Part shown: positions 1 to 64,000 of the stretch, piece after piece | Numbering within the stretch: position 1 is the stretch's first letter | Layout of the letters: every line of letters starts with the position of its first letter | From: an uncultured delta proteobacterium | GTDB taxonomy: Bacteria > Desulfobacterota > Desulfobacteria > Desulfobacterales > B30-G6 | Length of the DNA stretch: 64,000 nucleotides | NCBI GenBank assembly: GCA_963823335.1 | Contig: CAWGLD010000001.1 | Location: 1,504,001-1,568,000 of the forward strand | Reading direction: 5' to 3' | Translations under genes and position numbers: made by a program | The notes under the pieces: model-generated | What the model saw: only the letters and a program-made list of their open reading frames with translations | The model's database searches: none | What the model was told of the DNA's origin: nothing

Positions 1-512
1 ATTTCTAATGAAAACTTGCGCCAGTTCAAAAATGCGTCAGGTATAGGATCATCACCGGTCGGTAATCCTGTATTGGCTATGATGGCACTTTGAAAACGGT
101 CAGGAGCATTCGCCAACAATCGCAATCCGATCAGCCCTCCCCAATCCTGACAAACAAGGTTAATCTTATTAATACCGACTTTTTCACGCCACTCTTGCAT
201 CCAGCTTACATGACGTTCGTATGTGTAATCAGATCTTTTGGATGGCTTATCTGATTTGCCAAAACCGACTAAATCAGGTGCAATAACCCGAAAACCCGCT
301 TTGGTTACTATCGGGATCATTTTCCGATACAAATAAGACCAAGTTGGCTCACCGTGCATCATCAACACCGGTTCAGCAGCTTTTGGTCCTTCATCAATAT
401 AATGAATCCTCAATACACCGTCTTCACTATCTGATACCTCAATGTAATTTGGCTCAAATGGATATCCAACAAGATTTGAGAACCGGTCGTCAGGGGTTCT
501 GAGAATCTGCAT
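1..512 (-). CDS. Haloalkane dehalogenase (alpha/beta hydrolase), 3' end outside the window
   Basis: Hand translation: MQILRTPDDRF...HYIDEG...MHGEPTWSYLYRKMIP...APDLVGFGKSDKP...LVCQDWGGLIG (HGEP oxyanion motif, QDWG nucleophile). GAGGAG RBS upstream. Not in the ORF track because it is partial. Confidence 0.9.
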   Translation of the reverse strand, partial: MQILRTPDDRFSNLVGYPFEPNYIEVSDSEDGVLRIHYIDEGPKAAEPVLMMHGEPTWSYLYRKMIPIVTKAGFRVIAPDLVGFGKSDKPSKRSDYTYERHVSWMQEWREKVGINKINLVCQDWGGLIGLRLLANAPDRFQSAIIANTGLPTGDDPIPDAFLNWRKFSLE

Positions 513-593
513 AATACAATCTCCTCTTATTAAACGGTTACAATCTATCAATTGCACTATATTCCATTTAAACCGGGAACAAAACTTCTTCCA

Positions 594-755
594 TCACTTC
601 AACTGATTCATGGCATCTTCCGTTTTATTTATCATGCTTTCCTTACCTCCAAAATAGTCTGGAATTTCAAAGAAAGGGATATCGATTATTCCAAAATATT
701 CAACGGCGAATAGAACTATCAATATCAATATCGCGTAACCAACATATTTTCCCAT
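594..755 (-). CDS. Small (53 aa) single-TM membrane protein
   Basis: MGKYVGYAILILIVLFAVEYFGIIDIPFFEIPDYFGGKESMINKTEDAMNQLK; hydrophobic N-terminus; GAGGGA upstream. Confidence 0.6.
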   Translation of the reverse strand: MGKYVGYAILILIVLFAVEYFGIIDIPFFEIPDYFGGKESMINKTEDAMNQLK

Positions 756-959
756 TGTCTAAATCCCTCATAATTGGTCATCAACGCATTGAACTGCACC
801 GCACAACGCCACACCAAAATACCCGCATTTTATCATATTCCTCACTCTGCACCAGACCAAAGATGGGGCAACCCGTACTATTGGCCTTCGGCAAGATATG
901 CCCAGCCGCACAGAATGGACATTTGATATGCTGCCGGTTAGAGTGTTGCATCGTATATA

Positions 960-1640
960 TTATGGTTGATAGGTTGCGGTTACTTTCTCGATGAGCTTTA
1001 AAGATGTGGTTAGGGTTGCTAATTCTGGATCTATCTGACCGTTTTCACCACTGGCATGGCCGTGTCCAATTAATTTTGCTTCGCTTTCATCCGATTTATC
1101 ACCAACCAAAATACTGCCTTGCCACACAACAGACGGCTGCCCTCGATACCAGCTATAATCGTGATGTTCGTTTTCATCAAAACTCTTATTGACCTCTACA
1201 TAGTAAAAATACCTACCATGTTTCAGTACATCTTTTGACTCCCAGTTCCAGATAAATTCACCCGCTTTAGGTGTTGCAGATGATATTGTATCAGGTAGGG
1301 GCTTATCCTTGGGAGGATAGAAATTACCGTTTCCATAGTCAATACCACGGCTATGGGCCCAAACAGGCAATGTGCTTAATCTGGAACCTCCCATTTTGTC
1401 ATCTAATGAACCACCTCGGTTTCCAAGACCCTTTTTTCCAATTTTACGTGTGATATAGACTGTCTCTACAAAGGCACCGTGTTCATCCATTATCCATATG
1501 GCAATCTGGCATTTCTTCTGGGACAGTTGAAGTTTAAATGAGAACCTCTGGGGTGTTTCCGCTCCGGAAGAAAAACCTGTAGTGGGTAGAAACAGCATTA
1601 CAACAAAAACAAATAACCGGAATAAAAAAGGACGTATCAT
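960..1640 (-). CDS. Secreted DUF2271-like protein
   Basis: Signal peptide, then QIAIWIMDEHG...VETVYIT...LPVWAH...DTISSATP motifs; AAGGAG RBS before ATG 1640. Confidence 0.65.
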   Translation of the reverse strand: MIRPFLFRLFVFVVMLFLPTTGFSSGAETPQRFSFKLQLSQKKCQIAIWIMDEHGAFVETVYITRKIGKKGLGNRGGSLDDKMGGSRLSTLPVWAHSRGIDYGNGNFYPPKDKPLPDTISSATPKAGEFIWNWESKDVLKHGRYFYYVEVNKSFDENEHHDYSWYRGQPSVVWQGSILVGDKSDESEAKLIGHGHASGENGQIDPELATLTTSLKLIEKVTATYQP

Positions 1641-1837
1641 TATATCTCCTTTTTGCAACGTCTTTAATGCATATCAAGATTCAGGTTATGCCGGACAGTG
1701 TAAGCCAGATTCTCATCAAGGTCGGTGCCGGACAACCATTCCAGATAGTTCTTTGACACCTCTGCCATCTTCAATCCCTTGCACTTGCAGGCGATGCTTT
1801 CAAAGAAGCGTTTTTTTAAAGCATCCATACAAATATT

Positions 1838-2161
1838 TCATGGCAGGTAATCTTCACGCACCGGTGAGAAAACCTCAATAATCACCGAATCCTCCAGTGC
1901 CTCTGCTGAATGCTCAATATTGCCATGCAGACACCAACAGTCCCCGGTTTCGACATCGGTAACCTCTCCGTCCACTATGAAACGTAATTTACCGAAAACC
2001 ATAAACCCAGTCTGTTCGTGAGGGTGTGAGTGATTAGGAATTATAGATCCTTTGGCTATTTTGAATTGACCCATCAGTGTCTTTTCACCGTGAACAAGAG
2101 TCGTTAAATCAACGCCTTCCAATAGTTGTCGTGATTCACCTGTATCATTTTTACGAAACAT
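1838..2161 (-). CDS. Cupin domain protein
   Basis: PNHSHPHEQTG and GDCWCLHGNIEHS cupin motifs; C-terminal EVFSPVREDY. Confidence 0.9.
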   Translation of the reverse strand: MFRKNDTGESRQLLEGVDLTTLVHGEKTLMGQFKIAKGSIIPNHSHPHEQTGFMVFGKLRFIVDGEVTDVETGDCWCLHGNIEHSAEALEDSVIIEVFSPVREDYLP

Positions 2162-2221
2162 ACTTTCTATCCTTTCGATTTATAATGATCCTTTTTCCAT
2201 TTCATAACGGCTTAGAGCAGA

Positions 2222-2286
2222 CTGCGGGTTGAAGTTCGGGCCCGTCTTGAACTTGAGCCAAAACCCTTTTTTTGAGATGGCTTCTA
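2222..2286 (+). mobile_element. Partial (right-half) copy of the TA-flanked MITE at 23229-23399
   Basis: CTGCGGGTTGAAGTT...TTTTTGAGATGGCTTCTA matches the right part and terminal IR of the full element. Confidence 0.7.
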
Positions 2287-2362
2287 GTAACCTGCTGAAC
2301 AGCCATTCTACCACGTCAAAGTTCCTTCCTGAGTTTGACGCAAAATCTTGGTTTGAAGGCGT

Positions 2363-2923
2363 TTAGAATGAAAATGAGAACGTAATTTCCGGATAAATAT
2401 CATCACATGAGCTGTAAATCGTATCATCACAGTTCAAATACGATTCGTAAACCACACCTACCCCCAAGAACCATCGTTCTTCCTGTATGAAGTAAACACC
2501 CCCACGACCGCCAATGGTATTTAAATCATCGTAGTGGTCGATAAATAAATGGTTGTAGAATACACCAGCGTATGGTCGTAATCTCGATTGTGTTGGCAGG
2601 ACATATTTTGCTTGAGGGCTTAGTTTATAAATGTCTGGGTCACCACCCAGCCAAGCTTCACCGTCAAGTCCGAGTTCAAGACCGTTTAGCACATAATACC
2701 CTGCACCAAGTCCGAAAATTATATAGTCGTTAGAAAAATTCTGTCCGGAACCTACTACGATAGACACCCGGCGACTTCCCTTTTGAAAGGGATCGGCTTG
2801 AATATCAGGCACAGATGCGGGTAAGTTTGCAATCAATAGAAAGGCAAACATAATGATTACTCTTATAGACCTGACGGAAACCACTTTCAAGATATCCCTT
2901 TTTCTTATACTGTCATGATCCAT
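2363..2923 (-). CDS. Putative outer-membrane beta-barrel protein (start uncertain)
   Basis: Alternating aromatic/Gly beta-strand pattern, C-terminal ...TFSFSF, and a signal-like hydrophobic stretch. Confidence 0.6.
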   Translation of the reverse strand: MDHDSIRKRDILKVVSVRSIRVIIMFAFLLIANLPASVPDIQADPFQKGSRRVSIVVGSGQNFSNDYIIFGLGAGYYVLNGLELGLDGEAWLGGDPDIYKLSPQAKYVLPTQSRLRPYAGVFYNHLFIDHYDDLNTIGGRGGVYFIQEERWFLGVGVVYESYLNCDDTIYSSCDDIYPEITFSFSF

Positions 2924-3041
2924 TGACCCTCTCCCTCAGCTTACCAGAACATTTAAACGTCACAACCTTCCTGGGAGTCAGCATCATATCATCGCCGGTG
3001 GCAGGGTTCCTGCCTTTCCGTTCAGCTTTTGTCAGTGTCAT
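2913..3041 (-). pseudogene. C-terminal half of an IHF/HU-family gene
   Basis: KAERKGRNPATGDDMMLTPRKVVTFKCSGKLRERVN is the IHF DNA-binding arm; the N-terminal helices are missing. Confidence 0.8.
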
Positions 3042-3590
3042 GCGTGCTCCTTGTGAAGATAACGAGCAGGGTAGGCTGAAATTAGAATGCCAAATATCGC
3101 AGATAAGGTCAACTGGAGACAAGCTGGTATTTTCCCAATTATTGATGTCCTTGTGGGGTATAGTGTGGGGAACGGCTATTTTCAGAAATAAAACAGGGAC
3201 TCAGTATCCGTTTCCAAGGTATGTTGCCAAATCACTCATTTTTTCCAAGGAAAATTGCCAATTCCATCACGAGGGGGCCTCGAAATACACTATCTTGGAG
3301 ATACAAAACATATCGAGGGCCGATGCCGGAAAATTATAGCCGTTCTGAATAAATCCTGTTATGTCATCTGTTGAAAATAATCTGCGTCTATATGGGGAAA
3401 ATGTACCATTTGATATTTGCAAAAATAGTTTTGGTAGGTTTACATCAAGGTGTTGCTTGAGGGATTCCACACTAATAGCCGAAGTCTTGAGCTTTGCAAA
3501 TGAGGAATTTCCAGATACCAAACCGGTATCACAGTTTGAAAAAACCTTGCCAACGGCCTTGATGAGTTGGCACCACCTGGCACTAAAGAC

Positions 3591-3966
3591 TTATGCCAGT
3601 AATCTTGAAAATTCCACAAAAGCTTTCCTGTTCGTTTCCAAAGCTTTTCGGTACTCCTCGCGTGAAGCGTTTACGCGAGGGTCATTCTCAGCATACTGAA
3701 TCATAAGCGGTGCTTGAATTTTGGCAACATCATCAGTTGCCGGAGCGCGACCATAAAACGGAACACCGGCATTCAGGTTTTTTCCCATTTTCACTGCAAG
3801 ATTATTGACAACACCGCCACCATAGCAAAAGCCTGTTGCTCCCAGCTTGCCATTGCACAACTCATGGGCTTTTAAGAATCGGGCACTGTTCAACATGTCC
3901 GTGAAGAGCTTATCTCCATTCAAAGACTTTTGCATGACCTTCCCATCGTCATCGTTTCCGGGGTAT
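3591..3966 (-). pseudogene. Internal fragment of a dienelactone hydrolase (YghX-like)
   Basis: YPGNDDDG...GATGFCYGGG...VPFYG...YAENDPRVN; lacks the N-terminus and the C-terminal HGF catalytic-His segment. Confidence 0.8.
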
Positions 3967-5268
3967 TTACATCGGCATCTCGAATCCTCTCTCACCATGA
4001 ATTGCCTGATCGAGCCCCCCAATTTCACTATCTTTATCTACGCGAAGTCCACCCGTTACGATACGTGTAATGGCGATGACAACAATTGTGCCGACAGCGG
4101 AATAGGCCGCTGTTCCAATAATAGAAATCAACTGAATCCAGAGCTGTTTCGCATTTCCATATAAAAGTCCTTTGGCCCCTTCCGTAACAGCAGGATTGGC
4201 AAATATACCAGTGGCCAGTGCTCCCCAGATACCACAAATACCATGGATGCCAAATGCATCCAGCGAATCATCATAACCGATTTTACTTTTTACAACGGCC
4301 ACACTGAAAAATCCAAGTATGCCCGCTATCAATCCAATGACCAATGAAGCCTGAAGATTGACAAAGCCCGCCGCTGGCGTAATGGCAACCAGCCCTGCTA
4401 CGACGCCGGATGCAATACCCAGCACAGTCGGCTTTCGATTAACGATCCATTCCGTAAACATCCATGAAAGTGCCGCTATGGATGCTGATGTGTTGGTAAC
4501 CAAAAATGCAGATCCGGCAACACCATCTGCGGCTAACTCACTACCGGCATTGAAACCGAACCAACCAAACCAGAGGAGCGCCGCACCCAGGCTCGTAAGC
4601 ACGATGCTGGAAGGGAACATGGTTTCTTTACCGTAACCAATTCGTTTTCCTACCACCAAAGACAGGACGAGACCAGCAATGCCCGCGTTGATATGAACGA
4701 CCGTTCCCCCAGCAAAATCAAGTGCTCCCATGCTGCCCATCCACCCCCCTCCCCAGGCCCAATGGGCAATGGGAGAGTAAACAACTGTCAACCACAAGAT
4801 AGTAAAAACAATCCAGGCGCTGAACTTCATCCGATCGACAATGGATCCCAGTACAAGGGCGACTGTGATACCAGCGAAGGTCATTTGAAAGAGCACAAAA
4901 ACAAACGTCGGGATAGTACCCGAAACGGAATTGACGCCGATCCCCGATAGAAAAAAGTGATTCAGGCCACCGATCATGCCGGCTTTGGAAGTTCCAAAAG
5001 CCAGGGTGTAACCCCACATCATCCAAATTACACTTGCCAGGCAGTAGGATACAAACGTCATTGCCAGCGTGTTCAACAGATTCTTGTAACGAGACATGCC
5101 ACCGTAAAACAATGCCAGCCCAGCCGGTGTCATCATCATGACGAGCGCCGTGGAAACGATTAGCCAGGCTGTGTCGCCGCTATCGATCGTGCCTTCTCCT
5201 GCCAGAGCTGAAACAGTCATGCAGAAAAACAACCCCAGTGTACCGAATATCATTCTCATCTTCATCAA
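3967..5268 (-). CDS. amtB: Ammonium transporter
   Basis: DSGDTAW, FQMTFA, DFAGGTVVH, LWFGWFGFNAGS, AGLVAITP, DDSLDAFGIHG and HGE motifs; GGAGG RBS. Confidence 0.95.
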   Translation of the reverse strand: MMKMRMIFGTLGLFFCMTVSALAGEGTIDSGDTAWLIVSTALVMMMTPAGLALFYGGMSRYKNLLNTLAMTFVSYCLASVIWMMWGYTLAFGTSKAGMIGGLNHFFLSGIGVNSVSGTIPTFVFVLFQMTFAGITVALVLGSIVDRMKFSAWIVFTILWLTVVYSPIAHWAWGGGWMGSMGALDFAGGTVVHINAGIAGLVLSLVVGKRIGYGKETMFPSSIVLTSLGAALLWFGWFGFNAGSELAADGVAGSAFLVTNTSASIAALSWMFTEWIVNRKPTVLGIASGVVAGLVAITPAAGFVNLQASLVIGLIAGILGFFSVAVVKSKIGYDDSLDAFGIHGICGIWGALATGIFANPAVTEGAKGLLYGNAKQLWIQLISIIGTAAYSAVGTIVVIAITRIVTGGLRVDKDSEIGGLDQAIHGERGFEMPM

Positions 5269-5320
5269 ACGCTACCTCCTCAAACTAAATTGGAATAGTT
5301 GCAAATTTCAACTGGAGATG

Positions 5321-5336
5321 AGCAATTCATGTGCCA
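5321..5336 (-). promoter_or_regulatory. Sigma-54 (-24/-12) promoter of amtB
   Basis: Minus strand TGGCAC-ATGAA-TTGCT is a perfect TGGCAC-N5-TTGCW match about 55 bp upstream of the start. Confidence 0.85.
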
Positions 5337-5447
5337 TGTTTTTCACAAAACCGAACGATCGCTTTATCGCATTGATTTATTTGAAATAGTTTTGAAGTGA
5401 GGGCGGAGGGGTAAGCTTTTCAGGAGACTTTACTTGGAATAATAATA

Positions 5448-5491
5448 TTACAATATTGTTATTTATAAGCTTTAATTTAACAATTATGTTA
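5448..5491. promoter_or_regulatory. Tandem palindromes, candidate enhancer (UAS) sites for a sigma-54 activator
   Basis: TTACAATATTGTTA (5448-5461) and TAACAATTATGTTA (5478-5491), 30 bp apart, about 110-155 bp upstream of the -24 box. Confidence 0.5.
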
Positions 5492-5700
5492 GTTTGTTTC
5501 ATGATTTTATTTTCAAAATTAATCAGCTTCGGGTCACAATACAGATAGATGGAACCACCTGCCATATAAAATTATTGATACCATGATCCGTGACTTTCAG
5601 ACCATGAAAACTTCACAACCACAAGATATGGGATTGGAGAATATCTGGCAAAACCGTTGATTACGCTAATAAATATTGATGTCCGTAAAGTTGTGATTAA

Positions 5701-5864
5701 TGGAGACAAATCCAGTTATCAAGTTCAACGGCAATATTACCGATACCATTCGGTCATCCCCACGGTACCATGAGAACCACTATTAATTCAAGATTCGGTC
5801 GGTTGTGATTATTTTCGCACACCGGTAATTTTTTAGGGCCTGATATCTAAATTTTCGTAGGAGA
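5701..5864. repeat. Island ~165 bp repeat, copy 1
   Basis: TGGAGA...GGAGA bounded; invariant core GTTGTGATTATTTTCGCACACCGG at 5802-5825. Confidence 0.9.
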
Positions 5865-5894
5865 TGGACGACCTGACTATTTTGGAGCACTTAT

Positions 5895-6842
5895 TCATTG
5901 ACTATCTGTGGCTTGACACTTTGCTATAGTAACACAATTTTTTCCAGCCTCCTTAGCAGCAAAGAGGCATTTATCAGCCGCTGTCATAAAATCATTTAAA
6001 TCGCCTCCATAATTAGCAACACCACAGCTTACTGTAATTCCATCTAAAGATTGTCCATCAGAACTTGTGAATTGAGTTTCAGAAATCTTTGTTACAAATA
6101 TTTTTGCTATTTCCTCTGCCTTAATAATATTACATCCGGGAACCAAAACTGCAAATTCATCTCCACCATATCGGAAAACCATATCTGATCTGCGGAGGGT
6201 GTTTTTTATTATTGCAGACACTTCTTTTAGCAGTATGTCTCCTGTTTGATGCCCATACGAATCATTGTAGTGTTTGAAGTTGTCAAAATCGATCATCATA
6301 AGAGACAGTTCTTGTTTTTCCCTGTCTGCTTTACTTGCTTCTTCGATCAATTTCAAATCAAAATAGCGTCTATTATACAAAGAGGTCAGCGAATCCACCG
6401 TTGCCATCGCTTCGAGTTTGATGTTTAACTCAAGCAATTGCTTTGTCACTTCATCAAGCTTGCCCATCTTGTCCTCAAGATCGCCATGGATTTCATTAAA
6501 TACTTCATGGATATCTGCCAACTCGTTCTGATCCTTTTTTAAAGGATGCTGTTTTCCTTTTACCCATGCTGATTTAGATCTAATCTCCTTTGATAGTTTT
6601 TCGATTGATCCTATCCAGTTATACCCCAATGCGATACTGAGTAATGAGGGTATAAGCATGGCTATCACACCATATGTAAAGACGGGATTAAGAGCATGCA
6701 GTTGGGTTTCGCCAAGCATTGGTGTCACATATCGATAGACGACAAAAACCATTATCAGAAGCGGCAGGGCTGATGATAAAAGGTAAAATACCGTAAAATT
6801 TCTCCTAAAGTTTGCTTGAAATATTGAAGATAGAAACGTCAT
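5895..6842 (-). CDS. Membrane-anchored diguanylate cyclase (GGDEF)
   Basis: Two TM helices and a coiled coil, then DSLTSLYNRR, DFDNFKHYND.YGH..GD, RxxD I-site and RYGGDEF. Confidence 0.93.
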   Translation of the reverse strand: MTFLSSIFQANFRRNFTVFYLLSSALPLLIMVFVVYRYVTPMLGETQLHALNPVFTYGVIAMLIPSLLSIALGYNWIGSIEKLSKEIRSKSAWVKGKQHPLKKDQNELADIHEVFNEIHGDLEDKMGKLDEVTKQLLELNIKLEAMATVDSLTSLYNRRYFDLKLIEEASKADREKQELSLMMIDFDNFKHYNDSYGHQTGDILLKEVSAIIKNTLRRSDMVFRYGGDEFAVLVPGCNIIKAEEIAKIFVTKISETQFTSSDGQSLDGITVSCGVANYGGDLNDFMTAADKCLFAAKEAGKNCVTIAKCQATDSQ

Positions 6843-7285
6843 TATAGCCTCCTGATAATTATGAACGGCCTGTAGCTACCGATATTTGGAACTGATAAGA
6901 ACAAGTTGAGGATCAGACCAGCTTTGATAATGATACTCAGTTTCAGATCAGGTATGAATTGGATACAAGGTACATACATGGTTTGGTGAGGTGGATCAAG
7001 TTTTGACAGTCTCCGCATTACAGATACATGGAGACAAGTGCAAGTTTAGCAGGCCCGTAAAAACCTGCGATAACATTGTATTCCACTCTCCATTTGGCTA
7101 TTCTTACCCTTGCAGATATCATTTATCTTACAATTTTGCAAAAAAGGGAAAATCGCCGAAACGATTCTCCCTCATGATAACATAAAAATGCAGGTTGCCT
7201 AAAAATGGCTACGGTGGTGATATGCTAAAAAACCTGTAAACATTGCGAACTGGGCATAAGTTGGTGGTATTGCCATTCAAAAATA

Positions 7286-7317
7286 AAAAAAGGCAGGGCC
7301 GAATGACCTTGCCTTTT
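7286..7317 (-). terminator. Probable intrinsic terminator after ORF 7348-7644
   Basis: AAAAAAGGCAGGGCC...GACCTTGCCTTTT hairpin with a U-tract on the minus strand. Confidence 0.55.
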
Positions 7318-7347
7318 CTGTGAACCCTAACTGGCAACTTATTGTTT

Positions 7348-7644
7348 TCACCCCAATACCTTTAGGGAATCTGGAACAGTCATCAATGGTTCAAGTTTCC
7401 ACGATGTTCCTTCTATTTGCGTTAATGGAAACATCGTCTTCGCTATCTCCAATAGCGCTTCGTCCTCTTTCCCCTTCTCTGTAAATATTAGGTTGTAACC
7501 CTTGTACCCACATTCATAAGAACACGAAAATGTCTGCCACTTCTTTATGCCTGCCGTGGGTGGGTTCGCTGCTAAATCTAAAATGCATTTTTTCCACTCT
7601 TCGGTTTTATCCATCGGCATTGTATAGGTCCCCATAAATATCAT
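7348..7644 (-). CDS. Hypothetical protein (98 aa)
   Basis: Clean ORF with a strong AAGGAGGT RBS. Confidence 0.75.
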   Translation of the reverse strand: MIFMGTYTMPMDKTEEWKKCILDLAANPPTAGIKKWQTFSCSYECGYKGYNLIFTEKGKEDEALLEIAKTMFPLTQIEGTSWKLEPLMTVPDSLKVLG

Positions 7645-7748
7645 ATTTTATTACCTCCTTTTCAAACGTTGGTTTCCAATAATGTTTCCAATTTAGGGCA
7701 TATTGATATCATCCTGCCCTTTCTTAACTTTTAATCCGAATAAAAATT

Positions 7749-8249
7749 CTATGGCGTTTCCATTTCACCTTCCACTTCAACATAACTTTGTTGTGGAGCT
7801 ATCATGTAACTAGTCCAATTTCCCCCTCCAGTTGCTCCTTCAAATTTTCCGGTACCGCCTGTCACTGTATACACACCTTTCCATTGACTCTTTGAAATCG
7901 GTTTTCCTTTAAATGATCTGTTTGATTTATCGCCATCTTTGTCGGTATGTACTCCATAACCCGTCAAATACATTTCTTCAGGCTTGCTTGGGTTCACATT
8001 CATGAAACCGACACTTCTATCGGCAAATTTTTCTCCGCTTATTTCATTAGCAAAGATTGAGTGTTGTTCATAAATTATAATTATATGCCCTTCAGCATCT
8101 CCAACTTCAATTTGATGCATTTTAGTCGTATAGCCCACGCCATGTGACTTAATCTCAAGTTTTTCTCCTGCTATTGCAAAGTCAAGTGCAATAAACCCAA
8201 ATACAAAAACAACCACAGTTGTGAGAATAACTAATTTTGATTTAAACAT
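7749..8249 (-). CDS. Hypothetical secreted beta-rich protein
   Basis: Signal peptide; D.DGD and GGTGKFEGATGGG motif; AAGGAGG RBS. Confidence 0.8.
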   Translation of the reverse strand: MFKSKLVILTTVVVFVFGFIALDFAIAGEKLEIKSHGVGYTTKMHQIEVGDAEGHIIIIYEQHSIFANEISGEKFADRSVGFMNVNPSKPEEMYLTGYGVHTDKDGDKSNRSFKGKPISKSQWKGVYTVTGGTGKFEGATGGGNWTSYMIAPQQSYVEVEGEMETP

Positions 8250-8635
8250 TGTTGCGCCTCCTTTCCCAAAAGCGTAAGACCGTTAGCCAACATGCGGTTA
8301 AGAATGTGATTATCTCTTGCCATCATTATGACATAAATGCCTCCACAGTATGCACGAATCCTCTGGAGGCTTCATATTGGCAACTTCAGATGTCCTATTA
8401 TCACATAGAGTATCATTTTGTTTTTGTGGTTTATTTGATGGTGAATTGTGTGGGCAGATTGAGAGTCTGGTCAGACAAGTTACAGCTGCGAAGATTCAGC
8501 TTCAAACTAGATGTGATTTAGATATAATGTTAAATACCTATATGATTTAATTGGTTGTGTCAAGAAATGAATATTTTAGACGTTTTAGAGGGTGTGTTTT
8601 GCAGGAAATCCTGCCATACTAGCACCGTTGATACA

Positions 8636-8801
8636 TGGAGAACACCTGACATTTTGAAATATCAGGCAATATTACCGATACCATATGGTCATCGCCAAGG
8701 TATCACGGTAGGGCCTATCAATGCAAGATTCCGTCTGTTGTGATTATTTTCGCACACCGGCAATATTTTTAGGGGTCTGATAGCTACAATATTGTTGGAG
8801 A
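8636..8801. repeat. Island ~165 bp repeat, copy 2
   Basis: TGGAGA...GGAGA bounded; invariant core at 8737-8760. Confidence 0.9.
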
Positions 8802-8944
8802 CATCATGCTATTTTTATCAGTTCGATATGTTTTCAGTTTTTGTCCATATTTTCCGCAATGGAAAACTTTCACACACGTTTGGGTGTGCGTTAGAGATAC
8901 CTTGAAAATGACCGTTATAGCCATAGGCATTAGTTGGATTTCCC

Positions 8945-9142
8945 TCAACTCATTTGGTACGAATCACATTGGGAACATCGGTCATTCAATTCCTGTGCCC
9001 TCTGGTCGTCTAATGCAAAGTTTGATGGATCGTTGAACAGGGACAGGATCATTTCCGGGTTTTTACTGTACAGACACTGACCTGCATTTAGATTGTCGCA
9101 TTTGGTGAACAGTAGTGTTTTATCCGATCCTTGGTTGGGCAT
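8945..9142 (-). CDS. Small Cys-containing hypothetical protein (65 aa)
   Basis: ORF with C...C...CxxC; AAAGG upstream; family not recognised. Confidence 0.45.
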   Translation of the reverse strand: MPNQGSDKTLLFTKCDNLNAGQCLYSKNPEMILSLFNDPSNFALDDQRAQELNDRCSQCDSYQMS

Positions 9143-9378
9143 GGTAAAACCTTTTTTGAAGAGGTTATAGGTAAAGCGTCAATAAGCCAATGTGAAAAAG
9201 CCCCCAAGATGGAGAAAGCACTGGCAAATGAATTATCTTCTCAGGGGCTTTTTACAGGGCCGGAGGTGCCGCTGGGTGGGCAAACCCAGAGCGCATCCCT
9301 GTAATTATTTTCTAATTCAAATTGACAAGACAATCAAGACTACTTAATAACCCATATAATACCTATACAATATGGGTG

Positions 9379-10362
9379 TTATGCGAGGGATGTCAGGTGG
9401 GACTGTAGATTGACTTTTGTATTTTTTATTCCGAGCTTATTTCTTATATTTTCCCTATGGCGTGCTACTGTTTTATGTGAAAGATTTCGGATCGTTGCTA
9501 TTTCTTTTGTCCCCTTGCCCTGTCTTATAAGAGAAGCCACTTTTATTTCGGCAGGCGTTAATCCGAAAGAATTAGAGGACAGTTGGAGGGAAAATGGTGA
9601 AACAATTTCGTGCAGACTTGATTCTATAACATCAAGCAAGGCAATTTGTGTTTCGGTGAGTTTGCCTTTTTTTAATTTTTCGACATAGGGGAGCGCCAAT
9701 CTTTTTACATTGGACAGTACCTGTTCTTGCAAGAGTATTTTATCTTCTTCTCTTTTTTCTAACAGGACGTTCAGGGCGACATTTATCTCTTCAAGCTTAT
9801 TTGTCTTTGATTCTAATTCTTTGGTTCGATCTTTTACCATGTATTCCAGATTTTCTGAATATGCTTTTATCTTTTCCTCTGCTTGTTTGCGCTCGGTGAC
9901 ATCACGGGTGATGCCTATGACACCGGTAGGCAAACCGGCTTTATCTCGCAGAAAAGAAACTTTAACCTCAATTGGAAGGACGCTGCCGTCTTTGCGTATT
10001 GTATCCAGTTCCAAAACAATTGACCGGTCCGGCAAGACCCCTGGATCGCCGTCACATCCAATCTCCTCTGAAAAGGTTTGTATCACTTTTTGATAAGACT
10101 TAGGTGTGAATGCTTGTTCCAAATCAATTTGCATAAGCTCCTCAGGTTTATATCCCTGCAGCTTCTTAACCGATGGGCTAATATAGGTAAACTTGAGGTC
10201 CATACCTAATATCCAGATGACATCGGTTACGTTGCTTTCTAGCAATTGATACTTGTGTACGTTTTCTCTCAATGCTTCTTCCGTACGCTTACATTCCGAT
10301 TCAATTTTCTCTAATTCAAGAATCCGCTTTTCTAATTCAGCGTAGGTTGGCTTTTCAGACAT
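9379..10362 (-). CDS. PAS-domain LuxR-family transcriptional regulator
   Basis: SEKPTYAELE coiled coil; PAS/PAC (YISPSV...GY.PEEL...RKDGS...RDVTERK); C-terminal LTPAEIKVA...GKGTKEIA...HRENIRNKLG HTH. Confidence 0.92.
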   Translation of the reverse strand: MSEKPTYAELEKRILELEKIESECKRTEEALRENVHKYQLLESNVTDVIWILGMDLKFTYISPSVKKLQGYKPEELMQIDLEQAFTPKSYQKVIQTFSEEIGCDGDPGVLPDRSIVLELDTIRKDGSVLPIEVKVSFLRDKAGLPTGVIGITRDVTERKQAEEKIKAYSENLEYMVKDRTKELESKTNKLEEINVALNVLLEKREEDKILLQEQVLSNVKRLALPYVEKLKKGKLTETQIALLDVIESSLHEIVSPFSLQLSSNSFGLTPAEIKVASLIRQGKGTKEIATIRNLSHKTVARHRENIRNKLGIKNTKVNLQSHLTSLA

Positions 10363-10658
10363 GAAATACACCTATATTTTTCAAATATTATGAATTGTAG
10401 ATACTTGCATTATTGTTAGGTTACACCTAACTCAAGTATGGTTGAAGCTATTGTGAAACGTGTGAACGAAAGACTGAACCGGGTGTATTGTGGTGCGGTG
10501 TGTTAGAAGGTTAGGTCAAATTCTCGCCTGATTCAGATTAAAGCGCACAATATCAATAAACTATGAAAACCACAATGGGTCTTTCAAGTACTTTGAATGG
10601 GTTGTGATGTGTTCTGAAAAACCTTCTGAAAACCAAATATTGGGCAAGTAACGATAGA

Positions 10659-10822
10659 TGGAGACAAGTACAGTTATCAAGTTTGATGCAAATATTGCCG
10701 ATACCATCTGGTCATGCCCACAGTACCACGTGAGCCACTATGAATACAAGATTCAGTCGGTTGTGATTATTTTCGCACACCGGCAATTTTTAGGCACTTG
10801 ATATCTACCGAATCGTTGGAGA
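10659..10822. repeat. Island ~165 bp repeat, copy 3
   Basis: TGGAGA...GGAGA bounded; invariant core at 10760-10783. Confidence 0.9.
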
Positions 10823-11189
10823 AAGTCCCATCCTCTTACCAAAAAGATGTTACCCGTTTTCTTTCTCCCGCCATTTGCCAAACGCTCCTCGTGATGACTC
10901 CTCGTATTTTGGGAGATCATCTGTAATTTCATAGTAATCACCAGCCTGCGAAAGCCAAACGTGTCCCATTGTTCTTAGCCCTGTCGGCAGATTAAGTGTC
11001 CCAGCAGAAATCCATATTTTGTCTCTGGTTTCCCTCGGATCCCAGAACAGGCTGGAACCGCATTCTTTACAAAAACCACGGTAAATGCCTGGTTGTCAAT
11101 CGGCTTCCAAAAATGACCCACTACCGGCGTGCAAAATTGACCCACCCCAGCACATAAAAAGTTAATGTAAATAACATCAGATCCCTCCG

Positions 11190-11921
11190 CTAAGAGACTC
11201 TGTCTTTCATCCTCCAGCTTTCATTTCCGGTTTCAATGATTTCACAATGGTGCGTAAGACGGTCCAACATGGCCGTGGTCATCTTTTTGTCACCAAAGAC
11301 CTGCGGCCATTCCCCAAACCCCAGGTTGGTGGTAACGATAACAGATGTCTGCTCGTAGAGTTTTGAGATCAGATGGAACAACAATTGGCTGCCATTTTTT
11401 GAGAACGGCAGATAGCCCAGTTCATCAAGCACGACCAGATCAAACCGAACGAGTTGGGATGCCAACTTGCCGCCATCACCTGCCAGCTTTTCTTGTTCCA
11501 GTTCATTAGCCAGGTCCACCAAGTTGTAGAACTTTGCACGTGAGCCGTCTCTGATGGTTTGGGCAGTTATGGCAATGGCAAGATGAGTTTTTCCTGTACC
11601 CGTACCTCCGACCAAAATGAGATTGGAGTGACCTTCCAAAAAATCGCCTTGATACAGGGATCTAATCTGCAGTTCATCCACTCCGGCTTCTTCGAAGTTA
11701 AAGGTGTCAAGAGCCTTCATCGCCGGGAAGCGGGCCTGCCCCATGCGGTACCTGATGCTACGCAAATGCCGCTCGGCAGCTTCAGCTTCCAGAAGTTCAA
11801 GAAGGATCTTTTCGGGAGTTGATCGCTGCTTTCGTCCGCTGGTGAGAACCTCATCATAGACAGCATGCATCCCTCTCAGCTTGAGCGTTTCCATGGTTTG
11901 CAAAATATTATTTCGCAGCAT
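11190..11921 (-). CDS. istB: IS21 helper ATPase
   Basis: [11 protein letters not shown]alker [12 protein letters not shown]alker B, TTNL.F.EW.QVFGD and AMLDRLTHH. Confidence 0.95.
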
Positions 11922-12096
11922 GCTGCCTCCGATCGATTAACATCTCATAGCGATGACAATCGGCAATAGGTTCATTTATCAGCATCAGTTGCTCAGGCAG
12001 ATCAATCACCGTTGTTTGTTCTTTATCCTGGCTGCGGTGCAAAATGTTCAAGACCACTTCCTTGCTGACGACCGGCATTTTCAACGCCTGTCGACA
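11908..12096 (-). pseudogene. istA: 3' remnant of IS21 transposase
   Basis: CRQAL...SKEVVLNIL...L.L..EP.ADC.RYE, a typical IstA C-terminus overlapping the istB start. Confidence 0.75.
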
Positions 12097-12633
12097 CAAT
12101 GGGATGATATTAATTTTGAGGAACGATATATTCATATTCAAAGGGGATTGGCACGGGGAAAAATATCATACCCGAAATCAGGTAAAGACCGAAAAGTCGA
12201 TATGAGTCCACAACTGGCAGAAACCCTGAAATGCTTAAAAGGTACCTTCAGGCTGAAGATTGTGGCCGACAACCCTGAACCTGAATATGTCTTTAAGAAC
12301 AGTAGCGGCGAATTGGTTAATTTGAACAATTGGAGAAAGCGGATTTATTTCAAGGTGATTGAAAAGGCAGAAATCCGAAAGATAAGGATTCACGATCTGA
12401 GGCATACATATGCCACCCTTAGGATCAATAAGGGTGACAACATAGCCGATGTGTCAAATCAGCTTGGACACCATTCAGTCAAGTTGACATTGGACGTTTA
12501 TCACCATTGGATGCCAGGTGATAAGAAAGCTGAAGTTGACGCCCTGGATGATCTTTCCCCGATGCACCCAAATACACCCCATATGCACCCTGCCACTTCA
12601 GAAAGTAAAAAAGGGGCAGCCAGTGTTGGCTAA
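12097..12633 (+). pseudogene. 5'-truncated tyrosine recombinase/integrase
   Basis: QWDDINF...PKSGKDRKV...YVF...IHDLRHTYAT...LGHHSVKLTLDVY (HxxR, H, Y present); the first catalytic Arg box and N-terminal domains are missing. Confidence 0.88.
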
Positions 12634-12639
12634 CCCCTT
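12562..12639. other. Candidate integrase arm-type sites and hairpin at the att junction
   Basis: ATGCACCC, ATACACCC and ATGCACCC at 10-11 bp spacing (12562-12590), then an AAGGGG..AGCCA...TGGCT..CCCCTT hairpin next to the tRNA 3' end. Confidence 0.5.
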
Positions 12640-12647
12640 GAATGTTA

Positions 12648-12722
12648 TGGTGATCCCACCGGGATTCGAACCCGGGTTACCGGCGTGAGAGGCCGGCGTC
12701 CTAACCACTAGACGATGGGACC
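12648..12722 (-). tRNA. tRNA-Glu(CTC)
   Basis: GGTCCCATCGTCTAGTGGTTAGGACGCCGGCCTCTCACGCCGGTAACCCGGGTTCGAATCCCGGTGGGATCACCA; anticodon CTC; encoded CCA. Confidence 0.97.
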
Positions 12723-12823
12723 ATAATTTTTCTTTGAAAATTTATCAAGTACGGTTTCGTCGCTTCTTGACTGAAACTGATCTAATATTAGAATTTCTAA
12801 TTAATTGTCAAACAAATTATTAT

Positions 12824-12899
12824 TTGAAGAACCTCGCAGCATGCGAAGCACTGCCGAACGGCAGAACCTGCGGGGTTAGCGCTCGCTGTTGCGGTTCAA
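12824..12899 (-). repeat. TTGAA...TTCAA palindromic mini-element, short form (copy A)
   Basis: 76 bp; reverse complement of the copies at 21441, 29442 and 51027. Confidence 0.85.
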
Positions 12900-13120
12900 A
12901 AAAGATTTTGAAGATTCTTCTTTCTGCCTTTTCTATATCCGAAGATGAAATATATGGGCGAGCCCACAAACGGGATCGCGGCGATCAAACCCCAGAGGGC
13001 TTTTTTCCCGATGGTGCCGAAATCTTTCTGAAGGCAGTCGACGATGGCCCAGACTGTCAGAAAGAAAAAGGGTACGGTCAAAAGAACTACGACACCCACT
13101 GTTTTTAATTCTTGTATCAT
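12896..13120 (-). CDS. PLDc N-terminal-domain-like small membrane protein
   Basis: WAIVD...F...KALW...IPFVG..IYFIFG pattern. Confidence 0.75.
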   Translation of the reverse strand: MIQELKTVGVVVLLTVPFFFLTVWAIVDCLQKDFGTIGKKALWGLIAAIPFVGSPIYFIFGYRKGRKKNLQNLF

Positions 13121-13132
13121 GAATCGCTCAAC

Positions 13133-14011
13133 TTAGGACAATAGATCTGCTATCTTTAGTATGGTATTTACGTAATAGTCGCTGTGATTGTAGCGATGAA
13201 TAATCCTTTTGGCTTTTTCCGTATCGATTCCCGGTTTCCACCCAAAGCGTTTCAGGAAGCTGGCGATACTGGCCATGGCATCGGCGTGGGTGAACAGATC
13301 GATAACGCCGTCCTGATTTCCGTCGCGTGCGTAGGCCAGAAGGGTGGTGGGCATGAACTGGGCGATACCCAGGGCACCGGCATAGGATCCTTGAATAAGC
13401 ACCGGATCGAAATTTTCATTCTGCGTATACTGCAGGAAAGCTTTCAATTCCTTATAGGCCCAAGCAGATTTGCGGATGGCCCTTTTCTGGAAATCTGTTT
13501 TGCTGATCTCATCCTTACGTTTGAAATTTCTCCAAAAATCATCCCGAACCACAGGGTCGTCAAAAGCGGATAGAGACGATAAGGTATTCAAAACGGAACG
13601 ATTGCCCAGGGTGGTACCCAGCCCGGTTTCAACCAGAATAATAGCTGTGATGACCTGCTTGTCCACCCCGTAGGCTTGTTCTGTTTTCTCCAGTTGGTCA
13701 CGGTGTTTCTGCATGTATTTTCTTGCTTGACCGATGGACCAGTCATTGGTGAACTGATCGTAGTTCAACTTGCCCTCACTGTGCACAAAAAAGAGAGAGA
13801 CAGTCTGCCTTTCAAACGATACCCGGGGATTTTGATAAAATTTCAGGATGTTATCTGGTTGAAAGCCGTCCTGGATTAACTTTTCCTGCAGGGCCTTGAA
13901 TTGCCAGATTCCGTTAGGTGTGTCCGCCGCTGCATCCCCAGGCCATAAAACGGGAACAGCAAGAACGATGATGGATAACAGCAACATTCTGAGCGATAAA
14001 TTTAATTTCAT
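13133..14011 (-). CDS. Lytic murein transglycosylase (MltB/SLT_2 family)
   Basis: AIILVETGLG, GSYAGALGIAQFMPT, DGNQDGVIDL and YNHSDYY. Confidence 0.9.
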   Translation of the reverse strand: MKLNLSLRMLLLSIIVLAVPVLWPGDAAADTPNGIWQFKALQEKLIQDGFQPDNILKFYQNPRVSFERQTVSLFFVHSEGKLNYDQFTNDWSIGQARKYMQKHRDQLEKTEQAYGVDKQVITAIILVETGLGTTLGNRSVLNTLSSLSAFDDPVVRDDFWRNFKRKDEISKTDFQKRAIRKSAWAYKELKAFLQYTQNENFDPVLIQGSYAGALGIAQFMPTTLLAYARDGNQDGVIDLFTHADAMASIASFLKRFGWKPGIDTEKAKRIIHRYNHSDYYVNTILKIADLLS

Positions 14012-14121
14012 GGGTTTGGTTCCGTTTCTCTACCTTTATCATTTATTGAGATCGTGTTATATTTCAACGATTCTGCGAAAAGCAGCGAAACGTATAGCAC
14101 ATTTAACAAAGATTGGATAGC

Positions 14122-15489
14122 GTGAATAAGAATATTAAAACGATATATGCCTGCCAGACATGCGGGTATGAAACACCTAAGTGGATGGGGAAGTGCCCGG
14201 ATTGCGGGGAATGGCATACCTTTGTCGAGGAAACAAAAACATCCAAACGCGCTCCCGGATTTGCCGGCAAGGGCTCGGTCGCGAGTGCGGAGGTCATTGC
14301 CGTGTCCGACATTGACGGCCAGGATGAAACCAGGATTCAGACCGGTATAGCAGAACTGGACCGCGTTTTGGGGGGTGGGCTGGTACCGGGGACCCTGATT
14401 TTGATCGGTGGTGATCCCGGTATCGGAAAGTCGACCTTGATGCTTCAGGCCCTTCATGGGCTTTCCCAGGATGGGCAGAAGGTGCTCTATATATCCGGCG
14501 AAGAATCCGTCCGGCAACTCGGTCTGCGAAGCAAGCGGCTTGCGACCCTGTCGGCCGATATCCTGGCTGTTTCCGAAATCGAGATCGATGCTATCCTGGC
14601 GATTGTCGAAAAAATCCGACCGGGAGTGATCGTTATCGACTCTATACAGACCATGTACAGCGCGGACCTAACCTCGGCACCCGGGAGTGTGAGCCAGGTC
14701 AGGGAGTCTGCCATGCGGCTGATGCTCATGGCAAAGCAGAAAGGCATTCCGACATTTCTGGTGGGGCACGTGACCAAGGAAGGCGCCATTGCCGGGCCAC
14801 GGTTGCTGGAGCACATGGTAGACACGGTGCTTTACTTCGAGGGTGACAGGAATCATGTTTTCCGGATTCTGCGGGCCGTAAAGAACCGCTTCGGATCGAC
14901 AAACGAAATCGGTGTTTTCGAGATGAAGGAAAATGGCTTGAACGAGGTGGACAACCCCTCTGCCATTTTCCTGTCCGAGCGACCGGAATCATCTCCGGGA
15001 TCGGTTGTAACATCGAGCATGGAAGGGACCCGCCCTATTCTTGTGGAGTTGCAGGCGCTTGCCAGCAGCACCAATTTAGGTACCCCCCGCAGGACGATAC
15101 TGGGTCTGGATCAGAATCGTGTGGCGCTTCTAGTGGCTGTCATGGAGAAAAAGCTGGGCATGCATCTTCTGGGTCATGATATTTTCATGAACGTCGCCGG
15201 GGGGCTCAGAATCGATGAGCCGGGGGTGGATCTGGGTATTGTATCGGCCATTGCATCCAGTTTTCTGGATCAGCCGGTCACGGGTGGCACGGCCGTGGTC
15301 GGCGAGGTGGGTCTGACAGGTGAAGTAAGGGCGGTGGGTCAGATCGAGACCCGGGCAGGTGAAATGAAAAAGATGGGATTCACTCGCTGCCTTGTGCCCC
15401 GAAACAACCTGGAACGCATGGCGATTGTGAAAGGGCTCGACCTGATCGGTGTTAAGAATATTGCGGAGGCCATGGAAGCGTTGTTCTAA
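14122..15489 (+). CDS. radA: DNA repair protein RadA/Sms
   Basis: CQTCG...KW.GKCPDC zinc finger, GGDPGIGKSTL, KNRFG motif and Lon-like C-terminus. Confidence 0.97.
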   Translation: MNKNIKTIYACQTCGYETPKWMGKCPDCGEWHTFVEETKTSKRAPGFAGKGSVASAEVIAVSDIDGQDETRIQTGIAELDRVLGGGLVPGTLILIGGDPGIGKSTLMLQALHGLSQDGQKVLYISGEESVRQLGLRSKRLATLSADILAVSEIEIDAILAIVEKIRPGVIVIDSIQTMYSADLTSAPGSVSQVRESAMRLMLMAKQKGIPTFLVGHVTKEGAIAGPRLLEHMVDTVLYFEGDRNHVFRILRAVKNRFGSTNEIGVFEMKENGLNEVDNPSAIFLSERPESSPGSVVTSSMEGTRPILVELQALASSTNLGTPRRTILGLDQNRVALLVAVMEKKLGMHLLGHDIFMNVAGGLRIDEPGVDLGIVSAIASSFLDQPVTGGTAVVGEVGLTGEVRAVGQIETRAGEMKKMGFTRCLVPRNNLERMAIVKGLDLIGVKNIAEAMEALF

Positions 15490-15512
15490 ATTATTTATGG
15501 AGATGATCATAT

Positions 15513-16298
15513 ATGCCGACACCTGTATTAAAAATTGAAAAAGAAGATCGAATTGCTTTGATTACGCTGAATCGACCAGAGTCTATGAATGCACTTTCAA
15601 CCGAATTACGGAATGCGATTTCAGATGCATTTTCCGAGCTGAAGAATGACCCCCAAATACGGGTTGCCATTTTAACCGGCGCCGGGAAGGCTTTCTGTGC
15701 GGGGCTTGATTTGAAAGAGCTCGCCCAAGGAAAAGGTATGATTGACGACCTATCCGAGAAAAGGAGAGCAAAGATAAACCTGACAACACCATTAAAGGAA
15801 TTCGGGAAGCCGGTGATCGGTGCCATCAACGGACCGGCCATTACGGGGGGTTTTGAACTGGCCCTGGGATGTGACATTCTCATCGCATCTACAGGGGCGC
15901 GTTTTGCGGACACTCATGCCAGGGTCGGTATTATTCCGGGGTCGGAGCTAAGTCAGAAATTGTCACGGCTGCTTGGAATATATCGCGCCAAAGAGATCTC
16001 TCTCACCGGGAATTTTATTGATGCACAGCGGGCCCTGGAATGGGGGCTCGTTAATCGTGTGGTATCACCGGAGGACTTGCTGCCTACCTGCCGCGGCATT
16101 GCCGAGGATATTGTATCGTGTCCACAGGATATGATTCTGAAATATAAGAAGCTTATCGATGACGGTTATTATCTAACCTTTGGCGACGGCCTCGAGCTTG
16201 AAAGAAAAACAAATTACGAGCATTTCCAAACTGTCCAGGCGGAAACAATTGCTCAGCGAAGGGCGGATATTTTGGAGAGGGGCCGAAAACAGACCTAA
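15513..16298 (+). CDS. Enoyl-CoA hydratase/isomerase family protein
   Basis: ITLNRPE..NAL, AFCAGLDL, GAINGPAITGGFELAL.CD and FADTH. Confidence 0.92.
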   Translation: MPTPVLKIEKEDRIALITLNRPESMNALSTELRNAISDAFSELKNDPQIRVAILTGAGKAFCAGLDLKELAQGKGMIDDLSEKRRAKINLTTPLKEFGKPVIGAINGPAITGGFELALGCDILIASTGARFADTHARVGIIPGSELSQKLSRLLGIYRAKEISLTGNFIDAQRALEWGLVNRVVSPEDLLPTCRGIAEDIVSCPQDMILKYKKLIDDGYYLTFGDGLELERKTNYEHFQTVQAETIAQRRADILERGRKQT

Positions 16299-16370
16299 AG
16301 TATTGGGATCATCTCCCAAAGAGTTGATCCCAATATATCCTCATACTTGACTTAACAATGCCGTAACTAT

Positions 16371-16979
16371 ATGAAACGAAAAACATCCAAAGGGAATACC
16401 TGGCAGGACCATTATTCCCGCAAGGCACAAAAGGAAAAATACCCGGCGAGGTCCGTTTACAAACTACAGGAGATCCAGAAAAAATACCGTCTCATACGCA
16501 AGGGTGACAGGGTGTTGGATCTAGGGTGTTCTCCGGGGTCGTGGCTGGCCTATGCGGCAGAGCTGACCGGTGAAGGCGGCCGGGTTGTCGGTGTCGATCT
16601 CAAACCGGTTTCGATTCAACTGCCGGCGCATGTAACGGTCTATAAAGGGGATTTGCTGACCCCTGGAAAGGCGCTGATGGAGAAACTGGGGCAACGGTTT
16701 CATGCCGTCATCAGCGATATGGCGCCGAACACCACCGGGAACAAGGATGTGGACGCCGCCAGATCCTTTGATCTTTGTGAGGCGGCGCTTACGCTTTCCC
16801 AGAAGGTTCTGGTTCCGAATGGCGTGTTTATATGCAAGATTTTCCAGGGAGAGCTGTTCACGGTGTATTCAGACAGGGTCAAGGCGTGTTTTAATCGGCA
16901 GCACATATTCAAACCCCAGAGCAGCCGGAAGGCCAGCAAGGAAATATATATCATCGGCATGGGAAAGATTGGTTCATAA
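16371..16979 (+). CDS. rlmE: 23S rRNA Um2552 methyltransferase
   Basis: RSVYKL.EI, DLGCSPGSW, SDMAPNTTG, KIFQG and KP.SSR..S.E.Y. Confidence 0.95.
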   Translation: MKRKTSKGNTWQDHYSRKAQKEKYPARSVYKLQEIQKKYRLIRKGDRVLDLGCSPGSWLAYAAELTGEGGRVVGVDLKPVSIQLPAHVTVYKGDLLTPGKALMEKLGQRFHAVISDMAPNTTGNKDVDAARSFDLCEAALTLSQKVLVPNGVFICKIFQGELFTVYSDRVKACFNRQHIFKPQSSRKASKEIYIIGMGKIGS

Positions 16980-16980
16980 T

Positions 16981-17096
16981 TGTGTTTAGTGTTTGGTATT
17001 TGGTGTTTAGCGGTTGGACTGTTTTATCGTCAGCGAGGCGTTAGCCCCTTCTGTACAGCAACAAAATACAAAACACAAAATGCAAAACACAAATAT
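16981..17096. repeat. Degenerate 7-mer tandem repeats arranged as an inverted pair
   Basis: (GTGTTTR)n ... (AAAACAC/AAAATAC)n. Confidence 0.65.
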
Positions 17097-17107
17097 TTTA
17101 GGAGGTA

Positions 17108-17848
17108 ATGATGTCAGGACACAGCAAATGGTCTTCCATAAAGCATAAAAAAGGGGCCGCAGATGCCAAGCGTGGGAAGATATTCACAAAGCTGATCAAG
17201 GAAATAACTGTTGCAGCCCGGATGGGCGGCAGTGGAGACCCGGATGCCAACCCAAGACTCAGAACAGCCATATTGGCGGCTAAGGCTGAGAATATGCCCA
17301 AAGACAACATCGAGCGGGGAATTAAGAAAGGCACAGGGGAACTGGAAGGCGTTGACTACGAAGAAAACACCTATGAAGGGTATGGTCCCGGTGGTGCGGC
17401 GGTTTTTCTGGAATCTCTGACCGACAATAAAAACAGGGCCGTTGCGGATATCCGCCACATTTTTGCTAAATGCGGTGGAAATCTGGGTGAAAACGGCTGT
17501 GTTGCCTGGATGTTCGACAAAAAGGGCTATATCGTTGTGGAACGCTCCGCCATTGATGAGGAATCTCTGATGGAGACGGCTCTCGATGCCGGTGCAGAAG
17601 ATGTCCGGGAGGACGACAGCAATTTTGAAATCATTACGGCACCCGAGGACTTCGAAGCCGTCAAGGCCGCCATCGATGAAAAAGAGATCCCCTATCTGGA
17701 TGCCGAGGTGACCATGCTGCCCCAGACAGCCACCAGTCTTCAGGGGAAAGAAGCTGATCAGATGATCCGGCTGATGGACATGCTGGACGATTGTGAGGAT
17801 GTTCAGAAAGTATATACCAATGCGGATATACCGGATGAGCTGGTATAA
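17108..17848 (+). CDS. YebC/PmpR family DNA-binding regulator
   Basis: [34 protein letters not shown] and DVQKVYTN. Confidence 0.96.
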
Positions 17849-17857
17849 CTTGGAGCA

Positions 17858-17904
17858 ATAAGCTGTAAGCCATAAGCTTTAAGCAGAAAGCAGCTTATGG
17901 CTTT
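17858..17904. repeat. Degenerate 7-mer hairpin between convergent genes
   Basis: TAAGCTGTAAGCCATAAGCT...AGCTTATGGCTT. Confidence 0.65.
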
Positions 17905-17923
17905 TACAATCCCGTAAACGATG

Positions 17924-18820
17924 TTACCGGGATAGCGCAATCATCCTTTCCACCGCCCGAAGCGCGGGTACGCGAACGTCTTCGGGAACTTTCACTTCAC
18001 CTTCCATCTTTTCGAGACTGTTCAGGATGTCCTGCAGGGTAATTTTCTTCATGTTTTTACAGGTCATTTTTTCCGAAGCCGGAAAAAACTGTTTGTCTGG
18101 ATTGGCTTTCCGAAGCGGATGAAGCAGCCCTGTCTCGGTACCGACTATAAAAGATTTGGCGTCCGATTTACTGGCATGACGAATCATGCCTGATGTGGAG
18201 GTGACAATATCGGCCATTTCAAGAATTTCCGGTCGGCACTCGGGGTGTGCCATGAATACCGCTTGGGGGTGCGCATCGCGGGCGATTTGTACGTCTTTGG
18301 GTTTCAGGATTTCATGGGTAGGACAGTAACCTTCCCAGACATGAATCTTCTTGGTAGTCTGTGAGGCCGCATACATGGCCAGATTGCGGTCGGGCGTCAT
18401 AAGTATTTCTTTCGCGTCCAGGCTGTTGGCCACGGCCACGACATTTGCAGAGGTACAGCAGATAGTGGACAAGGCCTTCACATCTGCAGTGGAATTTACA
18501 TAGGTTACCACAGGCATGGGGGGCAAGGACGCAATTTTGGCGGTCAGGCCTTCGGCGGTTATCATGTCTGCCATAAGACACCCGGCATCATGACGGGGCA
18601 GCAAAACGGTTTTGTGAGGCGACAAAATCGAAGCCGTTTCCGCCATGAAGTGTACACCGCAGAACAGGATCACGTCGGCCTCTGTACTGGCCGCACGGAT
18701 ACTCAACTCAAGGGAATCTCCACAAAGATCCGCGATGTCCTGAATTTCAGGGGGCTGGTAGTTGTGTGCCAGCATGATGGCATTACGCTGCTTCAGTAGC
18801 TTTCTTATTTTTTCTTTCAT
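17924..18820 (-). CDS. nadA: Quinolinate synthase A
   Basis: LAHNYQ, GDSL.L, FCGVHFMAET, YVNS, CTSAN, PD.NL, CPTH, HPEC and C.NMK. Confidence 0.96.
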   Translation of the reverse strand: MKEKIRKLLKQRNAIMLAHNYQPPEIQDIADLCGDSLELSIRAASTEADVILFCGVHFMAETASILSPHKTVLLPRHDAGCLMADMITAEGLTAKIASLPPMPVVTYVNSTADVKALSTICCTSANVVAVANSLDAKEILMTPDRNLAMYAASQTTKKIHVWEGYCPTHEILKPKDVQIARDAHPQAVFMAHPECRPEILEMADIVTSTSGMIRHASKSDAKSFIVGTETGLLHPLRKANPDKQFFPASEKMTCKNMKKITLQDILNSLEKMEGEVKVPEDVRVPALRAVERMIALSR

Positions 18821-18891
18821 TATAATCTCCCAACCCGGATAAACCGGAAAAACATCTTCTATCACGAAAGTAGTATCGTTATGAAATACGG

Positions 18892-19566
18892 TTATTCGGG
18901 CGCATCATCCAACCGTAATATGTCGACACCCTGGGGTATCGTAAAAGTAAAGAAAGCGTCCTCAAACGATTCATTGAACTGCGGGTCCACCAGCTCTATG
19001 CGGGTGACGTCCTCATAGGCATTGTAGGTGAAAACCTGAGCGATGTGAAATGTGGTTCTGGAAACCAGCAGGTGTACATAGGCAATGTCCCAGTTTGTTT
19101 CCAGAGGCACCAGTTTCAGGTTGTAATAATCGCCGAACCGGATATCTTCCAGGGTTATGTCGAAATCCTTTCTGAGCAGACGGATGTCGGAAAGAAATCC
19201 CGCACCCTTGCCCTCACTGAAAAAAGTGGATGCCTGTCCCAGCATGACCTGGTTGTCCTCGGGTCGGTACATCCACAGCTGAATGCCATCGGTTACGATG
19301 AGTTGTGATTCCGGCTTCATGTATTCCCATCTCATCTTTCCGGGGTACTGGACATAAAGTTTTCCTGAGGCCGAATCTGTTATTTCCATGGCTTTGATGG
19401 TTGATGCCTGAATAAAGGCGGCTGAAAAATTGGAGGCTGTATAGATTTTTTCCACGCGTTCCAGGATCTCGTCAATGGACATGGCGGGTAGTGCCGCCTC
19501 TTCCGAAAGGGCGGAAAAAGGGAGCACTATCGTCAAGATGATTAGAATAAGGTGTCTTAAGCTCAT
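18892..19566 (-). CDS. lolA: Outer-membrane lipoprotein carrier protein
   Basis: Signal peptide; FSA.F.Q, PGKMRWEY..P..QLIVTDG..LW.Y.P...QV and F.F.IP.GVDI. Confidence 0.88.
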   Translation of the reverse strand: MSLRHLILIILTIVLPFSALSEEAALPAMSIDEILERVEKIYTASNFSAAFIQASTIKAMEITDSASGKLYVQYPGKMRWEYMKPESQLIVTDGIQLWMYRPEDNQVMLGQASTFFSEGKGAGFLSDIRLLRKDFDITLEDIRFGDYYNLKLVPLETNWDIAYVHLLVSRTTFHIAQVFTYNAYEDVTRIELVDPQFNESFEDAFFTFTIPQGVDILRLDDAPE

Positions 19567-19660
19567 ACGTAATTCTCCTAATAAAATCGTTACACGATTT
19601 TATCTGACGCGGCTTCGCCGCATATGATACATATCCAGCCCTTTCGGGGCGGATATCTAT

Positions 19661-20491
19661 TTACATGCTCCTGCCGAATAAGGCAAGACAGATATCATCC
19701 ACAAAGGCCACCTGAAGAAGGAGGACCTGTTTGTCCATGTGTGGTATTCGGATGCCATGTGCCATAAGCGTTTCGATCGTATGCTCGCGACGATAGGTCT
19801 CAAAGCGGTCATTTTGCTGGAGGTGTCTCAGGCATCTTTGCTTGTGCTGTGTGAGCGAGTGAAACAGATCGGCATCCTTTTGGGATTCTTCCAGGAATCG
19901 CAGTAAAAAAAAGATATATTCGTCGAATCTGCCGCTGCGGGGTTCCATCTTCAGAAAGAGATCCTTTATAAATAAAATGTCACGCTCATGGAGATCCATA
20001 ACCATGTTGCGAAGCCATACCTTGTATTTTCGGCCTTGTTTTTTCCCGGTGGTACGGTCGATCACCCTTATGAGCTCAGGATCCAGATGTCTGGTGATAT
20101 TGAGTCGCGCCAGAAACGCCCGGGCACCGCTTTCCAGTGTTTGTACGGTCAGAACAGATTGCAGACCTTCGAAACGAATAAGAGTTTTTCCCCGGCAGGA
20201 CAATAAGTGCTCCAGAATGGTCTGTTGGTCCTTTTCCTGAAAGACTTCCGATTCGAGTCGCTCTTCCAGTTTCAACTGGATGGATTCGTCCGGAAAATAT
20301 ATCAGTTCGATGAGAGAATCGCATTCGCAATTAGACGGATCGGTCAGGAGAGTTTCCAGTTCATGGATGTCGGAAATGAAAAACGTCGAAAGGATGAAGT
20401 GCTGACTTTTCTGGCTGACATGCAGCCCTTCCTGGAAAATAGACTGGATGGACAAAGCGAATTTTTGGCATTTTGAACTGGCATCAGGCAT
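19661..20491 (-). CDS. Hypothetical protein
   Basis: Long ORF whose start overlaps the lgt stop (ATGCCTGA). Confidence 0.75.
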   Translation of the reverse strand: MPDASSKCQKFALSIQSIFQEGLHVSQKSQHFILSTFFISDIHELETLLTDPSNCECDSLIELIYFPDESIQLKLEERLESEVFQEKDQQTILEHLLSCRGKTLIRFEGLQSVLTVQTLESGARAFLARLNITRHLDPELIRVIDRTTGKKQGRKYKVWLRNMVMDLHERDILFIKDLFLKMEPRSGRFDEYIFFLLRFLEESQKDADLFHSLTQHKQRCLRHLQQNDRFETYRREHTIETLMAHGIRIPHMDKQVLLLQVAFVDDICLALFGRSM

Positions 20492-21317
20492 GCTTGGCCC
20501 GATAAAGAAAAAGCAGCGCACCACAAAAAATCATGGCAGCGCAAAGTAACTGTCCCATGGTAAGCGACAGGAAGACAAGACCTATATGTGCGTCTGGTTC
20601 GCGGAAAAACTCGATGAAAAACCGCACAATACCGTAACCGGCCAGATATATGGCAAACAGGCCTCCCACAGGCAATTTTATTTTCCTGATGGACCACAAG
20701 AAGATAAAGAGAAAGACACCTTCAAAAAAAGCCTCGTAAAGCTGGGTCGGATGACGCAAGGCCACACCCGGAGCACCGGGAAAAAACATGCCGATGGCTC
20801 TTTGGGTGGTTCTACCGTAAAGTTCGGTGTTGATGAAATTTCCCAGTCGTCCAAAGGTATAGCCCAGAGGGATGACGGGGATGAAAAGATCCGAGATCTC
20901 CCAGAAACCCAAACGGGCTTTTCTGCAGTACCACGTGGTAGCCAGGATGACACCGATGAGTCCGCCATGATAGCTCATGCCGGCGATGCCCACGAACCGG
21001 ATTCCATTGGAAAAATCAAAAGGCAGCAGGATTTCAAGTGGGTGCGACAGGTAGTAGGACAGATTGTAAAACAGCACGTACCCGAGCCGAGCACCGAGAA
21101 TCAGGCCGACAATCATGGCGGTCATGAGATCGTTGAGCTGCTGTCCGGAAACCTGAAAACGATCTTCTGTGCGAAGACGATAGCGGACCATGAAATAGAC
21201 GATGGTAAATGCCACCACATACATCATACCGTAATAGCGCAATGATATGGGCCCGATTTCAAAAATAACCGGGGATATATTTTCGGGAAGATGTTGCCAC
21301 CAGTGTTTAAAAGCCAT
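20484..21317 (-). CDS. lgt: Prolipoprotein diacylglyceryl transferase
   Basis: RYYGMMY, GARLGYVLFY, GMSYHGG, GRLGNFIN.ELYGR, RHPTQLYE and RFFIEFFREPD. Confidence 0.97.
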   Translation of the reverse strand: MAFKHWWQHLPENISPVIFEIGPISLRYYGMMYVVAFTIVYFMVRYRLRTEDRFQVSGQQLNDLMTAMIVGLILGARLGYVLFYNLSYYLSHPLEILLPFDFSNGIRFVGIAGMSYHGGLIGVILATTWYCRKARLGFWEISDLFIPVIPLGYTFGRLGNFINTELYGRTTQRAIGMFFPGAPGVALRHPTQLYEAFFEGVFLFIFLWSIRKIKLPVGGLFAIYLAGYGIVRFFIEFFREPDAHIGLVFLSLTMGQLLCAAMIFCGALLFLYRAKHA

Positions 21318-21355
21318 GATAATGTATTATCGTAATTCAATTGAGAATAAAAGCA

Positions 21356-21391
21356 GTAAAAAAGGTGGCAGGTTTCTGCCACCTTTTTTAC
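21356..21391. terminator. Bidirectional-type intrinsic terminator
   Basis: GTAAAAAAGGTGGCAG-GTTT-CTGCCACCTTTTTTAC perfect hairpin. Confidence 0.8.
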
Positions 21392-21440
21392 TGCGACAAC
21401 GTCGCGATTTGCAGCGTCGTATAACGAATGTATTGGTTTT

Positions 21441-21516
21441 GGGAACCGTAACAGCGAGCGTATTTCCTGCAGGTTCTGCCGTGCGGCAGTGCTTCGCATG
21501 CTGCGAGCTTCTTCAA
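21441..21516 (+). repeat. TTGAA...TTCAA mini-element, short form (copy B)
   Basis: GAACCGTAACAGCGAGCG...GGTTCTGCCGTGCGGCAGTGCTTCGCATGCTGCGAGCTTCTTCAA. Confidence 0.85.
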
Positions 21517-21983
21517 TTTCCCTGTTTCATTGCGCCTTTTCGCTGCTGCTGCATGGATTGCCGATAGGTCCTGATCTTCTGAAATCGCTCGGGTCCCAGT
21601 ACCTTTCTTATCTGGATATAATACTGGAACCTTTCCCGGGAAAGATCTGCTCTGACTGATTCGAGTTTGTTGAACTGGGCCATGAGAGCGGGTTCGTCCA
21701 GCGTCCTGCCTTCCATTATGCTATTTAATTCAAACTGTTCCAGCTCGATGGCGTGCTTCAACTCCATGAACTTTCGGGCCCGGGTGTTGAACGCCGTATC
21801 CAGTGTGTCGATCTCTTCCTGGGTGAGGTTCAGATCTCTGACACCGGCAGGGTTCTGCCACCATTTTCCCAAGGGTATTCTGTCATGATTTTTGGGCCCT
21901 CCGGCCATCCCTTGGGCAGCCACTGCCAAGGATGTAAAGACCAGCAGCACGACAGTCATTACCACGGAAATGTGCTTCAACAT
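21513..21983 (-). CDS. Periplasmic Spy/CpxP/ZraP-like protein
   Basis: Signal peptide; KWW, LNLTQEE ... VLGPERF (LTxxQ-like motifs); helical. Confidence 0.75.
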   Translation of the reverse strand: MLKHISVVMTVVLLVFTSLAVAAQGMAGGPKNHDRIPLGKWWQNPAGVRDLNLTQEEIDTLDTAFNTRARKFMELKHAIELEQFELNSIMEGRTLDEPALMAQFNKLESVRADLSRERFQYYIQIRKVLGPERFQKIRTYRQSMQQQRKGAMKQGN

Positions 21984-22537
21984 AAAATTTCTCCTTTCTT
22001 CCCCGCTATGTTGGACAGGGGATCGTTTTCAGTTGTCGGTACGATGTACTCCATAAAATCTTCATCAGGGTCGATCTCGGCAATCGAGATCATGGTTTGA
22101 AATTCTTGTGGTAAGGGGTTTTCAATCAGCCTGTCGATGTCGGACAGGAGTTGTTCGGGGTCGATCATTTGTTCCTGCACAAGGGTCACATGCCTGTCCT
22201 GATCAGGTTTTAGAACAAGGGCGGCCGTGGCGACGATCAGGACCAGCAGCGCAGGAACCGCTATCCGCACCAGGGGTCTGACTCCCAGAAACCATCCCGG
22301 CCGTAAACCCGGTCGGCTGTCCGGCAAAACAGGGCGGCTCATCACGGCGGGCGCTGATGTCCTGGCCATATTTCCTAACTGAAGAAGCATTTTTTCCAGG
22401 CGGCTTTTTTCAGCCATACATGCACCACAGGATGCCAGATGTGCTTGCTGAGCATGCGATAGCTCGGAGAGGTCCACAATGGCCCGCAGGATCTGCGCTT
22501 CTGCCAGATGTTTTTTGGATGTGGCGGTCAAATTCAT
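21977..22537 (-). CDS. Putative zinc-binding anti-sigma factor
   Basis: HLASCGAC (HxxxCxxC) motif and one TM helix; start overlaps the ECF sigma stop. Confidence 0.75.
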   Translation of the reverse strand: MNLTATSKKHLAEAQILRAIVDLSELSHAQQAHLASCGACMAEKSRLEKMLLQLGNMARTSAPAVMSRPVLPDSRPGLRPGWFLGVRPLVRIAVPALLVLIVATAALVLKPDQDRHVTLVQEQMIDPEQLLSDIDRLIENPLPQEFQTMISIAEIDPDEDFMEYIVPTTENDPLSNIAGKKGEILC

Positions 22538-23151
22538 TCTCCTTTTAGAAAGTCTTGAAAAGCCCGGTCTTTTTTAAATTTGGACAGAGCCCGATACAGA
22601 TGTGTCTTGACGGTGCTTTCACCTTTATTCAAGGCCCTTGCAATTTCATTGAGTTGCAGCTGATCCATGAACCGCAGCATGAAAACCTGCTTTTCCATTC
22701 TAGAGAGTCTGGAAAGAAACATTTCGGATTCCTGAAGAAATCGTTTGCGGATCAAAACGTCGAGGGGGTCTGATGCGGTGGCCGTCTGAGTGTCGACATG
22801 GGCATCCGCCTCATCATTGGGCATACTCTTGAACAGGTGCAAAAACTTCTTTCGTCGATGATAGTCGTTTACACGATTGACAGCGATCCGAAAGAGCCAG
22901 CCTTTGAAGTGAGCTTCGTCTGTCAAGCGTCCCAAGCCTTTGTAGGCTTTCAGAAAGACTTCCTGGGTCAGGTCCTCGGCATCCATGCGACGCTGGGTTC
23001 GGTAATAGATCATGCGAAAAATATCTCCGTAATACAGGCCTGCCAGCTGTTCAAAAGCCTGCCTGCTGCCTTTTTTTGCCATTTTTACCCAGGTCATCTC
23101 CTGTTGGGTTTCCGGTGAGACCGAGCTGATTTCTATTTCTGCTTTTTGCAT
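22534..23151 (-). CDS. ECF RNA polymerase sigma-70 factor
   Basis: AFEQL, DAEDLTQEVFLKAY, FKGWLFRIAVN and EIARAL...STVKTHLYRA; the longer track ORF runs into the MITE. Confidence 0.92.
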   Translation of the reverse strand: MQKAEIEISSVSPETQQEMTWVKMAKKGSRQAFEQLAGLYYGDIFRMIYYRTQRRMDAEDLTQEVFLKAYKGLGRLTDEAHFKGWLFRIAVNRVNDYHRRKKFLHLFKSMPNDEADAHVDTQTATASDPLDVLIRKRFLQESEMFLSRLSRMEKQVFMLRFMDQLQLNEIARALNKGESTVKTHLYRALSKFKKDRAFQDFLKGE

Positions 23152-23228
23152 CAAATTTATATTCCAGGAGAGACTGAACAAGCCCTTTGATGTGTTAGGA
23201 CGTGTTGGTGGAAAAAAAAGTCTACAAA

Positions 23229-23399
23229 TAGAACCTATCTCAAAAATGTCTTTTGTCCCAATCTCTGTGTTGCTCTCTCGTTTCAACTCCTCAAAATACA
23301 AAAGTATTCCTGCGGGCTGAAACTTGAGATCGCCTTGATTTGACGAAGATCCCGCTCTTTTTGCGGGGGAACAAAATCCTATTTTTGAGATGGCTTCTA
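23229..23399. mobile_element. MITE-like element, 171 bp, 19 bp imperfect TIRs, TA at both ends
   Basis: Left TAGAACCTATCTCAAAAAT; right-end reverse complement TAGAAGCCATCTCAAAAAT (17/19); partial second copy at 2222-2286. Confidence 0.8.
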
Positions 23400-23479
23400 T
23401 ATTATATGGGCTTCAGGATTGACGAAACTTTCAATTGTGAATATATCTGAACCTTATAAATACAGACAGGAATTGCCAA

Positions 23480-24559
23480 GTGAAAACCATTCATACCACC
23501 ATTGTCGGTGATGCCGGTGATATGACAGACGTCCCTTCCGAGTCCGTCGATCTGGTGGTGACATCGCCTCCATATCCCATGATTCGTATGTGGGACGATC
23601 TCTTCTGCCGTCAGAACTCCTCCATTCGCAGGCACCTGGACGCTTCAGAGGGAATGGCCGCCTTTGAATTGATGCACCGGGAACTGGACAGGGTCTGGGA
23701 CGAGGTCTTCAGGGTATTGAAAACCAGTGGATTTGCCTGCATCAACATGGGTGATGCCACTCGCAAACTGGGGCATGATTTCTGTCTCTATCCCAATCAC
23801 GCCCGTGTTCTCCAAAGACTGACAAACATGGGTTTGCAGGTGCTGCCGGATATCCTGTGGCGCAAACAGAGCAATGCCCCCAACAAGTTCATGGGCTCCG
23901 GAATGCTGCCGGCCGGTGCCTACGTGACACTGGAGCACGAATACATCCTCGTGATACGCAAAGGTTCGAAAAGATGTTTCGATACCAGCGAAGAAAAGGA
24001 GCGTCGTCGGGAGAGCGCCATTTTCTGGGAAGAACGGAATCAGTTCTTTTCGGATATCTGGATGGACCTGAAAGGGGCGGGGCAGGCATTGAAACAGGGG
24101 GAATCCCGCGCCAGAAGCGCGGCCTTTCCCTTTGAACTGGCCTATCGGCTCATCTGTATGTATTCCATCCAACAGGATGTCATCCTGGACCCTTTTTTAG
24201 GCACCGGCACCACCCAGGCTGCGGCCGCCGCTGCCTGCCGCAGCAGCATCGGTATCGAGATGGATGCCTCGCTGTTAGCGGCTATTGGAAAATGGCCGCA
24301 CGATATTGTCGTCTTTGCCAATCAATATCACGACCGACGGCTTGCCAGACACATGGATTTTGTCAATGACCGCATTGCCGGGAATAAATCACTGAAATAT
24401 CGGAATCGGTTTTATGGTTTTCCCGTGATGACCTCCCAGGAGACCGATCTTCATATCCACAAACTTGAAAAAACCATCGATTTGGATGAAAACAGGATTG
24501 AGGTGCACTACGCCGGGAAACCCCATCTTAAAGACGAACGTCCAACATCGAACACGTAA
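23480..24559 (+). CDS. Site-specific DNA methyltransferase (N4-C/N6-A, beta-class motif order), no adjacent REase
   Basis: VDLVVTSPPY precedes VILDPFLGTGTT; A.FP.EL motif. Confidence 0.9.
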   Translation: MKTIHTTIVGDAGDMTDVPSESVDLVVTSPPYPMIRMWDDLFCRQNSSIRRHLDASEGMAAFELMHRELDRVWDEVFRVLKTSGFACINMGDATRKLGHDFCLYPNHARVLQRLTNMGLQVLPDILWRKQSNAPNKFMGSGMLPAGAYVTLEHEYILVIRKGSKRCFDTSEEKERRRESAIFWEERNQFFSDIWMDLKGAGQALKQGESRARSAAFPFELAYRLICMYSIQQDVILDPFLGTGTTQAAAAAACRSSIGIEMDASLLAAIGKWPHDIVVFANQYHDRRLARHMDFVNDRIAGNKSLKYRNRFYGFPVMTSQETDLHIHKLEKTIDLDENRIEVHYAGKPHLKDERPTSNT

Positions 24560-24618
24560 CATCGAACATCGAATGAAAAAGATCATATGTAATGCTGGGC
24601 GTTCGATGTTCATTCGTT
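24535..24618. repeat. Degenerate 7-mer inverted repeat
   Basis: (AACATCG)n ... GTTCGATGTTC; overlaps the MTase 3' end. Confidence 0.6.
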
Positions 24619-24664
24619 TCTTTGTACCCCGTTATTGCAGGGGAACAAGAGATTCTGATTTATC

Positions 24665-25801
24665 CTATTCAGTTTTTTGGGATAGATAAGCTTCCAGACG
24701 TTTGCCTGTTGCCAGGCCGATGTCCATGGCGGCTTCGATCACGGCGTTTTGGGCTGCCACCTCTTTCGAACTTGCAAATGCCTTGGAATCATTGCCTCCG
24801 CCGGTAATGGTGTTGGAAGTCCACAGATCTTCAATGCCGTATGTGTAAGAGGCAATGTACTGAAATTGATCCCAGATTTTCTTTCCTTGATACAGCACGA
24901 TCGTTGCTGTAAGTCTGAACCGGGTTGCGTCGATGGCTGGGTTCAATTCGAAATCATGACCTGATATGGTTTTGGCAAAGGCGCCATTAAAGGCTGCTAC
25001 GTAAGGGATATCGCCATTCAGATTGATCGTTCGTGATCGTTTATCCAGAACCTGTCGCTTCAGGCTGACTGCCGCCGAGAGGGTCTGGGTATCCTGGATG
25101 TCTGGGTGGTTTAACCCAACATCGTCGGAAATTCCGGATAGAAGGGTTTGGGCCCGGCTGATATTTTCAAATGCCGCCATGGGCTGGTTCCGGTCGAGTT
25201 GTACCAGCGCATTCTGGTACAGTGCCAGCGCAAGGGTGCCATCTCTTTGCGCAGTTTCCGTCTGGCGCTCCTTTTCTTTCCGGGCAGAGGCCTTGGGGAA
25301 TCGGCACAACACATAAACGGCATATGTTTCTTCATAAAAATTACCTGCTGTGCGGCTTGTCTTGACATAATATTCATCCGTAACCTCCAGGAAGGAGATA
25401 CTGGCGTCGGTGGATGATCGGGTCTGCTCATTTACAAATGTGCTGGATTGTGCGGTGCTGTCTTGGATAAAGGTGTCGGTACTGATCCGGATACCGATAT
25501 AGGAAGATGCCTGGTTGGCTGCATCCTGCCGAGCCTGGTCCCGGCCTTCTTTCAAGGATTTGGCGCGGTCGGTGAGACCCACAAAATAGAGGTATTCGGG
25601 ATGGGTGACCGCCTGGGACATCCATGCCGGTGGACCGGAATTCCTCGATTCTTCCTTCACAATGAGCTGTTTTGGACCGCCGCATCCAACGGCGACAAGC
25701 ACGATCAAGGTAAAAAGGGTCCTAAGATGTCGGGATGTTTTGATTTCAGGGGCCCTATAGCTGTTCCCTGAGTTTTTTCTTTTCTGATTTAAGCTTTTCA
25801 A
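24665..25801 (-). CDS. LPP20-like lipoprotein
   Basis: Lipobox VAVGC; P.W...Y.YFVG...A...A motif. Confidence 0.65.
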   Translation of the reverse strand: MKSLNQKRKNSGNSYRAPEIKTSRHLRTLFTLIVLVAVGCGGPKQLIVKEESRNSGPPAWMSQAVTHPEYLYFVGLTDRAKSLKEGRDQARQDAANQASSYIGIRISTDTFIQDSTAQSSTFVNEQTRSSTDASISFLEVTDEYYVKTSRTAGNFYEETYAVYVLCRFPKASARKEKERQTETAQRDGTLALALYQNALVQLDRNQPMAAFENISRAQTLLSGISDDVGLNHPDIQDTQTLSAAVSLKRQVLDKRSRTINLNGDIPYVAAFNGAFAKTISGHDFELNPAIDATRFRLTATIVLYQGKKIWDQFQYIASYTYGIEDLWTSNTITGGGNDSKAFASSKEVAAQNAVIEAAMDIGLATGKRLEAYLSQKTE

Positions 25802-26756
25802 TATTCTTCAACTCCTGCAGGTAGTCTGCATCGGATGACAAGGCAAATGCTTTCTTGATGCACATCTCGGCATCCTCGAATTGCGCGGTGTATTCGTATG
25901 CCAGTCCCAGGTTCCAGTAAGCCAGTGCAGCCACTTTGGGAGATATGTCCGGGTTGGTGTCTGCCATTTCAACGGCCGACTTGAACTGCAACAGGGCATC
26001 ATTCCAAAGACCTGCCTGAGCGTAACTGATCCCGGTCTCCATCATGGGCAGGTCTCCATCTTTCTTGAAATTGGCGGTGACAACATCTTTCCAGGGAGCG
26101 ATTGCCCGTATGAGATCTGTGGCCACTTCCTTCACACAGATATCCAGCAGCAAATTGCTGTCAATTCTTGCGGGTTGTTCATTCATGGCACTGGTTCCCT
26201 TGCCATGTTTGCTTTCAAGGGCTTTGGAGCGGAGGGTCTCGCCGGTTTCGATGTCGACAATGTCAAAAGATGCTCGCACAACAGCCATACCTTTTCGGTA
26301 GTATTGGGTACATTTGTATTTATATTCTTTCTTTTTGACCGTTTTGGTACACTCACGGATTTCCCTGCTCAGATTTTCCGTGTAGTTGTAATCAAGTATG
26401 TTGCCCATGATCAGGACGGACCCGGTCATGAGCTTTCCCAGTTTTTTTCTGCTGTCGTTATCGACGAGATCGGATGTGGACAATTTGAGCTCGGACATGA
26501 CCCTGTTCAGGTGTTTGCGGTCGATAACCTTGAAGTAACCGCTGTCCACCGCCTTTTGTTTGACGTAGGCACTCATTTTATCGGCCGCTGGTCCGGATAT
26601 CTGTCCCACTACCAGCTCATTTTTACCTTTGAGGTTGATTTCGGCCGGTCGCATCAAGGGCACCTTTACGCCCACGGTTGAACAGCCAAAAAGAAACAAA
26701 CAGGTGAGGGACAGCACAAGGGCAGGATTCAGGCTGAGTTGCAGGCTACGAGACAT
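25755..26756 (-). CDS. CsgG/HfaB-like lipoprotein with C-terminal TPR
   Basis: Lipobox LFGC; FKVIDR..L..V..EL, DIETGE and AYWNLGLAYE TPR. Confidence 0.7.
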   Translation of the reverse strand: MSRSLQLSLNPALVLSLTCLFLFGCSTVGVKVPLMRPAEINLKGKNELVVGQISGPAADKMSAYVKQKAVDSGYFKVIDRKHLNRVMSELKLSTSDLVDNDSRKKLGKLMTGSVLIMGNILDYNYTENLSREIRECTKTVKKKEYKYKCTQYYRKGMAVVRASFDIVDIETGETLRSKALESKHGKGTSAMNEQPARIDSNLLLDICVKEVATDLIRAIAPWKDVVTANFKKDGDLPMMETGISYAQAGLWNDALLQFKSAVEMADTNPDISPKVAALAYWNLGLAYEYTAQFEDAEMCIKKAFALSSDADYLQELKNIEKLKSEKKKLREQL

Positions 26757-26951
26757 GCGGATCCCCCTTTGTGTGATACATGAAGACTGCGAAAAGAACG
26801 GATATGGGAAATGTTCCGAAAAGGTGTTTGGTGCAGGCCTGCGCACCGTAGATGACCTTCCTGGTGCTTTGAGCGATTGGCCATTGAGTATCCTGCAGCA
26901 GGAACCTGCCGGAAAACAGGGATTGTCGATGCGACAATCCCATTGAGTTCC

Positions 26952-27027
26952 TGGTGGAGCTGAGGGGGCTCGAACCCCTGACCTCATGACTGCCAGTCAT
27001 GCGCTCTCCCAGCTGAGCTACAGCCCC
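26952..27027 (-). tRNA. tRNA-Ala(GGC)
   Basis: GGGGCTGTAGCTCAGCTGGGAGAGCGCATGACTGGCAGTCATGAGGTCAGGGGTTCGAGCCCCCTCAGCTCCACCA. Confidence 0.97.
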
Positions 27028-27143
27028 AATTGCATATGGCCACCTAACAAAAAGAAAAGGGCGTGTCAATAAAAACCGCGCGAGCGGACCCACCTTTTCA
27101 ATATAAATGCTTGGACATGGCATCAATTATTCGGGGTATGTAG

Positions 27144-27172
27144 TTGACAAATAGGAAATCAGAAAATAAACT
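27144..27172 (+). promoter_or_regulatory. Sigma-70 promoter candidate
   Basis: TTGACA-17 nt-TAAACT upstream of ORF 27281 and ppiD. Confidence 0.55.
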
Positions 27173-27280
27173 AGTACATTTCAGATTCTATGCCTGTTAT
27201 TTATGAAATCGTGTCGCGGTTTTATGACAGTTAATTGAACGGCTCAAGTATCAATCGTATCAAATTATATAGGGAGCCCG

Positions 27281-27529
27281 ATGGGACAAAACATTTACGG
27301 CAAGTACAGGGGCGGTGGAGGCACGCGGTCGTCCCAACCCAAAATGTTCGAGGATCTGGATGCAACGGAGCTCTATTGTGCTCGGTGCAAAATGGCTGTT
27401 CCGGTTCGAAAGCGGCTTCTGATCGTTCTCCCCGAAGGGGACAAATACGAGTATTTCTGTCCGTACTGTGCTGAAACGGTGGGCTTCAAGATCGATCGAA
27501 ACCAGCAGCAGACATCACTAATTGTTTAA
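27281..27529 (+). CDS. Small zinc-ribbon cytoplasmic protein
   Basis: LYCARCK...VRKRLL.VLPEG.KYEY.CPYC; GGGAG RBS. Confidence 0.75.
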   Translation: MGQNIYGKYRGGGGTRSSQPKMFEDLDATELYCARCKMAVPVRKRLLIVLPEGDKYEYFCPYCAETVGFKIDRNQQQTSLIV

Positions 27530-27543
27530 AGAGGTAAACGAGA

Positions 27544-29436
27544 ATGCTTAGATTAATGCGGGATTACGCCACGAGCTGGTTGATAAAAATCATCCTCGGG
27601 GCTATTGTGGTTGTTTTTGTTTTCTGGGGGGTTGGGAGTTTTCGAGACCGAAAAGCCACTGTTGTTGCGAGCGTCAATGGTGACGCCGTCACGCTTGACG
27701 AATACCGGTCCACATACAACAATCTGCTGGAACAGATGCGGCAAAGATTTGGCAACAACCTGAATGAAGAGGTGTTGCAGATGCTTCAGTTGGACCAGCA
27801 GGCACTGGATCAGTTGATCCAGCAACGACTCCTGATGCAGGAAGTGGCAAGACTCAATTTCAGGGTAACGGATGAAGAAGTTGTCAGGGCTATCCAAAAT
27901 ATCAGTTCATTTCAAACCAATGGCGTGTTTGACAACCGTCTCTACACAGCTGTTTTGAACTACAACCGGATGACGCCCGAAGGTTTTGAAGCGGCCCAAA
28001 AAGAAAGCCTGCTCATCGAAAAGCTGCGCACCTACCTTTTCAGCAATTTCCAGGTATCTGAAAACGAGGTGCGAGAATATTATAACTGGAAAAATGTAAC
28101 CGTGTCCATCGATTACGCGCTTTTCGATCCAGAGACATATCAGGATATCGAACTGACAGACGCAGGCTTGGAAACCTATTTCAACGACCATAAAGAAACC
28201 TACAAGACCGATCCCCTGCTCAAGGTTCAGTATCTTCATTTTGATCCGCAGGATTACATGGCCGAGGTTCAAATTTCCGCGGAAGAGATAGAATTCTATT
28301 ACCTTGACAATCAAGAACAATTCGCGACACCCAAAACGGTTGAAGCCAGACACATTCTCTTCAAAGTGGATGCCGAAGCACCCCAGGAAGTCATTGATGC
28401 AACGAAAGCCAAGGCCGAAGATGTCCTCGAACTGGTTCGAAAAGGAGAAGATTTTGCATCCATGGCCAAACAATATTCCGAAGGGCCATCCAAGGAAAAT
28501 GGTGGTCAATTAGGTGCATTCAAGAAAGAAGATATGGTGGCCCCGTTTGCAGAAAAGGCGTTTTCCATGAAACAGGGCGAGGTGAGCGAACCGGTGCGAA
28601 CCCAATTCGGGTGGCACCTGATAAAAGTGGAAAAGGTTAATGAGGCGTCGGCCCGGTCTCTGGAAGATGCTGAAAAGACCATTCGGGACATTCTTAGCAA
28701 AGACAAGACAAAAACCCTGGCCTATGACAGGGCAGAAGCGTTTTACGAAACGACCCTGGAGGGGGATCTTCTTGCCGAGGTCGGAAAAGAAATGGGCCTG
28801 GAGGTCAAAACCACGGCGCTTTTTTCCATGTCGGGACCTGAAAAATCTGTCAGGAATCCGAAGGTATTCGCCGATGCAGCCTTTACTCTTTCCTTGAATC
28901 AGATCAGTGATATACAGGATTTTGAAGATGGCTTTTACATTCTTCAGGTCATCGAATCTATCCCCGGGAAGATACCAGAATTGGGGGCTGTAAAGGATGC
29001 GGTTGCCAGGGACATGATGAAAGAAAAGCAGGTTGCCATGGCCGGGGAAAAGGCAAGGGCATTTCTGACGATGTTGAAAAGCGGCACAACCACTGACAGT
29101 GCCGGATCCGAAACTGACGTTGTCTTTAAGTCCACTGAGTATTTCAAGCGCAACGACCAGATCAAAGATATCGGTTGGGAAAACGAGATTTCCCAGATGG
29201 CATTTACGCTTTCATCGGCTCAACCGCTTCCGGAAGATGTTGTAAAAGGGGAAAAAGGGTTCTATGTCATCCGTCTCAAGGATCGAAGATTGCCAGATTT
29301 GCAAGAATTTGATAAAGAAAAGAAACAGCTTCAGGAGACTCTGAGCAGGCAAAAGGAATTCAAAGCCTTTAATTTGTGGTTGTCAGAGACGCGCAAAAAA
29401 AGTGAAATTACGGTTCAAGAGGGGTTTGGAAACTAA
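27544..29436 (+). CDS. ppiD: PpiD-type periplasmic chaperone/PPIase
   Basis: N-terminal TM (FVFWG), SurA-N domain and parvulin (ARHIL...FASMAKQYSE...GG.LG...RTQFGWHLI). Confidence 0.88.
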   Translation: MLRLMRDYATSWLIKIILGAIVVVFVFWGVGSFRDRKATVVASVNGDAVTLDEYRSTYNNLLEQMRQRFGNNLNEEVLQMLQLDQQALDQLIQQRLLMQEVARLNFRVTDEEVVRAIQNISSFQTNGVFDNRLYTAVLNYNRMTPEGFEAAQKESLLIEKLRTYLFSNFQVSENEVREYYNWKNVTVSIDYALFDPETYQDIELTDAGLETYFNDHKETYKTDPLLKVQYLHFDPQDYMAEVQISAEEIEFYYLDNQEQFATPKTVEARHILFKVDAEAPQEVIDATKAKAEDVLELVRKGEDFASMAKQYSEGPSKENGGQLGAFKKEDMVAPFAEKAFSMKQGEVSEPVRTQFGWHLIKVEKVNEASARSLEDAEKTIRDILSKDKTKTLAYDRAEAFYETTLEGDLLAEVGKEMGLEVKTTALFSMSGPEKSVRNPKVFADAAFTLSLNQISDIQDFEDGFYILQVIESIPGKIPELGAVKDAVARDMMKEKQVAMAGEKARAFLTMLKSGTTTDSAGSETDVVFKSTEYFKRNDQIKDIGWENEISQMAFTLSSAQPLPEDVVKGEKGFYVIRLKDRRLPDLQEFDKEKKQLQETLSRQKEFKAFNLWLSETRKKSEITVQEGFGN

Positions 29437-29441
29437 ATTCG

Positions 29442-29517
29442 TTGAACCGCAACAGCGAGTGCATTTTCCGTAGGTTCTGCCGTGCGGCAGTGCATCGCAT
29501 GCTGCGAGGTTCTTAAA
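29442..29517 (+). repeat. TTGAA...TTCAA mini-element, short form (copy C)
   Basis: 76 bp; begins 5 nt after the ppiD stop. Confidence 0.85.
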
Positions 29518-29647
29518 TGGTTCTATCGAACCGGGCAATGTCGCTTCGAAAAACAGCGGGAAGGAATGTTTGGATCGGCTCAGACCCGCGCCAGTTGAAA
29601 AATGATTTCAGGTTACTGCTTGTAGCGATTGAGGGATGGGTGACGAT

Positions 29648-29890
29648 ATGGCGAAATCAAAACGCGACATAAGTGCAGAACAATCACATATCATCAAAAA
29701 ATGCCCCGAGTGTTTTACCTATATCCCCCTGGATGCCTTAAAATGCCCATCGTGTAAGGCAAGGGTCGGTAGGGTCGACAGGCATGGTATGGCTACCAGA
29801 AGTGTCAACTGGGGCAGCTACTTCATCTGTATTTTTGCCTGGCTGGCATTTGCGGTTTACGTGTGGTTCGCTTTTTTTCGATCTGAATGA
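29648..29890 (+). CDS. Small zinc-ribbon membrane protein
   Basis: KKCPEC...CPSC plus a C-terminal TM helix. Confidence 0.7.
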   Translation: MAKSKRDISAEQSHIIKKCPECFTYIPLDALKCPSCKARVGRVDRHGMATRSVNWGSYFICIFAWLAFAVYVWFAFFRSE

Positions 29891-30453
29891 TGGTAATTCT
29901 CACCGAAAAAGATAAAGCCTTTCTGGTGCGACTGGCCAGATCCGTCATCGAGGCGGCGCTGGACGTGGGTCAAAAAGAATGCATGCCGGATGATGTTTCG
30001 CCGGCGGTTCTGAAAAAAGGTGGCTGTTTTGTGACCTTGCACAAGAAAGGTGCCTTGAGAGGCTGTATCGGGACCATCGAACCGGTGCAATCCCTGCTAA
30101 AAGGTGTGGAAGAGAATGCCATCAATGCCGCCTTCAAGGATCCGCGGTTTTCGTCCCTGGATGTCGAAGAGCTTCCAGACATCGATCTGGAAGTCAGTGT
30201 CCTTACGGTTCCCCAAAAACTGACCTATAAAGATCCCGAAGATCTCAAGCGCCAACTGAAATCCGGTGTTTACGGGGTAATCCTGTCCAATGGATGGCGG
30301 CGATCCACATTTTTGCCCCAGGTCTGGGATCAGCTTCCCGATCCGGAACTTTTTTTAAGGCATTTGTGCGAAAAAGCCGGTTTGCACGGAGACTGCTGGC
30401 GGGATCCGGAAACGGTGGTAGAAGTATACGAAGCCACTTATTTTTCAGAATGA
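29887..30453 (+). CDS. amrA: AmmeMemoRadiSam system protein A (AMMECR1 family)
   Basis: FVTL...LRGCIG, AAF.DPRF, EVSVL, TFLPQVW and L..KAG. Confidence 0.92.
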   Translation: MMVILTEKDKAFLVRLARSVIEAALDVGQKECMPDDVSPAVLKKGGCFVTLHKKGALRGCIGTIEPVQSLLKGVEENAINAAFKDPRFSSLDVEELPDIDLEVSVLTVPQKLTYKDPEDLKRQLKSGVYGVILSNGWRRSTFLPQVWDQLPDPELFLRHLCEKAGLHGDCWRDPETVVEVYEATYFSE

Positions 30454-30524
30454 GGCATGTCTGTTCGCCATAAATCGTAAGCCAATGTCGTTAACTTTAG
30501 CGCTTTTGTCATATTAAAAGAAAA

Positions 30525-30690
30525 TAACGAATATTGAACAATAAATTTCGTACCGCAGAAGTCAAAGAAAACACTTCGAAATTCGATATTCCTTGTTCGA
30601 TATCCTGCAGTTTGTTTAAAAAAATCCTTAAGTTAATGCCATCCGCCACCCTCGAACGCTTGTATCCCCCTTGAACTCTCGAACCTTCCG
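30525..30690. repeat. Two clusters of degenerate 7/8-mer repeats between convergent genes
   Basis: CGAATATTGAACA...TTCGATATTCCTTGTTCGATAT and CCCTCGAA...CCCTTGAACTCTCGAACC. Confidence 0.55.
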
Positions 30691-30691
30691 A

Positions 30692-32626
30692 TCAGTACAC
30701 TGTCTCTCTCGCCAGAACATCCAGTGAAATTTGATCGAGAAATCTTGACGGACGATTCAGGAATGAACCTGATATCCGGTCAAAGAGCTGGCCCGGGTAG
30801 GTGATGAACAGGTTCTTTTTTGCCCGCGTTGCCGCCACGTACATCAATCTCAATTCTTCTTCCAGCTCTTCAGGTTTGTTGATGGCATGGGCGGAGGGAA
30901 ACCTGCCGTCCAGGGCCCAGATGATAAAAACCGTATGCCATTCAAGTCCTTTGGCCGAATGGATGGTGGACAGGGTGAGGCGCTGATCTTCCGGGATTGT
31001 CATGGAAAAGGTTTCGTCCACGGCGGTGGTCGGCGGTTCGATGGCCATATCTGTCAGAAACGATTCCAGGCTTTGATAGCGTTCCATGATGGCCAGCAGT
31101 TGCTCGAGATCTCTGGCCCTTTTGGGGTGGTCGTCGTATTTTTTTTTGAGGATCGGCAGATAGTAGGATAAGACAGCTTCTCCCATTGCGGATACAGACA
31201 TCTGGTCGGGATCCATTGCGGTAAGGAGTTTTGAGAGCGCTGCAACCTGCTTTGAAATCCGGTCCTTCGTTGCTGCGGTCTCAAGGCCCTTGACGCCGTT
31301 TTGTTGTTCATGGACGGCCTTAAAAATATCTTTGGCGCCTTTGGGCCCGACGCCTTCAAGAAGCAGGAGGTTCCGGTACCAGCTGATGGTGTCCTCGGCA
31401 TTGTACACCACCTTTAAATGGGCCAGGACATCCTTGATATGGGCCGAATCCATAAATTTGAAACCGCCCACCTTGATGAATGGAAAGGCTTCCCTGCTCA
31501 GTTCGATTTCAAGATCAAATGAGTGAAAGCCGGCCCTGAAAAGGATAGCGATTTCATTCAATCGAACACCCTGCAGAGACAGGTCCTTTATTTTGTCGAT
31601 GACAAATCTGGATTGGCTGTTTTCACTGCCGGTCCGGACCAGAACCGGCGGGCCGTCTCCTTCTATGGTGGAAAAGAGCGTTTTGGTGTACTTGTTGGAG
31701 GCCCTGTCGATGATGGTGTTGGTAAGGGTTAATACCGGTTGGACACTTCTGTAGTTTTCCTCCAGACGAATGATGGTTGTATCCGGGTATCTATTTGGAA
31801 ATGAAAGAATATTTTCTACAGCGGCGCCTCTGAAAGCGTAAATGCTCTGGGAATCATCACCCACGACCATGATGTTATGATGCTGCTGGGTCAACAGGTA
31901 CAGAATTTCGGCTTGAACCTGGTTGGTGTCCTGGTATTCGTCTACCATCAGGTATTGATATGTGGATGCCAGGCGATTCCGGATGTCCGCATCTTCGTTC
32001 AGGAGCCGGTGCAGAAAAACGAGAAGATCATCATAATCCAGGAGACTGTGACCTGATTTGTATTGCTGATAATCGTTGTGAAGATTTACCATGGTGTCCA
32101 TGTGCTGACTCAGGTGAGGATGGTCTTCATAGATGATATCGTCCACGGATAGAACCTTGTTTACCGACGCGCTGAAAATACTGGCCAGGGTCCGGTTTTT
32201 TGGAAATGAGCGGTCCTTTAGCCCGGCACCCGATTCCTTTTTGAGGATGCTGATCAGATTTTCCATGTCCACGCGATCGATGATGGTAAAGGCGTTGTCC
32301 AGGCCGATGCAGGAAGCATATCTACGCAGAACCGCATTGGCAAACGAGTGGAACGTCCCGCCTGATACGTCTTCGCAGCGGTTGTCCAGAAGGTCGGAAG
32401 CCCGCTTCAGCATTTCCTGGGAAGCCCTGCGCGTGAATGTCAGCAGCAGAATGGACGCGGGGGAGATGCCGTCTTGCACCATTCTGGCGACCCGGTAGGT
32501 CAATGTCCGGGTTTTTCCGCTCCCGGCACCGGCAATGACGAGAAGGGGGCCGTCATCAAATGAAACAGCTTCGTACTGGGGCTGATTGAGGACATCTTTA
32601 TAGGCAATCATTGATTTTTGGCTCAT
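30692..32626 (-). CDS. UvrD/PcrA/Rep-family ATP-dependent helicase
   Basis: AGAGSGKT, TFHS, VDEYQDTN, VGDDSQSIYAFRGA, ENYRS, TIHSAKGLEW and YVAATRA. Confidence 0.95.
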   Translation of the reverse strand: MSQKSMIAYKDVLNQPQYEAVSFDDGPLLVIAGAGSGKTRTLTYRVARMVQDGISPASILLLTFTRRASQEMLKRASDLLDNRCEDVSGGTFHSFANAVLRRYASCIGLDNAFTIIDRVDMENLISILKKESGAGLKDRSFPKNRTLASIFSASVNKVLSVDDIIYEDHPHLSQHMDTMVNLHNDYQQYKSGHSLLDYDDLLVFLHRLLNEDADIRNRLASTYQYLMVDEYQDTNQVQAEILYLLTQQHHNIMVVGDDSQSIYAFRGAAVENILSFPNRYPDTTIIRLEENYRSVQPVLTLTNTIIDRASNKYTKTLFSTIEGDGPPVLVRTGSENSQSRFVIDKIKDLSLQGVRLNEIAILFRAGFHSFDLEIELSREAFPFIKVGGFKFMDSAHIKDVLAHLKVVYNAEDTISWYRNLLLLEGVGPKGAKDIFKAVHEQQNGVKGLETAATKDRISKQVAALSKLLTAMDPDQMSVSAMGEAVLSYYLPILKKKYDDHPKRARDLEQLLAIMERYQSLESFLTDMAIEPPTTAVDETFSMTIPEDQRLTLSTIHSAKGLEWHTVFIIWALDGRFPSAHAINKPEELEEELRLMYVAATRAKKNLFITYPGQLFDRISGSFLNRPSRFLDQISLDVLARETVY

Positions 32627-32639
32627 AGGGATTATGTTA

Positions 32640-32745
32640 GTTTTAAGGTTTAAGATTTAAGCTGTAAGCGATAAGCTGTTTTCGGTTTACGGCTTAATGC
32701 TTACAGCTTACTGCTTGTCGTTTACGGCTGACAGTTTATAGTCGA
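32640..32745. repeat. Degenerate 7-mer inverted repeat
   Basis: (TTAAGRT/TAAGCTG)n ... (GCTTACA)n. Confidence 0.65.
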
Positions 32746-32850
32746 GAGCTTACGCGAATGTCAAAATAAAATCGCTTTGCGATGTTATCGTGCGCGGCTG
32801 CGCCGCTTTTTTTTGAACTAGGTACGGAACACAGATGCCAGGATGGTCGA

Positions 32851-35724
32851 ATGCATAAGAAAATAATATTTTCCATTATTCTGCTGGTCGGATTTTTTGG
32901 CCCTTTTTGCCCTCATGACGCCGTTACCCTCATGGCAGTCCGTCACGATGCCATGGCGGCATCACAGTCTGCCTGGCCACATGAAAAAAGTGATTTGCCC
33001 TTGGATCCTGCAATCGTTTTCGGGCGGCTCGACAATGGTTTCCGGTATGTGCTGATGCAGAATCAGAATCCCAAGGACCGGGTGAGCCTGCACCTGAATA
33101 TTCAGGCCGGTTCGGTTAACGAGACAGATAGCCAACAGGGTCTGGCCCACTTTCTGGAGCATATGCTTTTCAATGGTTCGGAACATTTCGAACCGGGTGA
33201 ATTGGTAACATATTTTCAAAGCATCGGCATGCAATTCGGGCCGGATGCCAACGCGCACACCGGTTTTTTTGAAACGGTGTACGATATTTTCCTGCCGGAT
33301 GGTCATAAAGAAAGCTTTCAACAAGGCCTTCTGGTAATGCAGGATTATGCCAAAGGGGCGCTGCTTCTGGAATCGGAAATAGAACGCGAACGGAAAGTCA
33401 TCCTGGCTGAAAAACGACAGAGGGATTCGGCCTCATATCGTACATTTGTTTCGGGGCTCATGTTTGAACTGCCCGACGCCCGGATCACCCGACGGCTTCC
33501 CATCGGCAAAGAGGAGATTCTACAGCAGGCAAGCCAGGCAGATCTAAAAGCGTACTACGATACCTGGTATCGGCCGGAAACAATGATGCTGGTGGCTGTG
33601 GGTGCCTTTGACATGGACATGGCAGCAGCCCTGATTTCGGACTACTTCGCATCCTTTTCCCCCAGGACGGCGGAACTACCGGAAGTCGAATTTGGCGATG
33701 TACAGCACAAAGGCGTTCAGGTGTTTCATCACCATGAAGGGGAAGCCGGCAACACAACGGTTACCATTGAGGTGTTGAGCAAGGAACCGTTAAGACCGGA
33801 TACGCTGGCACTTCGCAAAGAGCGTATCAAAAGACGTATTGCCGACCAGATCGTGCAGAATCGGCTCGATGTGCTTATCGGAACACCCAAGACGCCCGGC
33901 ACGGCGGCCGGGATCGGTTCGGGTCTTTTCTTAAAACAGATAGCCTACGCCATGATATCGGCCGATGGCGCGCCCCAAGAGTGGAAGGCACTCCTGGGAT
34001 TCTTAGAGCAGCAGTTAAGACAAGCCCTTGTTTACGGTTTTACGGCCTCGGAACTGGAAAGAGTGAAGAAGGATGTCATTTCCAATCTTGAACAGGCAGA
34101 CAACCAAAAAGGAACAAGGGACAGCCAGTCACTGGCCCGTCATATGATAGGGGCGCTTAATTCAGATCGTGTCATACTTTCACCCACGTATGAAAAAGAC
34201 CTCATGGTACCCTTTGTGACATCGCTTACAATCGACGATGTGAACCGTGCTTTTCAGGAAACCTGGGCCCAGCATCACCGATTGATACAGGTCACTGGAA
34301 ATGCGGATCTTTCCCGGGAGGGAATTGATCCGGCTTTAGCCATTCTGCAGTCATACCAGGAGAGTATTCAGAAAAGCGTCATGCCATCGAAGGGAAAACA
34401 GGGTATCCATTTCCCCTATCTGCCGGAACCTGTCGAAAGGGGCCGTATTGTCAAAAAAACAAGACACGACGACCTTGATATCATCCAGATCGACTATGAG
34501 AATGGATTTCGATTGAACCTCAAGAAAACAGACTACAAGGACAATGAGATTCTGGCGGCATTGTCTTTCGGGAAAGGGAGGTTCAGCGAACCTCCTGAGC
34601 TGGCCGGTCTTGCCGAACTTTCCATCGAAGTGGTGAATGAAAGTGGACTGGGTTCTCTCGACAGGAGAGCCCTTGAAGCCGCCCTGGCCGGAACCCAGAG
34701 CCAGGTTGTTTTCGGTATCGATGAGGCCATGTTCATGCTGAATGGGGAATCCATCCCGGAAGAACTGCCGCTGTTGTTCCAGCTTTTGTATGCGCACGTC
34801 AAGGATCCCGGTTTTCGGGAAGAGGCTTATGATCTGGTGATGAACCAGTTCGAGAATCAATATGAAACGATTTCACACACCCTCGACGGTGTTATAAGCC
34901 TTCAGGGAAAAAGATTTCTGGCCGGTGGAGACAGCCGTTTTGGGTTGCCCCCCCATGATGGGTTCAAGAAACTGGGTCTAAATGATGTGCGCGATTGGAT
35001 CGGCAGGGCTCTGTCCGGCTCTGATTTTGAACTGTCACTTGTGGGTGATTTTGATGTGGACACGGCTATCCAGCTGGCCTCACAATATTTCGGTATGCTG
35101 CCTCCGGCAGAAAATATGATCCACGAAAGAACCGCGGGACCTGTTTTCCCTTCTGGGGAGCACCTGCGTGTGGTTGTTGACACCAAAATACCCAATGGAC
35201 TGGTGTATGTTTCCTATGCCACCGACGACATATGGGATATTCGCAAGACCCGTCGACTGAATGTTCTGGCAGATGTGTTTTCGGAAAGGATGCGGGTTCA
35301 AATCCGGGAAAAGCTAGGCGAAGCGTATTCGCCTTTTGCATACAACATGGCCAGCCGCATCCATAAGGGGTATGGTGTTTTCAATGCCGTTGTCGAAGTT
35401 GTTCCGGCCAGGGCGCAACTGGTTGTGGATGAGATTCAAAAAATTGCCCGGGACCTGTCCTCGGGCGGCATTTCACCGGACGAGATTGCCCGGAGTCTGG
35501 GGCCTACCCTGAACAGCATCAAGGATATGCGGCAGCGGAACGGCTACTGGCTGAAAACGGTTCTTGTGGGATCCAAACGAAACCCCGAAAAAATCGAATG
35601 GAGCCGATCCATTCTCTCCGATTATGGCGCCATCACATCGGAGGAACTGGAAGGTCTTTCAAAGCGATATCTGGTCAATGACAGCGCTGCTTTTATCATA
35701 GCACTCCCCACTGCTGTGGACTGA
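32851..35724 (+). CDS. M16 family zinc peptidase (PqqL-like)
   Basis: G.LDNG.RY, GLAHFLEHMLFNGS (HxxEH), NAHT and IREKLG..Y. Confidence 0.92.
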   Translation: MHKKIIFSIILLVGFFGPFCPHDAVTLMAVRHDAMAASQSAWPHEKSDLPLDPAIVFGRLDNGFRYVLMQNQNPKDRVSLHLNIQAGSVNETDSQQGLAHFLEHMLFNGSEHFEPGELVTYFQSIGMQFGPDANAHTGFFETVYDIFLPDGHKESFQQGLLVMQDYAKGALLLESEIERERKVILAEKRQRDSASYRTFVSGLMFELPDARITRRLPIGKEEILQQASQADLKAYYDTWYRPETMMLVAVGAFDMDMAAALISDYFASFSPRTAELPEVEFGDVQHKGVQVFHHHEGEAGNTTVTIEVLSKEPLRPDTLALRKERIKRRIADQIVQNRLDVLIGTPKTPGTAAGIGSGLFLKQIAYAMISADGAPQEWKALLGFLEQQLRQALVYGFTASELERVKKDVISNLEQADNQKGTRDSQSLARHMIGALNSDRVILSPTYEKDLMVPFVTSLTIDDVNRAFQETWAQHHRLIQVTGNADLSREGIDPALAILQSYQESIQKSVMPSKGKQGIHFPYLPEPVERGRIVKKTRHDDLDIIQIDYENGFRLNLKKTDYKDNEILAALSFGKGRFSEPPELAGLAELSIEVVNESGLGSLDRRALEAALAGTQSQVVFGIDEAMFMLNGESIPEELPLLFQLLYAHVKDPGFREEAYDLVMNQFENQYETISHTLDGVISLQGKRFLAGGDSRFGLPPHDGFKKLGLNDVRDWIGRALSGSDFELSLVGDFDVDTAIQLASQYFGMLPPAENMIHERTAGPVFPSGEHLRVVVDTKIPNGLVYVSYATDDIWDIRKTRRLNVLADVFSERMRVQIREKLGEAYSPFAYNMASRIHKGYGVFNAVVEVVPARAQLVVDEIQKIARDLSSGGISPDEIARSLGPTLNSIKDMRQRNGYWLKTVLVGSKRNPEKIEWSRSILSDYGAITSEELEGLSKRYLVNDSAAFIIALPTAVD

Positions 35725-35731
35725 TTTCCCC

Positions 35732-35760
35732 TTGACAAAAAAAGGAACACTATGTACTAG
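35732..35760 (+). promoter_or_regulatory. Sigma-70 promoter candidate for the qrc operon
   Basis: TTGACA-17 nt-TACTAG. Confidence 0.5.
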
Positions 35761-35834
35761 ATCGCAGGTTATTTGGGCCCATTGGTTTTTCCCATTCCTT
35801 TCAAAACCCATGGGCTCAAATCTCTTTGCCTGGG

Positions 35835-35956
35835 TTGAACCGCAACAGCGAGCGCATTTCCCGTGGGTTCTGCCGCGGGGCTAGCGAGCGAATCTAAATT
35901 AGACAGAATTCCTTACGGTCGAAGATTCCTCGCAGCTTGCTGCGAGGAATCTTCAA
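35835..35956 (+). repeat. TTGAA...TTCAA mini-element, long form (copy D)
   Basis: 122 bp; same ends as the short form; terminal hairpin GAAGATTCCTCGCAGC..GCTGCGAGGAATCTTC; near reverse complement of 60697-60815. Confidence 0.85.
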
Positions 35957-36038
35957 TGTTTTACTTTGCAAAGGTTCAATTTAGGTTTGTCCCGAGAGCG
36001 TTGCTTCGATGTTTAACCACAGATTCAACGGAGTTTTC

Positions 36039-36701
36039 ATGAGCAAACAAGAGGATCAAACCACTGCGGTCGACGCCAAGGAGACCCAAAGACCCGCCGG
36101 ACCCGTTATCTTATTTTTTATCATCGGTTTTGCAGCCAGCCTCGTTGTCGGTTGGGGCATCTTCCCAAAACTGCTGTACTCCCAAAAACACCAGCCAGTT
36201 GAATTCAACCATGTTCTCCATCAAGAAGAGGTGAGTGATGGCTGTGAGAGCTGTCACTATTTTCGTGAGGACGGTTCTTTTGCAGGGATTCCGACCTTGG
36301 AAAGCTGTATGGAGTGCCATGAAGAGGCCCTGGGGGAAAGCGAGGCCGAAGAAACGTTCATCGAGGAATACGTGACACCGGAACGCGAAATCCCCTGGCT
36401 GGTCTATTCCAGACAACCCGCCTGTGTATATTTTCCACATGCCGCCCATGTCATTAAAGCGGAAATGGCCTGTGAAACATGTCATGGGGATATTGGAGAT
36501 TCCGATCACATGAAAGTGTATGAAGAAAACCGTATCACGGGCTACAGTCGTGATATCTGGGGTAAAAACATGATCGGTTTGAAAAAGAACACATGGGATC
36601 GGATGAAAATGGATGATTGCTCGGCGTGCCACGTCAAAGAGAACGTCCGCCAGGGGAGTGTCCAGACCAAAAAGGGCGGATGTTTCGTATGCCACAAGTA
36701 G
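36039..36701 (+). CDS. qrcA: Menaquinone reductase multiheme cytochrome c subunit (5 CxxCH)
   Basis: TM anchor; QPVEFNH; CESCH, CMECH, CETCH, CSACH and CFVCH; GYSRDIWG...MKMDDC. Confidence 0.92.
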   Translation: MSKQEDQTTAVDAKETQRPAGPVILFFIIGFAASLVVGWGIFPKLLYSQKHQPVEFNHVLHQEEVSDGCESCHYFREDGSFAGIPTLESCMECHEEALGESEAEETFIEEYVTPEREIPWLVYSRQPACVYFPHAAHVIKAEMACETCHGDIGDSDHMKVYEENRITGYSRDIWGKNMIGLKKNTWDRMKMDDCSACHVKENVRQGSVQTKKGGCFVCHK

Positions 36702-36784
36702 TCTGCGGTCTATTCGATCTTGAGCGGGCAGGGATAATTAATTGATGGCGATACAGATTCCTTTTTCACTTTAGGGGAAAATTT

Positions 36785-39001
36785 ATGAAAATTGACAGAA
36801 GATGTTTTTTGTCCTTGGTAGTAGGCGGCGCCGCTGGAACGGCGTTGACACCCATGCCTTGGAAACTGACGGACGACAGTTCCATCTGGTCACAGAATTG
36901 GCCTTGGACGCCTGTTGTTGCAAAAGGTGAAACATTTTATGAAACATCCGCATGCACCCTCTGTCCCGGCGGATGCGGTATTACCGTTCGCATGGTCGAT
37001 GACAGAACAATCAAGATTGAAGGCCAGCCAGGTCATCCTGTCAATGACGGCGGTGTGTGTGTGCTGGGATTGTCCGGGCTGCAGCTCCTCTACAGCCCCA
37101 CTCGTGTGACGAAGCCCATGAAACGCGTCGGTAACAGGGGCGGTGGTAACTGGGAATCCATTTCGTGGGATGATGCCATTGGCGAGATTGTCGCCAAACT
37201 ATCCGATCTGAGGGCTAATGACCAACCACAAAAGGTCGGATGTATTTCAGGGGACCGATACGGCACCATATCCGAACTTTTCAAACGCCTGATGACGGCC
37301 TACGGGTCACCCAACGCAATGACGGTTCCATCCCTGCAGGACTCCCTCCAGCTTACCATGAAAATCATGCAGGGGTCCGATGCCGTGTTCGGGTATGATC
37401 TTGAAAATGCAGATTTTATTTTAAGTTTCGGTAGTGGTCTTATCGAGGGCTGGGGCTCTCCGGTGAGGATGTTCAAAGCCAACAGCGGATGGAAGGAGAA
37501 CGGTATCGAGATCGTTCAAATCGAACCGCGTCTGTCCAACACGGCAGCCAAGTCAGATCAATGGATCGCCATCAAGCCTGGAACAGAAGCCGCCTTGGCC
37601 ATGGGGCTCATGCATGTCATGATCAGCGATGGCCTTTACGACAGTAATTTTATCGAACAGCATGCCGGCGGGTTTTCCGGTTGGAAAGCCCTTGTCATGG
37701 AAGATTACACCCCGGACAAAGTCAGTGCAATAACCGGTGTTCCGGTGTCCGTGATTCAAAAACTGGCCATACAGTTTTCAGAGGCTGCCCGTCCATTGGC
37801 ACTTTGCGGAAGGGGTCAGGGCGATGAACCGTTTGCCTTGAAAGAGGCCATGGCCATACATGCCTTGAATGCCTTGGTGGGAAATCTCAATCAGCCCGGA
37901 GGTCTGTGGGCGGTTCCGAAACCGGATTACATTGATTGGCCTGATGCAGCAATGGACAATGTCTCCGAAAACGGCCTGGCAGCCCAACGAATCGATGGTG
38001 CCGGCAGCGCTAAATATCCTCTGGCATCCTCGTTGCTGAATCGCCTGCCCGATGCCGAGAGCGCCTACTCTCTGGAAGCGCTGTTGATATCCAATGCAAA
38101 TCCATATTACACCATGACCAATGCCCGATCTTTTCAAGAACAAATAGAAAAAATACCCTTTGTGGTCAGTTTTTCATCTTATATGGACGAGACTGCCATG
38201 TATGCGGATCTCATATTACCAAATCATTGTTTTCTCGAGCGTTACGAAGATGTTCCGGTTACGGCCGGTCTGTCACGGCCGCTTATCGGCCTGGCTCGAC
38301 CTGTTGTCGACCCCTTGTTTGACACGATGCATGTCGGGGACGTGATCATTCGGATAGCACAAGAGCTGGGGGGCAGCATTGCGGATTCATTTCCGTGGGA
38401 AAACTATGAGGCCTGCCTCGAAGAAACCCTGGGGGAGAAATGGGAAACTCTCGATGAAGAGGGTTTCTGGGTGGATGAGGACTTTCAGGCTGCAGCCTGG
38501 GAAGATGCATTTACAACGGAATCGGGAAAATTTGAATTCGGTTATGCATCTCTGGACCTTTCTCCTGGATACAACGGTCTAAGCCCGGAAGGTGACGAGA
38601 CATCGTATCCCCTGATACTCATCCCATATGACTGCATGCGTCTGGCCAACGATGCCGTCACCAACCCGCCGTTTGTCATGAAAACCGTCGAGGATACGGT
38701 TTTAAAGGGCAATTTCGGCCTGGTGGAAGTGAATCCTGAAACGGCCAGATCCCTGGGACTTTCGGAAGGAAGTGTTGCCCAGCTAAAAACACCCAAAGGT
38801 GAGTCCAGGGTAAAAATTCACCTTTATCATGGTATTATGCCCGGTGTTGTGGCCATGCCCAAAGGCTTGGGCCATCATACCAAAGACCGGTTTACGGCAG
38901 GCAAAGGAAGCAACATTAAAGAGCTCATGGGTCCGGTTGAGGATCAGGCTTCTGGTTTGGATGTCGCTTGGGGAATTCGGGCAAAGCTGACAAAAGCCTA
39001 A
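36785..39001 (+). CDS. qrcB: Menaquinone reductase molybdopterin-family-like subunit
   Basis: Tat motif DRRCFL, PWKL.DD.SIW.QNWPW, CTLCPGGC...C and a molybdopterin oxidoreductase fold. Confidence 0.92.
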   Translation: MKIDRRCFLSLVVGGAAGTALTPMPWKLTDDSSIWSQNWPWTPVVAKGETFYETSACTLCPGGCGITVRMVDDRTIKIEGQPGHPVNDGGVCVLGLSGLQLLYSPTRVTKPMKRVGNRGGGNWESISWDDAIGEIVAKLSDLRANDQPQKVGCISGDRYGTISELFKRLMTAYGSPNAMTVPSLQDSLQLTMKIMQGSDAVFGYDLENADFILSFGSGLIEGWGSPVRMFKANSGWKENGIEIVQIEPRLSNTAAKSDQWIAIKPGTEAALAMGLMHVMISDGLYDSNFIEQHAGGFSGWKALVMEDYTPDKVSAITGVPVSVIQKLAIQFSEAARPLALCGRGQGDEPFALKEAMAIHALNALVGNLNQPGGLWAVPKPDYIDWPDAAMDNVSENGLAAQRIDGAGSAKYPLASSLLNRLPDAESAYSLEALLISNANPYYTMTNARSFQEQIEKIPFVVSFSSYMDETAMYADLILPNHCFLERYEDVPVTAGLSRPLIGLARPVVDPLFDTMHVGDVIIRIAQELGGSIADSFPWENYEACLEETLGEKWETLDEEGFWVDEDFQAAAWEDAFTTESGKFEFGYASLDLSPGYNGLSPEGDETSYPLILIPYDCMRLANDAVTNPPFVMKTVEDTVLKGNFGLVEVNPETARSLGLSEGSVAQLKTPKGESRVKIHLYHGIMPGVVAMPKGLGHHTKDRFTAGKGSNIKELMGPVEDQASGLDVAWGIRAKLTKA

Positions 39002-39020
39002 CAGATTATATGAGGGACGA

Positions 39021-39836
39021 ATGAAAGAAGCACAGATGCACAATGAAGCCAAAAAGTATGGCATGGTTATCGATTTGGATAAATGTACCGGGTGCGGCGC
39101 ATGCATGGTGGCATGTATGGCTGAAAACAATGTCCCTTTCCGGGATGACGAGACGGACAAACTGCTCAGCGTCGCCTGGATGCGTGTATTCAAGATGACA
39201 AATGGAAAAGCCTTTCCGGATACGGATATCTGCTATATTCCCAGACCCTGCATGCACTGTGAAGGTCACCAGGGGCATTCGCCTTGTGTGTCGGTGTGTC
39301 CTGCCACTGCCACGGACTACGACAACCTCACCGGTATTGTCAGTCAAATCTATACCCGCTGTTTCGGATGCCGGTATTGCATGGCTGCCTGCCCATACCA
39401 TGCGCGTGTTTTCAACTGGTGGGACCCGGTCTGGCCGGCTGGCATGGAAAAAACCTTGAACCCCGACGTTTCGGTTCGTATGCGGGGTGTCGTAGAAAAA
39501 TGCAGTTTCTGTTTTCACAGATATCAGAGAGCCATGGAAACGGCGCACTATGAAGACCGTACAGAACTGGAGGAAGACGAGTACAAAACATCCTGCACAC
39601 AGGCGTGCCCGGCTGGTGCCATTACCTTTGGCGATTTGAACAACCCGGACCATGCGGTAAGCCAGCTTGTAAAACCGGATAACCAGCATGGCGGAAAGCC
39701 TAAAAGCCCGAAGGCCTTCAGGCTTCTGGAAAGACTGGGTACCAACCCGAAGGTCTACTATCTTTCGAGTCGTGAGTGGGTTCGGAAAGCCGGGGACAAC
39801 TATGTCAAAAATGAAAAAATGTCCGGCGGACACTAA
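39021..39836 (+). CDS. qrcC: Menaquinone reductase Fe-S subunit
   Basis: YGMVIDLDKCTGCGACMVAC, CMHC, CFGCRYCMAACPY and VEKCSFC. Confidence 0.93.
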   Translation: MKEAQMHNEAKKYGMVIDLDKCTGCGACMVACMAENNVPFRDDETDKLLSVAWMRVFKMTNGKAFPDTDICYIPRPCMHCEGHQGHSPCVSVCPATATDYDNLTGIVSQIYTRCFGCRYCMAACPYHARVFNWWDPVWPAGMEKTLNPDVSVRMRGVVEKCSFCFHRYQRAMETAHYEDRTELEEDEYKTSCTQACPAGAITFGDLNNPDHAVSQLVKPDNQHGGKPKSPKAFRLLERLGTNPKVYYLSSREWVRKAGDNYVKNEKMSGGH

Positions 39837-39877
39837 TATATATCTTTAGATCATCTAAATAAGTTGATCTAAAAAAA

Positions 39878-39960
39878 GATTCGAGGATTCCAGGGGTCCA
39901 GGATTCGAGTGACTGGAAAACAAACACTTGGAGCCTTGAATCCTCGACCCCTGGAACCCT
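39878..39960. repeat. Degenerate 8-mer inverted repeat inside the qrc operon
   Basis: GATTCGAGGATTCCAGGGGTCCAGGATTCGAGTG ... CACTTGGAGCCTTGAATCCTCGACCCCTGGAACCC. Confidence 0.75.
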
Positions 39961-40016
39961 TTCTCACAACTCGTTGGGAGAAGAGCCAAATATTTTTATT
40001 GAGGAGCACTTGACTT

Positions 40017-41348
40017 ATGGATTCTGCATTAATACCCGATGGCGTTAAACGATGTCCCATCTGGCAGTTTGGCTTGGCCATAGCCATAGTGGGGGGGGTT
40101 TTACTTTGGGGCGTATTTGCCATGCTGCTGGTTTGGATCAAGGGATTGAACCAGACCAACATGAACAATGCCTATGGATTTGCGTTGTGGATATGGGCGG
40201 ATCTTGGGGTCATTGCCCTTGGTGGCGGTGCCTTTTTTACCGGTCTCATGCGATATGTGTTCGGTAAGGAAGAGCTCAAATATATCATCAACTATGCGGT
40301 ATTGATCGGATTTATCTGCTACAGTTCGGCATTGCTGATCCTTGCTATCGATATCGGCCAGCCCCTGCGCGGGTGGTTTATCTTCTGGCATGCCAATGTT
40401 CACTCCATGCTGACGGAAGTGGCCTTCTGTCTGACATGTTATTTCGGCGTACTGTGTGTTGAATATTTACCATTGATTCTCGAAAACAAGCAGGTGGACA
40501 GGGTTCCCTTTTTTCATAATTTGAGTCACAACATGCACGAAATCATGGTTGTTTTTGCTGCGACCGGTGCTTTTTTATCTTTCTTTCATCAGGGATCTCT
40601 GGGAGGCGTTGCGGGCGTGCTGTTTGGACGGCCCTTTGGATATCGTGAACATATCTTTATCTGGCCCTACACCTTTTTTCTTTTCACCTGGTCAGCGGCA
40701 GCCTGTGGCCCCTGTTTTACCATCCTGGTAACCAAACTGACCGAAAAGATTGCCGGCAAGAAGCTGGTCAAGGACAATGTTATTGAGCTTCTGGCCAAGA
40801 TTGCCGGATGGATGCTGGCCACGTACGTCATTGCCAAGCTCATCGATACCTGGTACTGGGCGACCGTTACGGCGCCGTCCAAAGGCTATGTTCTGATGGA
40901 TTTCTACACCAACAACCCGGATTCGGTTTACGGCATCTGGATACTGATTCTCGAAGTCGGTGTGTGCGGGGTTCTCCCGGCCCTCATTCTCATTACGGAT
41001 AAGGGGCGTAAAACACCGGCAACTTTGTGGACCGCCGTGATACTGGCTTCTCTGGGGGTTCTTTTGAACCGGTGGGTGATGGTCCTTCAGGTGCTTGCGG
41101 TCCCCGTTATGACATTTGAAGCCTGGTCTACCTATTTTCCGAGCTGGCAGGAAATTGCCACCACGATCCTGCCCGTGGCCTACGGTGTGATCCTGGTCCT
41201 GATATCATACCGGTATCTGCCGATATTTCCCCAGGAGGCCGAACTGAACCCCATCGAGGAGCCGGCACCACCCGTGGAAATAGCGGAAGTAACGGAAAAG
41301 GAAGATGGCGAGGTGGCTGCTCCGGAAGGGGAGCTGTCGCCGGCATAA
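40017..41348 (+). CDS. qrcD: Menaquinone reductase integral membrane subunit (NrfD family)
   Basis: DL.VIALGGGAFFTG, DIGQPLR.WF.FWH.NVHSMLTEV and FHQGSLGG. Confidence 0.93.
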   Translation: MDSALIPDGVKRCPIWQFGLAIAIVGGVLLWGVFAMLLVWIKGLNQTNMNNAYGFALWIWADLGVIALGGGAFFTGLMRYVFGKEELKYIINYAVLIGFICYSSALLILAIDIGQPLRGWFIFWHANVHSMLTEVAFCLTCYFGVLCVEYLPLILENKQVDRVPFFHNLSHNMHEIMVVFAATGAFLSFFHQGSLGGVAGVLFGRPFGYREHIFIWPYTFFLFTWSAAACGPCFTILVTKLTEKIAGKKLVKDNVIELLAKIAGWMLATYVIAKLIDTWYWATVTAPSKGYVLMDFYTNNPDSVYGIWILILEVGVCGVLPALILITDKGRKTPATLWTAVILASLGVLLNRWVMVLQVLAVPVMTFEAWSTYFPSWQEIATTILPVAYGVILVLISYRYLPIFPQEAELNPIEEPAPPVEIAEVTEKEDGEVAAPEGELSPA

Positions 41349-41503
41349 CAGGCACTAAAGACGTCAACTAATTCATTGGCAGACGGAAATTGTCGGCCTT
41401 AGGTTGCTCGCTCCCTTTGCTTGTTTCATAGGGCTGTATATTTTATAAAGCGACAATGTCGCGTTTGATAAAATCGTCAAACGATTTTATAAGGAGAAGC
41501 ATC

Positions 41504-41665
41504 ATGTTTCCGGTTATCAGTTTTGAATGGATTTGGGATATGAGCCACATCGTGTTTCACGGTGGTCTCTGGTATGCACTGTCGATTATCGGTATGGGGA
41601 TGACCTACTGCATTATCAAAGCAGCGTATGACACCTGTAAAGGATCAGGCGGCGACCATCACTGA
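41504..41665 (+). CDS. Small (53 aa) membrane protein downstream of qrcD
   Basis: AAGGAG RBS; MFPVISFEWIWDMSHIVFHGGLWYALSIIGMGMTYCIIKAAYDT...; followed by a terminator. Confidence 0.75.
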   Translation: MFPVISFEWIWDMSHIVFHGGLWYALSIIGMGMTYCIIKAAYDTCKGSGGDHH

Positions 41666-41687
41666 TCCTATGTATTTGAAAAACAAA

Positions 41688-41729
41688 TAAAGCGCTTCTT
41701 TTTTTTGGGGAAAAGAGAAGCGCTTTTTT
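41688..41729 (+). terminator. Intrinsic terminator ending the qrc region
   Basis: AAAGCGCTTCT...AGAAGCGCTTTTTT. Confidence 0.75.
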
Positions 41730-41932
41730 ATTTTCTATGGATAACAATCCAACCCAACTTTGTGATAATAAAAGATGGATCGAAAACTAAAATAGGTCTT
41801 GGTTTCTCGAACCCATTGTGCCCTGTTCTTCCCGTGCTTGACCCTCAGATCAGTATATGGTTAAAGTGAAGCCATCCGATAGTAAGATCTATACTTTGAA
41901 CCGCAAAAAATCTCCTGGAGAACGGATAATCA

Positions 41933-43186
41933 ATGGATAAAATCATCGTTAAAGGCGGCAAGCGTCTAACGGGTGATGTCAGGGTCAGTGGTGCCAAAAA
42001 TGCGGCATTGCCGATTCTGGTGTCTGCACTCCTGACGGATGGATGGAATACTTTCAGCAATGTTCCGAAACTCATGGATATTGAGAGCACCAAGAAGTTG
42101 TTGTCTACACTTGGTGCGCAGGTAACCGCTGAAAACGGCTCTGTTCGCATCAATTCGAGCGGCCTCAACAGTCATGAAGCACCATACGATCTGGTTCGAA
42201 AAATGCGGGCTTCCATACTGGTTTTGGGACCGTTACTGGCCAGGCTTAAAAAGGCGCGGGTATCGCTGCCGGGCGGCTGTGCCATTGGTGCGCGACCCAT
42301 CAACCTTCATTTGAAGGGATTGGCCAGTCTGGGGGCCAAAATCGACCTCAAGCACGGATACGTGGAGGCGTCTGCATCACGCCTGGTGGGCAGTGATATC
42401 TATCTCGATATTCCCACCGTGACCGGTACGGAAAACCTGATGATGGCGGCTGCTCTGGCGGAAGGTAAAACCACTCTGCGGAATGCGGCCTGTGAGCCGG
42501 AGGTGGTCGCCTTGGCGGACGTTCTGAACCAGATGGGTGCCGATATCCGGAATGCCGGCAGCACCCTGGTGACCATTCATGGTGTACCTGTTCTCAGCCC
42601 GGTATCCACATCGATTATACCGGATCGGGTCGAAGCGGGTACGCTGATGACCGCTGCCGCACTGACCCGTGGCGTGGTCAACATATCAGGATGCGAGCCG
42701 GATCATCTCCAGGCAGTCATCCACAAGCTGAGACTGGCCGGGGCTATTATCGATATTGATGGGTCTATCATACGGGTTTCAGGACCGGAAGAGATCACGA
42801 GTGTCGATCTTAAAACACAGGTGTATCCGGGATTTCCTACGGACATGCAGGCCCAGTTCATGGTTCTGATGTCTGTGGCCGGGGGGTTGAGTATTCTTTC
42901 GGAAACCATATTCGAAAATCGTTTCATGCATGTCAGTGAACTCAAACGGATGGGGGCGGACATTACCATCTCCGGCAATACCGCTCTGATTAAAGGGGTG
43001 CCAGCCCTTTCCGGCGCACCGGTAATGGCATCGGACCTCCGGGCCAGTGCATCCCTGGTTCTGGCCGGGCTCGTGGCCAAAGGGACCACCGAGATCAATC
43101 GGGTGTATCATCTGGATCGGGGATACGAAGCACTCGACCAGAAATTGACCGGTCTGGGAGCGTCGATAAAACGGGTACGTGTTTAG
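41933..43186 (+). CDS. murA: UDP-N-acetylglucosamine 1-carboxyvinyltransferase
   Basis: [42 protein letters not shown] and HLDRGY. Confidence 0.98.
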
Positions 43187-43339
43187 ACATGCGGGCGACA
43201 TTTGCGTTTCGCACGATATTTATCCTTCGGATGTAATTAATGGTCATTTACCCTATCGGGCGTCATTCATTGTTGCTCTTAGCCGAACCTAAAACATAAC
43301 ACCTAAAACCTTAAACGCGATCTGTGTTTCCTCGGACTC

Positions 43340-45847
43340 TTGAACCCTATGTTCCAGCCCATCTATCGCCCCATCATTTGGCTGACGATTGCGATGATAT
43401 TCGGAATCCTTGCGGGTGAAGCCTTTCCAGGTTATGATAAATGGATTTTCATGCTGGCGATGGCAGTCGTTCTGGTCCTGGTGATCGGCCTAAAACGGAA
43501 ATTGTCGGTTTGTTTGCTACCGCTTTTTTTATTTGGCAGTATCGGTTATCTTTCTATCCAACCCTGGGTTGCGCCGCGCTTCCCGGAGCATCACATTCGG
43601 CATTTTGTTGATTCAAAGACCTGTAAAATAACCGGCATTGTCCTGGACGAACCTGTTTCTGACCCTAACAGAACCCGGTTCGTTATGGAGGCAGGCGCCA
43701 TCGTCCGGAACGGGAAGCCTGTCCCAGTCTGCGGACGTGTGCGCGTTACGGTATCCAATGGACCCATTGCCCTGGTAAAGGGAGACAGCATCTCTTTTTT
43801 CGGGCGCATCCGCTCTATTCGGAATTTCAATAACCCCGGTAGTTTTGATTACGAGCGTTACATGGCTTTTCAGCATATCTGGGTCCGCAGCTACGTTGTT
43901 GCAGAAAAACTATCTGTCCGGTCAGGGGCAGAGACATCCAACCGGATGGCTGTTTTCGATGAACGCCGGTCCAGAATTTCTGAAATGATCGATGGCCTTG
44001 GGACTGAGGCTAAGGGAAACGCACGGGAAGTCAAGGCGGTGTCAAGGGCACTATTGATCGGAGACCGTAAAGGGATTGATAGTGCCTTACGCGAAAAATT
44101 CAATCGCGCCGGTGTGGGACATCTGCTTGCCATATCGGGACTTCACATCGGCATCGTGGCCACCGTGACGTTTGCAGTCTTTCGCTGGATTGTAGCATGG
44201 ATTTCACCTGTTTTATGGATAGGCTGGACTAGAAGAACCGCCGCCATCCTGACCTTTGTACCGGTACTGGCCTATGGTTTTCTGGCTGGAATGTCACCTT
44301 CGACCCAGCGGGCGGTTATCATGGTAGGTGTTTTTCTATTGACCCTTCTTTTTGACAGGGAACAGGACCTGATCAACACCATTTGTATTGCCGGTATGCT
44401 GATCCTGGCCATCAATCCGCCTGCGCTTTTTTCCATATCGTTTCAACTCTCTTTCACGGCCGTGATCGTTATCGTGTTGGGCATGTCATTGATACAAGCT
44501 GTTCTGAAGAAACCGAAAGGCATCGCGGTCACCCTGGTCACCAAAGGGGCTGCTTTCATGGCTGTAACTCTTTTTGCCACCGTGGGTACGGCACCACTGG
44601 CTATGGCCTATTTCAACCAGGTTTCACTCATCGGCGTTGTCGTGAATATGGTCGCCATCCCGCTGGTGGGGTTTTTGGCCGTGCCTCTGGGATTGTTGGC
44701 TGTTTTTATCCAGGTGTTCAGCATGGGTGCCGCGTCGGCATGCCTTCAACTGAGCCACTGGGTTCTTGAAAAAGCACTTCTGGTCATCGATTTTTTTTCC
44801 GGAATTCCCGGCTCCGCCCTGGAAACCATTACACCCAGTCTGGTTGAAATCAGTCTTTTTTATCTGATGCTTCTGGGTGTCTTTATCTGGCTTTCCACAA
44901 GGCGTCAGGAAAAACAGTCCAATCAATCCGTTGGCCTGGGACAGAACCTTGCCTATGGGTTGCTTCTCTTGGCTGCTTTTGGATGGGTACTGGATGTTGG
45001 TTACTGGATGCATCTGCGATTCTGGCACAAAGATCTTCGCGTCATGATATTTGACGTGGGCCAGGGAAGTGCCGCGTTGCTGGAGTTGCCCGGAGGTCGC
45101 AACCTCCTGATCGATGGGGGCGGCTTTGCGGACAATGCTGCTTTTGACACCGGTAAAAGTATCATCGCCCCATACCTCCTGCGAAATAAGATCAAAACCA
45201 TCCATACTGTTATTTTGTCACATCCCAACAGTGATCACTTAAATGGCTTGATATATATTGTCGAGCATTTTAATGTAAAGCAGGCCATCACAAACAATGA
45301 GTCCTCCCCGACCATGGGGTATCAATTGTTTGTCGAAACGCTGAAAAAACATGACATTGATACACCGGAGTACCGGGCGTTGGAACCTACTACGACCGTT
45401 GCGGGTACCAAGATAGACATTCTCTATCCCGCTGAAGATTTTTTGGAAAAAGTCTTTAAAGAGAAATGGCGCAACAAAAACAATAACTCCCTGGTGGTCA
45501 AGGTGTCCCATGGTCAGCATGCATTTCTTTTCCCGGGTGATATCATGGCCATGGGCGAAAAAGAACTGGTTGCAGCAGCCGGAAATAATCTGAAGAGTAC
45601 GGTTCTGATAGCACCCCACCACGGGAGCGGTTCTTCGAGTACACCCCTTTTGATCGAACAGGTGAATCCGGAGATTGTGGTGGTATCCTGTGGCTGGGAG
45701 AATCGTTTTAAGTTTCCTGATAGAGCTGTGTTGCAGCGATATGAAACCATGGGGGCCGGGGTCCTGCGAACTGACATTCATGGTGCGGTACAGATCTGGA
45801 CGGATGGACAGGAAATGAGAATGCGAACAGCAATAAGCACGCACTGA
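43340..45847 (+). CDS. comEC: DNA internalization competence protein ComEC/Rec2
   Basis: NPGSFDY, HLLAISGLH, SFQLSF, DVGQG, SHPNSDHLNG and PHHGS. Confidence 0.93.
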   Translation: MNPMFQPIYRPIIWLTIAMIFGILAGEAFPGYDKWIFMLAMAVVLVLVIGLKRKLSVCLLPLFLFGSIGYLSIQPWVAPRFPEHHIRHFVDSKTCKITGIVLDEPVSDPNRTRFVMEAGAIVRNGKPVPVCGRVRVTVSNGPIALVKGDSISFFGRIRSIRNFNNPGSFDYERYMAFQHIWVRSYVVAEKLSVRSGAETSNRMAVFDERRSRISEMIDGLGTEAKGNAREVKAVSRALLIGDRKGIDSALREKFNRAGVGHLLAISGLHIGIVATVTFAVFRWIVAWISPVLWIGWTRRTAAILTFVPVLAYGFLAGMSPSTQRAVIMVGVFLLTLLFDREQDLINTICIAGMLILAINPPALFSISFQLSFTAVIVIVLGMSLIQAVLKKPKGIAVTLVTKGAAFMAVTLFATVGTAPLAMAYFNQVSLIGVVVNMVAIPLVGFLAVPLGLLAVFIQVFSMGAASACLQLSHWVLEKALLVIDFFSGIPGSALETITPSLVEISLFYLMLLGVFIWLSTRRQEKQSNQSVGLGQNLAYGLLLLAAFGWVLDVGYWMHLRFWHKDLRVMIFDVGQGSAALLELPGGRNLLIDGGGFADNAAFDTGKSIIAPYLLRNKIKTIHTVILSHPNSDHLNGLIYIVEHFNVKQAITNNESSPTMGYQLFVETLKKHDIDTPEYRALEPTTTVAGTKIDILYPAEDFLEKVFKEKWRNKNNNSLVVKVSHGQHAFLFPGDIMAMGEKELVAAAGNNLKSTVLIAPHHGSGSSSTPLLIEQVNPEIVVVSCGWENRFKFPDRAVLQRYETMGAGVLRTDIHGAVQIWTDGQEMRMRTAISTH

Positions 45848-45878
45848 ACACCAAACACCAAACACAATATACAAAGAT

Positions 45879-47267
45879 ATGAATCCGATATTTGAACAGA
45901 TAGAGACCTTGTTTCATCCCCGTTCAGTGGCCATTGTGGGGCTGCCCAGGGGTTTGAAAACAGGTAAGCTATTTCTTCTGGCGCTTCAGGACCAGAAATT
46001 TGCCGGGGACATCTACCCGGTGAATCCGAATGTGGACCAGATAGACGGTCTCAAAACCTATCCCAGCGTATCGGCCATTCCAGGACCTGTGGACCTGGCG
46101 ATTGTGCTGGTCCCGAGTCAATACACAATGCCGGTTATCAAGGAATGTGTAGAGAAGGGTGTCAAGGGTGCCATCCTGTTTACTGCAGGATACAGGGAAA
46201 CAGGTACTCAGGAGGGGATCGATCTGGAAAGGGAGATTGTCGCGGTCGCCCGTTCAGGGGGTATGCGGATCATTGGACCGAATGGTATGGGGTTTTACGT
46301 GCCCAGGTCCGGGTTGTCTTTTTTCCCGGAACTTTCCAGGCGGTCGGGAACTGTGGGGATGATATCCCACAGCGGGTCCCTGACCAACATCTTAGGACGC
46401 ATGGCATCGGAAAAGGGCGTATACTTCAGCAAGGTGGTGAGTATCGGCAATGCGTGTGATCTCTCCGTAACGGACTTTCTGGGTTATTTCGCAGCTGATC
46501 CTGAGACGCACGTCATCGGGGGCTATATAGAGGGTATTCCCAATGGCCCGGTCTTTTTGAGTACTCTCAAAAGCGCTTCCCTCAATAAGCCGGTTATTCT
46601 GTGGAAGGTAGGCATGACCCCGGAAGGTTCCCGGGCGGCAAGGTCTCATACCGGCGCTTTGGCCGGATCACGGCAAATCTGGCAGGCTGTGATCCAGCAG
46701 GGGGGAGCGGTGTTGGTTGCCGGGTTCGAGACTTATCTGGATGCCCTGATGACATTCTCCCTCCTGCCCCCGCAGGTCGGGGATCGGCTCGCCATTCTTT
46801 CCGGACCGGGCGGGCTGGCCGTGTCTGCTTGCGAAGCCTGTGGTAACGAAGGACTCAAGCTGGCCGAATTGCTGCCTGAAACTCAGAAAGCTCTGAAGAA
46901 GATGATTCCGCCAACCGGCACGAGTTGTAAAAACCCGGTGGATGTGGGACTCATGGCCTCACTGGATATCGATATATATATTGATGCTGCCCGGGAAATT
47001 GCCCGGGACCCGGGTGTAGATACACTGGTGGTCATCGGAGCAGGCCTGACGCCTGAAACAAACGAAACCTATACCTCGGGGCTTATTCAGGCCCAAAAGG
47101 AATCGGGCAAACCATTTCTACTGGTAAAAATACCCGGTTTTGACAAAAATCTGGCTCAGCGATTCTGCGAGTCGGGCCTCCCCTTTTTCGATTCGGCCGA
47201 GCGCGCTATCCGGACCTATGCGTCCGTGAAACATTACCGGGACTGGCAGCAACGGCAGATGTCGTAA
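45879..47267 (+). CDS. NDP-forming acyl-CoA synthetase alpha subunit (CoA-binding plus ligase domains)
   Basis: P.SVAIVG, YPVNP, IIGPN, SHSG, SHTGALAG (phospho-His) and NPVD; no ATP-grasp domain. Confidence 0.88.
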   Translation: MNPIFEQIETLFHPRSVAIVGLPRGLKTGKLFLLALQDQKFAGDIYPVNPNVDQIDGLKTYPSVSAIPGPVDLAIVLVPSQYTMPVIKECVEKGVKGAILFTAGYRETGTQEGIDLEREIVAVARSGGMRIIGPNGMGFYVPRSGLSFFPELSRRSGTVGMISHSGSLTNILGRMASEKGVYFSKVVSIGNACDLSVTDFLGYFAADPETHVIGGYIEGIPNGPVFLSTLKSASLNKPVILWKVGMTPEGSRAARSHTGALAGSRQIWQAVIQQGGAVLVAGFETYLDALMTFSLLPPQVGDRLAILSGPGGLAVSACEACGNEGLKLAELLPETQKALKKMIPPTGTSCKNPVDVGLMASLDIDIYIDAAREIARDPGVDTLVVIGAGLTPETNETYTSGLIQAQKESGKPFLLVKIPGFDKNLAQRFCESGLPFFDSAERAIRTYASVKHYRDWQQRQMS

Positions 47268-47327
47268 GGGTTTCAGTATCAGGGAGTAAGTAAATAAATA
47301 AAGAACGTCCCCTAAATTGGAGACCTG

Positions 47328-48617
47328 ATGCGTCTAAAAACGAAGCGTGCTGTTTTCGATGAAAAAAGAAAAGCTATTGAATTTTTCCGTGAGCATGTGT
47401 CTTCGGGAAAAGCAAAGTTTTTCAGCGACCTGGGTATGGATATGGTTATGGGTGACCGGGAAGGGGCGTTTCTGGCAGATATGGATGGACAGAAGAAGTT
47501 GTTCAATCTGCACTGCAACGGGGGTGTTTTCAACCTGGGCCATCGAAACCCTGAGCTGATAAAACTTCTCATCGAGAGCCTGGCTACATTTGATATCGGC
47601 AACCACCATCTCATGAGCCGGGTGCGGGCCGGGCTTGCAGAACGGATATCAGCGTCCATGCCCGGCGATTTGAACTACACCGTTTTCGGAGTCGGGGGCG
47701 GTGAGGCCGTCGATCTGGCCATCAAGGTCGCCCGGGCATGGTCCGGTCGAAAAAAAATCATCTCAGCCAGGGGTGGGTACCACGGGCATACCGGTCTTGC
47801 GGTGGCAACCGGGGACAGAAAATACAGTGAACCTTTTGGCGTGTCGTCGGAAGGTTTTGTCCAGGTTCCCTTCGGGGACCTTTCGGCTCTTGAAAACGCA
47901 ATGGATGATGCGGCTGCCGTCATTCTCGAAACGATTCCCGCGACCTTGGGCATTGTCGTTCCATCCCAGGAGTATCTGCCGGCTGTGCGTGACTTGTGCA
48001 GTAAAAAGGGCTGCCTGCTTATCCTGGATGAGATCCAGACCGGACTGGGACGTACCGGTAAGTTATGGGGGTTTGAGAACTTCGGTGTGATCCCGGACAT
48101 GGTTGTTCTGGGCAAAGGTCTTTCAGGGGGCTTGTACCCGATTGCGGCGACGGTGATGCGCACACCCCTCGAACAGGTGTTTCACGCAGACCCTTTCATT
48201 CATATATCGACATTCGGTGGCGCTGAACTGGGGTGTTGTATCGCAAAACGCGTGCTCGAGGTTTCTGCGGATCAGGTATTTCTCGACAGGGTCAACAATC
48301 TTGCCCGGGTCTTTGCCATGCACATCAAGGTGTTGCAGACTAAATACGCGGATTTCCTGGTCGGTTTCCGGCAGATCGGCCTGATGATGGGCCTGGTTTT
48401 CGAGAATGAACTCGCAGGCCCCCTGATGACGAAAACAGCCTATGAAAACGGTCTGCTGATGATTTACGCCAACAACGACACCACTGTCTGCCAGATGCTG
48501 CCACCCCTGATAATGGAAAAAGATCAGGTCCCCTGGGTCATGGAACGGTTGGACAGGTCTATCGCCGCCGCCCGGGAATTGTGCGGTGAAATTAATCCGA
48601 AGCAGAATACAGAATGA
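47328..48617 (+). CDS. Class III PLP-dependent aminotransferase-family enzyme
   Basis: GGEAVD.AIK, GYHGHTG, ILDEIQTGLGRTG, PDMVVLGKGLSGG and STFGG. Confidence 0.92.
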   Translation: MRLKTKRAVFDEKRKAIEFFREHVSSGKAKFFSDLGMDMVMGDREGAFLADMDGQKKLFNLHCNGGVFNLGHRNPELIKLLIESLATFDIGNHHLMSRVRAGLAERISASMPGDLNYTVFGVGGGEAVDLAIKVARAWSGRKKIISARGGYHGHTGLAVATGDRKYSEPFGVSSEGFVQVPFGDLSALENAMDDAAAVILETIPATLGIVVPSQEYLPAVRDLCSKKGCLLILDEIQTGLGRTGKLWGFENFGVIPDMVVLGKGLSGGLYPIAATVMRTPLEQVFHADPFIHISTFGGAELGCCIAKRVLEVSADQVFLDRVNNLARVFAMHIKVLQTKYADFLVGFRQIGLMMGLVFENELAGPLMTKTAYENGLLMIYANNDTTVCQMLPPLIMEKDQVPWVMERLDRSIAAARELCGEINPKQNTE

Positions 48618-49537
48618 AGATCGACACAGACCTTTTATACAGCTTCGAGAAGGGCTTGAATCCCCAGCAGATAGAACAATCCAGGATTCCGGCCTCGATA
48701 CTGGGGTATGGTGAGATATCCACCATCTTCAGGATCCAGGGTGACCATCGGACCGCTTATAAACGGATGCCGCTGTTCTCGAATCGGCAGTCGGCTGAAG
48801 ACTACGTCCTGCTCTACAGGGAGTATAGCCAGCGCTTGATAGCGGCCGGTTTGAACCTCCCGGACCACAATGCCGTTATCGTCAGTCTTCCCCGGCGGCC
48901 TGTGGTGGTGTACATCGCACAGGAGCGCTTGCCTTCGGACCGTTTCGGGCACGCGCTCATCCAAACCGGCGATCATCATCGCTGTATGCAGCTGATCGAA
49001 CAGGTAGCGCTGGAAATATCAAAGGTGTGGCACTACAATGCCTTGTCCGCTCCGGATGTGGCGCTTGCTCTGGACGGTCAGATATCCAACTGGGTATGTA
49101 TGGAAGGGGAGGGTGCTTTTACGATGGTCTACATCGATACCAGCACACCGTTTCTCCGGAGAGAGGGTATTGAACAGCTGGACCCCGAGCCGCTCTTGAA
49201 AAGTGCCCCTTCTTTCTTGAGATGGATCCTGAGATGGCTGTTCCTGGATGACGTGATGAACCGTTATTACGATTCCAGGCAGGTCTTTATCGATATTGCC
49301 GCCAACCTGTTCAAAGAACAGCGGAAAGATCTGATTCAGGGAACCATCGACATTTTCAACCGGCATCTTACAGACGGAGAGACACCCCTGACGGTTTTGG
49401 AAGTAGAAAAATACTACATAGAGGACAAACGGATCTGGACACTGTTTCTTGCTTTCCGGCGAATGGATTGCTGGCTGACAACCAGACTATTGCGCCGGCG
49501 TTATGAATTTATCTTGCCCGGGAAGATAAAGCGTTAG
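48614..49537 (+). CDS. DUF6206-like protein with kinase-like motifs
   Basis: LGYGEISTIF, AYKRMP, LDGQISNW and YIDTS; ATGA overlap with the aminotransferase. Confidence 0.7.
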   Translation: MKIDTDLLYSFEKGLNPQQIEQSRIPASILGYGEISTIFRIQGDHRTAYKRMPLFSNRQSAEDYVLLYREYSQRLIAAGLNLPDHNAVIVSLPRRPVVVYIAQERLPSDRFGHALIQTGDHHRCMQLIEQVALEISKVWHYNALSAPDVALALDGQISNWVCMEGEGAFTMVYIDTSTPFLRREGIEQLDPEPLLKSAPSFLRWILRWLFLDDVMNRYYDSRQVFIDIAANLFKEQRKDLIQGTIDIFNRHLTDGETPLTVLEVEKYYIEDKRIWTLFLAFRRMDCWLTTRLLRRRYEFILPGKIKR

Positions 49538-49698
49538 AGGACTGCCGATATTTGGACGAAAGGATTCCGCACTGAATTTTATAGGGGTTGTCAGAAAAAC
49601 GTTCCGATTGAGGACCTTTTTTCTGCTACAACCCCTTATGCCGCCATCCTATTTTCGGAACATTATTATGACAAGCGCTATAAATATGGGGAATAAAT

Positions 49699-51030
49699 AT
49701 GTGTGACACCTTTATAGCCATGCCGTCCAGCACCGCGGATGGGTCTGTTCTGTTCGGTAAGAACAGCGACCGGGAACCCAATGAGGCCCAGGCGCTGGAA
49801 TACCATCCGGGTTCCGCGCATCCTCCGGATTCCCGGGTGACATGCACGTATATCCAAATTCCTCAGGTGGATGAGACCTATGACATCCTGATCTCGAGAC
49901 CCTTCTGGATGTGGGGAGCCGAGATGGGGGCCAACGAGAAAGGGGTCGTCATTGGAAACGAGGCCGTTTTTACCCGTATGCCCATGGAACACGAGGGGAA
50001 GCTCACGGGTATGGATATCCTGCGGCTGGCACTGGAGCGCTCTGAAACGGCGGACAGGGCGCTGGAGGTTGCGATTCAACTCTTGTCGGATCACGGCCAG
50101 GGTGGTATCTGTGGGTATAGAAACCGCAAAATGGTCTATCATAACAGTTATATAATTGCAGACCCCGATAGGGCCTGGATCCTGGAAACAGCGGGTCCCA
50201 TGTGGGCTGCAGCCAGGATAAAGAAAACCTACAGCATCAGTAACGGTTTGACCCTCGGCGAGTCATTTGAAGAAAGTCATCCGGAGCTCATAACGCTTGC
50301 CAAAAAGCAGGGCTGGCTCAAAAGAGGTGAGACCTTTCATTTTGCACGCTGCTATTCAGACTGGCTTTATACGACCTTCTCAGCCAGCCGCAGGCGAAAA
50401 AGCAGATCGTCCCATCTGTTGAATCAGGCTTTGGGCACCCTGGTGCCGAGGGGCGCCATAGGGATTCTTCGGGATCACGACACATCCATGTATCGACCGG
50501 GAGGACACTTTTTGCAGGACCGTCTCTGCGCGCATGCTGCCAACAGCCTTACCAGAGATTCGGCCCAGTCCACGGGGTCTTTGATGGCTCATCTTACGCC
50601 GGGGCTTCAGACATACTGGGTCACAGGGACGTCTGCCCCCTGCACGGGCATCTTCAAACCCGTATGGTTTAACGACCGAGTTCTGCCGGATATAGGCCCT
50701 GAACCCGGTGATGCCTATGATCCCCGTTGCCTGTGGTGGTTTCATGAAGACCTTCACCGGGCAGTGCTGGAAGACTATGAATACAGGGTGTCGCTTTTTC
50801 GCGAGGAACGGGATGCCCTGGAAGACCGGTTTCTCGAGAGGGCCTCAAACCAGGGCGCTGAAAAACAGTATGACATCTCTCTGGCGGCCTTTGAGGAGGC
50901 CAGGATAAACACCGAGAAATGGATCAAGCGGGTAAAGGCCGCCGGCGTGCGGAACAGGGAAAACTGGGTGTACCGGCGTTACTGGAAAAAGCAGATCCAG
51001 CGTTCGATATCTACTGCGCTGGCGAAGTGA
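49699..51030 (+). CDS. C69 family (secernin-like) Ntn-hydrolase
   Basis: N-terminal MCDT nucleophile, FGKNSDREPNEAQ, WMWGAEMGANE.GV.IGNEA, GMD.LRLALER and YHNSY.IAD. Confidence 0.92.
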   Translation: MCDTFIAMPSSTADGSVLFGKNSDREPNEAQALEYHPGSAHPPDSRVTCTYIQIPQVDETYDILISRPFWMWGAEMGANEKGVVIGNEAVFTRMPMEHEGKLTGMDILRLALERSETADRALEVAIQLLSDHGQGGICGYRNRKMVYHNSYIIADPDRAWILETAGPMWAAARIKKTYSISNGLTLGESFEESHPELITLAKKQGWLKRGETFHFARCYSDWLYTTFSASRRRKSRSSHLLNQALGTLVPRGAIGILRDHDTSMYRPGGHFLQDRLCAHAANSLTRDSAQSTGSLMAHLTPGLQTYWVTGTSAPCTGIFKPVWFNDRVLPDIGPEPGDAYDPRCLWWFHEDLHRAVLEDYEYRVSLFREERDALEDRFLERASNQGAEKQYDISLAAFEEARINTEKWIKRVKAAGVRNRENWVYRRYWKKQIQRSISTALAK

Positions 51031-51103
51031 ACCGAAAAAGGGAGCGCATTCTCCGCAGGTTCTGCCGTGCAGCAGTGCTTCGCATGCTGCGAGGAATCGT
51101 CAA
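51027..51103 (+). repeat. TTGAA...TTCAA mini-element, short form (copy E, degenerate)
   Basis: TGAACCG...GGTTCTGCCGTGCAGCAGTGCTTCGCATGCTGCGAGGAATCGTCAA. Confidence 0.8.
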
Positions 51104-51175
51104 TTCATCATGATTTGTCGGGGCCACGGGATTCTTCAATGCCCCATCTCAATCTATGCTTAAGGAGGAATATCA

Positions 51176-51499
51176 ATGCGAATCGAACTCAACAAAAACA
51201 TTGTGGCATTTACGCCCGAAGCCGATTATGAGAAAACCATGTTGGAAGGACTTTGGCGTATGCTTGTGGATTGTGCTCGTTTTAACCAGAAACTGGTGCC
51301 GATAGGCGAGTATGTTCCTGCAAAAAACAACTCAGCTCAATTTGCAGTTGAAGGTGAAAAGGGTGAAGAAGAATATCCAGTGGTCTATGTGGACAAAGAC
51401 GTCACCTGCTATTGCCAGACATGCAACAAGTACGTTAATCTCAAAGCCGGCGACCGCATTCCACCGTGTTGTGGTAAGTTGATGGAGTTGTTGGACTAG
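51176..51499 (+). CDS. Small protein with a C-terminal desulforedoxin-like Cys motif
   Basis: AAGGAGG RBS; CYCQTCNK...PPCCGKLM. Confidence 0.8.
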   Translation: MRIELNKNIVAFTPEADYEKTMLEGLWRMLVDCARFNQKLVPIGEYVPAKNNSAQFAVEGEKGEEEYPVVYVDKDVTCYCQTCNKYVNLKAGDRIPPCCGKLMELLD

Positions 51500-51519
51500 A
51501 TTAAAGGATCGACAGAACC

Positions 51520-52884
51520 ATGCAGAGCTCTTTTTCGTTCGATGGCATGATTGTTTTTGGTTGGCTGTCATTTATGCTTCTGGCCGGTGTGCTGTTGAGA
51601 TCAAGGATACCTTTTTTGCAGCGGTTTCTTTTCCCCAGCTGTTTAACCGGCGGGATGCTGGGCCTGGTTCTTACCCAGACCGGCGTTGTCCAAATCGACC
51701 CGGGTGTCCTGGAAACCTATGCCTATCATTTTTTTAACATCTCCTTTATTTCCGTGGGGCTGACCGCTGGAACCTCCGGCTCGCCCCAGCCGGCACAAAA
51801 CAGGGAGTACGTCAAGGGTCCCGCCTGGATGGCCCTGATACAGGGATCCTGTTTCGGGTTGCAGGCATCCTTGGGCGGGGTGCTCGTTATTGTATTTGGA
51901 CTTCTGGGTTATGAGCTATTTCCGACCTTCGGTTTTCTCGTACCACTGGGTTTTGAAGAAGGTCCGGGTCAGGCACTCTCTGTCGGTAAAGTCTGGGAAA
52001 GCTTCGGATTCGCTCACGCGGCAACCATCGGTCTGACATTTGCCGCCATGGGTTTCTTTTTTTCATTTTTTGTGGGGGTTCCTCTTGTCAACTGGGGCAT
52101 CCGAAAGGGGTTTTCTGCAGCCGGCCCACGAGTTCTGACCAAAGAGATGCTCACCGGTATTCTTCCCAAAGATGGACCTTCAGAATCTGCCGGTGCGTTG
52201 ACGCTTCACCCGGGAAACATCGACACCCTTGCCTTCCAGGCTGCCCTGGTTGGGCTGGTCTATATCATTTCCTATGGTCTTGTTACATCTGCCGGCATGT
52301 TTCTACCGGGTGATGCCGCTAAGATATTATGGGGTTTTTTCTTTATCATCGGACTGGTGATCGCCATTTTTATCCGCCGGCTTATGACCAGCTGGGGTTG
52401 GGTGCATCTGATCGATCCCGGGATCCAGCGTCGCGTAACAGGGTGGGCAATTGATTTTCTGATTGTCTCCACGGTGGCGGCCATACAACTCACGGTTGTT
52501 TGGCGGTATATTCTACCCATCAGCGTGCTCGGACTTGTTAATGGCTTAATGACAACGCTGCTGGTGGTATACCTGGGCCGGAGGGTATGGGCGTATAATC
52601 TCGAACGAACCGCCGCCGTTTATGGCGCCGTAACCGGAACGGTTTCTTGCGGTCTTTTACTGCTGCGTATCGCCGATCCGGAATTTGAAACACCGGTGGC
52701 CGTTGAAATCGCCATAATGAATGTTTTTTCCATCGTTCCCATCGGCATATGTCTCATGCTGGTCAACGGGCCTGTATGGTGGAACTGGGGCGTTGGCAGG
52801 ACATCGCTGATTTTTCTGGGAGTTATGTGCTTGTGTCTGGCCACGCTCCGGATGCTCAAATACTGGGGAGCGCCCAAATTTTGA
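51520..52884 (+). CDS. GltS/ESS-family sodium:solute symporter
   Basis: LQRFLFPS...GG, PLGFEEGPGQA, G.TFA..GF, YGAVTGT and LLLLRIADPEFETP. Confidence 0.82.
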   Translation: MQSSFSFDGMIVFGWLSFMLLAGVLLRSRIPFLQRFLFPSCLTGGMLGLVLTQTGVVQIDPGVLETYAYHFFNISFISVGLTAGTSGSPQPAQNREYVKGPAWMALIQGSCFGLQASLGGVLVIVFGLLGYELFPTFGFLVPLGFEEGPGQALSVGKVWESFGFAHAATIGLTFAAMGFFFSFFVGVPLVNWGIRKGFSAAGPRVLTKEMLTGILPKDGPSESAGALTLHPGNIDTLAFQAALVGLVYIISYGLVTSAGMFLPGDAAKILWGFFFIIGLVIAIFIRRLMTSWGWVHLIDPGIQRRVTGWAIDFLIVSTVAAIQLTVVWRYILPISVLGLVNGLMTTLLVVYLGRRVWAYNLERTAAVYGAVTGTVSCGLLLLRIADPEFETPVAVEIAIMNVFSIVPIGICLMLVNGPVWWNWGVGRTSLIFLGVMCLCLATLRMLKYWGAPKF

Positions 52885-52994
52885 CAAGGAACCGCCTAAT
52901 AATCAGGTCACTTTAAGCTATCAGCAGCTTAGAGCTAATTGCTTACAGCTATAAATCCCGTGCTTCTGTAGCGCGGGATTTATTTGGAGGACTC

Positions 52995-54323
52995 ATGGGA
53001 CAGAAGTCGCTACCATTAAAAGGTATGACCAAGGAAGCCATCTTTGAAGAATTCAGCACCTTGAAATCCCAGGATGCAGATTGGCATAACGGGCAAATGT
53101 TCGGTCTGATTTATGAAGCGGGCCAGGATGTAGAAGATCTGGTGAAGGCCGCCCAGGCGGAGTTTACGATTGCCAATGGTCTCAATCCCATGGCTTTCCC
53201 AAGTCTTGTGAAGATGGAAAACGAGATCGTTTCCATGGTAATCTCGCTTAGTGGGGGAGATGACGCCGTGGCGGGAAGCGTAACCACCGGAGGGACCGAA
53301 AGCATATTCATGGCCATGAAGGCGGCACGGGATTGGGGTCGTGCAACACGACCGGAGGTCGAGAAACCTGAAATGATTGTCCCGGTTACGGCGCATCCTG
53401 CCTGGAACAAGGCCGCCCATTACCTGGGCCTCAAGCTAGTGACAGTCCCGGTTGGTGCAGACTTTCGCGCCGATGTCGCGGCCATGGAGGGCGCGATTAC
53501 CGCCAATACGATTATCCTTGGGGGTACTGCCGTGACGTATCCCCATGGTGTCGTGGATCCCATCGACAAACTGGGGAAACTTGCTCAGGCACATCATTTG
53601 TGGCTGCATGTGGACGCCTGTCTTGGCGGCTTGATCCTGCCTTTTGTCAAGAAGGCAGGATACGAGATACCCGTGTACGGTTTCGATGTCCCGGGTGTGA
53701 GTTCGGTGTCCGCCGACATCCACAAGTATGCCTACACCCCCAAGGGAATTTCCATCGTCATGTATCGTGACGTGTCCCTGCGCCAGTATCAATTTTTTGT
53801 ATACACGGATTGGCCGGGTGGCGTGTATGCCACACCGGCCCTGAGCGGGGGACGAAGCGGTGGTCTTATTGCGGCTGCCTGGGCTGTTTTTCATTACCTG
53901 GGGGAGTCGGGTTTTGTGCGGCTCGCCAAACAAGCCAAGGAGGCAGCCAACAGGCTTATGGCAGGCATTGAGGCCATACCGGAACTTCATATCCTCGGTG
54001 ATCCCGAGGCTACGGTCTTTGCCATCGCTAGCGATCAGATCAATATTTTTGAACTTGGTGCTCAAATGAACGACCGCGGCTGGCACATCGAGACCCAGCA
54101 CCTTCCAGCGAGCCTTCACATGACAATTTCCCCGGTCCACATCGAAACAGCGGATCGATTTCTCTTTGATTTAAAAACCGCTGTTCCCAACATTCCACCG
54201 GTGGATGCGGACGCATTGTCGGATCAGGCCGCCCTGTATGCCATGATCGGCACCTTGCCGGACCGTAAAATGGCCAAAGAACTGGTGCTGCAGTATTTTA
54301 ATGATCTGTACCGGCTCAAGTAA
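52995..54323 (+). CDS. Sphingosine-1-phosphate-lyase-like group II PLP enzyme
   Basis: TGGTESI, AHPAWNKAAHY, YPHGVVDPI, LHVDACLGG, SADIHKYAYTPKG and WPGGVYATP..SG.RSG, closely paralleling SGPL1/Dpl1 motifs. Confidence 0.85.
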   Translation: MGQKSLPLKGMTKEAIFEEFSTLKSQDADWHNGQMFGLIYEAGQDVEDLVKAAQAEFTIANGLNPMAFPSLVKMENEIVSMVISLSGGDDAVAGSVTTGGTESIFMAMKAARDWGRATRPEVEKPEMIVPVTAHPAWNKAAHYLGLKLVTVPVGADFRADVAAMEGAITANTIILGGTAVTYPHGVVDPIDKLGKLAQAHHLWLHVDACLGGLILPFVKKAGYEIPVYGFDVPGVSSVSADIHKYAYTPKGISIVMYRDVSLRQYQFFVYTDWPGGVYATPALSGGRSGGLIAAAWAVFHYLGESGFVRLAKQAKEAANRLMAGIEAIPELHILGDPEATVFAIASDQINIFELGAQMNDRGWHIETQHLPASLHMTISPVHIETADRFLFDLKTAVPNIPPVDADALSDQAALYAMIGTLPDRKMAKELVLQYFNDLYRLK

Positions 54324-54403
54324 ATGCTTAACACGGGATCTGACACCGGGACAGAAAATCAGGCAACATTCCGGGAGTCGAGATTCTCTTTTTGCCCTGA
54401 GAA

Positions 54404-54925
54404 TTATTTTTTCAATATGACCGGTTCCGGTTTGTAGTCGCCCGAAGTTACCCGGTTCCAAAAAGTTTTTTCGTCCTCCATCCATCGCGAGCCGAAGTTC
54501 TTTTTGAAGACCCCCCCCAAGCGTTGGAACATGCGCTTCAGGCCTGAGCGGTGCTCCATGGTCAGGAGGTCTTCCAGAAAATCGGCGATGTCCACCATTC
54601 TTTCTTTTGGAATATATGCCCGGGCGCCCATTTCAATTGAACGCTTCAGGTCTTGCACGGAAAATGCGTGGGCTGTGAGCATGGCGGTGGGAAAGCCCAG
54701 ATGGACCGATGCATTGAGAAGGTCAAATCCGCGGACACCCATGATATCTAAAATCACGGCATCATACGTCCAGGATCTGAGTAGATGGTAGCCGGCTTCA
54801 TAATCTGTTGCCCGGTCGAAAACAAGGTCCTCATAGTCCTCGAGAAGATCCGCCAGTGTTTCCAGAACATCGGGTTCATCGTCGACGGCCAGTATCCGTT
54901 TACCATTTAAAATGTGTTCTGACAT
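54404..54925 (-). CDS. Response regulator receiver protein with C-terminal extension
   Basis: ILAVDDE, ILDIMG, MLTAH and YIPK. Confidence 0.88.
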   Translation of the reverse strand: MSEHILNGKRILAVDDEPDVLETLADLLEDYEDLVFDRATDYEAGYHLLRSWTYDAVILDIMGVRGFDLLNASVHLGFPTAMLTAHAFSVQDLKRSIEMGARAYIPKERMVDIADFLEDLLTMEHRSGLKRMFQRLGGVFKKNFGSRWMEDEKTFWNRVTSGDYKPEPVILKK

Positions 54926-54947
54926 TTTATGTGCCTCTTCATGCGTG

Positions 54948-55517
54948 TCATATATAGTTGGTTTTCTCCTTCACATCTTTTCTGGGAACTGCCGCCATGG
55001 CGCTTTTGGGTTTGCCGATGCATACCAGAGAGATGGGGGTTTTGTTTTCGGAAATATCGAGTATTTTTCTCATTTGAGGCTTGTCGAAAAAGGTGAACCA
55101 AAGACCCCCCAGTCCCAATGCATGAGCGGCCAGGAGCATATTTTGAATAGCTGCCGCACAGGCCAGCTGATAGCCGGCGCTGCCCTCTTTTTGAAACATG
55201 TCCACACCGGTCTTTTGCGGGTCTCCTATCACAGCGATGATCACCGGCGCCTCCTTTAGAAAGTCGGCCTTATATTTGTTCAGCCACGTCCAGCCGCTTT
55301 CTTCGATGGCCCAGCTCCGGCATCTTTCAGCTTCTGAAAACAATTCATTTTTCTTGTCATCGCTTGTGATGATGATAAATTGCCATGGCTGGGTGTTCAG
55401 GGGCGACGGCGCCCATGCAGCCGCCTCGAGCACTTTTTCGATGGTTTTGCTATCAACGGGTTCGTTTACAAAGTTTCTGCAGCTTCTTCTGTCTTTGATT
55501 GCTTTAAAAAGATCCAT
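54948..55517 (-). CDS. Nitroreductase family protein
   Basis: RRSCRNF, APSPLNTQPWQF and QNMLLAAHALGLG. Confidence 0.92.
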   Translation of the reverse strand: MDLFKAIKDRRSCRNFVNEPVDSKTIEKVLEAAAWAPSPLNTQPWQFIIITSDDKKNELFSEAERCRSWAIEESGWTWLNKYKADFLKEAPVIIAVIGDPQKTGVDMFQKEGSAGYQLACAAAIQNMLLAAHALGLGGLWFTFFDKPQMRKILDISENKTPISLVCIGKPKSAMAAVPRKDVKEKTNYI

Positions 55518-55518
55518 A

Positions 55519-57204
55519 TCATGCTCCTTTGGAACCAAATGTTTTATTGTCTTTTGACATTCGCCGAACCTCATCATCCCTGACCTCCCGCCGAAGAAGC
55601 TTACCCACCTTTGACTTGGGCAGCATATCTCTAAATTCAACGTAGGATGGTACTTTGTAGGGAGCCAGGCGTTCACGGCACCATGCGATCAATTCAGCGC
55701 CGCCCACACCCCTGGCATCTTCTTTGAGCACGACGATGGCCTTGATTCTTTCACCCACTTTGGGGTCCGGAATACCTACGACACAGGCACCGATAACCGT
55801 GGAATGGTCCTGCAGCACAGCTTCGACTTCTGAAGCTGAAACGCGGAAGGCTTTGTGTTTGATGATATCGGCCGATCGTTCCATATATATCAGCTCACCC
55901 GTGGGAAGGGCACTGACAAAATCACCCATACGGCACCATATCTTTCCCTGGATCTCGATATAGGTTTTGCGCGTTTCTTCGGGCTTGTTGTAGTATTCCT
56001 TCAGAGTATAGGGAGAGGTGATCAGAAGTTCTCCGCTCTGGTTTCCGGAAACCGGCTCCAGGGTTTCAGGGTCGACGATCATGCACTGCCTGCTTTTCAG
56101 CGGGAACCCGATGGCCCTCGGGCTCGGTTCGACCCCGATACGGCTGTAAGTCACATGCCCGACTTCGGTGGACCCGTAGACTTGATAAATAGGGATGCCG
56201 CAGTGTTTGCGCCAGCGGTCCTTCACCTCTTCCGGCAGGACATCGCCACCGCAATAGCAATAGGTCAGGGAACTTAAATCGTATCGGTCGAGGCGATCAT
56301 TTTCCAGAATCATCCGGTATAGGGCCGGCACACCGAGGATCCATCGAACCCGGTATCGCTGAATGGATTCCAGAATCGCATCCACCTGAGGGATCGGCAT
56401 CAACAGGACGGTGTTGCCCTTGTTTAATCCGACAGCCATGAACAATCCCAGGGCCATGATATGAAACAGCGGATTGATGGCGATATAGGTGTCCTCGCCC
56501 TCCTTGAGGTGATCGCCGGCGACATCTTCCGTAACGTCGTTCACATAAGATGTCATGCCGATGTGTGTTCCGGGAACACCCTTGGGAAATCCGGTGGTAC
56601 CACCGGTATAGAGGATGTAGGATAAATCCTTGACAGGATCGATGTCTGCGTTCTTCTGAATGGGGGAATGCTTGAGCAGGGATCGAAATTTCTTCACACG
56701 ATCGTCCCGATCGACTTTCCCGGTGGGGATCTTGTCGAATAAAACACCCAGACAACGCTTCCAGACCGGCAGGAGATCCACCATGTTGGTCACAACCACC
56801 TGTTTGAGATCGGTTTGCGACAGCGCTTCTTTAACATAGCAGAAATTGGTGTCCGTGCAGATGATCGAGTCGACGCCGGCATCCTTGATCATGTAGATGA
56901 TCTCATGAGACGTGTAAATCGGCGCAACCGGCACGATAACGGCACCGATTTTCTGGATACCCAAAAATGCGACCACCCATTGAGCGCAATTGGGGATATA
57001 GATCATCACCCGGTCACCTTTACGCACACCCATGTCGGACAAGCCGCCGGCAAACCGCTCAGATAAATTTTTCAGACGGCGATAGGTGAAATGTTCTCCC
57101 AGATAGATCAAGGCGCTTCGGTCCGGGTATTTTTCACTCATCTGATCAAAGCGGGTGAATGTCAGTTCTTTTTCCAGTGTATCAACGGTAGTGCTCATAT
57201 TCAA
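55519..57204 (-). CDS. AMP-dependent acyl-CoA ligase
   Basis: YTGGTTGFPKG, YGSTE, RMGD, EVEAVL and LPKSKVGK. Confidence 0.93.
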   Translation of the reverse strand: MNMSTTVDTLEKELTFTRFDQMSEKYPDRSALIYLGEHFTYRRLKNLSERFAGGLSDMGVRKGDRVMIYIPNCAQWVVAFLGIQKIGAVIVPVAPIYTSHEIIYMIKDAGVDSIICTDTNFCYVKEALSQTDLKQVVVTNMVDLLPVWKRCLGVLFDKIPTGKVDRDDRVKKFRSLLKHSPIQKNADIDPVKDLSYILYTGGTTGFPKGVPGTHIGMTSYVNDVTEDVAGDHLKEGEDTYIAINPLFHIMALGLFMAVGLNKGNTVLLMPIPQVDAILESIQRYRVRWILGVPALYRMILENDRLDRYDLSSLTYCYCGGDVLPEEVKDRWRKHCGIPIYQVYGSTEVGHVTYSRIGVEPSPRAIGFPLKSRQCMIVDPETLEPVSGNQSGELLITSPYTLKEYYNKPEETRKTYIEIQGKIWCRMGDFVSALPTGELIYMERSADIIKHKAFRVSASEVEAVLQDHSTVIGACVVGIPDPKVGERIKAIVVLKEDARGVGGAELIAWCRERLAPYKVPSYVEFRDMLPKSKVGKLLRREVRDDEVRRMSKDNKTFGSKGA

Positions 57205-57246
57205 TCAGACTCCTGAAAAAAAAATATTCTTCACAAAGGATGGGAA

Positions 57247-57993
57247 TCAAACACCGAAATAAGCAGCGCGCACATCCGGATTGTCCATCAATTTTTCGCG
57301 ACTGCCCTCGAGAACGGCGGAACCGTTTTCGAGAATAAACGCATAGTCAATGATGGGCAGAACCGGACGTGCATATTGTTCGGTAACGATGATGGAAATG
57401 TGGCGTTCATCCCGGATTTCCCTGGTGGTGCGCATGAGCATGGCTTGCATCAGGGGGCTGAGCCCCAGCAAGGGCTCGTCCAGGAGCAAAATTTTCGGCT
57501 GGGCCATGAGGGCCCGGCCAATGGCCAGCATCTGCTGCTCGCCCCCGCTTAAAAAACCACCCAGCCTGTTTTTCAGTTTTTTCAGCGCCGGGAAAACAGT
57601 GAAAACATAATCCAATGTCTCTCTGGCCTGGGCAGGGCTGGCAAGGTACCCGCCGATTTTCAGATTTTCAAGAACCGTGCTTTCCTTAAAAATGCGCCGC
57701 CGTTCCGGGCACAACACGATACCCATCCTTGCCCTCTGGCTGGGTTTTATGTCGCTCACTTCCTGGTTTTGATAACGAATACTTCCGGTCAAGGTGATAC
57801 GTTCACCACCGGACATTTCTTCTTTTTTGCGGATATCGAGCATGATGCCGGAAAGGGTATACATGAGGGTCGATTTACCGGCGCTGTTGGCTCCGAATAC
57901 GCCGACAATCTGGTTTTTTTCACAACGGATACTGACATTGTTCAAGGCCAGCATGTTCTCGTAAAAAACCATCAGTCCGCTCGCTTCAAGCAT
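57247..57993 (-). CDS. ABC transporter ATPase (LivF-like)
   Basis: GANSAGKST, LSGGEQQM and LLLDEP. Confidence 0.92.
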   Translation of the reverse strand: MLEASGLMVFYENMLALNNVSIRCEKNQIVGVFGANSAGKSTLMYTLSGIMLDIRKKEEMSGGERITLTGSIRYQNQEVSDIKPSQRARMGIVLCPERRRIFKESTVLENLKIGGYLASPAQARETLDYVFTVFPALKKLKNRLGGFLSGGEQQMLAIGRALMAQPKILLLDEPLLGLSPLMQAMLMRTTREIRDERHISIIVTEQYARPVLPIIDYAFILENGSAVLEGSREKLMDNPDVRAAYFGV

Positions 57994-58786
57994 GGCTCAT
58001 CACCTCCTCGACCTTTTCCGATCCAAAATAGGCTTCCCGGACCCGTGGATCGGCCATCACTTCCTCAGCGGTTCCTTCCACCAGTTTTTCACCGAAGTTG
58101 AGCACCATGATCCGGTTGGCTACCTGAAACAGCTCCCGCAGCCTGTGTTCGATCATAATCAGGGTAATGCCTTCCATTTGAAGGCGTTCGATCAATGGTA
58201 CCATGCTGGCGATTTCGCTCATGCTCAGACCCGAGAAGACTTCGTCACAGATGATCATCTCAGGTTTCAGCGCTAGACACCTCGCCAGTTCCAGGCGCTT
58301 GAGATATCCGGTAGGCAGGGTGGACGTCATTTTGTATGGTACGTAGGAGTCACGCTCAAAACCGATCTCTTCCAGGATGTCGATACTGACGGTGTTTCGG
58401 TCTCCAAGTTTGCCGCCGCCTCGCCAGCCGCCTGTCCGCCGCGCCCGCGGAGAGAAAAGCGGGATCACCAGATTTTTATAAGCAGGTAAACTGTAATAAG
58501 GGCGCATGATCTGGAAGGTGCGGGTGACGCCGATATCGGCAATTTTATGGGGCGGTTTGCCGGTGATATTTTTGCCATTAAACAGGACGGTACCCGAGGA
58601 AACCTTGATAAACCCGGTAACACAGTTCACGATGGTTGTCTTGCCGGATCCGTTGGGCCCGATGATGCCCAGAATATCTCCTTTGTTGACATCAAAACTG
58701 ACCCGGTTGAGGGCGATGATACCGCCGAACGTTTTGGTTATTTCTTTTACCTGAAGAATCGCTTTTCCGGTCATATTTTGGTCCAC
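57986..58786 (-). CDS. ABC transporter ATPase (LivG-like)
   Basis: GPNGSGKT, RTFQ, LELAR, IEH and V.EAYFG. Confidence 0.92.
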   Translation of the reverse strand: MDQNMTGKAILQVKEITKTFGGIIALNRVSFDVNKGDILGIIGPNGSGKTTIVNCVTGFIKVSSGTVLFNGKNITGKPPHKIADIGVTRTFQIMRPYYSLPAYKNLVIPLFSPRARRTGGWRGGGKLGDRNTVSIDILEEIGFERDSYVPYKMTSTLPTGYLKRLELARCLALKPEMIICDEVFSGLSMSEIASMVPLIERLQMEGITLIMIEHRLRELFQVANRIMVLNFGEKLVEGTAEEVMADPRVREAYFGSEKVEEVMSHA

Positions 58787-59790
58787 CTTTCAATTTGCTG
58801 ATACTTCCGCTGACCGTAAGCCATGAGGCCTTCACTTCGGAAAACAATAAAACCCAGCAGAATCAGGGAGTAAAAAACGATTCGGAGGGTACCGAAATCC
58901 CGAAGAAGTTCGGAAACCGGTACAAGGATGAGGCATCCGATCACCGGTCCCACCAGCGTGCCGCTGCCACCGATGACGGTTGCCGCAATGGGAAGTACCG
59001 AGAAATCGAGCGCAAAGGTCGAGATGCCTGCCCACATGTAAATGTGGACCAGACAGGCACCGGCCATACATCCAATGGAAGATGCGATGAGTACCGCCAG
59101 GGCCTTGTAATGGGTGATGTTGATGCCCGAGGCCCGCACAGCCTGGTCGTTGTCTTTGACGGCCCGTAAAACGAGTCCTATATCCATATTGACGAGTCGG
59201 CGGACAGCGAAGAGAAAAAGGAGCACCACGATGATGACCCAGTATTGTTCCAGCCATGCATTGGGGAAGCTGTCGATGCCCATGATACCGTCTGTTCCCC
59301 CTATAATGTCCAGCGCTTCGATGACGCGGGCCAAAAACAGGGGGTACATCAGGGTGACGATGGCAAAATAGACACCCCGTAACGGCAGGCAAGGCAATAG
59401 CAGCAGGGTGCAGAACATACCGCCCAGCAGGGTGGCACAGATAATGGCCAGAATGGGATTCATACCCAGACTGGTGTTCATAAGGGCTGTCAGATATCCG
59501 CCGGTTCCGACAAAAAGAGCACCGCCTAAAGAAACCAGCCCGGCATAATGGGCCAGAAAATCGAAGCTTATGGCCAGCAGGGCATAGATACAGACAATGG
59601 AAATCACCCGTTGCCAGTACATGCCCGGCATTACCTGGGGCAGGATCAGAAGCCCGGCAATCAGAACAAAACGGGGTGCGATCAGATACGTCATTTCTCG
59701 CCAGGACATCAAGGCATACAGTCCTTCGGTGCGAACCTTGATGCCCCTGTCGATTCTTTCCCTGCGACGTTGTTGTGTTCCTGCTTTCAC
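58771..59790 (-). CDS. ABC transporter permease (LivM-like)
   Basis: GLVSLG, LRGVYFAIVTL, GGTDG and IGGSGT..GP; GTG start overlaps the upstream stop. Confidence 0.9.
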   Translation of the reverse strand: MKAGTQQRRRERIDRGIKVRTEGLYALMSWREMTYLIAPRFVLIAGLLILPQVMPGMYWQRVISIVCIYALLAISFDFLAHYAGLVSLGGALFVGTGGYLTALMNTSLGMNPILAIICATLLGGMFCTLLLLPCLPLRGVYFAIVTLMYPLFLARVIEALDIIGGTDGIMGIDSFPNAWLEQYWVIIVVLLFLFAVRRLVNMDIGLVLRAVKDNDQAVRASGINITHYKALAVLIASSIGCMAGACLVHIYMWAGISTFALDFSVLPIAATVIGGSGTLVGPVIGCLILVPVSELLRDFGTLRIVFYSLILLGFIVFRSEGLMAYGQRKYQQIERWTKI

Positions 59791-60653
59791 ACGCGTTCCT
59801 CCAATTCTTTCTGCTGACCGAAGAGACCCGATGGCTTGAGGATCAATGTCAGGATAATGGCCAGGAGCGCCACCATCATCTGGTAATGAGATCCTAGATA
59901 AACCACCGTTAAAATTTGGGCGAACCCGATCAGAAAAGCCGCCAGTACTGCACCCATCCAGCTTCCGATACCGCCGACAATGCAAACCGCGATGGCCAGA
60001 ATCAGAACATTGTAGCCGGACTCCACCACGATATTTCCTAGAGGCAGCAGCAGAATAGCGGCAAAGGCAGCCAGCATGGAGCCTATCCCCATGGCAACCA
60101 CAGCCATCAGATCAGAGTCGATTCCCAGCATGAGTGCCGCCCGTTCATCCTGGGCCATTCCTTTCAAGGCAAGACCAATGCGGGTATAACGGGTGAAGAG
60201 CCACAAACTTGCAACCAGGGCGGCCCCGATGATCACCACCAGCAGGCGCTGATAATCCACCGAGACACCGGCGATGTTTATGCTTCCTTCGATAAATGCG
60301 GGCAAGGTATAGGTCATGCCCTTGAACCCCCCCCATCTCAAGCCTTCCAGAATCGCCAGGGCGATGGCATAAGAGGCGATGATTTCAGAAATTTCCATAC
60401 CCCTCACCCGGATCAGGAAAAACTGGTAGATCAGCGCCCCTATGATACCCGTTATGATCAGGGAGAATATGATGCTGAAAAGATAATTCATTCCAAGGGT
60501 ATTCAGGGCACTCCAGACAATGAACCCGCTCAGGACATAAAGGGCGCCGTGGGCAAAATTCGGCAGACGGCTGATACCGTAGACCAGGGCAAAACCCAGT
60601 GCATAAAGGGCCAGTGCAACGCTGTTGATGGTTCCGTATATGAGAATTTCCAT
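59787..60653 (-). CDS. ABC transporter permease (LivH-like)
   Basis: ALGFALVYG...NFAHG, T.IG.A...AQD, VGGIGS and KPSGLFG. Confidence 0.92.
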   Translation of the reverse strand: MEILIYGTINSVALALYALGFALVYGISRLPNFAHGALYVLSGFIVWSALNTLGMNYLFSIIFSLIITGIIGALIYQFFLIRVRGMEISEIIASYAIALAILEGLRWGGFKGMTYTLPAFIEGSINIAGVSVDYQRLLVVIIGAALVASLWLFTRYTRIGLALKGMAQDERAALMLGIDSDLMAVVAMGIGSMLAAFAAILLLPLGNIVVESGYNVLILAIAVCIVGGIGSWMGAVLAAFLIGFAQILTVVYLGSHYQMMVALLAIILTLILKPSGLFGQQKELEERV

Positions 60654-60696
60654 GCTAAAATCCGATTAAGTAACAAAGGGTTCCAGGGGTCAAGGA

Positions 60697-60815
60697 TTGA
60701 AGCTCCCCGCAGCAAGCAGCGGGGAATCTTCGACCTTACGGAATTCTGGCTAATTTAGATTCGCTCGCTAACCCCGCAGCAAGCTACGGGGAATACGCTC
60801 GCTGTTGCGGTTCAA
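60697..60815 (-). repeat. TTGAA...TTCAA mini-element, long form (copy F)
   Basis: 119 bp; two CCCCGCAGCAAGC..CGGGG hairpins; near reverse complement of copy D. Confidence 0.85.
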
Positions 60816-60873
60816 TAACAAGATTGCCAATCGTCAGTTGACTTTCACGTAAATGATACGTGAATAGATCTGC

Positions 60874-62139
60874 TTACTTTTCCATCCATGGTGGAAGCTG
60901 AATGGTGCCCATGGCGATACTTTTTGGATATACCACCACGCGTTTGCCCGCCTGCCACTGCAGGATGCTGCCCACGGCACCTTCCTTGGGGTCGTTTGAC
61001 GGAATGACCTGATGATTTTTGGGGTCAAATCGAAGCCTTCCATAAACACCCATGACGTCCGTCTTTTCCAGTTCAACGACCACTTTATCGGAATCCAGGG
61101 TAGCTGCCCGCTCGATAGCATCTTTTAACACATATACGGCCATGTAGCTGCTGGAAGTACCCAGACCTTCGGGTTCAACACCCCATCTTGCCGTATACGC
61201 ATCATAGAATTTCATGGTCCACGGTGTGGCATTGGAAGGTGCATTGCCTGCGTTGACGACGTTGCACAGGGTATATTCACCTTTGCCGTCGGTGGCTTCC
61301 CAGAAACCTGGCTGCTCGGCAGCCGCCAGGGTGGATCCGAAAGGCAGCGCAGGAATCTTCATCTCATACCATTGCTTCAGAAGAATGGCACTTTCCGGCA
61401 TATCCATCCAGATGTTGATGATTTCCGTGTCCGTCTTTTTGGCTTTCAAAAGACCCATTGAAAAATCGGTGGCGCCGGTGGGATAGATTTCAAGACCGGT
61501 AACATTCCAGCCCTTTTTGGTGGCAATACTTTTGATGATTTCGGCGGCACCCCGGGCGTGGGAGACATCCTGGGCAATGATGAAGAGATTGTTGAAGCCG
61601 TATTTCTCTTTCAATTCGCCAAAATTAGCAAAGATTTCGCCCACCAGGTTCACGGCTTCACCATGAATTCGAAAACAGTACTTGAACTTGTCATATTGTT
61701 CACCGACCATGGCATGGTATTTGGGCGTCAGGGCACCGGTTGTGAGAATGGATACTTTTTTATATTTTGACAACAGTGACATGGCTGCCAGGGCCGCTTC
61801 GGATCTGACCGGACCGCCGATAAGAAAATCGGCTTTTTTGTCCAGAATCAATTTTTCGACCGCCAGAAGCGCTTCACTCACCGGAACACCGGGTTCGAGA
61901 TCCCGGGTATCGATCACCTCCACCTGGAAAGGGCGCATCTTCCCGTTGACATTCACCCCTCCCTTGGCATTGATTTCTTCAACAGCCAGTTTTACGCCTC
62001 TTTCCGCATCCCAACCGTAGAGAAACGCTGTTGAAAGCGGACAGCCGATGGTGATCGGATCTTCTGCCGATGCAGGTGTGCCGGACAAAACCAATAAAAG
62101 AACACCGAGCAATGCCAGCAGCATCTTTACGTTTTTCAT
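60874..62139 (-). CDS. ABC transporter substrate-binding protein (LivJ/K superfamily)
   Basis: Signal peptide; ITIG.P, LAVEEINAKGG, DF...L and Y.AVYVL.DAIERA. Confidence 0.9.
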   Translation of the reverse strand: MKNVKMLLALLGVLLLVLSGTPASAEDPITIGCPLSTAFLYGWDAERGVKLAVEEINAKGGVNVNGKMRPFQVEVIDTRDLEPGVPVSEALLAVEKLILDKKADFLIGGPVRSEAALAAMSLLSKYKKVSILTTGALTPKYHAMVGEQYDKFKYCFRIHGEAVNLVGEIFANFGELKEKYGFNNLFIIAQDVSHARGAAEIIKSIATKKGWNVTGLEIYPTGATDFSMGLLKAKKTDTEIINIWMDMPESAILLKQWYEMKIPALPFGSTLAAAEQPGFWEATDGKGEYTLCNVVNAGNAPSNATPWTMKFYDAYTARWGVEPEGLGTSSSYMAVYVLKDAIERAATLDSDKVVVELEKTDVMGVYGRLRFDPKNHQVIPSNDPKEGAVGSILQWQAGKRVVVYPKSIAMGTIQLPPWMEK

Positions 62140-62344
62140 TTTTTTCCTCCTTCATTTTTTACCAACCGATTTTGAGTTAAACGCATTAGGTCGCAGGGTT
62201 TTGTTTCAACCCATGTTCTCTGATCTTTTGTCTGAGCTCTGAAATGGTATTCATAAGACATACGGAATTGCGATTCCTGCTGTTGATTGATCACGTGCCG
62301 ACAAAAAAGTAAAGGACATTTAGTCAATGAATTGCATTAATAAA

Positions 62345-62656
62345 TCAGGCAACATCCGGAGGGTCTGGATGTTCTTTTTTTGAGACGCACTCTTTTTCCT
62401 GGATATCGTCCTTGAGGAATTCGTAGAGGCTGCCGGTGTAGTTACACTGAATGGTCTCTTCGATTTTCTTGACAAGATAGGCCCTGGTTTCCGGTTCACC
62501 GTCCAGTTTGAGACGGAAGGCGATGATATGCTGAAGGTTCCGGTCTTGTTTGTCTTTTTCGGGAACCAGGAGCATGACTCTTTCCAGGATGGTGTGCAGG
62601 TCGTCGTCGCGGTCTTCGATGGTGATGATGTCTGCTGTCATTGTTTCTCCATGCAA
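62345..62656 (-). CDS. Hypothetical protein
   Basis: Plausible ORF; the true start is probably MTMTAD after a GGAG. Confidence 0.6.
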   Translation of the reverse strand: MHGETMTADIITIEDRDDDLHTILERVMLLVPEKDKQDRNLQHIIAFRLKLDGEPETRAYLVKKIEETIQCNYTGSLYEFLKDDIQEKECVSKKEHPDPPDVA

Positions 62657-62712
62657 TAATATTTTCTACGATATGCCGGAGGCAGGGAGGGACTTCGTAG
62701 AAAATGTTTGGG

Positions 62713-62970
62713 TTAGAGGCTACCGGCCAACATGGCCGCTTCGCTGTCAGGCGCGATGGACATGGCTACTTTTCCAGACACATGATAGGCCGCATCCACG
62801 AGATCGAACGATTTGTCTTTTAAGAAGGCAATAATTGCATTTTCAGCTGTTTTACCATCGACTTCCCGGATTAAAACCATCATACGTGGTTTATGCATGG
62901 ATTCCAGAAGAAGTTTGAGCGCAGCCAGATCCGCTTCATTCGTAACCTTCCCTAAAAGCGTTATATGATT
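62713..62970 (-). pseudogene. Probable fragment of a larger protein
   Basis: The frame stays open upstream of the ATG (..DLAALKLLLESMHKPRMMVLIRE..) but has no proper start; it looks like an internal piece. Confidence 0.4.
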
Positions 62971-63046
62971 TTCTTATAGCACTGATTCTCTGGATTGATC
63001 AAGTGGCTCTTCCGAGAGAAAGGATTCCCCTGGCGGCAATTTTTTC

Positions 63047-63625
63047 GGACACGGCTTTTTTTTAAAAAAAATGGCCCGGAGAGGGTGGGCCGTGGAAGGT
63101 ATCGAAGTATCCGGGCCAGGACGGCAATATGCCAGAGAAACACTGGGTCTTTCCATCCATTCAAAGCGGTTGGAAGAGATGGACTTTCCAGAAGCATGTT
63201 TTGATGTGGTCACCTTGTTTTATGTCATCGAGCACGTTCATGATCCGGGGTTGATTTTAAAGGAAGTGTTTCGTATTCTCAAACCGGGTGGGATGGTTTT
63301 GCTTCGATGGCCGCACGCCACACCGGTGATAAAAATTCTGGGGCCGTTTGCAAAAAGGTTCGATATCTATCACACACCCTTTCACCTGTATGATTATAAT
63401 CCCCGGGCCATGCAGCGGCTTTTGGAGGTATCCGGTTTTACGGACGTTCGGAATATGATCGGTGGATTCACACTACCGGGGAAACGATTTTATCGCTGGT
63501 CCTCGGTGATCTTCGGAAAAATTGCCGAGGCTTTCTATTCATTTTCCGCCGGGAGACTTCTTCTGCCGGGTGTCAGCAAGACAACCATCGGGTTTAAAGA
63601 TGCAGAACACGATCTTGATCATTGA
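63047..63625 (+). pseudogene. 5'-truncated class I SAM-dependent methyltransferase
   Basis: Begins mid-motif I (GHGFFL, preceding DxGCG part absent); FDVVTLFYVIEHVHDP, LKPGG and PFHLY. Confidence 0.7.
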
Positions 63626-64000
63626 AGATGATGCCAACACCGCAGCATTGATAACCCTTTACTGCGAGCGTGAAGGGTTTCGCGCGCTCAGGGCAGTCGA
63701 TGGAATGTCCGGTCTGGACAAGGCCGGCAAGGAACGGCCGGACCTCGTTATCCTGGACCTGATGCTGCCTGAAATGGATGGCTGGGAGGTGTGCCGGCGG
63801 ATCCGCCAGACTTCCGATGTTCCCATTATCATGCTCACCGCCCGGGGAGATGAAATCGACCGGGTGTCCGGGCTTTCATTGGGCGCCGACGACTACGTTG
63901 TCAAACCGTTCAGCCCCAGGGAGCTTGTTGAGCGGGTCAAGGCTGTCCTGAGGCGGGTCCAGCGCCCGCTTCAAGAGGAATCGCACCTTTTGTCTCATGC
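63600..64000 (+). CDS. OmpR-family response regulator, partial
   Basis: MQNTILIIEDD...PDLVILDLMLPEMDG...IIMLTARG...GADDYVVKPFSPREL..RVKAVLRR; runs off the window. Confidence 0.92.
   Translation, partial: MQNTILIIEDDANTAALITLYCEREGFRALRAVDGMSGLDKAGKERPDLVILDLMLPEMDGWEVCRRIRQTSDVPIIMLTARGDEIDRVSGLSLGADDYVVKPFSPRELVERVKAVLRRVQRPLQEESHLLSH

Follow-up and report, generated by a model that had tools for sequence, protein, structure and literature searches.

Candidate integron-like gene cassettes bounded by direct TGGAGA boxes in the Desulfobacterales

Gene modules and repeats at the locus

The window, by which I mean the whole 64,000-nucleotide stretch that was analysed, comes from an uncultured member of the Desulfobacterales (genome G000, 4.37 Mb). 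Near one end it contains gene modules set between copies of a direct repeat, beside an island edge at a tRNA (Table 1). An initial annotation made from the letters alone had described three direct repeats with the same 24-nt core. A repeat search of the window recovered them as a three-copy direct family (5688-5864, 8623-8799 and 10646-10822, all on the plus strand), and a MAFFT alignment confirmed that the core, GTTGTGATTATTTTCGCACACCGG, is identical across the three. All copies open with ATGGAGA and close with T(T/A)GGAGA, in agreement with the terminal motifs first reported; TGGAGA holds as the left terminal motif but not as the full extent of the left end, for the conserved left box is GATAnATGGAGA. 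The three copies are real but incomplete as a list, as a truncated fourth copy, of which the left box and a few bases remain, bounds the GGDEF module. Contigs from other samples run on from about position 7042 of this remnant into a repeat body. The genes between copies do share one strand, as annotated, but that strand is the minus one, and they run opposite to the repeat in the orientation given by the annotation.

Table 1. Positions of junction elements, gene modules and island-edge features in the window.
Feature	Position	Strand	Content	Evidence
Junction element copy 1	5695..5864	+	left box GATTAATGGAGA 5695-5706 (ATGGAGA 5700-5706); core 5802-5825; right box TAGGAGA 5858-5864	repeat search, MAFFT alignment, profile
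Gene module 1	5865..7022	-	GGDEF diguanylate cyclase (ORF 5895-6842)	
Junction element remnant (fourth)	7023..7042	+	left box and a few bases	repeat search
Gene module 2	7286..8629	-	two genes without Pfam match (ORFs 7348-7644, 7749-8249)	
Junction element copy 2	8630..8801	+	left box GATACATGGAGA 8630-8641 (ATGGAGA 8635-8641); core 8737-8760; right box TTGGAGA 8795-8801	repeat search, MAFFT alignment, profile
Gene module 3	8802..10652	-	PAS-LuxR regulator (ORF 9379-10371) and leader	
Junction element copy 3	10653..10822	+	left box GATAGATGGAGA 10653-10664 (ATGGAGA 10658-10664); core 10760-10783; right box TTGGAGA 10816-10822	repeat search, MAFFT alignment, profile
Island edge	11190-11921	-	IstB (IS21 helper)	
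Island edge	11953-12633	+	truncated tyrosine recombinase, unrelated	
Island edge	12651-12722	-	tRNA	

Each module has counterparts elsewhere. The GGDEF gene of module 1 is found in G007 at 90% identity, outside any array; the 98-aa gene of module 2 is present in G002 with a junction element directly after it; and the PAS-LuxR ortholog of module 3 sits in a G007 array. The module adjoining copy 3 is 96-98% identical to its G007 ortholog as far as position 10664 and 63-72% identical thereafter. A paralog of the PAS-LuxR leader in G000 (C1:146.6 kb) continues into a box and then no junction element. Homology of G001 to the window stops at the tRNA (locus L083).

Arrays of the repeat family

A family profile built from the three window copies gave 85 matches at E<1e-3 in G000, 55 of them full length, in about ten clusters, and the repeat is thus far beyond chance. 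The annotation had proposed asking whether matches cluster; they do so in co-oriented arrays, with 60 of 63 neighbouring matches (less than 7 kb apart) sharing orientation. Counting inter-repeat ORFs of 100 aa or longer, 79 run against the repeat and 15 with it, and exactly one ORF occupies 37 of the 58 inter-repeat segments. In 35/65 copies the TTGGAGA end has a gene stop no more than 100 nt away, compared with 268/2000 random places. The module genes are mutually unrelated (URO-D, SUI1, GDSL lipase, Ni-SOD, GNAT, cytochrome c', PAS-LuxR, MttB and others). This is an integron-type arrangement of co-oriented, mostly single-gene modules, each with a repeat at its 3' end, which reads box, 165-nt body, box, gene module, box, body and so forth. 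The core, invariant in the window as annotated, is genome-wide the best-conserved part yet variable, with the variants TGCGA..TCGCA and TGTGA..TCACA.

The family was found in 14 of 41 related genomes searched, G000 included. The cultured Desulfosarcina alkanivorans PL12 (the record of L144) has only one full copy and a recombinase remnant, without arrays. In a more distant complete chromosome (the record of L108) the recombinase unit is present twice in identical form, together with about a dozen fragments of modules but no arrays at BLAST sensitivity. Among PLSDB plasmids the repeat found no match, and the recombinases there are only 34-35% identical.

Break points and the nested recombinase

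Comparison of duplicated and orthologous modules resolved ten junctions, and at all ten homology is lost at a terminal (A/T)TGGAGA box and never within the 24-nt core; informative junctions are few, and part of them come from related genomes. Five are the two ends of the C7 duplicate, the PAS-LuxR module in G000/G007 and the two ends of a 790-nt segment in G001/G000; the other five come from G004/G000 (two), G007/G000, a duplicate internal to G007 and the paralog at C1:146.6 kb. The suggestion that synteny would break at TGGAGA is therefore borne out at these junctions. One G000/G007 difference (window 7661-9165) neither starts nor stops at a box, and gene conversion between the 85 copies might produce the same appearance of breaks at the repeat ends.

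The exchanged unit is of more than one type. Body and module travel together in two pairs. The module alone is represented by the G001/G000 segment, an inter-repeat gene segment 99.2% identical over 790/790 nt between two species, with differing repeats on both sides; flanking orthologs in the same species pair are 79-90% identical. The body alone is represented by two pairs at 0.99 identity in which both flanks are unrelated. Among 97 copies, all 31 homologous left flank pairs have bodies that are alike at family level only (0.67-0.83 identity), and of four homologous right flank pairs two share the body and two do not. A solo copy (C1:1737054-1737230) keeps its left gene in 5/5 relatives (84-90%), but what lies downstream is unrelated in every one, and there is thus no clean filled/empty pair at this site. 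Contigs from four public runs, short unitigs that break at repeats, contained one joint with a side longer than 30 letters (5830 to 8767, depth 2.6); it links, in contigs rather than reads, another body variant to the flank of copy 2.

The two ends of the element, GATAnATGGAGA (left) and TTTTGTTGGAG (right), are direct, always with the same heptamer and without terminal inverted repeats, which agrees with the earlier claim that the repeat has neither these nor attC boxes. As the body ends are not inverted repeats, the body alone offers no classical core site. Half-sites are conserved in the flanks of all copies, GATAnA 5' of the left box and (A)(T)ATC 3' of the right box, and three box-only junctions of the form GAT..ATGGAGA.ATC have no body. 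Candidate inverted arms round a 6-8 bp centre appear only at such body-less junctions and when the logos of the two flanks are combined (GATA-nA-TGGAGA-n-(T)ATC). Pairing between flank and body (GATA before the left box with the inner TATC) was considered and dropped, given T-T mismatches in 18/101 and no covariation.

In some copies the left and right halves of the body are separated by a gene for a small Xer-like tyrosine recombinase, both in G000 and at eight further loci with both halves detected. The gene-less and the recombinase-bearing (1.1-kb) forms have both ends in common, and two copies of the recombinase unit in one genome end in the boxes ATTGAGA and TAGGAGA. Of 35 scorable loci, 24 can be read through only with a frameshift at an A8-A10 run, located at the same codon across sequences of 60-97% identity. 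Such A-run recoding is typical of insertion-sequence transposase genes. The catalytic motifs align with those of XerA (4a8e) and XerD, and the match to the integron integrase model TIGR02249 is 34.6 bits against a cut-off of 265. Co-occurrence with a particular recombinase, another check that had been proposed, gave a mixed outcome: the gene is physically nested in the repeat, but among 21 genomes searched for both, 7 have both, 5 only repeats (including G005 and G012, with 25 and 32 first-look candidates), 4 only the recombinase and 5 neither.

In an integron, the integrase, with attI and the promoter Pc next to it, forms a platform from which the array starts. A role of the recombinase unit as array head is contradicted by L090, L096 and L120, which lie within arrays with full repeats on both sides, and no separate attI-like site was seen. 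The nested recombinase is also not IntDes, because that subgroup, in the available part of PMC8138268, is restricted to Desulfovibrio and has an arm-binding domain.

Interpretation and rival explanations

What kind of system do these features describe? An undescribed integron-like cassette system with TGGAGA as its crossover core is the probable answer, and the annotation's inference, a recombination or cassette-boundary site of an unrecognised gene-capture system, finds support in the arrays, the box-precise breaks, the nested recombinase, the blank Rfam search and the lack of IntI in G000. I infer recombination itself from this pattern. The window repeat would belong to a small element for site-specific recombination and represent its gene-less form; the 'autonomous' copies of this element would encode the recoded recombinase between the body halves. 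The direct heptamer (A/T)TGGAGA would most likely be the crossover (overlap) of this dedicated Xer-like enzyme, and the nested recombinase would do the cutting. Recombination of box with box would excise a circle, which could then insert at any box; modules, bodies or body plus module would be gained, lost and shuffled in the manner of integrons but with another enzyme and site. The invariant 24-nt imperfect palindrome would be an accessory binding site or hairpin and not the crossover point. The chances seem about even that sulfate-reducing Desulfobacterales have independently invented the integron principle, with a recoded Xer-like recombinase nested in its own ~170-nt site and recombining at TGGAGA, with modules and site elements both serving as cassettes, and with box-to-box movement of genes between species.

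Integrons, the textbook route for collecting and reshuffling single genes, are defined by IntI and attC, the latter having inverted core boxes R'' and R' at both ends that pair in the folded single strand. The likeness consists of long co-oriented arrays of mostly single unrelated genes with one homogeneous repeat after each, module exchange exact at the sites, the probable involvement of a tyrosine recombinase, and a group II intron that homes to the site. The differences are that the enzyme here is small, Xer-like and recoded rather than IntI, and is nested inside the site element, whereas an integron integrase lies beside attI; that the site is ~170 nt with direct heptamers in place of inverted R''/R'; and that the site body acts as a movable unit and body-less junctions exist.

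Xer/dif-type sites consist of a 6-8 bp overlap between two inverted arms for binding. The box-only junction as reconstructed, GATAnATGGAGAnATC, may resemble such a site, in that a 6-8 nt centre lies between inverted GATA and TATC sequences as putative arms. Like Xer-exploiting or Xer-like elements (IMEX at dif, Acinetobacter pdif modules and Helicobacter TnPZ/XerT; in part after PMC8138268), the present family has a simple CB+CAT-type Xer-like recombinase and short cores directly repeated at the ends of the insert. Unlike those that exploit Xer, it encodes its own enzyme instead of using host XerC/D, its 165-nt body has an invariant palindrome away from the putative crossover, and tens of sites per genome form gene arrays.

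The rival that survives best, although I consider it unlikely, is an ordinary MITE-like non-autonomous element, an internal deletion of the 1.1-kb recombinase-bearing form that enters a preferred target behind genes on its own; those genes would not be mobilised as cassettes, and rearrangement would come from homologous recombination or gene conversion. MITEs and insertion sequences are recognised by terminal inverted repeats and target-site duplications of variable sequence. The family resembles MITEs with their parent insertion sequences, and REP/REPIN with RAYT, in having a high-copy gene-less derivative and a rarer gene-bearing form with both ends in common, and it resembles insertion sequences in that enzyme expression appears, from the reading frame, to depend on A-run slippage. 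Near-identical bodies in unrelated flanks would also fit self-insertion, and box-only junctions could be empty targets. However, the family has no terminal inverted repeats, its enzyme is a phage-integrase-family tyrosine recombinase rather than DDE/HUH, and its copies are strongly clustered in ordered, co-oriented arrays behind genes, not scattered. The half-sites flank all copies, and so specific a target would not be expected to pre-exist behind ~85 unrelated genes. Furthermore, the box-bounded segment that is 99.2% identical between species has differing bodies on both sides, and none of the ten breaks falls in the long conserved core, the likeliest place for homologous exchange.

Far less probable is a REP-like, 3'-UTR or antisense RNA element, or a portable CRP/FNR-type regulatory module (TGTGA-N6-TCGCA), kept for expression and not for recombination. 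The position just 3' of stop codons would suit such a role, as would the core, an imperfect palindrome whose variants (T.G, C-G and T-A at one pair) keep pairing on the plus strand only, and the consensus fold, which is better on the plus strand (-36.7 vs -27.8 kcal/mol). A CRP/FNR-type operator is TGTGA-N6-TCACA, bound by a CRP-family regulator before a promoter, and the core (TGTGA-TTATTT-TCGCA) resembles it in sequence alone. Against this, changes in the consensus fold are single and of wobble type only, with no double compensatory change in the alignment of copies, and copy 3 has modest fold z-scores of -1.4 and -2.0. Internal long-range complementarity averages 7.5/10 and 4.6/6 pairs without covariation, and mutual information is dominated by a subfamily signal in the variable left part. 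The Rfam search that had been proposed found no family: in the window two tRNAs were all that passed the Rfam 15 gathering threshold, and relaxing the limit to E<=1 for 5500-11000 still yielded no match. Promoter readings for sigma-54 and sigma-70, made both by eye and by scan, were inconsistent between copies, and the three window copies have one promoter-like site and zero terminators. Finally, an RNA or regulatory element leaves the nested recombinase, the box-precise breaks and the arrays unexplained; a CRP-type module or ncRNA may be an extra role of the repeat.

That the repeats are atypical attC sites belonging to a canonical integron, its integrase absent from the assembly (CALIN), can be given almost no credence, despite the cassette-like architecture, true integron integrases in 5/21 related genomes and the group II intron that targets the site as such introns do attC (available part of PMC7923331), since the best TIGR02249 match in G000 reaches 88.5 bits (cut-off 265), the repeat-rich G001, G004, G005, G007 and G012 lack IntI, the IntI-bearing G009, G016 and G018 have no repeat match, eight IntI-like loci have none within ~1.5 kb, and the element ends are direct, not inverted.

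The cassette reading implies an array logic like that of integrons, with tens of cassettes per genome, in several genera of environmentally important sulfate reducers, run by a simpler Xer-like enzyme on another site that is itself a mobile element; integron-finding software would miss such arrays. If true, gene-cassette capture evolved more than once, and the family offers for study a compact pair of recombinase and site in which the A-run slip would be a built-in throttle on expression. It would also help to explain the spread of signalling proteins, redox enzymes and a pyrrolysine-type methyltransferase among sulfate reducers.

Junction elements and their arrays

Alignment confirms the three direct repeats of the initial annotation as one family, and also its identical core and TGGAGA ends: every copy opens with ATGGAGA (left box) and closes with T(T/A)GGAGA (right box), and the 24-nt core within the body of about 165 nt, GTTGTGATTATTTTCGCACACCGG, is without difference across the three copies, whose mean column identity is 80%. 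I call the whole a junction element, the gene segment between two elements a module, and a box without a body a box-only junction. Of a fourth copy, the left box alone is left. The genes between copies, all on the minus strand, encode a GGDEF cyclase, a PAS-LuxR regulator and two proteins without a Pfam match. On the outer side of copy 1 is amtB, and on that of copy 3 are an IstB fragment, a truncated integrase and a tRNA.

Location of the features described (window coordinates, or contigs and loci of the source genome, G000; the window corresponds to G000:C1:1504001-1568000)
Feature	Location	Strand	Remark
Junction element, copy 1	window 5688-5864	+	repeat family D1
Junction element, copy 2	window 8623-8799	+	repeat family D1
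Junction element, copy 3	window 10646-10822	+	repeat family D1
Fourth element copy, left box	window 7023-7042		repeat family D9
Dispersed repeat	window 7043-7300
Island edge	window 11190-12722
Second repeat family	window 21412-21507, 29413-29508, 35834-35881, 50998-51093
Second repeat family, inverted	window 12865-12902, 60781-60818
Adenylate-cyclase-TPR cassette genes	G000 C1:103-105 kb, 148-155 kb, 165-169 kb; C9:16-19 kb, 38-43 kb
MttB-type cassette gene	L037:2034-3521 = G000:C1:162034-163521	-
PylS gene	G000 C2:79183-79914
Group II intron	L034:11426-11583 = G000:C1:96426-96583
Complete recombinase copy	G000 C1:163905-164735

At the island edge, an IS21 helper gene (IstB) lacking its partner is joined by a tyrosine recombinase that is truncated and has no kinship to the nested recombinase described below, and by a tRNA at which the similarity of the related genome G001 to the window ends. 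Directly after the remnant left box lies a separate dispersed repeat, with a summed depth in public sample contigs of 405 and 117 versus roughly 2-16 in adjoining bins, and with many 80-89% matches in the related genomes G001, G004, G005 and G007, part of them within arrays. A second, unrelated repeat family (D2, D3 and D5; about 50-96 nt) ends in GCTTCGCATGCTGCGAG.

A profile built from the three window copies was searched against the 4.37-Mb source genome at E<1e-3, as had been proposed, and gave 85 matches (55 of full length) in about ten clusters over six contigs, at a spacing of 0.7-5 kb and co-oriented in 60 of 63 neighbour pairs separated by under 7 kb. Of the ORFs of 100 aa or more between neighbouring elements, 79 run opposite to the repeat as written and 15 share its strand; 35 of 65 copies have a gene stop no more than 100 nt from the TTGGAGA end, versus 268 of 2000 random places. 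Read in gene sense, the order is thus ORF, stop, element, a leader of 100-300 nt, and the next ORF. Exactly one ORF occupies 37 of the 58 inter-element segments. Module genes are mutually unrelated, and include URO-D, SUI1, GDSL lipase, MFS, DnaJ, Ni-SOD, GNATs, beta-lactamase-fold proteins, cytochrome c', SulP, choloylglycine hydrolase, adenylate cyclase-TPR paralogs and MttB. The adenylate cyclase-TPR proteins (590-1150 aa) recur as cassette genes, with at least six paralogs in G000 that have a common leader (…GAAAACCAAATATCAG…) adjoining the left box. The MttB-type methyltransferase gene contains one in-frame TAG, which is probably read as pyrrolysine because G000 encodes PylS (TIGR02367, 326.6 bits).

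The arrays also contain insertion sequences and group II introns. One such intron (Rfam RF02012, 79.5 bits), which has a reverse-transcriptase ORF on its downstream side, begins a few tens of nucleotides past the left box of an element, and the same type of flank adjoins seven element copies in four genomes at an identical position. The intron therefore seems to home to the junction element, which would resemble the homing of class C introns to attC. Of the 41 related genomes searched, 14 carry the element family, G000 among them; with G000 set aside, the carriers are 11 of the 14 that belong to its own family and 2 of the 26 that belong to other families in the order. All genomes analysed but one are metagenome bins.

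Homology breaks at the boxes

The initial annotation had asked whether synteny breaks fall at TGGAGA, and this holds for 10 of 10 resolved junctions, with none inside a body, in a set of few informative cases that come in part from related genomes. A module duplicated on contig C7 (213.4-214.7 kb versus 226.8-228.1 kb) is 99.7% identical over its gene segment (928/928 nt) and has flanking bodies that are 0.99 identical on one side and just 0.73 on the other; both limits of identity fall within GATACATGGAGA. For the PAS-LuxR module of the window, a G007 array contains an ortholog, with 96-98% identity from ~9166 to ...GATAGATGGAGA at 10664, and identity drops in the repeat to 72% and 63%. An exception is the difference between G000 and G007 at window 7661-9165, the limits of which are not at boxes. 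Furthermore, an inter-repeat segment with a 235-aa gene is 99.2% identical between G001 and G000 over 790/790 nt; it breaks at the boxes at both ends, with a body of 0.78 identity on one side and a recombinase-bearing unit of G001 on the other. Because ordinary orthologs between these genomes are 79-90% identical, this segment has moved recently.

Among single junctions, a break at the right box was found for G004/G000, and breaks at the left box for G007/G000, G004/G000 and an internal duplicate of G007. In a paralog of the PAS-LuxR leader (C1:146.6 kb), homology runs through ...GATAGATGGAGA and is followed by unrelated, right-flank-like sequence, the body being absent; two further junctions of the box-only type are at C1:1769462 and C1:1772632. 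Outside the boxes, the left one is preceded by a conserved GATAnA and the right one followed by a conserved (A)(T)ATC, and at box-only junctions the joined flanks form inverted GATA/TATC arms enclosing the box.

I also compared flanks and bodies pairwise among 97 full copies from G000, G001, G004 and G007. Where left flanks are homologous, the bodies resemble each other at family level alone (0.67-0.83 identity) in 31 of 31 pairs, many of which have one group II intron flank in common. Homologous right flanks (n=4) accompany a common body in two pairs and different bodies in the other two, and two pairs have a 0.99-identical body despite unrelated flanks on both sides. Thus, each of the three, body, module, and body plus module, acts as a box-bounded unit. 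It is unlikely that a MITE-like element reshuffled by homologous exchange or gene conversion produced this pattern, given half-sites conserved on every flank, a box-to-box segment common to two species, and a long conserved core without any break.

A tyrosine recombinase nested in the element

Five of the 11 Phage_integrase matches in G000 are within or next to arrays, and among those five one gene is present twice, at 96% identity. The complete copy is flanked, on the same strand, by the left half of the repeat (profile positions 27-98) and its right half (145-228). This layout was also detected at eight loci of other genomes, and at one additional locus the right half is 2 kb off. In one MAG, two copies of the unit (loci L091 and L093) match over a stretch bounded by an ATTGAGA/ATAGAGA box and a TAGGAGA box, and show no relationship beyond it. 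The expectation that a particular recombinase co-occurs with the repeats is thus upheld by its nesting in the element, but only partly across genomes: among 21 genomes searched with a G000-type query, seven have both, five the repeat only, four the recombinase only, and five neither.

The enzyme is a small tyrosine recombinase with two domains. Among NCBIfam models, archaeal XerA scores best (102 bits, under that model's cut-off); the closest solved structure, XerA 4a8e (E 3e-11), aligns with the enzyme at the catalytic Arg, His-x-x-Arg, His and Tyr motifs. The gene starts with ATG and encodes about 20 residues up to an A-run, after which the protein continues in the +1 frame. A start is recognisable in 35 of 45 loci with the N-terminal region; 24 of the 35 require the shift (A9 in 20, A8 in three, A10 in one) and 11 are in frame, nine of them without an A-run. 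Natural in-frame homologs occur, for instance, at loci L105, L100 and L127. As the frameshift is kept at one codon across 60-97% identity, it means programmed slippage, either transcriptional or by +1 frameshifting on the ribosome, and not decay.

A REP-like, RNA or CRP-type regulatory module would leave both recombinase and break points unexplained, and is very improbable. Promoter and terminator patterns are inconsistent among copies, and the ncRNA alternative of the initial annotation failed its Rfam check: the window holds nothing but two tRNAs at the gathering threshold, and 5500-11000 has no match at E<=1.

Relation to integrons and a proposed mechanism

No integron integrase exceeds the TIGR02249 cut-off in G000 (best match 88.5 bits versus 265). 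Canonical ones do at loci L055-L062, in 5 of 21 genomes searched (G009, G010, G016, G017 and G018, with 0, 4, 0, 3 (core-only) and 0 repeat matches, respectively), so true integrons and the junction-element system occur in the same bacterial order. That the elements are attC sites of an integron with a lost integrase is scarcely credible, since the repeat-rich G001, G004, G005, G007 and G012 also lack IntI over the cut-off, no repeats lie within about 1.5 kb of eight IntI-like loci, and the element's two ends are direct, not inverted, repeats. Palindrome variants (T.G, C-G and T-A at one pair) keep pairing solely on the strand antisense to module genes, which is the strand folded in attC sites. 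Because there are no double compensatory changes, a folded strand as the recombination substrate is only a possibility.

Full-text searches, judged by titles and abstract openings, found no description of such a system, and the IntDes subgroup of PMC8138268 is a different enzyme. For a recombinase-driven system, I infer every catalytic step. The boxes would be the crossover sites of the nested recombinase, any pair of direct boxes would allow the intervening DNA to be excised as a circle, and the circle could enter any box, so that arrays would grow and be reshuffled. Accessory or synapsis functions may reside in the body, which carries the invariant imperfect palindrome, several GATA/TATC motifs and perhaps a long-range fold; the body of autonomous copies would also supply the enzyme. 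On this reading, the system belongs with cassette arrays run by a tyrosine recombinase.

Follow-up and report, generated by a model that had tools for sequence, protein, structure and literature searches.

Seven co-directional genes on the + strand of an uncultured deltaproteobacterial genome (45879..54323 of the 64,000-nucleotide stretch analysed here, the window) raise the question of whether a set that includes a class III PLP enzyme, a kinase-like protein, an Ntn hydrolase and a relative of S1P lyase encodes a single catabolic pathway. A sequence-only reading had proposed that all seven break down ceramide and sphingoid bases, with the Ntn hydrolase as ceramidase, the DUF6206 protein as long-chain-base kinase, the lyase relative as S1P lyase, the class III enzyme as phosphoethanolamine phospho-lyase and an acyl-CoA synthetase alpha subunit (ACD-alpha) handling the acyl chain. 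The coordinates, orientation and families of the seven open reading frames (ORFs) were confirmed by Pfam, NCBIfam and PDB matches and by a protein atlas, and this part of the reading stands, whereas the single seven-gene neighbourhood was not supported and the sphingoid pathway is unlikely. Upstream of the row lie murA and comEC, and downstream, on the opposite strand, genes for a response regulator, a nitroreductase and a FadD-like ligase. We found that the locus consists of two separate units side by side, a three-gene cassette (Unit A, 47328-51030) and a transporter with an S1P-lyase relative (Unit B, 51520-54323), and is not one conserved operon.

A three-gene cassette recurs in varied genomic contexts

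The cassette of class III PLP enzyme, DUF6206 protein and Cys-Ntn hydrolase recurs in records that carry about a dozen different phylum labels. In 44 of 50 DUF6206 loci, the gene immediately upstream of DUF6206 encoded the PLP enzyme; four loci could not be judged, owing to a contig end, and two lacked the PLP gene, so that the two genes are coupled in 44 of the 46 judgeable loci. The coupling noted earlier in the window can be read directly in the sequence, where the DUF6206 start codon overlaps the PLP gene stop codon by 4 bases (ATGA). The hydrolase gene was present in 25 of the 50 loci, with 8 cut downstream; it was missing from 17 of the 42 judgeable loci and is therefore not obligatory to the cassette.

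By contrast, neither the lyase nor the transporter nor ACD-alpha was found within the flanks examined at any of the 50 DUF6206 loci. No further neighbour family recurred in more than 5 of them, and the neighbours were housekeeping or varied genes (ParAB, KsgA, Ddl, GlnA, EF-G, ABC transporter). Approached from the other side, only one of 32 loci with lyase homologues (L003, from a 94% identical relative) contained the cassette. The sequence-only reading had staked itself on co-occurrence of its genes elsewhere; as a neighbourhood, all seven co-occur only in this one relative. Unit A is a cassette complete in itself that shifts from one genomic context to another; in this lineage it occupies a variable site with an ACD-alpha paralogue on one side and Unit B on the other.

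The ACD alpha-like gene itself (45879..47267, 462 aa; CoA_binding_2, Succ_CoA_lig and Ligase_CoA_2) matches TIGR02717 at 376.9 bits, short of the 567-bit cut-off. It has ten other paralogous matches in the genome (E ≤ 1e-10), which brings the paralogues to at least 11, and stands without a beta subunit gene beside it. It adjoins comEC in L003 and L005 and is also present in L004, whatever gene comes next, with or without the cassette. These comparisons reveal no apparent link to the other six genes, contrary to the role in acyl-chain handling that it had been given. A Cys-rich 107-aa ORF between the two units (51176..51499) has no Pfam or NCBIfam match. Only 25 residues in L003, the locus of the nearest relative, match it (E 0.011), and neither the genome nor the compared loci hold another match; the ORF's status as a gene is therefore weak.

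Predicted chemistry of the cassette

The first cassette gene (47328..48617, 429 aa) encodes a non-canonical class III PLP enzyme (Pfam Aminotran_3, E 2e-75) that reaches the cut-off of no NCBIfam model. It scores 218-258 bits against putrescine, acetylornithine and PigE transaminases vs 119 bits against ethanolamine-phosphate phospho-lyase (ETNPPL). The cofactor residues K263, D234 and Q237 are retained. Glu243 and Arg426 of YgjG are replaced by Thr206 and Gln389, and the position of OAT R180 and YgjG K183 is occupied by His154, in 39 of 39 family members. According to one report (PMC4244111), the Glu–Arg pair is strictly conserved in class III transaminases and required to bind 2-oxoglutarate. 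The cassette enzyme, which lacks the pair throughout its family, is therefore not a plain putrescine/ornithine transaminase, an identity that the sequence-only reading had named as a threat to its own pathway.

This result also bears on a simpler explanation, in which the genes are unrelated housekeeping neighbours encoding a dipeptidase, a transaminase of polyamines or ornithine, an amino-acid decarboxylase together with its importer and one subunit of an acetyl-CoA synthetase. The top NCBIfam matches of the class III enzyme (putrescine aminotransferase) and the lyase (MfnA tyrosine decarboxylase), both under cut-off, agree with it, as do the dipeptidase that is the best of the listed fold matches of the hydrolase, the housekeeping neighbours of the cassette elsewhere and a GltS-like carrier that suits amino-acid uptake. 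However, the PLP enzyme lacks the second Arg/Lys site as well as the Glu–Arg pair, an ordinary transaminase has no need of the kinase-like gene to which it is coupled, and the lyase scores three times as high against S1P lyases as against MfnA. We consider this explanation unlikely.

The second gene (48614..49537, 307 aa) encodes a DUF6206 protein (Pfam DUF6206, 87.1 bits vs a cut-off of 30.4). G31xG33E34xS36, K50, D154...N159 and D175 are invariant in 22 DUF6206 sequences, two of which also match Pfam APH. Foldseek comparison of its AF2 model (pLDDT 89.2) with the PDB returned at least 500 matches with E ≤ 0.001, and all of those listed (ranks to 50) are kinase-fold proteins. The earlier description as kinase-like is borne out, and the model indicates a protein-kinase-like fold with its catalytic motifs intact.

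The third gene (49699..51030, 443 aa) encodes a hydrolase that matches Peptidase_C69 (27.8 bits vs a cut-off of 23) and begins with M-C; 20 hydrolase sequences share M1-C2-D3-T4 and K21-N22-S23-D24-R25 without variation. Among the listed fold matches of its AF2 model (pLDDT 86.9), the closest is the C69 dipeptidase 5iau (E 1.3e-17, TM 0.71); bile-salt hydrolases and penicillin V acylases come next. The listed matches (ranks up to 50, with some ranks not listed) include neither a ceramidase nor an NAAA chain, and the likeness to acid ceramidase proposed earlier finds no support here.

Class III includes 1,2-elimination lyases such as ETNPPL, as described in PMC8154272, and by analogy a kinase and phospho-lyase reading of the DUF6206 protein and the PLP enzyme fits best, although the latter may instead catalyse another class III reaction independent of a keto acid (racemase, aminomutase or decarboxylase). 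In this scheme, the C69-type hydrolase would release, from an amide, an amine with a neighbouring hydroxyl. The DUF6206 protein, with its kinase fold and catalytic motifs, would phosphorylate that hydroxyl as a small-molecule kinase of presumed amino-alcohol specificity. The PLP enzyme, having lost the Glu–Arg pair of transaminases, would then eliminate phosphate and ammonia to leave an aldehyde or ketone, by analogy with ethanolamine-phosphate phospho-lyase and with hydroxylysine kinase and its phospho-lyase. Ethanolamine or phosphoethanolamine would be the simplest candidate substrate. Judged from sequence, this widespread and unstudied three-gene set probably breaks down an amino alcohol. 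The full proposal, a composite locus in which an amino-alcohol cassette with a phospho-lyase stands beside an independent transporter–lyase pair, is one to which we give about an even chance.

Unit B pairs a GltS-like transporter with a divergent S1P-lyase relative

The first gene of Unit B (51520..52884, 454 aa) encodes a GltS/ESS-like membrane transporter. It has no Pfam match at E ≤ 0.01; in a feature search of the protein atlas, 27 of 30 matches fell in Glt_symporter clusters (best score 0.98). The transporter gene lies immediately upstream of the lyase gene in L003, L004 and L005, and transporter homologues adjoin lyase homologues in L104 and L108. L004 and L005 (90% and 86% identical) contain ACD-alpha as well as the transporter and the lyase, with other, intervening genes, and searches of both whole genomes found no DUF6206. 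Two close relatives thus keep the pair without the cassette, which argues against assigning the pair to the cassette.

The lyase (52995..54323, 442 aa) belongs, as the earlier reading had it, to the S1P-lyase clade and not to the decarboxylases. Its PDB matches are 3mad (StSPL; 375.9 bits, E 2.1e-111), 4q6r (355.1 bits), 3mc6 (324.3 bits) and 5k1r (306.8 bits), vs 120 bits for MfnA and at most 63 for GAD. It is about 50% identical to StSPL (counted from the alignment), which one review treats among the characterised S1P lyases. Equivalents of Y105, N126, K311, K317, H310, H201, C276, D274, G168 and T169 are retained. However, at the positions of A/T103, H/Q129 and S353 of S1P lyases, the window lyase has L (for A103), N (for H129) and G; it thereby differs at two of five substrate-phosphate positions and at S353, a cofactor-cup position that also contacts a phosphate ion. 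It also lacks about 65 N-terminal residues, with only 39 preceding the Y105 equivalent. These features place it in a signature group (group ii: L-Y/F-N-N/S...T/A/G, short N-terminus) whose members adjoin genes for transporters (TauE-like, GPH or MFS) and for SDR, Zn-ADH and TPP enzymes. L095, the second lyase paralogue in the genome, has the canonical T-Y-N-Q-S pattern. The altered phosphate sites and the polar-solute transporters beside its relatives argue against action on a sphingoid base, and the likeliest role of Unit B is the uptake and cleavage of a small anionic amino compound.

Such a compound could be an amino-sulfonate (cysteate-, cysteinolate- or capnine-like), with sulfonate replacing the phosphate ester; the GltS-like carrier would import it, no kinase would be needed and the cassette would be unrelated. 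GltS-type carriers transport glutamate and aspartate, which cysteate resembles, and group ii lyases differ precisely at the positions that bind substrate phosphate. A TauE/SafE-family gene directly follows the lyase homologue in five compared loci and is one gene further away in L104, and TPP enzymes partly like sulfoacetaldehyde acetyltransferase recur near lyase homologues, together with SDR and Zn-ADH genes. Yet the window's locus has no TauE gene, and TauE-family carriers are not sulfite-specific. The TPP enzymes fall under every NCBIfam cut-off (Xsc subfamily, 225-279 bits vs 620) and score higher to acetolactate synthases than to Xsc, and no member of the window lyase's group has been characterised. 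We regard the sulfonate substrate as improbable. If the lyase instead keeps retro-aldol chemistry on a phosphate ester, by analogy with its relatives, its product could be phosphoethanolamine, which would feed Unit A.

Genome-level co-occurrence and the sphingoid pathway

In a sample of the phylum, with the window's own genome left out, a lyase homologue was present in 10 of 14 DUF6206 genomes vs 21 of 286 others. At family level, a lyase homologue accompanied DUF6206 in 12 of 13 families (hand tally of family labels). The two track each other across the genomes of the phylum, a point in favour of the sequence-only reading and of a possible link between the units, but this co-occurrence is confounded by shared ancestry. 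One family (f19) contains three DUF6206 genomes and two lyase genomes without overlap, and in another (f51) only one of six lyase genomes has DUF6206. Of the 32 cassette genomes not labelled as Desulfobacterota, only 9 have a lyase homologue, and the four closest orthologues of the window lyase in the sample (56-59% identical) come from genomes without DUF6206.

The window genome encodes a serine palmitoyltransferase (Spt; NF047599, 623 bits vs a cut-off of 500) next to genes for an ACP, a fatty acyl-AMP ligase, an epimerase-like reductase and an MsbA-like exporter, and the organism therefore probably makes sphingolipids. In the phylum sample without the window's genome, however, Spt exceeded the cut-off in none of the 14 DUF6206 genomes and none of the 31 lyase genomes, so that neither gene tracks it. 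EutB was enriched in lyase genomes (8 of 31 vs 14 of 269), with five of these eight genomes belonging to one family; it showed no overall relation to DUF6206 (1 of 14 vs 21 of 286), a single genome holding both.

Against this background, a single sphingoid pathway retains some attractions: the Spt cluster, the similarity of the lyase to StSPL with Y105, N126 and K317 kept, steps that map neatly onto the genes, the adjacency of cassette and lyase here and in L003, and the co-occurrence across the phylum. But that adjacency is confined to one near relative, the lyase has changed where its canonical paralogue has not, a glutamate-symporter-like carrier is ill-suited to a lipid, and neither the hydrolase nor ACD-alpha offers support for its assigned step. 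We consider a pathway spanning all seven genes very unlikely. For the cassette, action on an amino alcohol is plausible and on a sphingoid base unlikely.

Comparison with known systems

The S1P lyases of known structure (StSPL, human, Dpl1p and Burkholderia) share a clade with the window lyase (307-376 bits), which keeps the PLP lysine and, except for S353, the cofactor cup. They differ from it in the three substituted positions and the longer N-terminus, and in that it is partnered by a GltS-like carrier and its group relatives by polar transporters, not lipid genes.

The hydrolase shares an N-terminal Cys nucleophile and Ntn fold with the Lactobacillus farciminis cysteine dipeptidase 5iau (profile match E 2.8e-4), and the same nucleophile with the bile-salt hydrolase and penicillin V acylase Cys-Ntn amidases. 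It is, however, only 14% identical to 5iau, scores 20.1 bits vs a cut-off of 250 against the NCBIfam C69 dipeptidase equivalog, and has its gene linked to those of a kinase and a PLP enzyme, an association that, to our knowledge, C69 dipeptidases do not have.

YgjG/PatA is the best-scoring solved relative of the PLP enzyme (218 bits), with a common fold and with its K300, D271 and Q274 kept, but its Glu243, Arg426 and Lys183 become Thr, Gln and His across the whole window-enzyme family. ETNPPL (6tor) is a detectable class III relative (119 bits). Hydroxylysine kinase works with its phospho-lyase, and Veiga-da-Cunha and colleagues reportedly described in 2012 kinase–lyase pairing in animals and gene linkage in bacteria. 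The cassette differs from such systems in that its PLP enzyme is nearer the YgjG, ArgD and PigE transaminases, its kinase is a DUF6206 and not a Pfam APH protein, and a C69 Ntn hydrolase is attached; with them it would share the combination of a putative small-molecule kinase of the protein-kinase-like/APH superfamily and a class III PLP enzyme other than a transaminase.

Gene content and conservation of the locus

The seven co-directional genes at 45879..54323 (+ strand) are present as a sequence-only reading had described them and encode, in order, an ACD-alpha-like protein, a class III PLP enzyme, the kinase-like DUF6206 protein, a C69-type hydrolase, a 107-aa ORF, a GltS-like transporter and a lyase. 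The PLP gene overlaps DUF6206 by an ATGA, in which the former stops and the latter starts. That reading had taken all seven as a single pathway for sphingoid or N-acyl amino-alcohol breakdown, and the gene neighbourhoods of relatives did not bear this out. We fetched 32 loci carrying relatives of the lyase and found the full gene set only in L003 (94% identical). Two further loci, L004 (90%) and L005 (86%), kept the ACD-alpha, transporter and lyase genes without the PLP enzyme, DUF6206 or hydrolase, and a search for DUF6206 across the whole genomes of both found none. The lyase was the sole gene that the other 29 loci had in common with the window locus. We also examined 50 loci carrying DUF6206, which bear about a dozen phylum-level labels in their record titles; L035, being the contig of L003 itself, was left out. 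The PLP gene lay directly upstream of DUF6206 in 44 of these; 4 reached a contig end and could not be judged, and 2 lacked it. The hydrolase was found in 25 of the 50 loci, with 8 cut downstream and 17 without it, and DUF6206 was missing from 4 of 9 hydrolase loci. None of the 50 had the lyase, transporter or ACD-alpha gene within the fetched flanks. Because the two groups of genes occur separately in the fetched loci, a composite architecture is well supported: a portable cassette of PLP enzyme, DUF6206 and hydrolase (47328-51030) sits in a variable spot, beside a transporter-lyase pair (51520-54323).

The cassette proteins are 40-70% identical across many phylum labels, and their hosts are mostly uncultured sediment and water bacteria. 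We looked for conserved neighbours that might name a substrate, and no single family turned up in over 5 of the roughly 55 loci. The recurring families are lineage-specific, either housekeeping genes or transporters, and comprise ParAB, an NYN-domain protein, KsgA, Ddl, GlnA, EF-G, a Ser/Thr kinase and an ABC transporter with PhoU/PHO4. A plain reading of the locus itself as housekeeping genes remains as a rival. A promoter and terminator scan of 45500-54700 found sites no more frequent than in shuffled sequence, none of them usefully placed between genes, and an Rfam search over 41000-58000 gave no match.

Among close relatives, the stretch from ACD-alpha to the transporter (window 47268-51519; L004:885-8463; L005:7149-8480) is the variable spot. 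In the window and L003 the cassette occupies it; at this place L004 has a nucleotidyltransferase plus an ABC transporter, and L005 has cyclase/FHA-like ORFs. When L003:6085-6230 is compared with window:48540-48680, an additional base, 10 nt ahead of the PLP-gene stop, joins DUF6206 in frame, giving a PLP-DUF6206 ORF of 726 aa in this 94%-identical relative. In the sampled genome G073, the reading frame that contains the DUF6206 match runs to 866 aa, and in L003's own genome, G351, to 743 aa; either may be a real fusion or an assembly error. We did not count the AT3-DUF6206 join in L003 as a fusion, because a single extra base in a MAG may be an assembly error.

The 454-aa transporter had 27 of its 30 protein-atlas matches in Glt_symporter clusters (best score 0.98), with no Pfam match at E <= 0.01 and no NCBIfam family match. 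The ACD-alpha-like protein contains the alpha domains and scored 376.9 bits against TIGR02717, under the cut-off of 567; no gene for an ATP-grasp beta-subunit adjoins it, and it is one of at least 11 paralogues in the genome. For the 107-aa ORF, there was no Pfam or NCBIfam match, and its sole relative is a stretch of 25 residues in L003. Beyond the lyase, the longest ORFs for a nitroreductase and a FadD-like ligase, at 54948-55676 (-) and 55519-57204 (-), overlap by 158 bases. The true nitroreductase start is probably further downstream, because the Nitroreductase domain begins at residue 60.

The cassette enzymes

The hydrolase begins M-C and gave a weak Peptidase_C69 match above threshold (27.8 bits vs cut-off 23, Pfam). 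In 20 hydrolase sequences, M1-C2-D3-T4 and KNSDR were invariant, with the nucleophile C2 in all 20. A profile search found the C69 dipeptidase 5iau (E 2.8e-4), and this was also the best fold match (E 1.3e-17, TM 0.71) of the AF2 model (pLDDT 86.9), followed by bile-salt hydrolases and penicillin V acylases. The protein thus has the N-terminal Cys nucleophile and the Ntn alpha-beta-beta-alpha fold of Peptidase C69 and Cys-Ntn hydrolases. No specific likeness to acid ceramidase or NAAA was found: profile and sequence searches returned neither acid ceramidase nor NAAA, and no ceramidase or NAAA chain was among the Foldseek matches listed. A phmmer search against PDB sequences gave nothing meaningful.

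DUF6206 has the fold and motifs of the protein-kinase-like/APH phosphotransferases. An alignment of 22 sequences showed an invariant G31-x-G33-E34-x-S36 loop, K50, D154...N159 and D175, and the AF2 model (pLDDT 89.2) had at least 500 Foldseek matches in the PDB at E <= 0.001; among the matches listed, there were only kinase-fold proteins (protein kinases, APH, WaaP, Bud32 and RIO). The bilobal fold, Gly-rich loop, Lys, catalytic D..N and metal-binding D were all found. Only 2 of the 22 members reached Pfam APH, a profile search against PDB sequences found nothing meaningful, and the protein-atlas neighbours were kinase-like clusters with every score below 0.9. No paper in the literature we searched mentions DUF6206.

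The class III PLP enzyme matched Aminotran_3 (E 2e-75, Pfam) and no NCBIfam model at cut-off; the top model, putrescine aminotransferase, gave 258 bits where 612 are required. Its fold, PLP lysine, pyridine-N Asp and DE(I/V)Q motif are present; K263, D234 and Q237, which correspond to K300, D271 and Q274 of YgjG (4uox numbering), were the same in all 39 family members. PMC4244111 describes Lys300, Glu243, Gln274 and Arg426 as strictly conserved in YgjG, AcOAT, OAT and GABA-AT, and assigns the Glu-Arg pair to the 2-oxoglutarate carboxylate. This ion pair (OAT E235/R413, YgjG E243/R426) is absent here: all 39 members have Thr206 and Gln389 in its place, as well as His154 in place of YgjG Lys183 (OAT Arg180). 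With the pair that serves the keto-acid carboxylate missing, the enzyme is no ordinary transaminase of putrescine or ornithine, a simpler alternative that the sequence-only reading had kept in view.

We consider a kinase and phospho-lyase pair to be the best reading of DUF6206 and the PLP enzyme, because translational coupling ties the predicted kinase to a class III enzyme that would lack the usual means of binding a keto acid. The ETNPPL-type phospho-lyase 6tor scored 119 bits against the PLP enzyme and ranked about 42nd among PDB matches, so known phospho-lyases are not its closest relatives, which bears on membership only and not on mode of action. Other class III chemistry that does not need a keto acid remains as a rival for this enzyme. 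Under the kinase and phospho-lyase reading, the cassette would act on a hydroxy-amine in the order amidase, kinase and PLP phospho-lyase; this is the most likely role for the three proteins. The simplest substrate to propose is ethanolamine or phosphoethanolamine.

The lyase and its relatives

The lyase carries a decarboxylase-type PLP domain (Pfam/NCBIfam). We compared it with characterised lyases by PDB bit scores and signature residues. It scored 375.9 bits against 3mad, 355 against the human, 324 against the yeast and 307 against the Burkholderia enzyme, versus 120 for MfnA and 63 or fewer for GAD. These scores assign it to the S1P-lyase clade and not to the MfnA or GAD decarboxylase clades, and the earlier S1P-lyase-like assignment held. 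The residue list was drawn from PMC6148460 (Table 3) and PMC10243590. In StSPL numbering, the lyase keeps Y105, N126, K311, K317, H310, H201, C276, D274, G168 and T169. Within the PLP-lysine and cofactor set (K311, H310, D274, C276, H201, G168, T169 and S353), only S353 is changed, to Gly; within the substrate-phosphate pocket (Y105, A/T103, N126, H/Q129 and K317), three of the five residues are unchanged (Y, N and K), with Leu at 103 and Asn at 129. Neither Leu103 nor Asn129 occurs in the five characterised enzymes of PMC6148460 Table 3. The alignment begins at StSPL residue 70, and the window's lyase lacks an N-terminal segment or membrane anchor before the catalytic core.

Alignment of 27 lyase homologues from the fetched loci revealed three signature groups. 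The first has the canonical A/T-Y-N-H/Q...S signature, with 61-130 residues before Y105 versus 39 before its equivalent in the window's lyase; an FGGY kinase adjoins 6 of 6, and the group includes the window genome's own paralogue (C1:1381995-1383332), with a Zn-ADH downstream. The second, which includes the window's lyase, has L-Y/F-N-N/S...T/A/G and a short N-terminus, and its neighbours encode TauE-like carriers, GPH or MFS carriers, SDR, Zn-ADH and TPP enzymes. The third has Asp at 129 and Asn for the C-terminal Tyr, and homologues of the GltS-like carrier adjoin two members. Partners of this kind speak for small, polar substrates and against long-chain bases. A small anionic amino compound is the most likely substrate of the transporter-lyase pair.

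Outside the window, C1:1380118-1384497 (L095:8119-12497) holds the second lyase paralogue, which has a T-Y-N-Q...S signature, an FGGY (xylulokinase-like) kinase before it and a threonine-dehydrogenase-like Zn-ADH after it. The FGGY-lyase adjacency was seen in all 6 canonical-group loci fetched, from 6 genomes, and 17 of the 25 phylum-sample genomes with an orthologue of the FGGY kinase had a lyase homologue. Elsewhere on the same contig (C1:1086342-1093481, L103), Kbl (glycine C-acetyltransferase) and Tdh, both above cut-offs, are flanked by a trimethylamine-methyltransferase-like gene and a glycine-betaine-type corrinoid protein, followed by a fused HisH-HisF.

In six loci (L013, L014, L020, L104, L106 and L121), which include Chloroflexota-labelled records and genomes of the window-phylum sample, the gene that follows a lyase homologue, or the next but one, encodes a TauE/SafE-family carrier; unclassified TPP enzymes are often nearby. 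Such neighbours are a hint that some members of the lyase family carry out organosulfonate chemistry, and a sulfonate substrate for the lyase remains as a rival.

Co-occurrence across genomes

The window's genome has a serine palmitoyltransferase (Spt) on contig 2 (NF047599, 623 bits vs cut-off 500). NF047599 alone is not fully specific, because an E. coli control genome also matched above cut-off; the gene context supports the Spt call in the window's genome. Spt lies in a predicted sphingolipid-synthesis cluster outside the window (C2:110630-116810; L102:4631-10811) with genes for an ACP, an epimerase-like reductase, a fatty acyl-AMP ligase (785 bits vs 600) and an MsbA-like ABC exporter. 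NeuB-like and KdsC-like genes adjoin the cluster, and a DAGK_cat lipid-kinase-like gene is about 12 kb off (C2:125443-126429).

We then tallied a phylum sample of 301 genomes, with the window's genome left out of the counts, a threshold of E <= 1e-60 for lyase homologues and Spt counted above its cut-off. DUF6206 was found in 14 genomes, a lyase homologue in 31, Spt in 10, an FGGY orthologue in 25 and EutB in 22. Spt accompanied DUF6206 in 0 of 14 genomes and a lyase homologue in 0 of 31. The sphingoid pathway as proposed is unlikely.

A lyase homologue was present in 10 of 14 DUF6206 genomes versus 21 of 286 others, and FGGY in 8 of 14 versus 17 of 286; Fisher values on such co-occurrence overstate the case, because related genomes are not independent. 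FGGY was also found in 17 of 31 lyase genomes. By a hand tally of family labels, 12 of 13 families with DUF6206 also contain a lyase homologue. At a finer scale, the family f19 has three DUF6206 genomes and two lyase genomes with no overlap, DUF6206 is in only 1 of 6 lyase genomes of the family f51, and the nearest orthologues of the window's lyase, at 56-59% identity, come from genomes without DUF6206. Of the 50 cassette genomes, drawn from many phyla, 24 had a lyase homologue, namely 15 of the 18 whose labels are of Desulfobacterota type and 9 of the remaining 32; wherever its position was inspected, the homologue lay far from the cassette or on a different contig.

EutB occurred in 8 of 31 lyase genomes versus 14 of 269 others, an enrichment that largely rests on one family, since 5 of the 8 are from f51. 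EutB and DUF6206 were together in only one sampled genome. We considered EutB as a replacement partner for DUF6206 and rejected it, as there was no overall relation (1 of 14 vs 21 of 286).

Implications and relation to known systems

A functional link of cassette and lyase through phosphoethanolamine is a lead; it would explain the co-distribution of DUF6206 and the lyase and the partial either-or pattern with EutB. A broader proposal, which we offer tentatively and regard as rather doubtful, is that the cassette may be an undescribed cobalamin-independent route from amide-freed, ethanolamine-type amino alcohols to aldehyde, ammonia and phosphate. Combined with a diversified bacterial S1P-lyase family whose substrates would be small 2-amino-1,3-diols phosphorylated by FGGY-type or other kinases, this route would make up an unrecognised bacterial amino-alcohol-phosphate metabolism that shares phosphoethanolamine as an intermediate.

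If the kinase and phospho-lyase reading is true, it would give a function to a DUF, reveal a second, independently evolved class III phospho-lyase lineage (signature E-T-x-P-A-T-x-G with Gln for Arg) and indicate B12-independent use of ethanolamine-like compounds by anaerobes. Bacterial 'S1P lyase' annotations span at least three signature groups whose gene partners differ, namely FGGY kinases and TauE-like, sugar-type and GltS-like carriers. One S1P-lyase name for all bacterial homologues is probably wrong, because these partners differ and Spt was found in 0 of 31 lyase genomes of the phylum sample.

Our literature searches did not find these families, the triad with a C69 hydrolase or the lyase signature groups described in main texts, and word searches for a bacterial route by ethanolamine kinase and phospho-lyase, or by aminopropanol kinase, returned nothing relevant. 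The logic of a kinase followed by a class III lyase is already known. Precedent for such a pair was reportedly set by Veiga-da-Cunha in 2012, and the mycobacterial aminopropanol kinase and phospho-lyase provide another.
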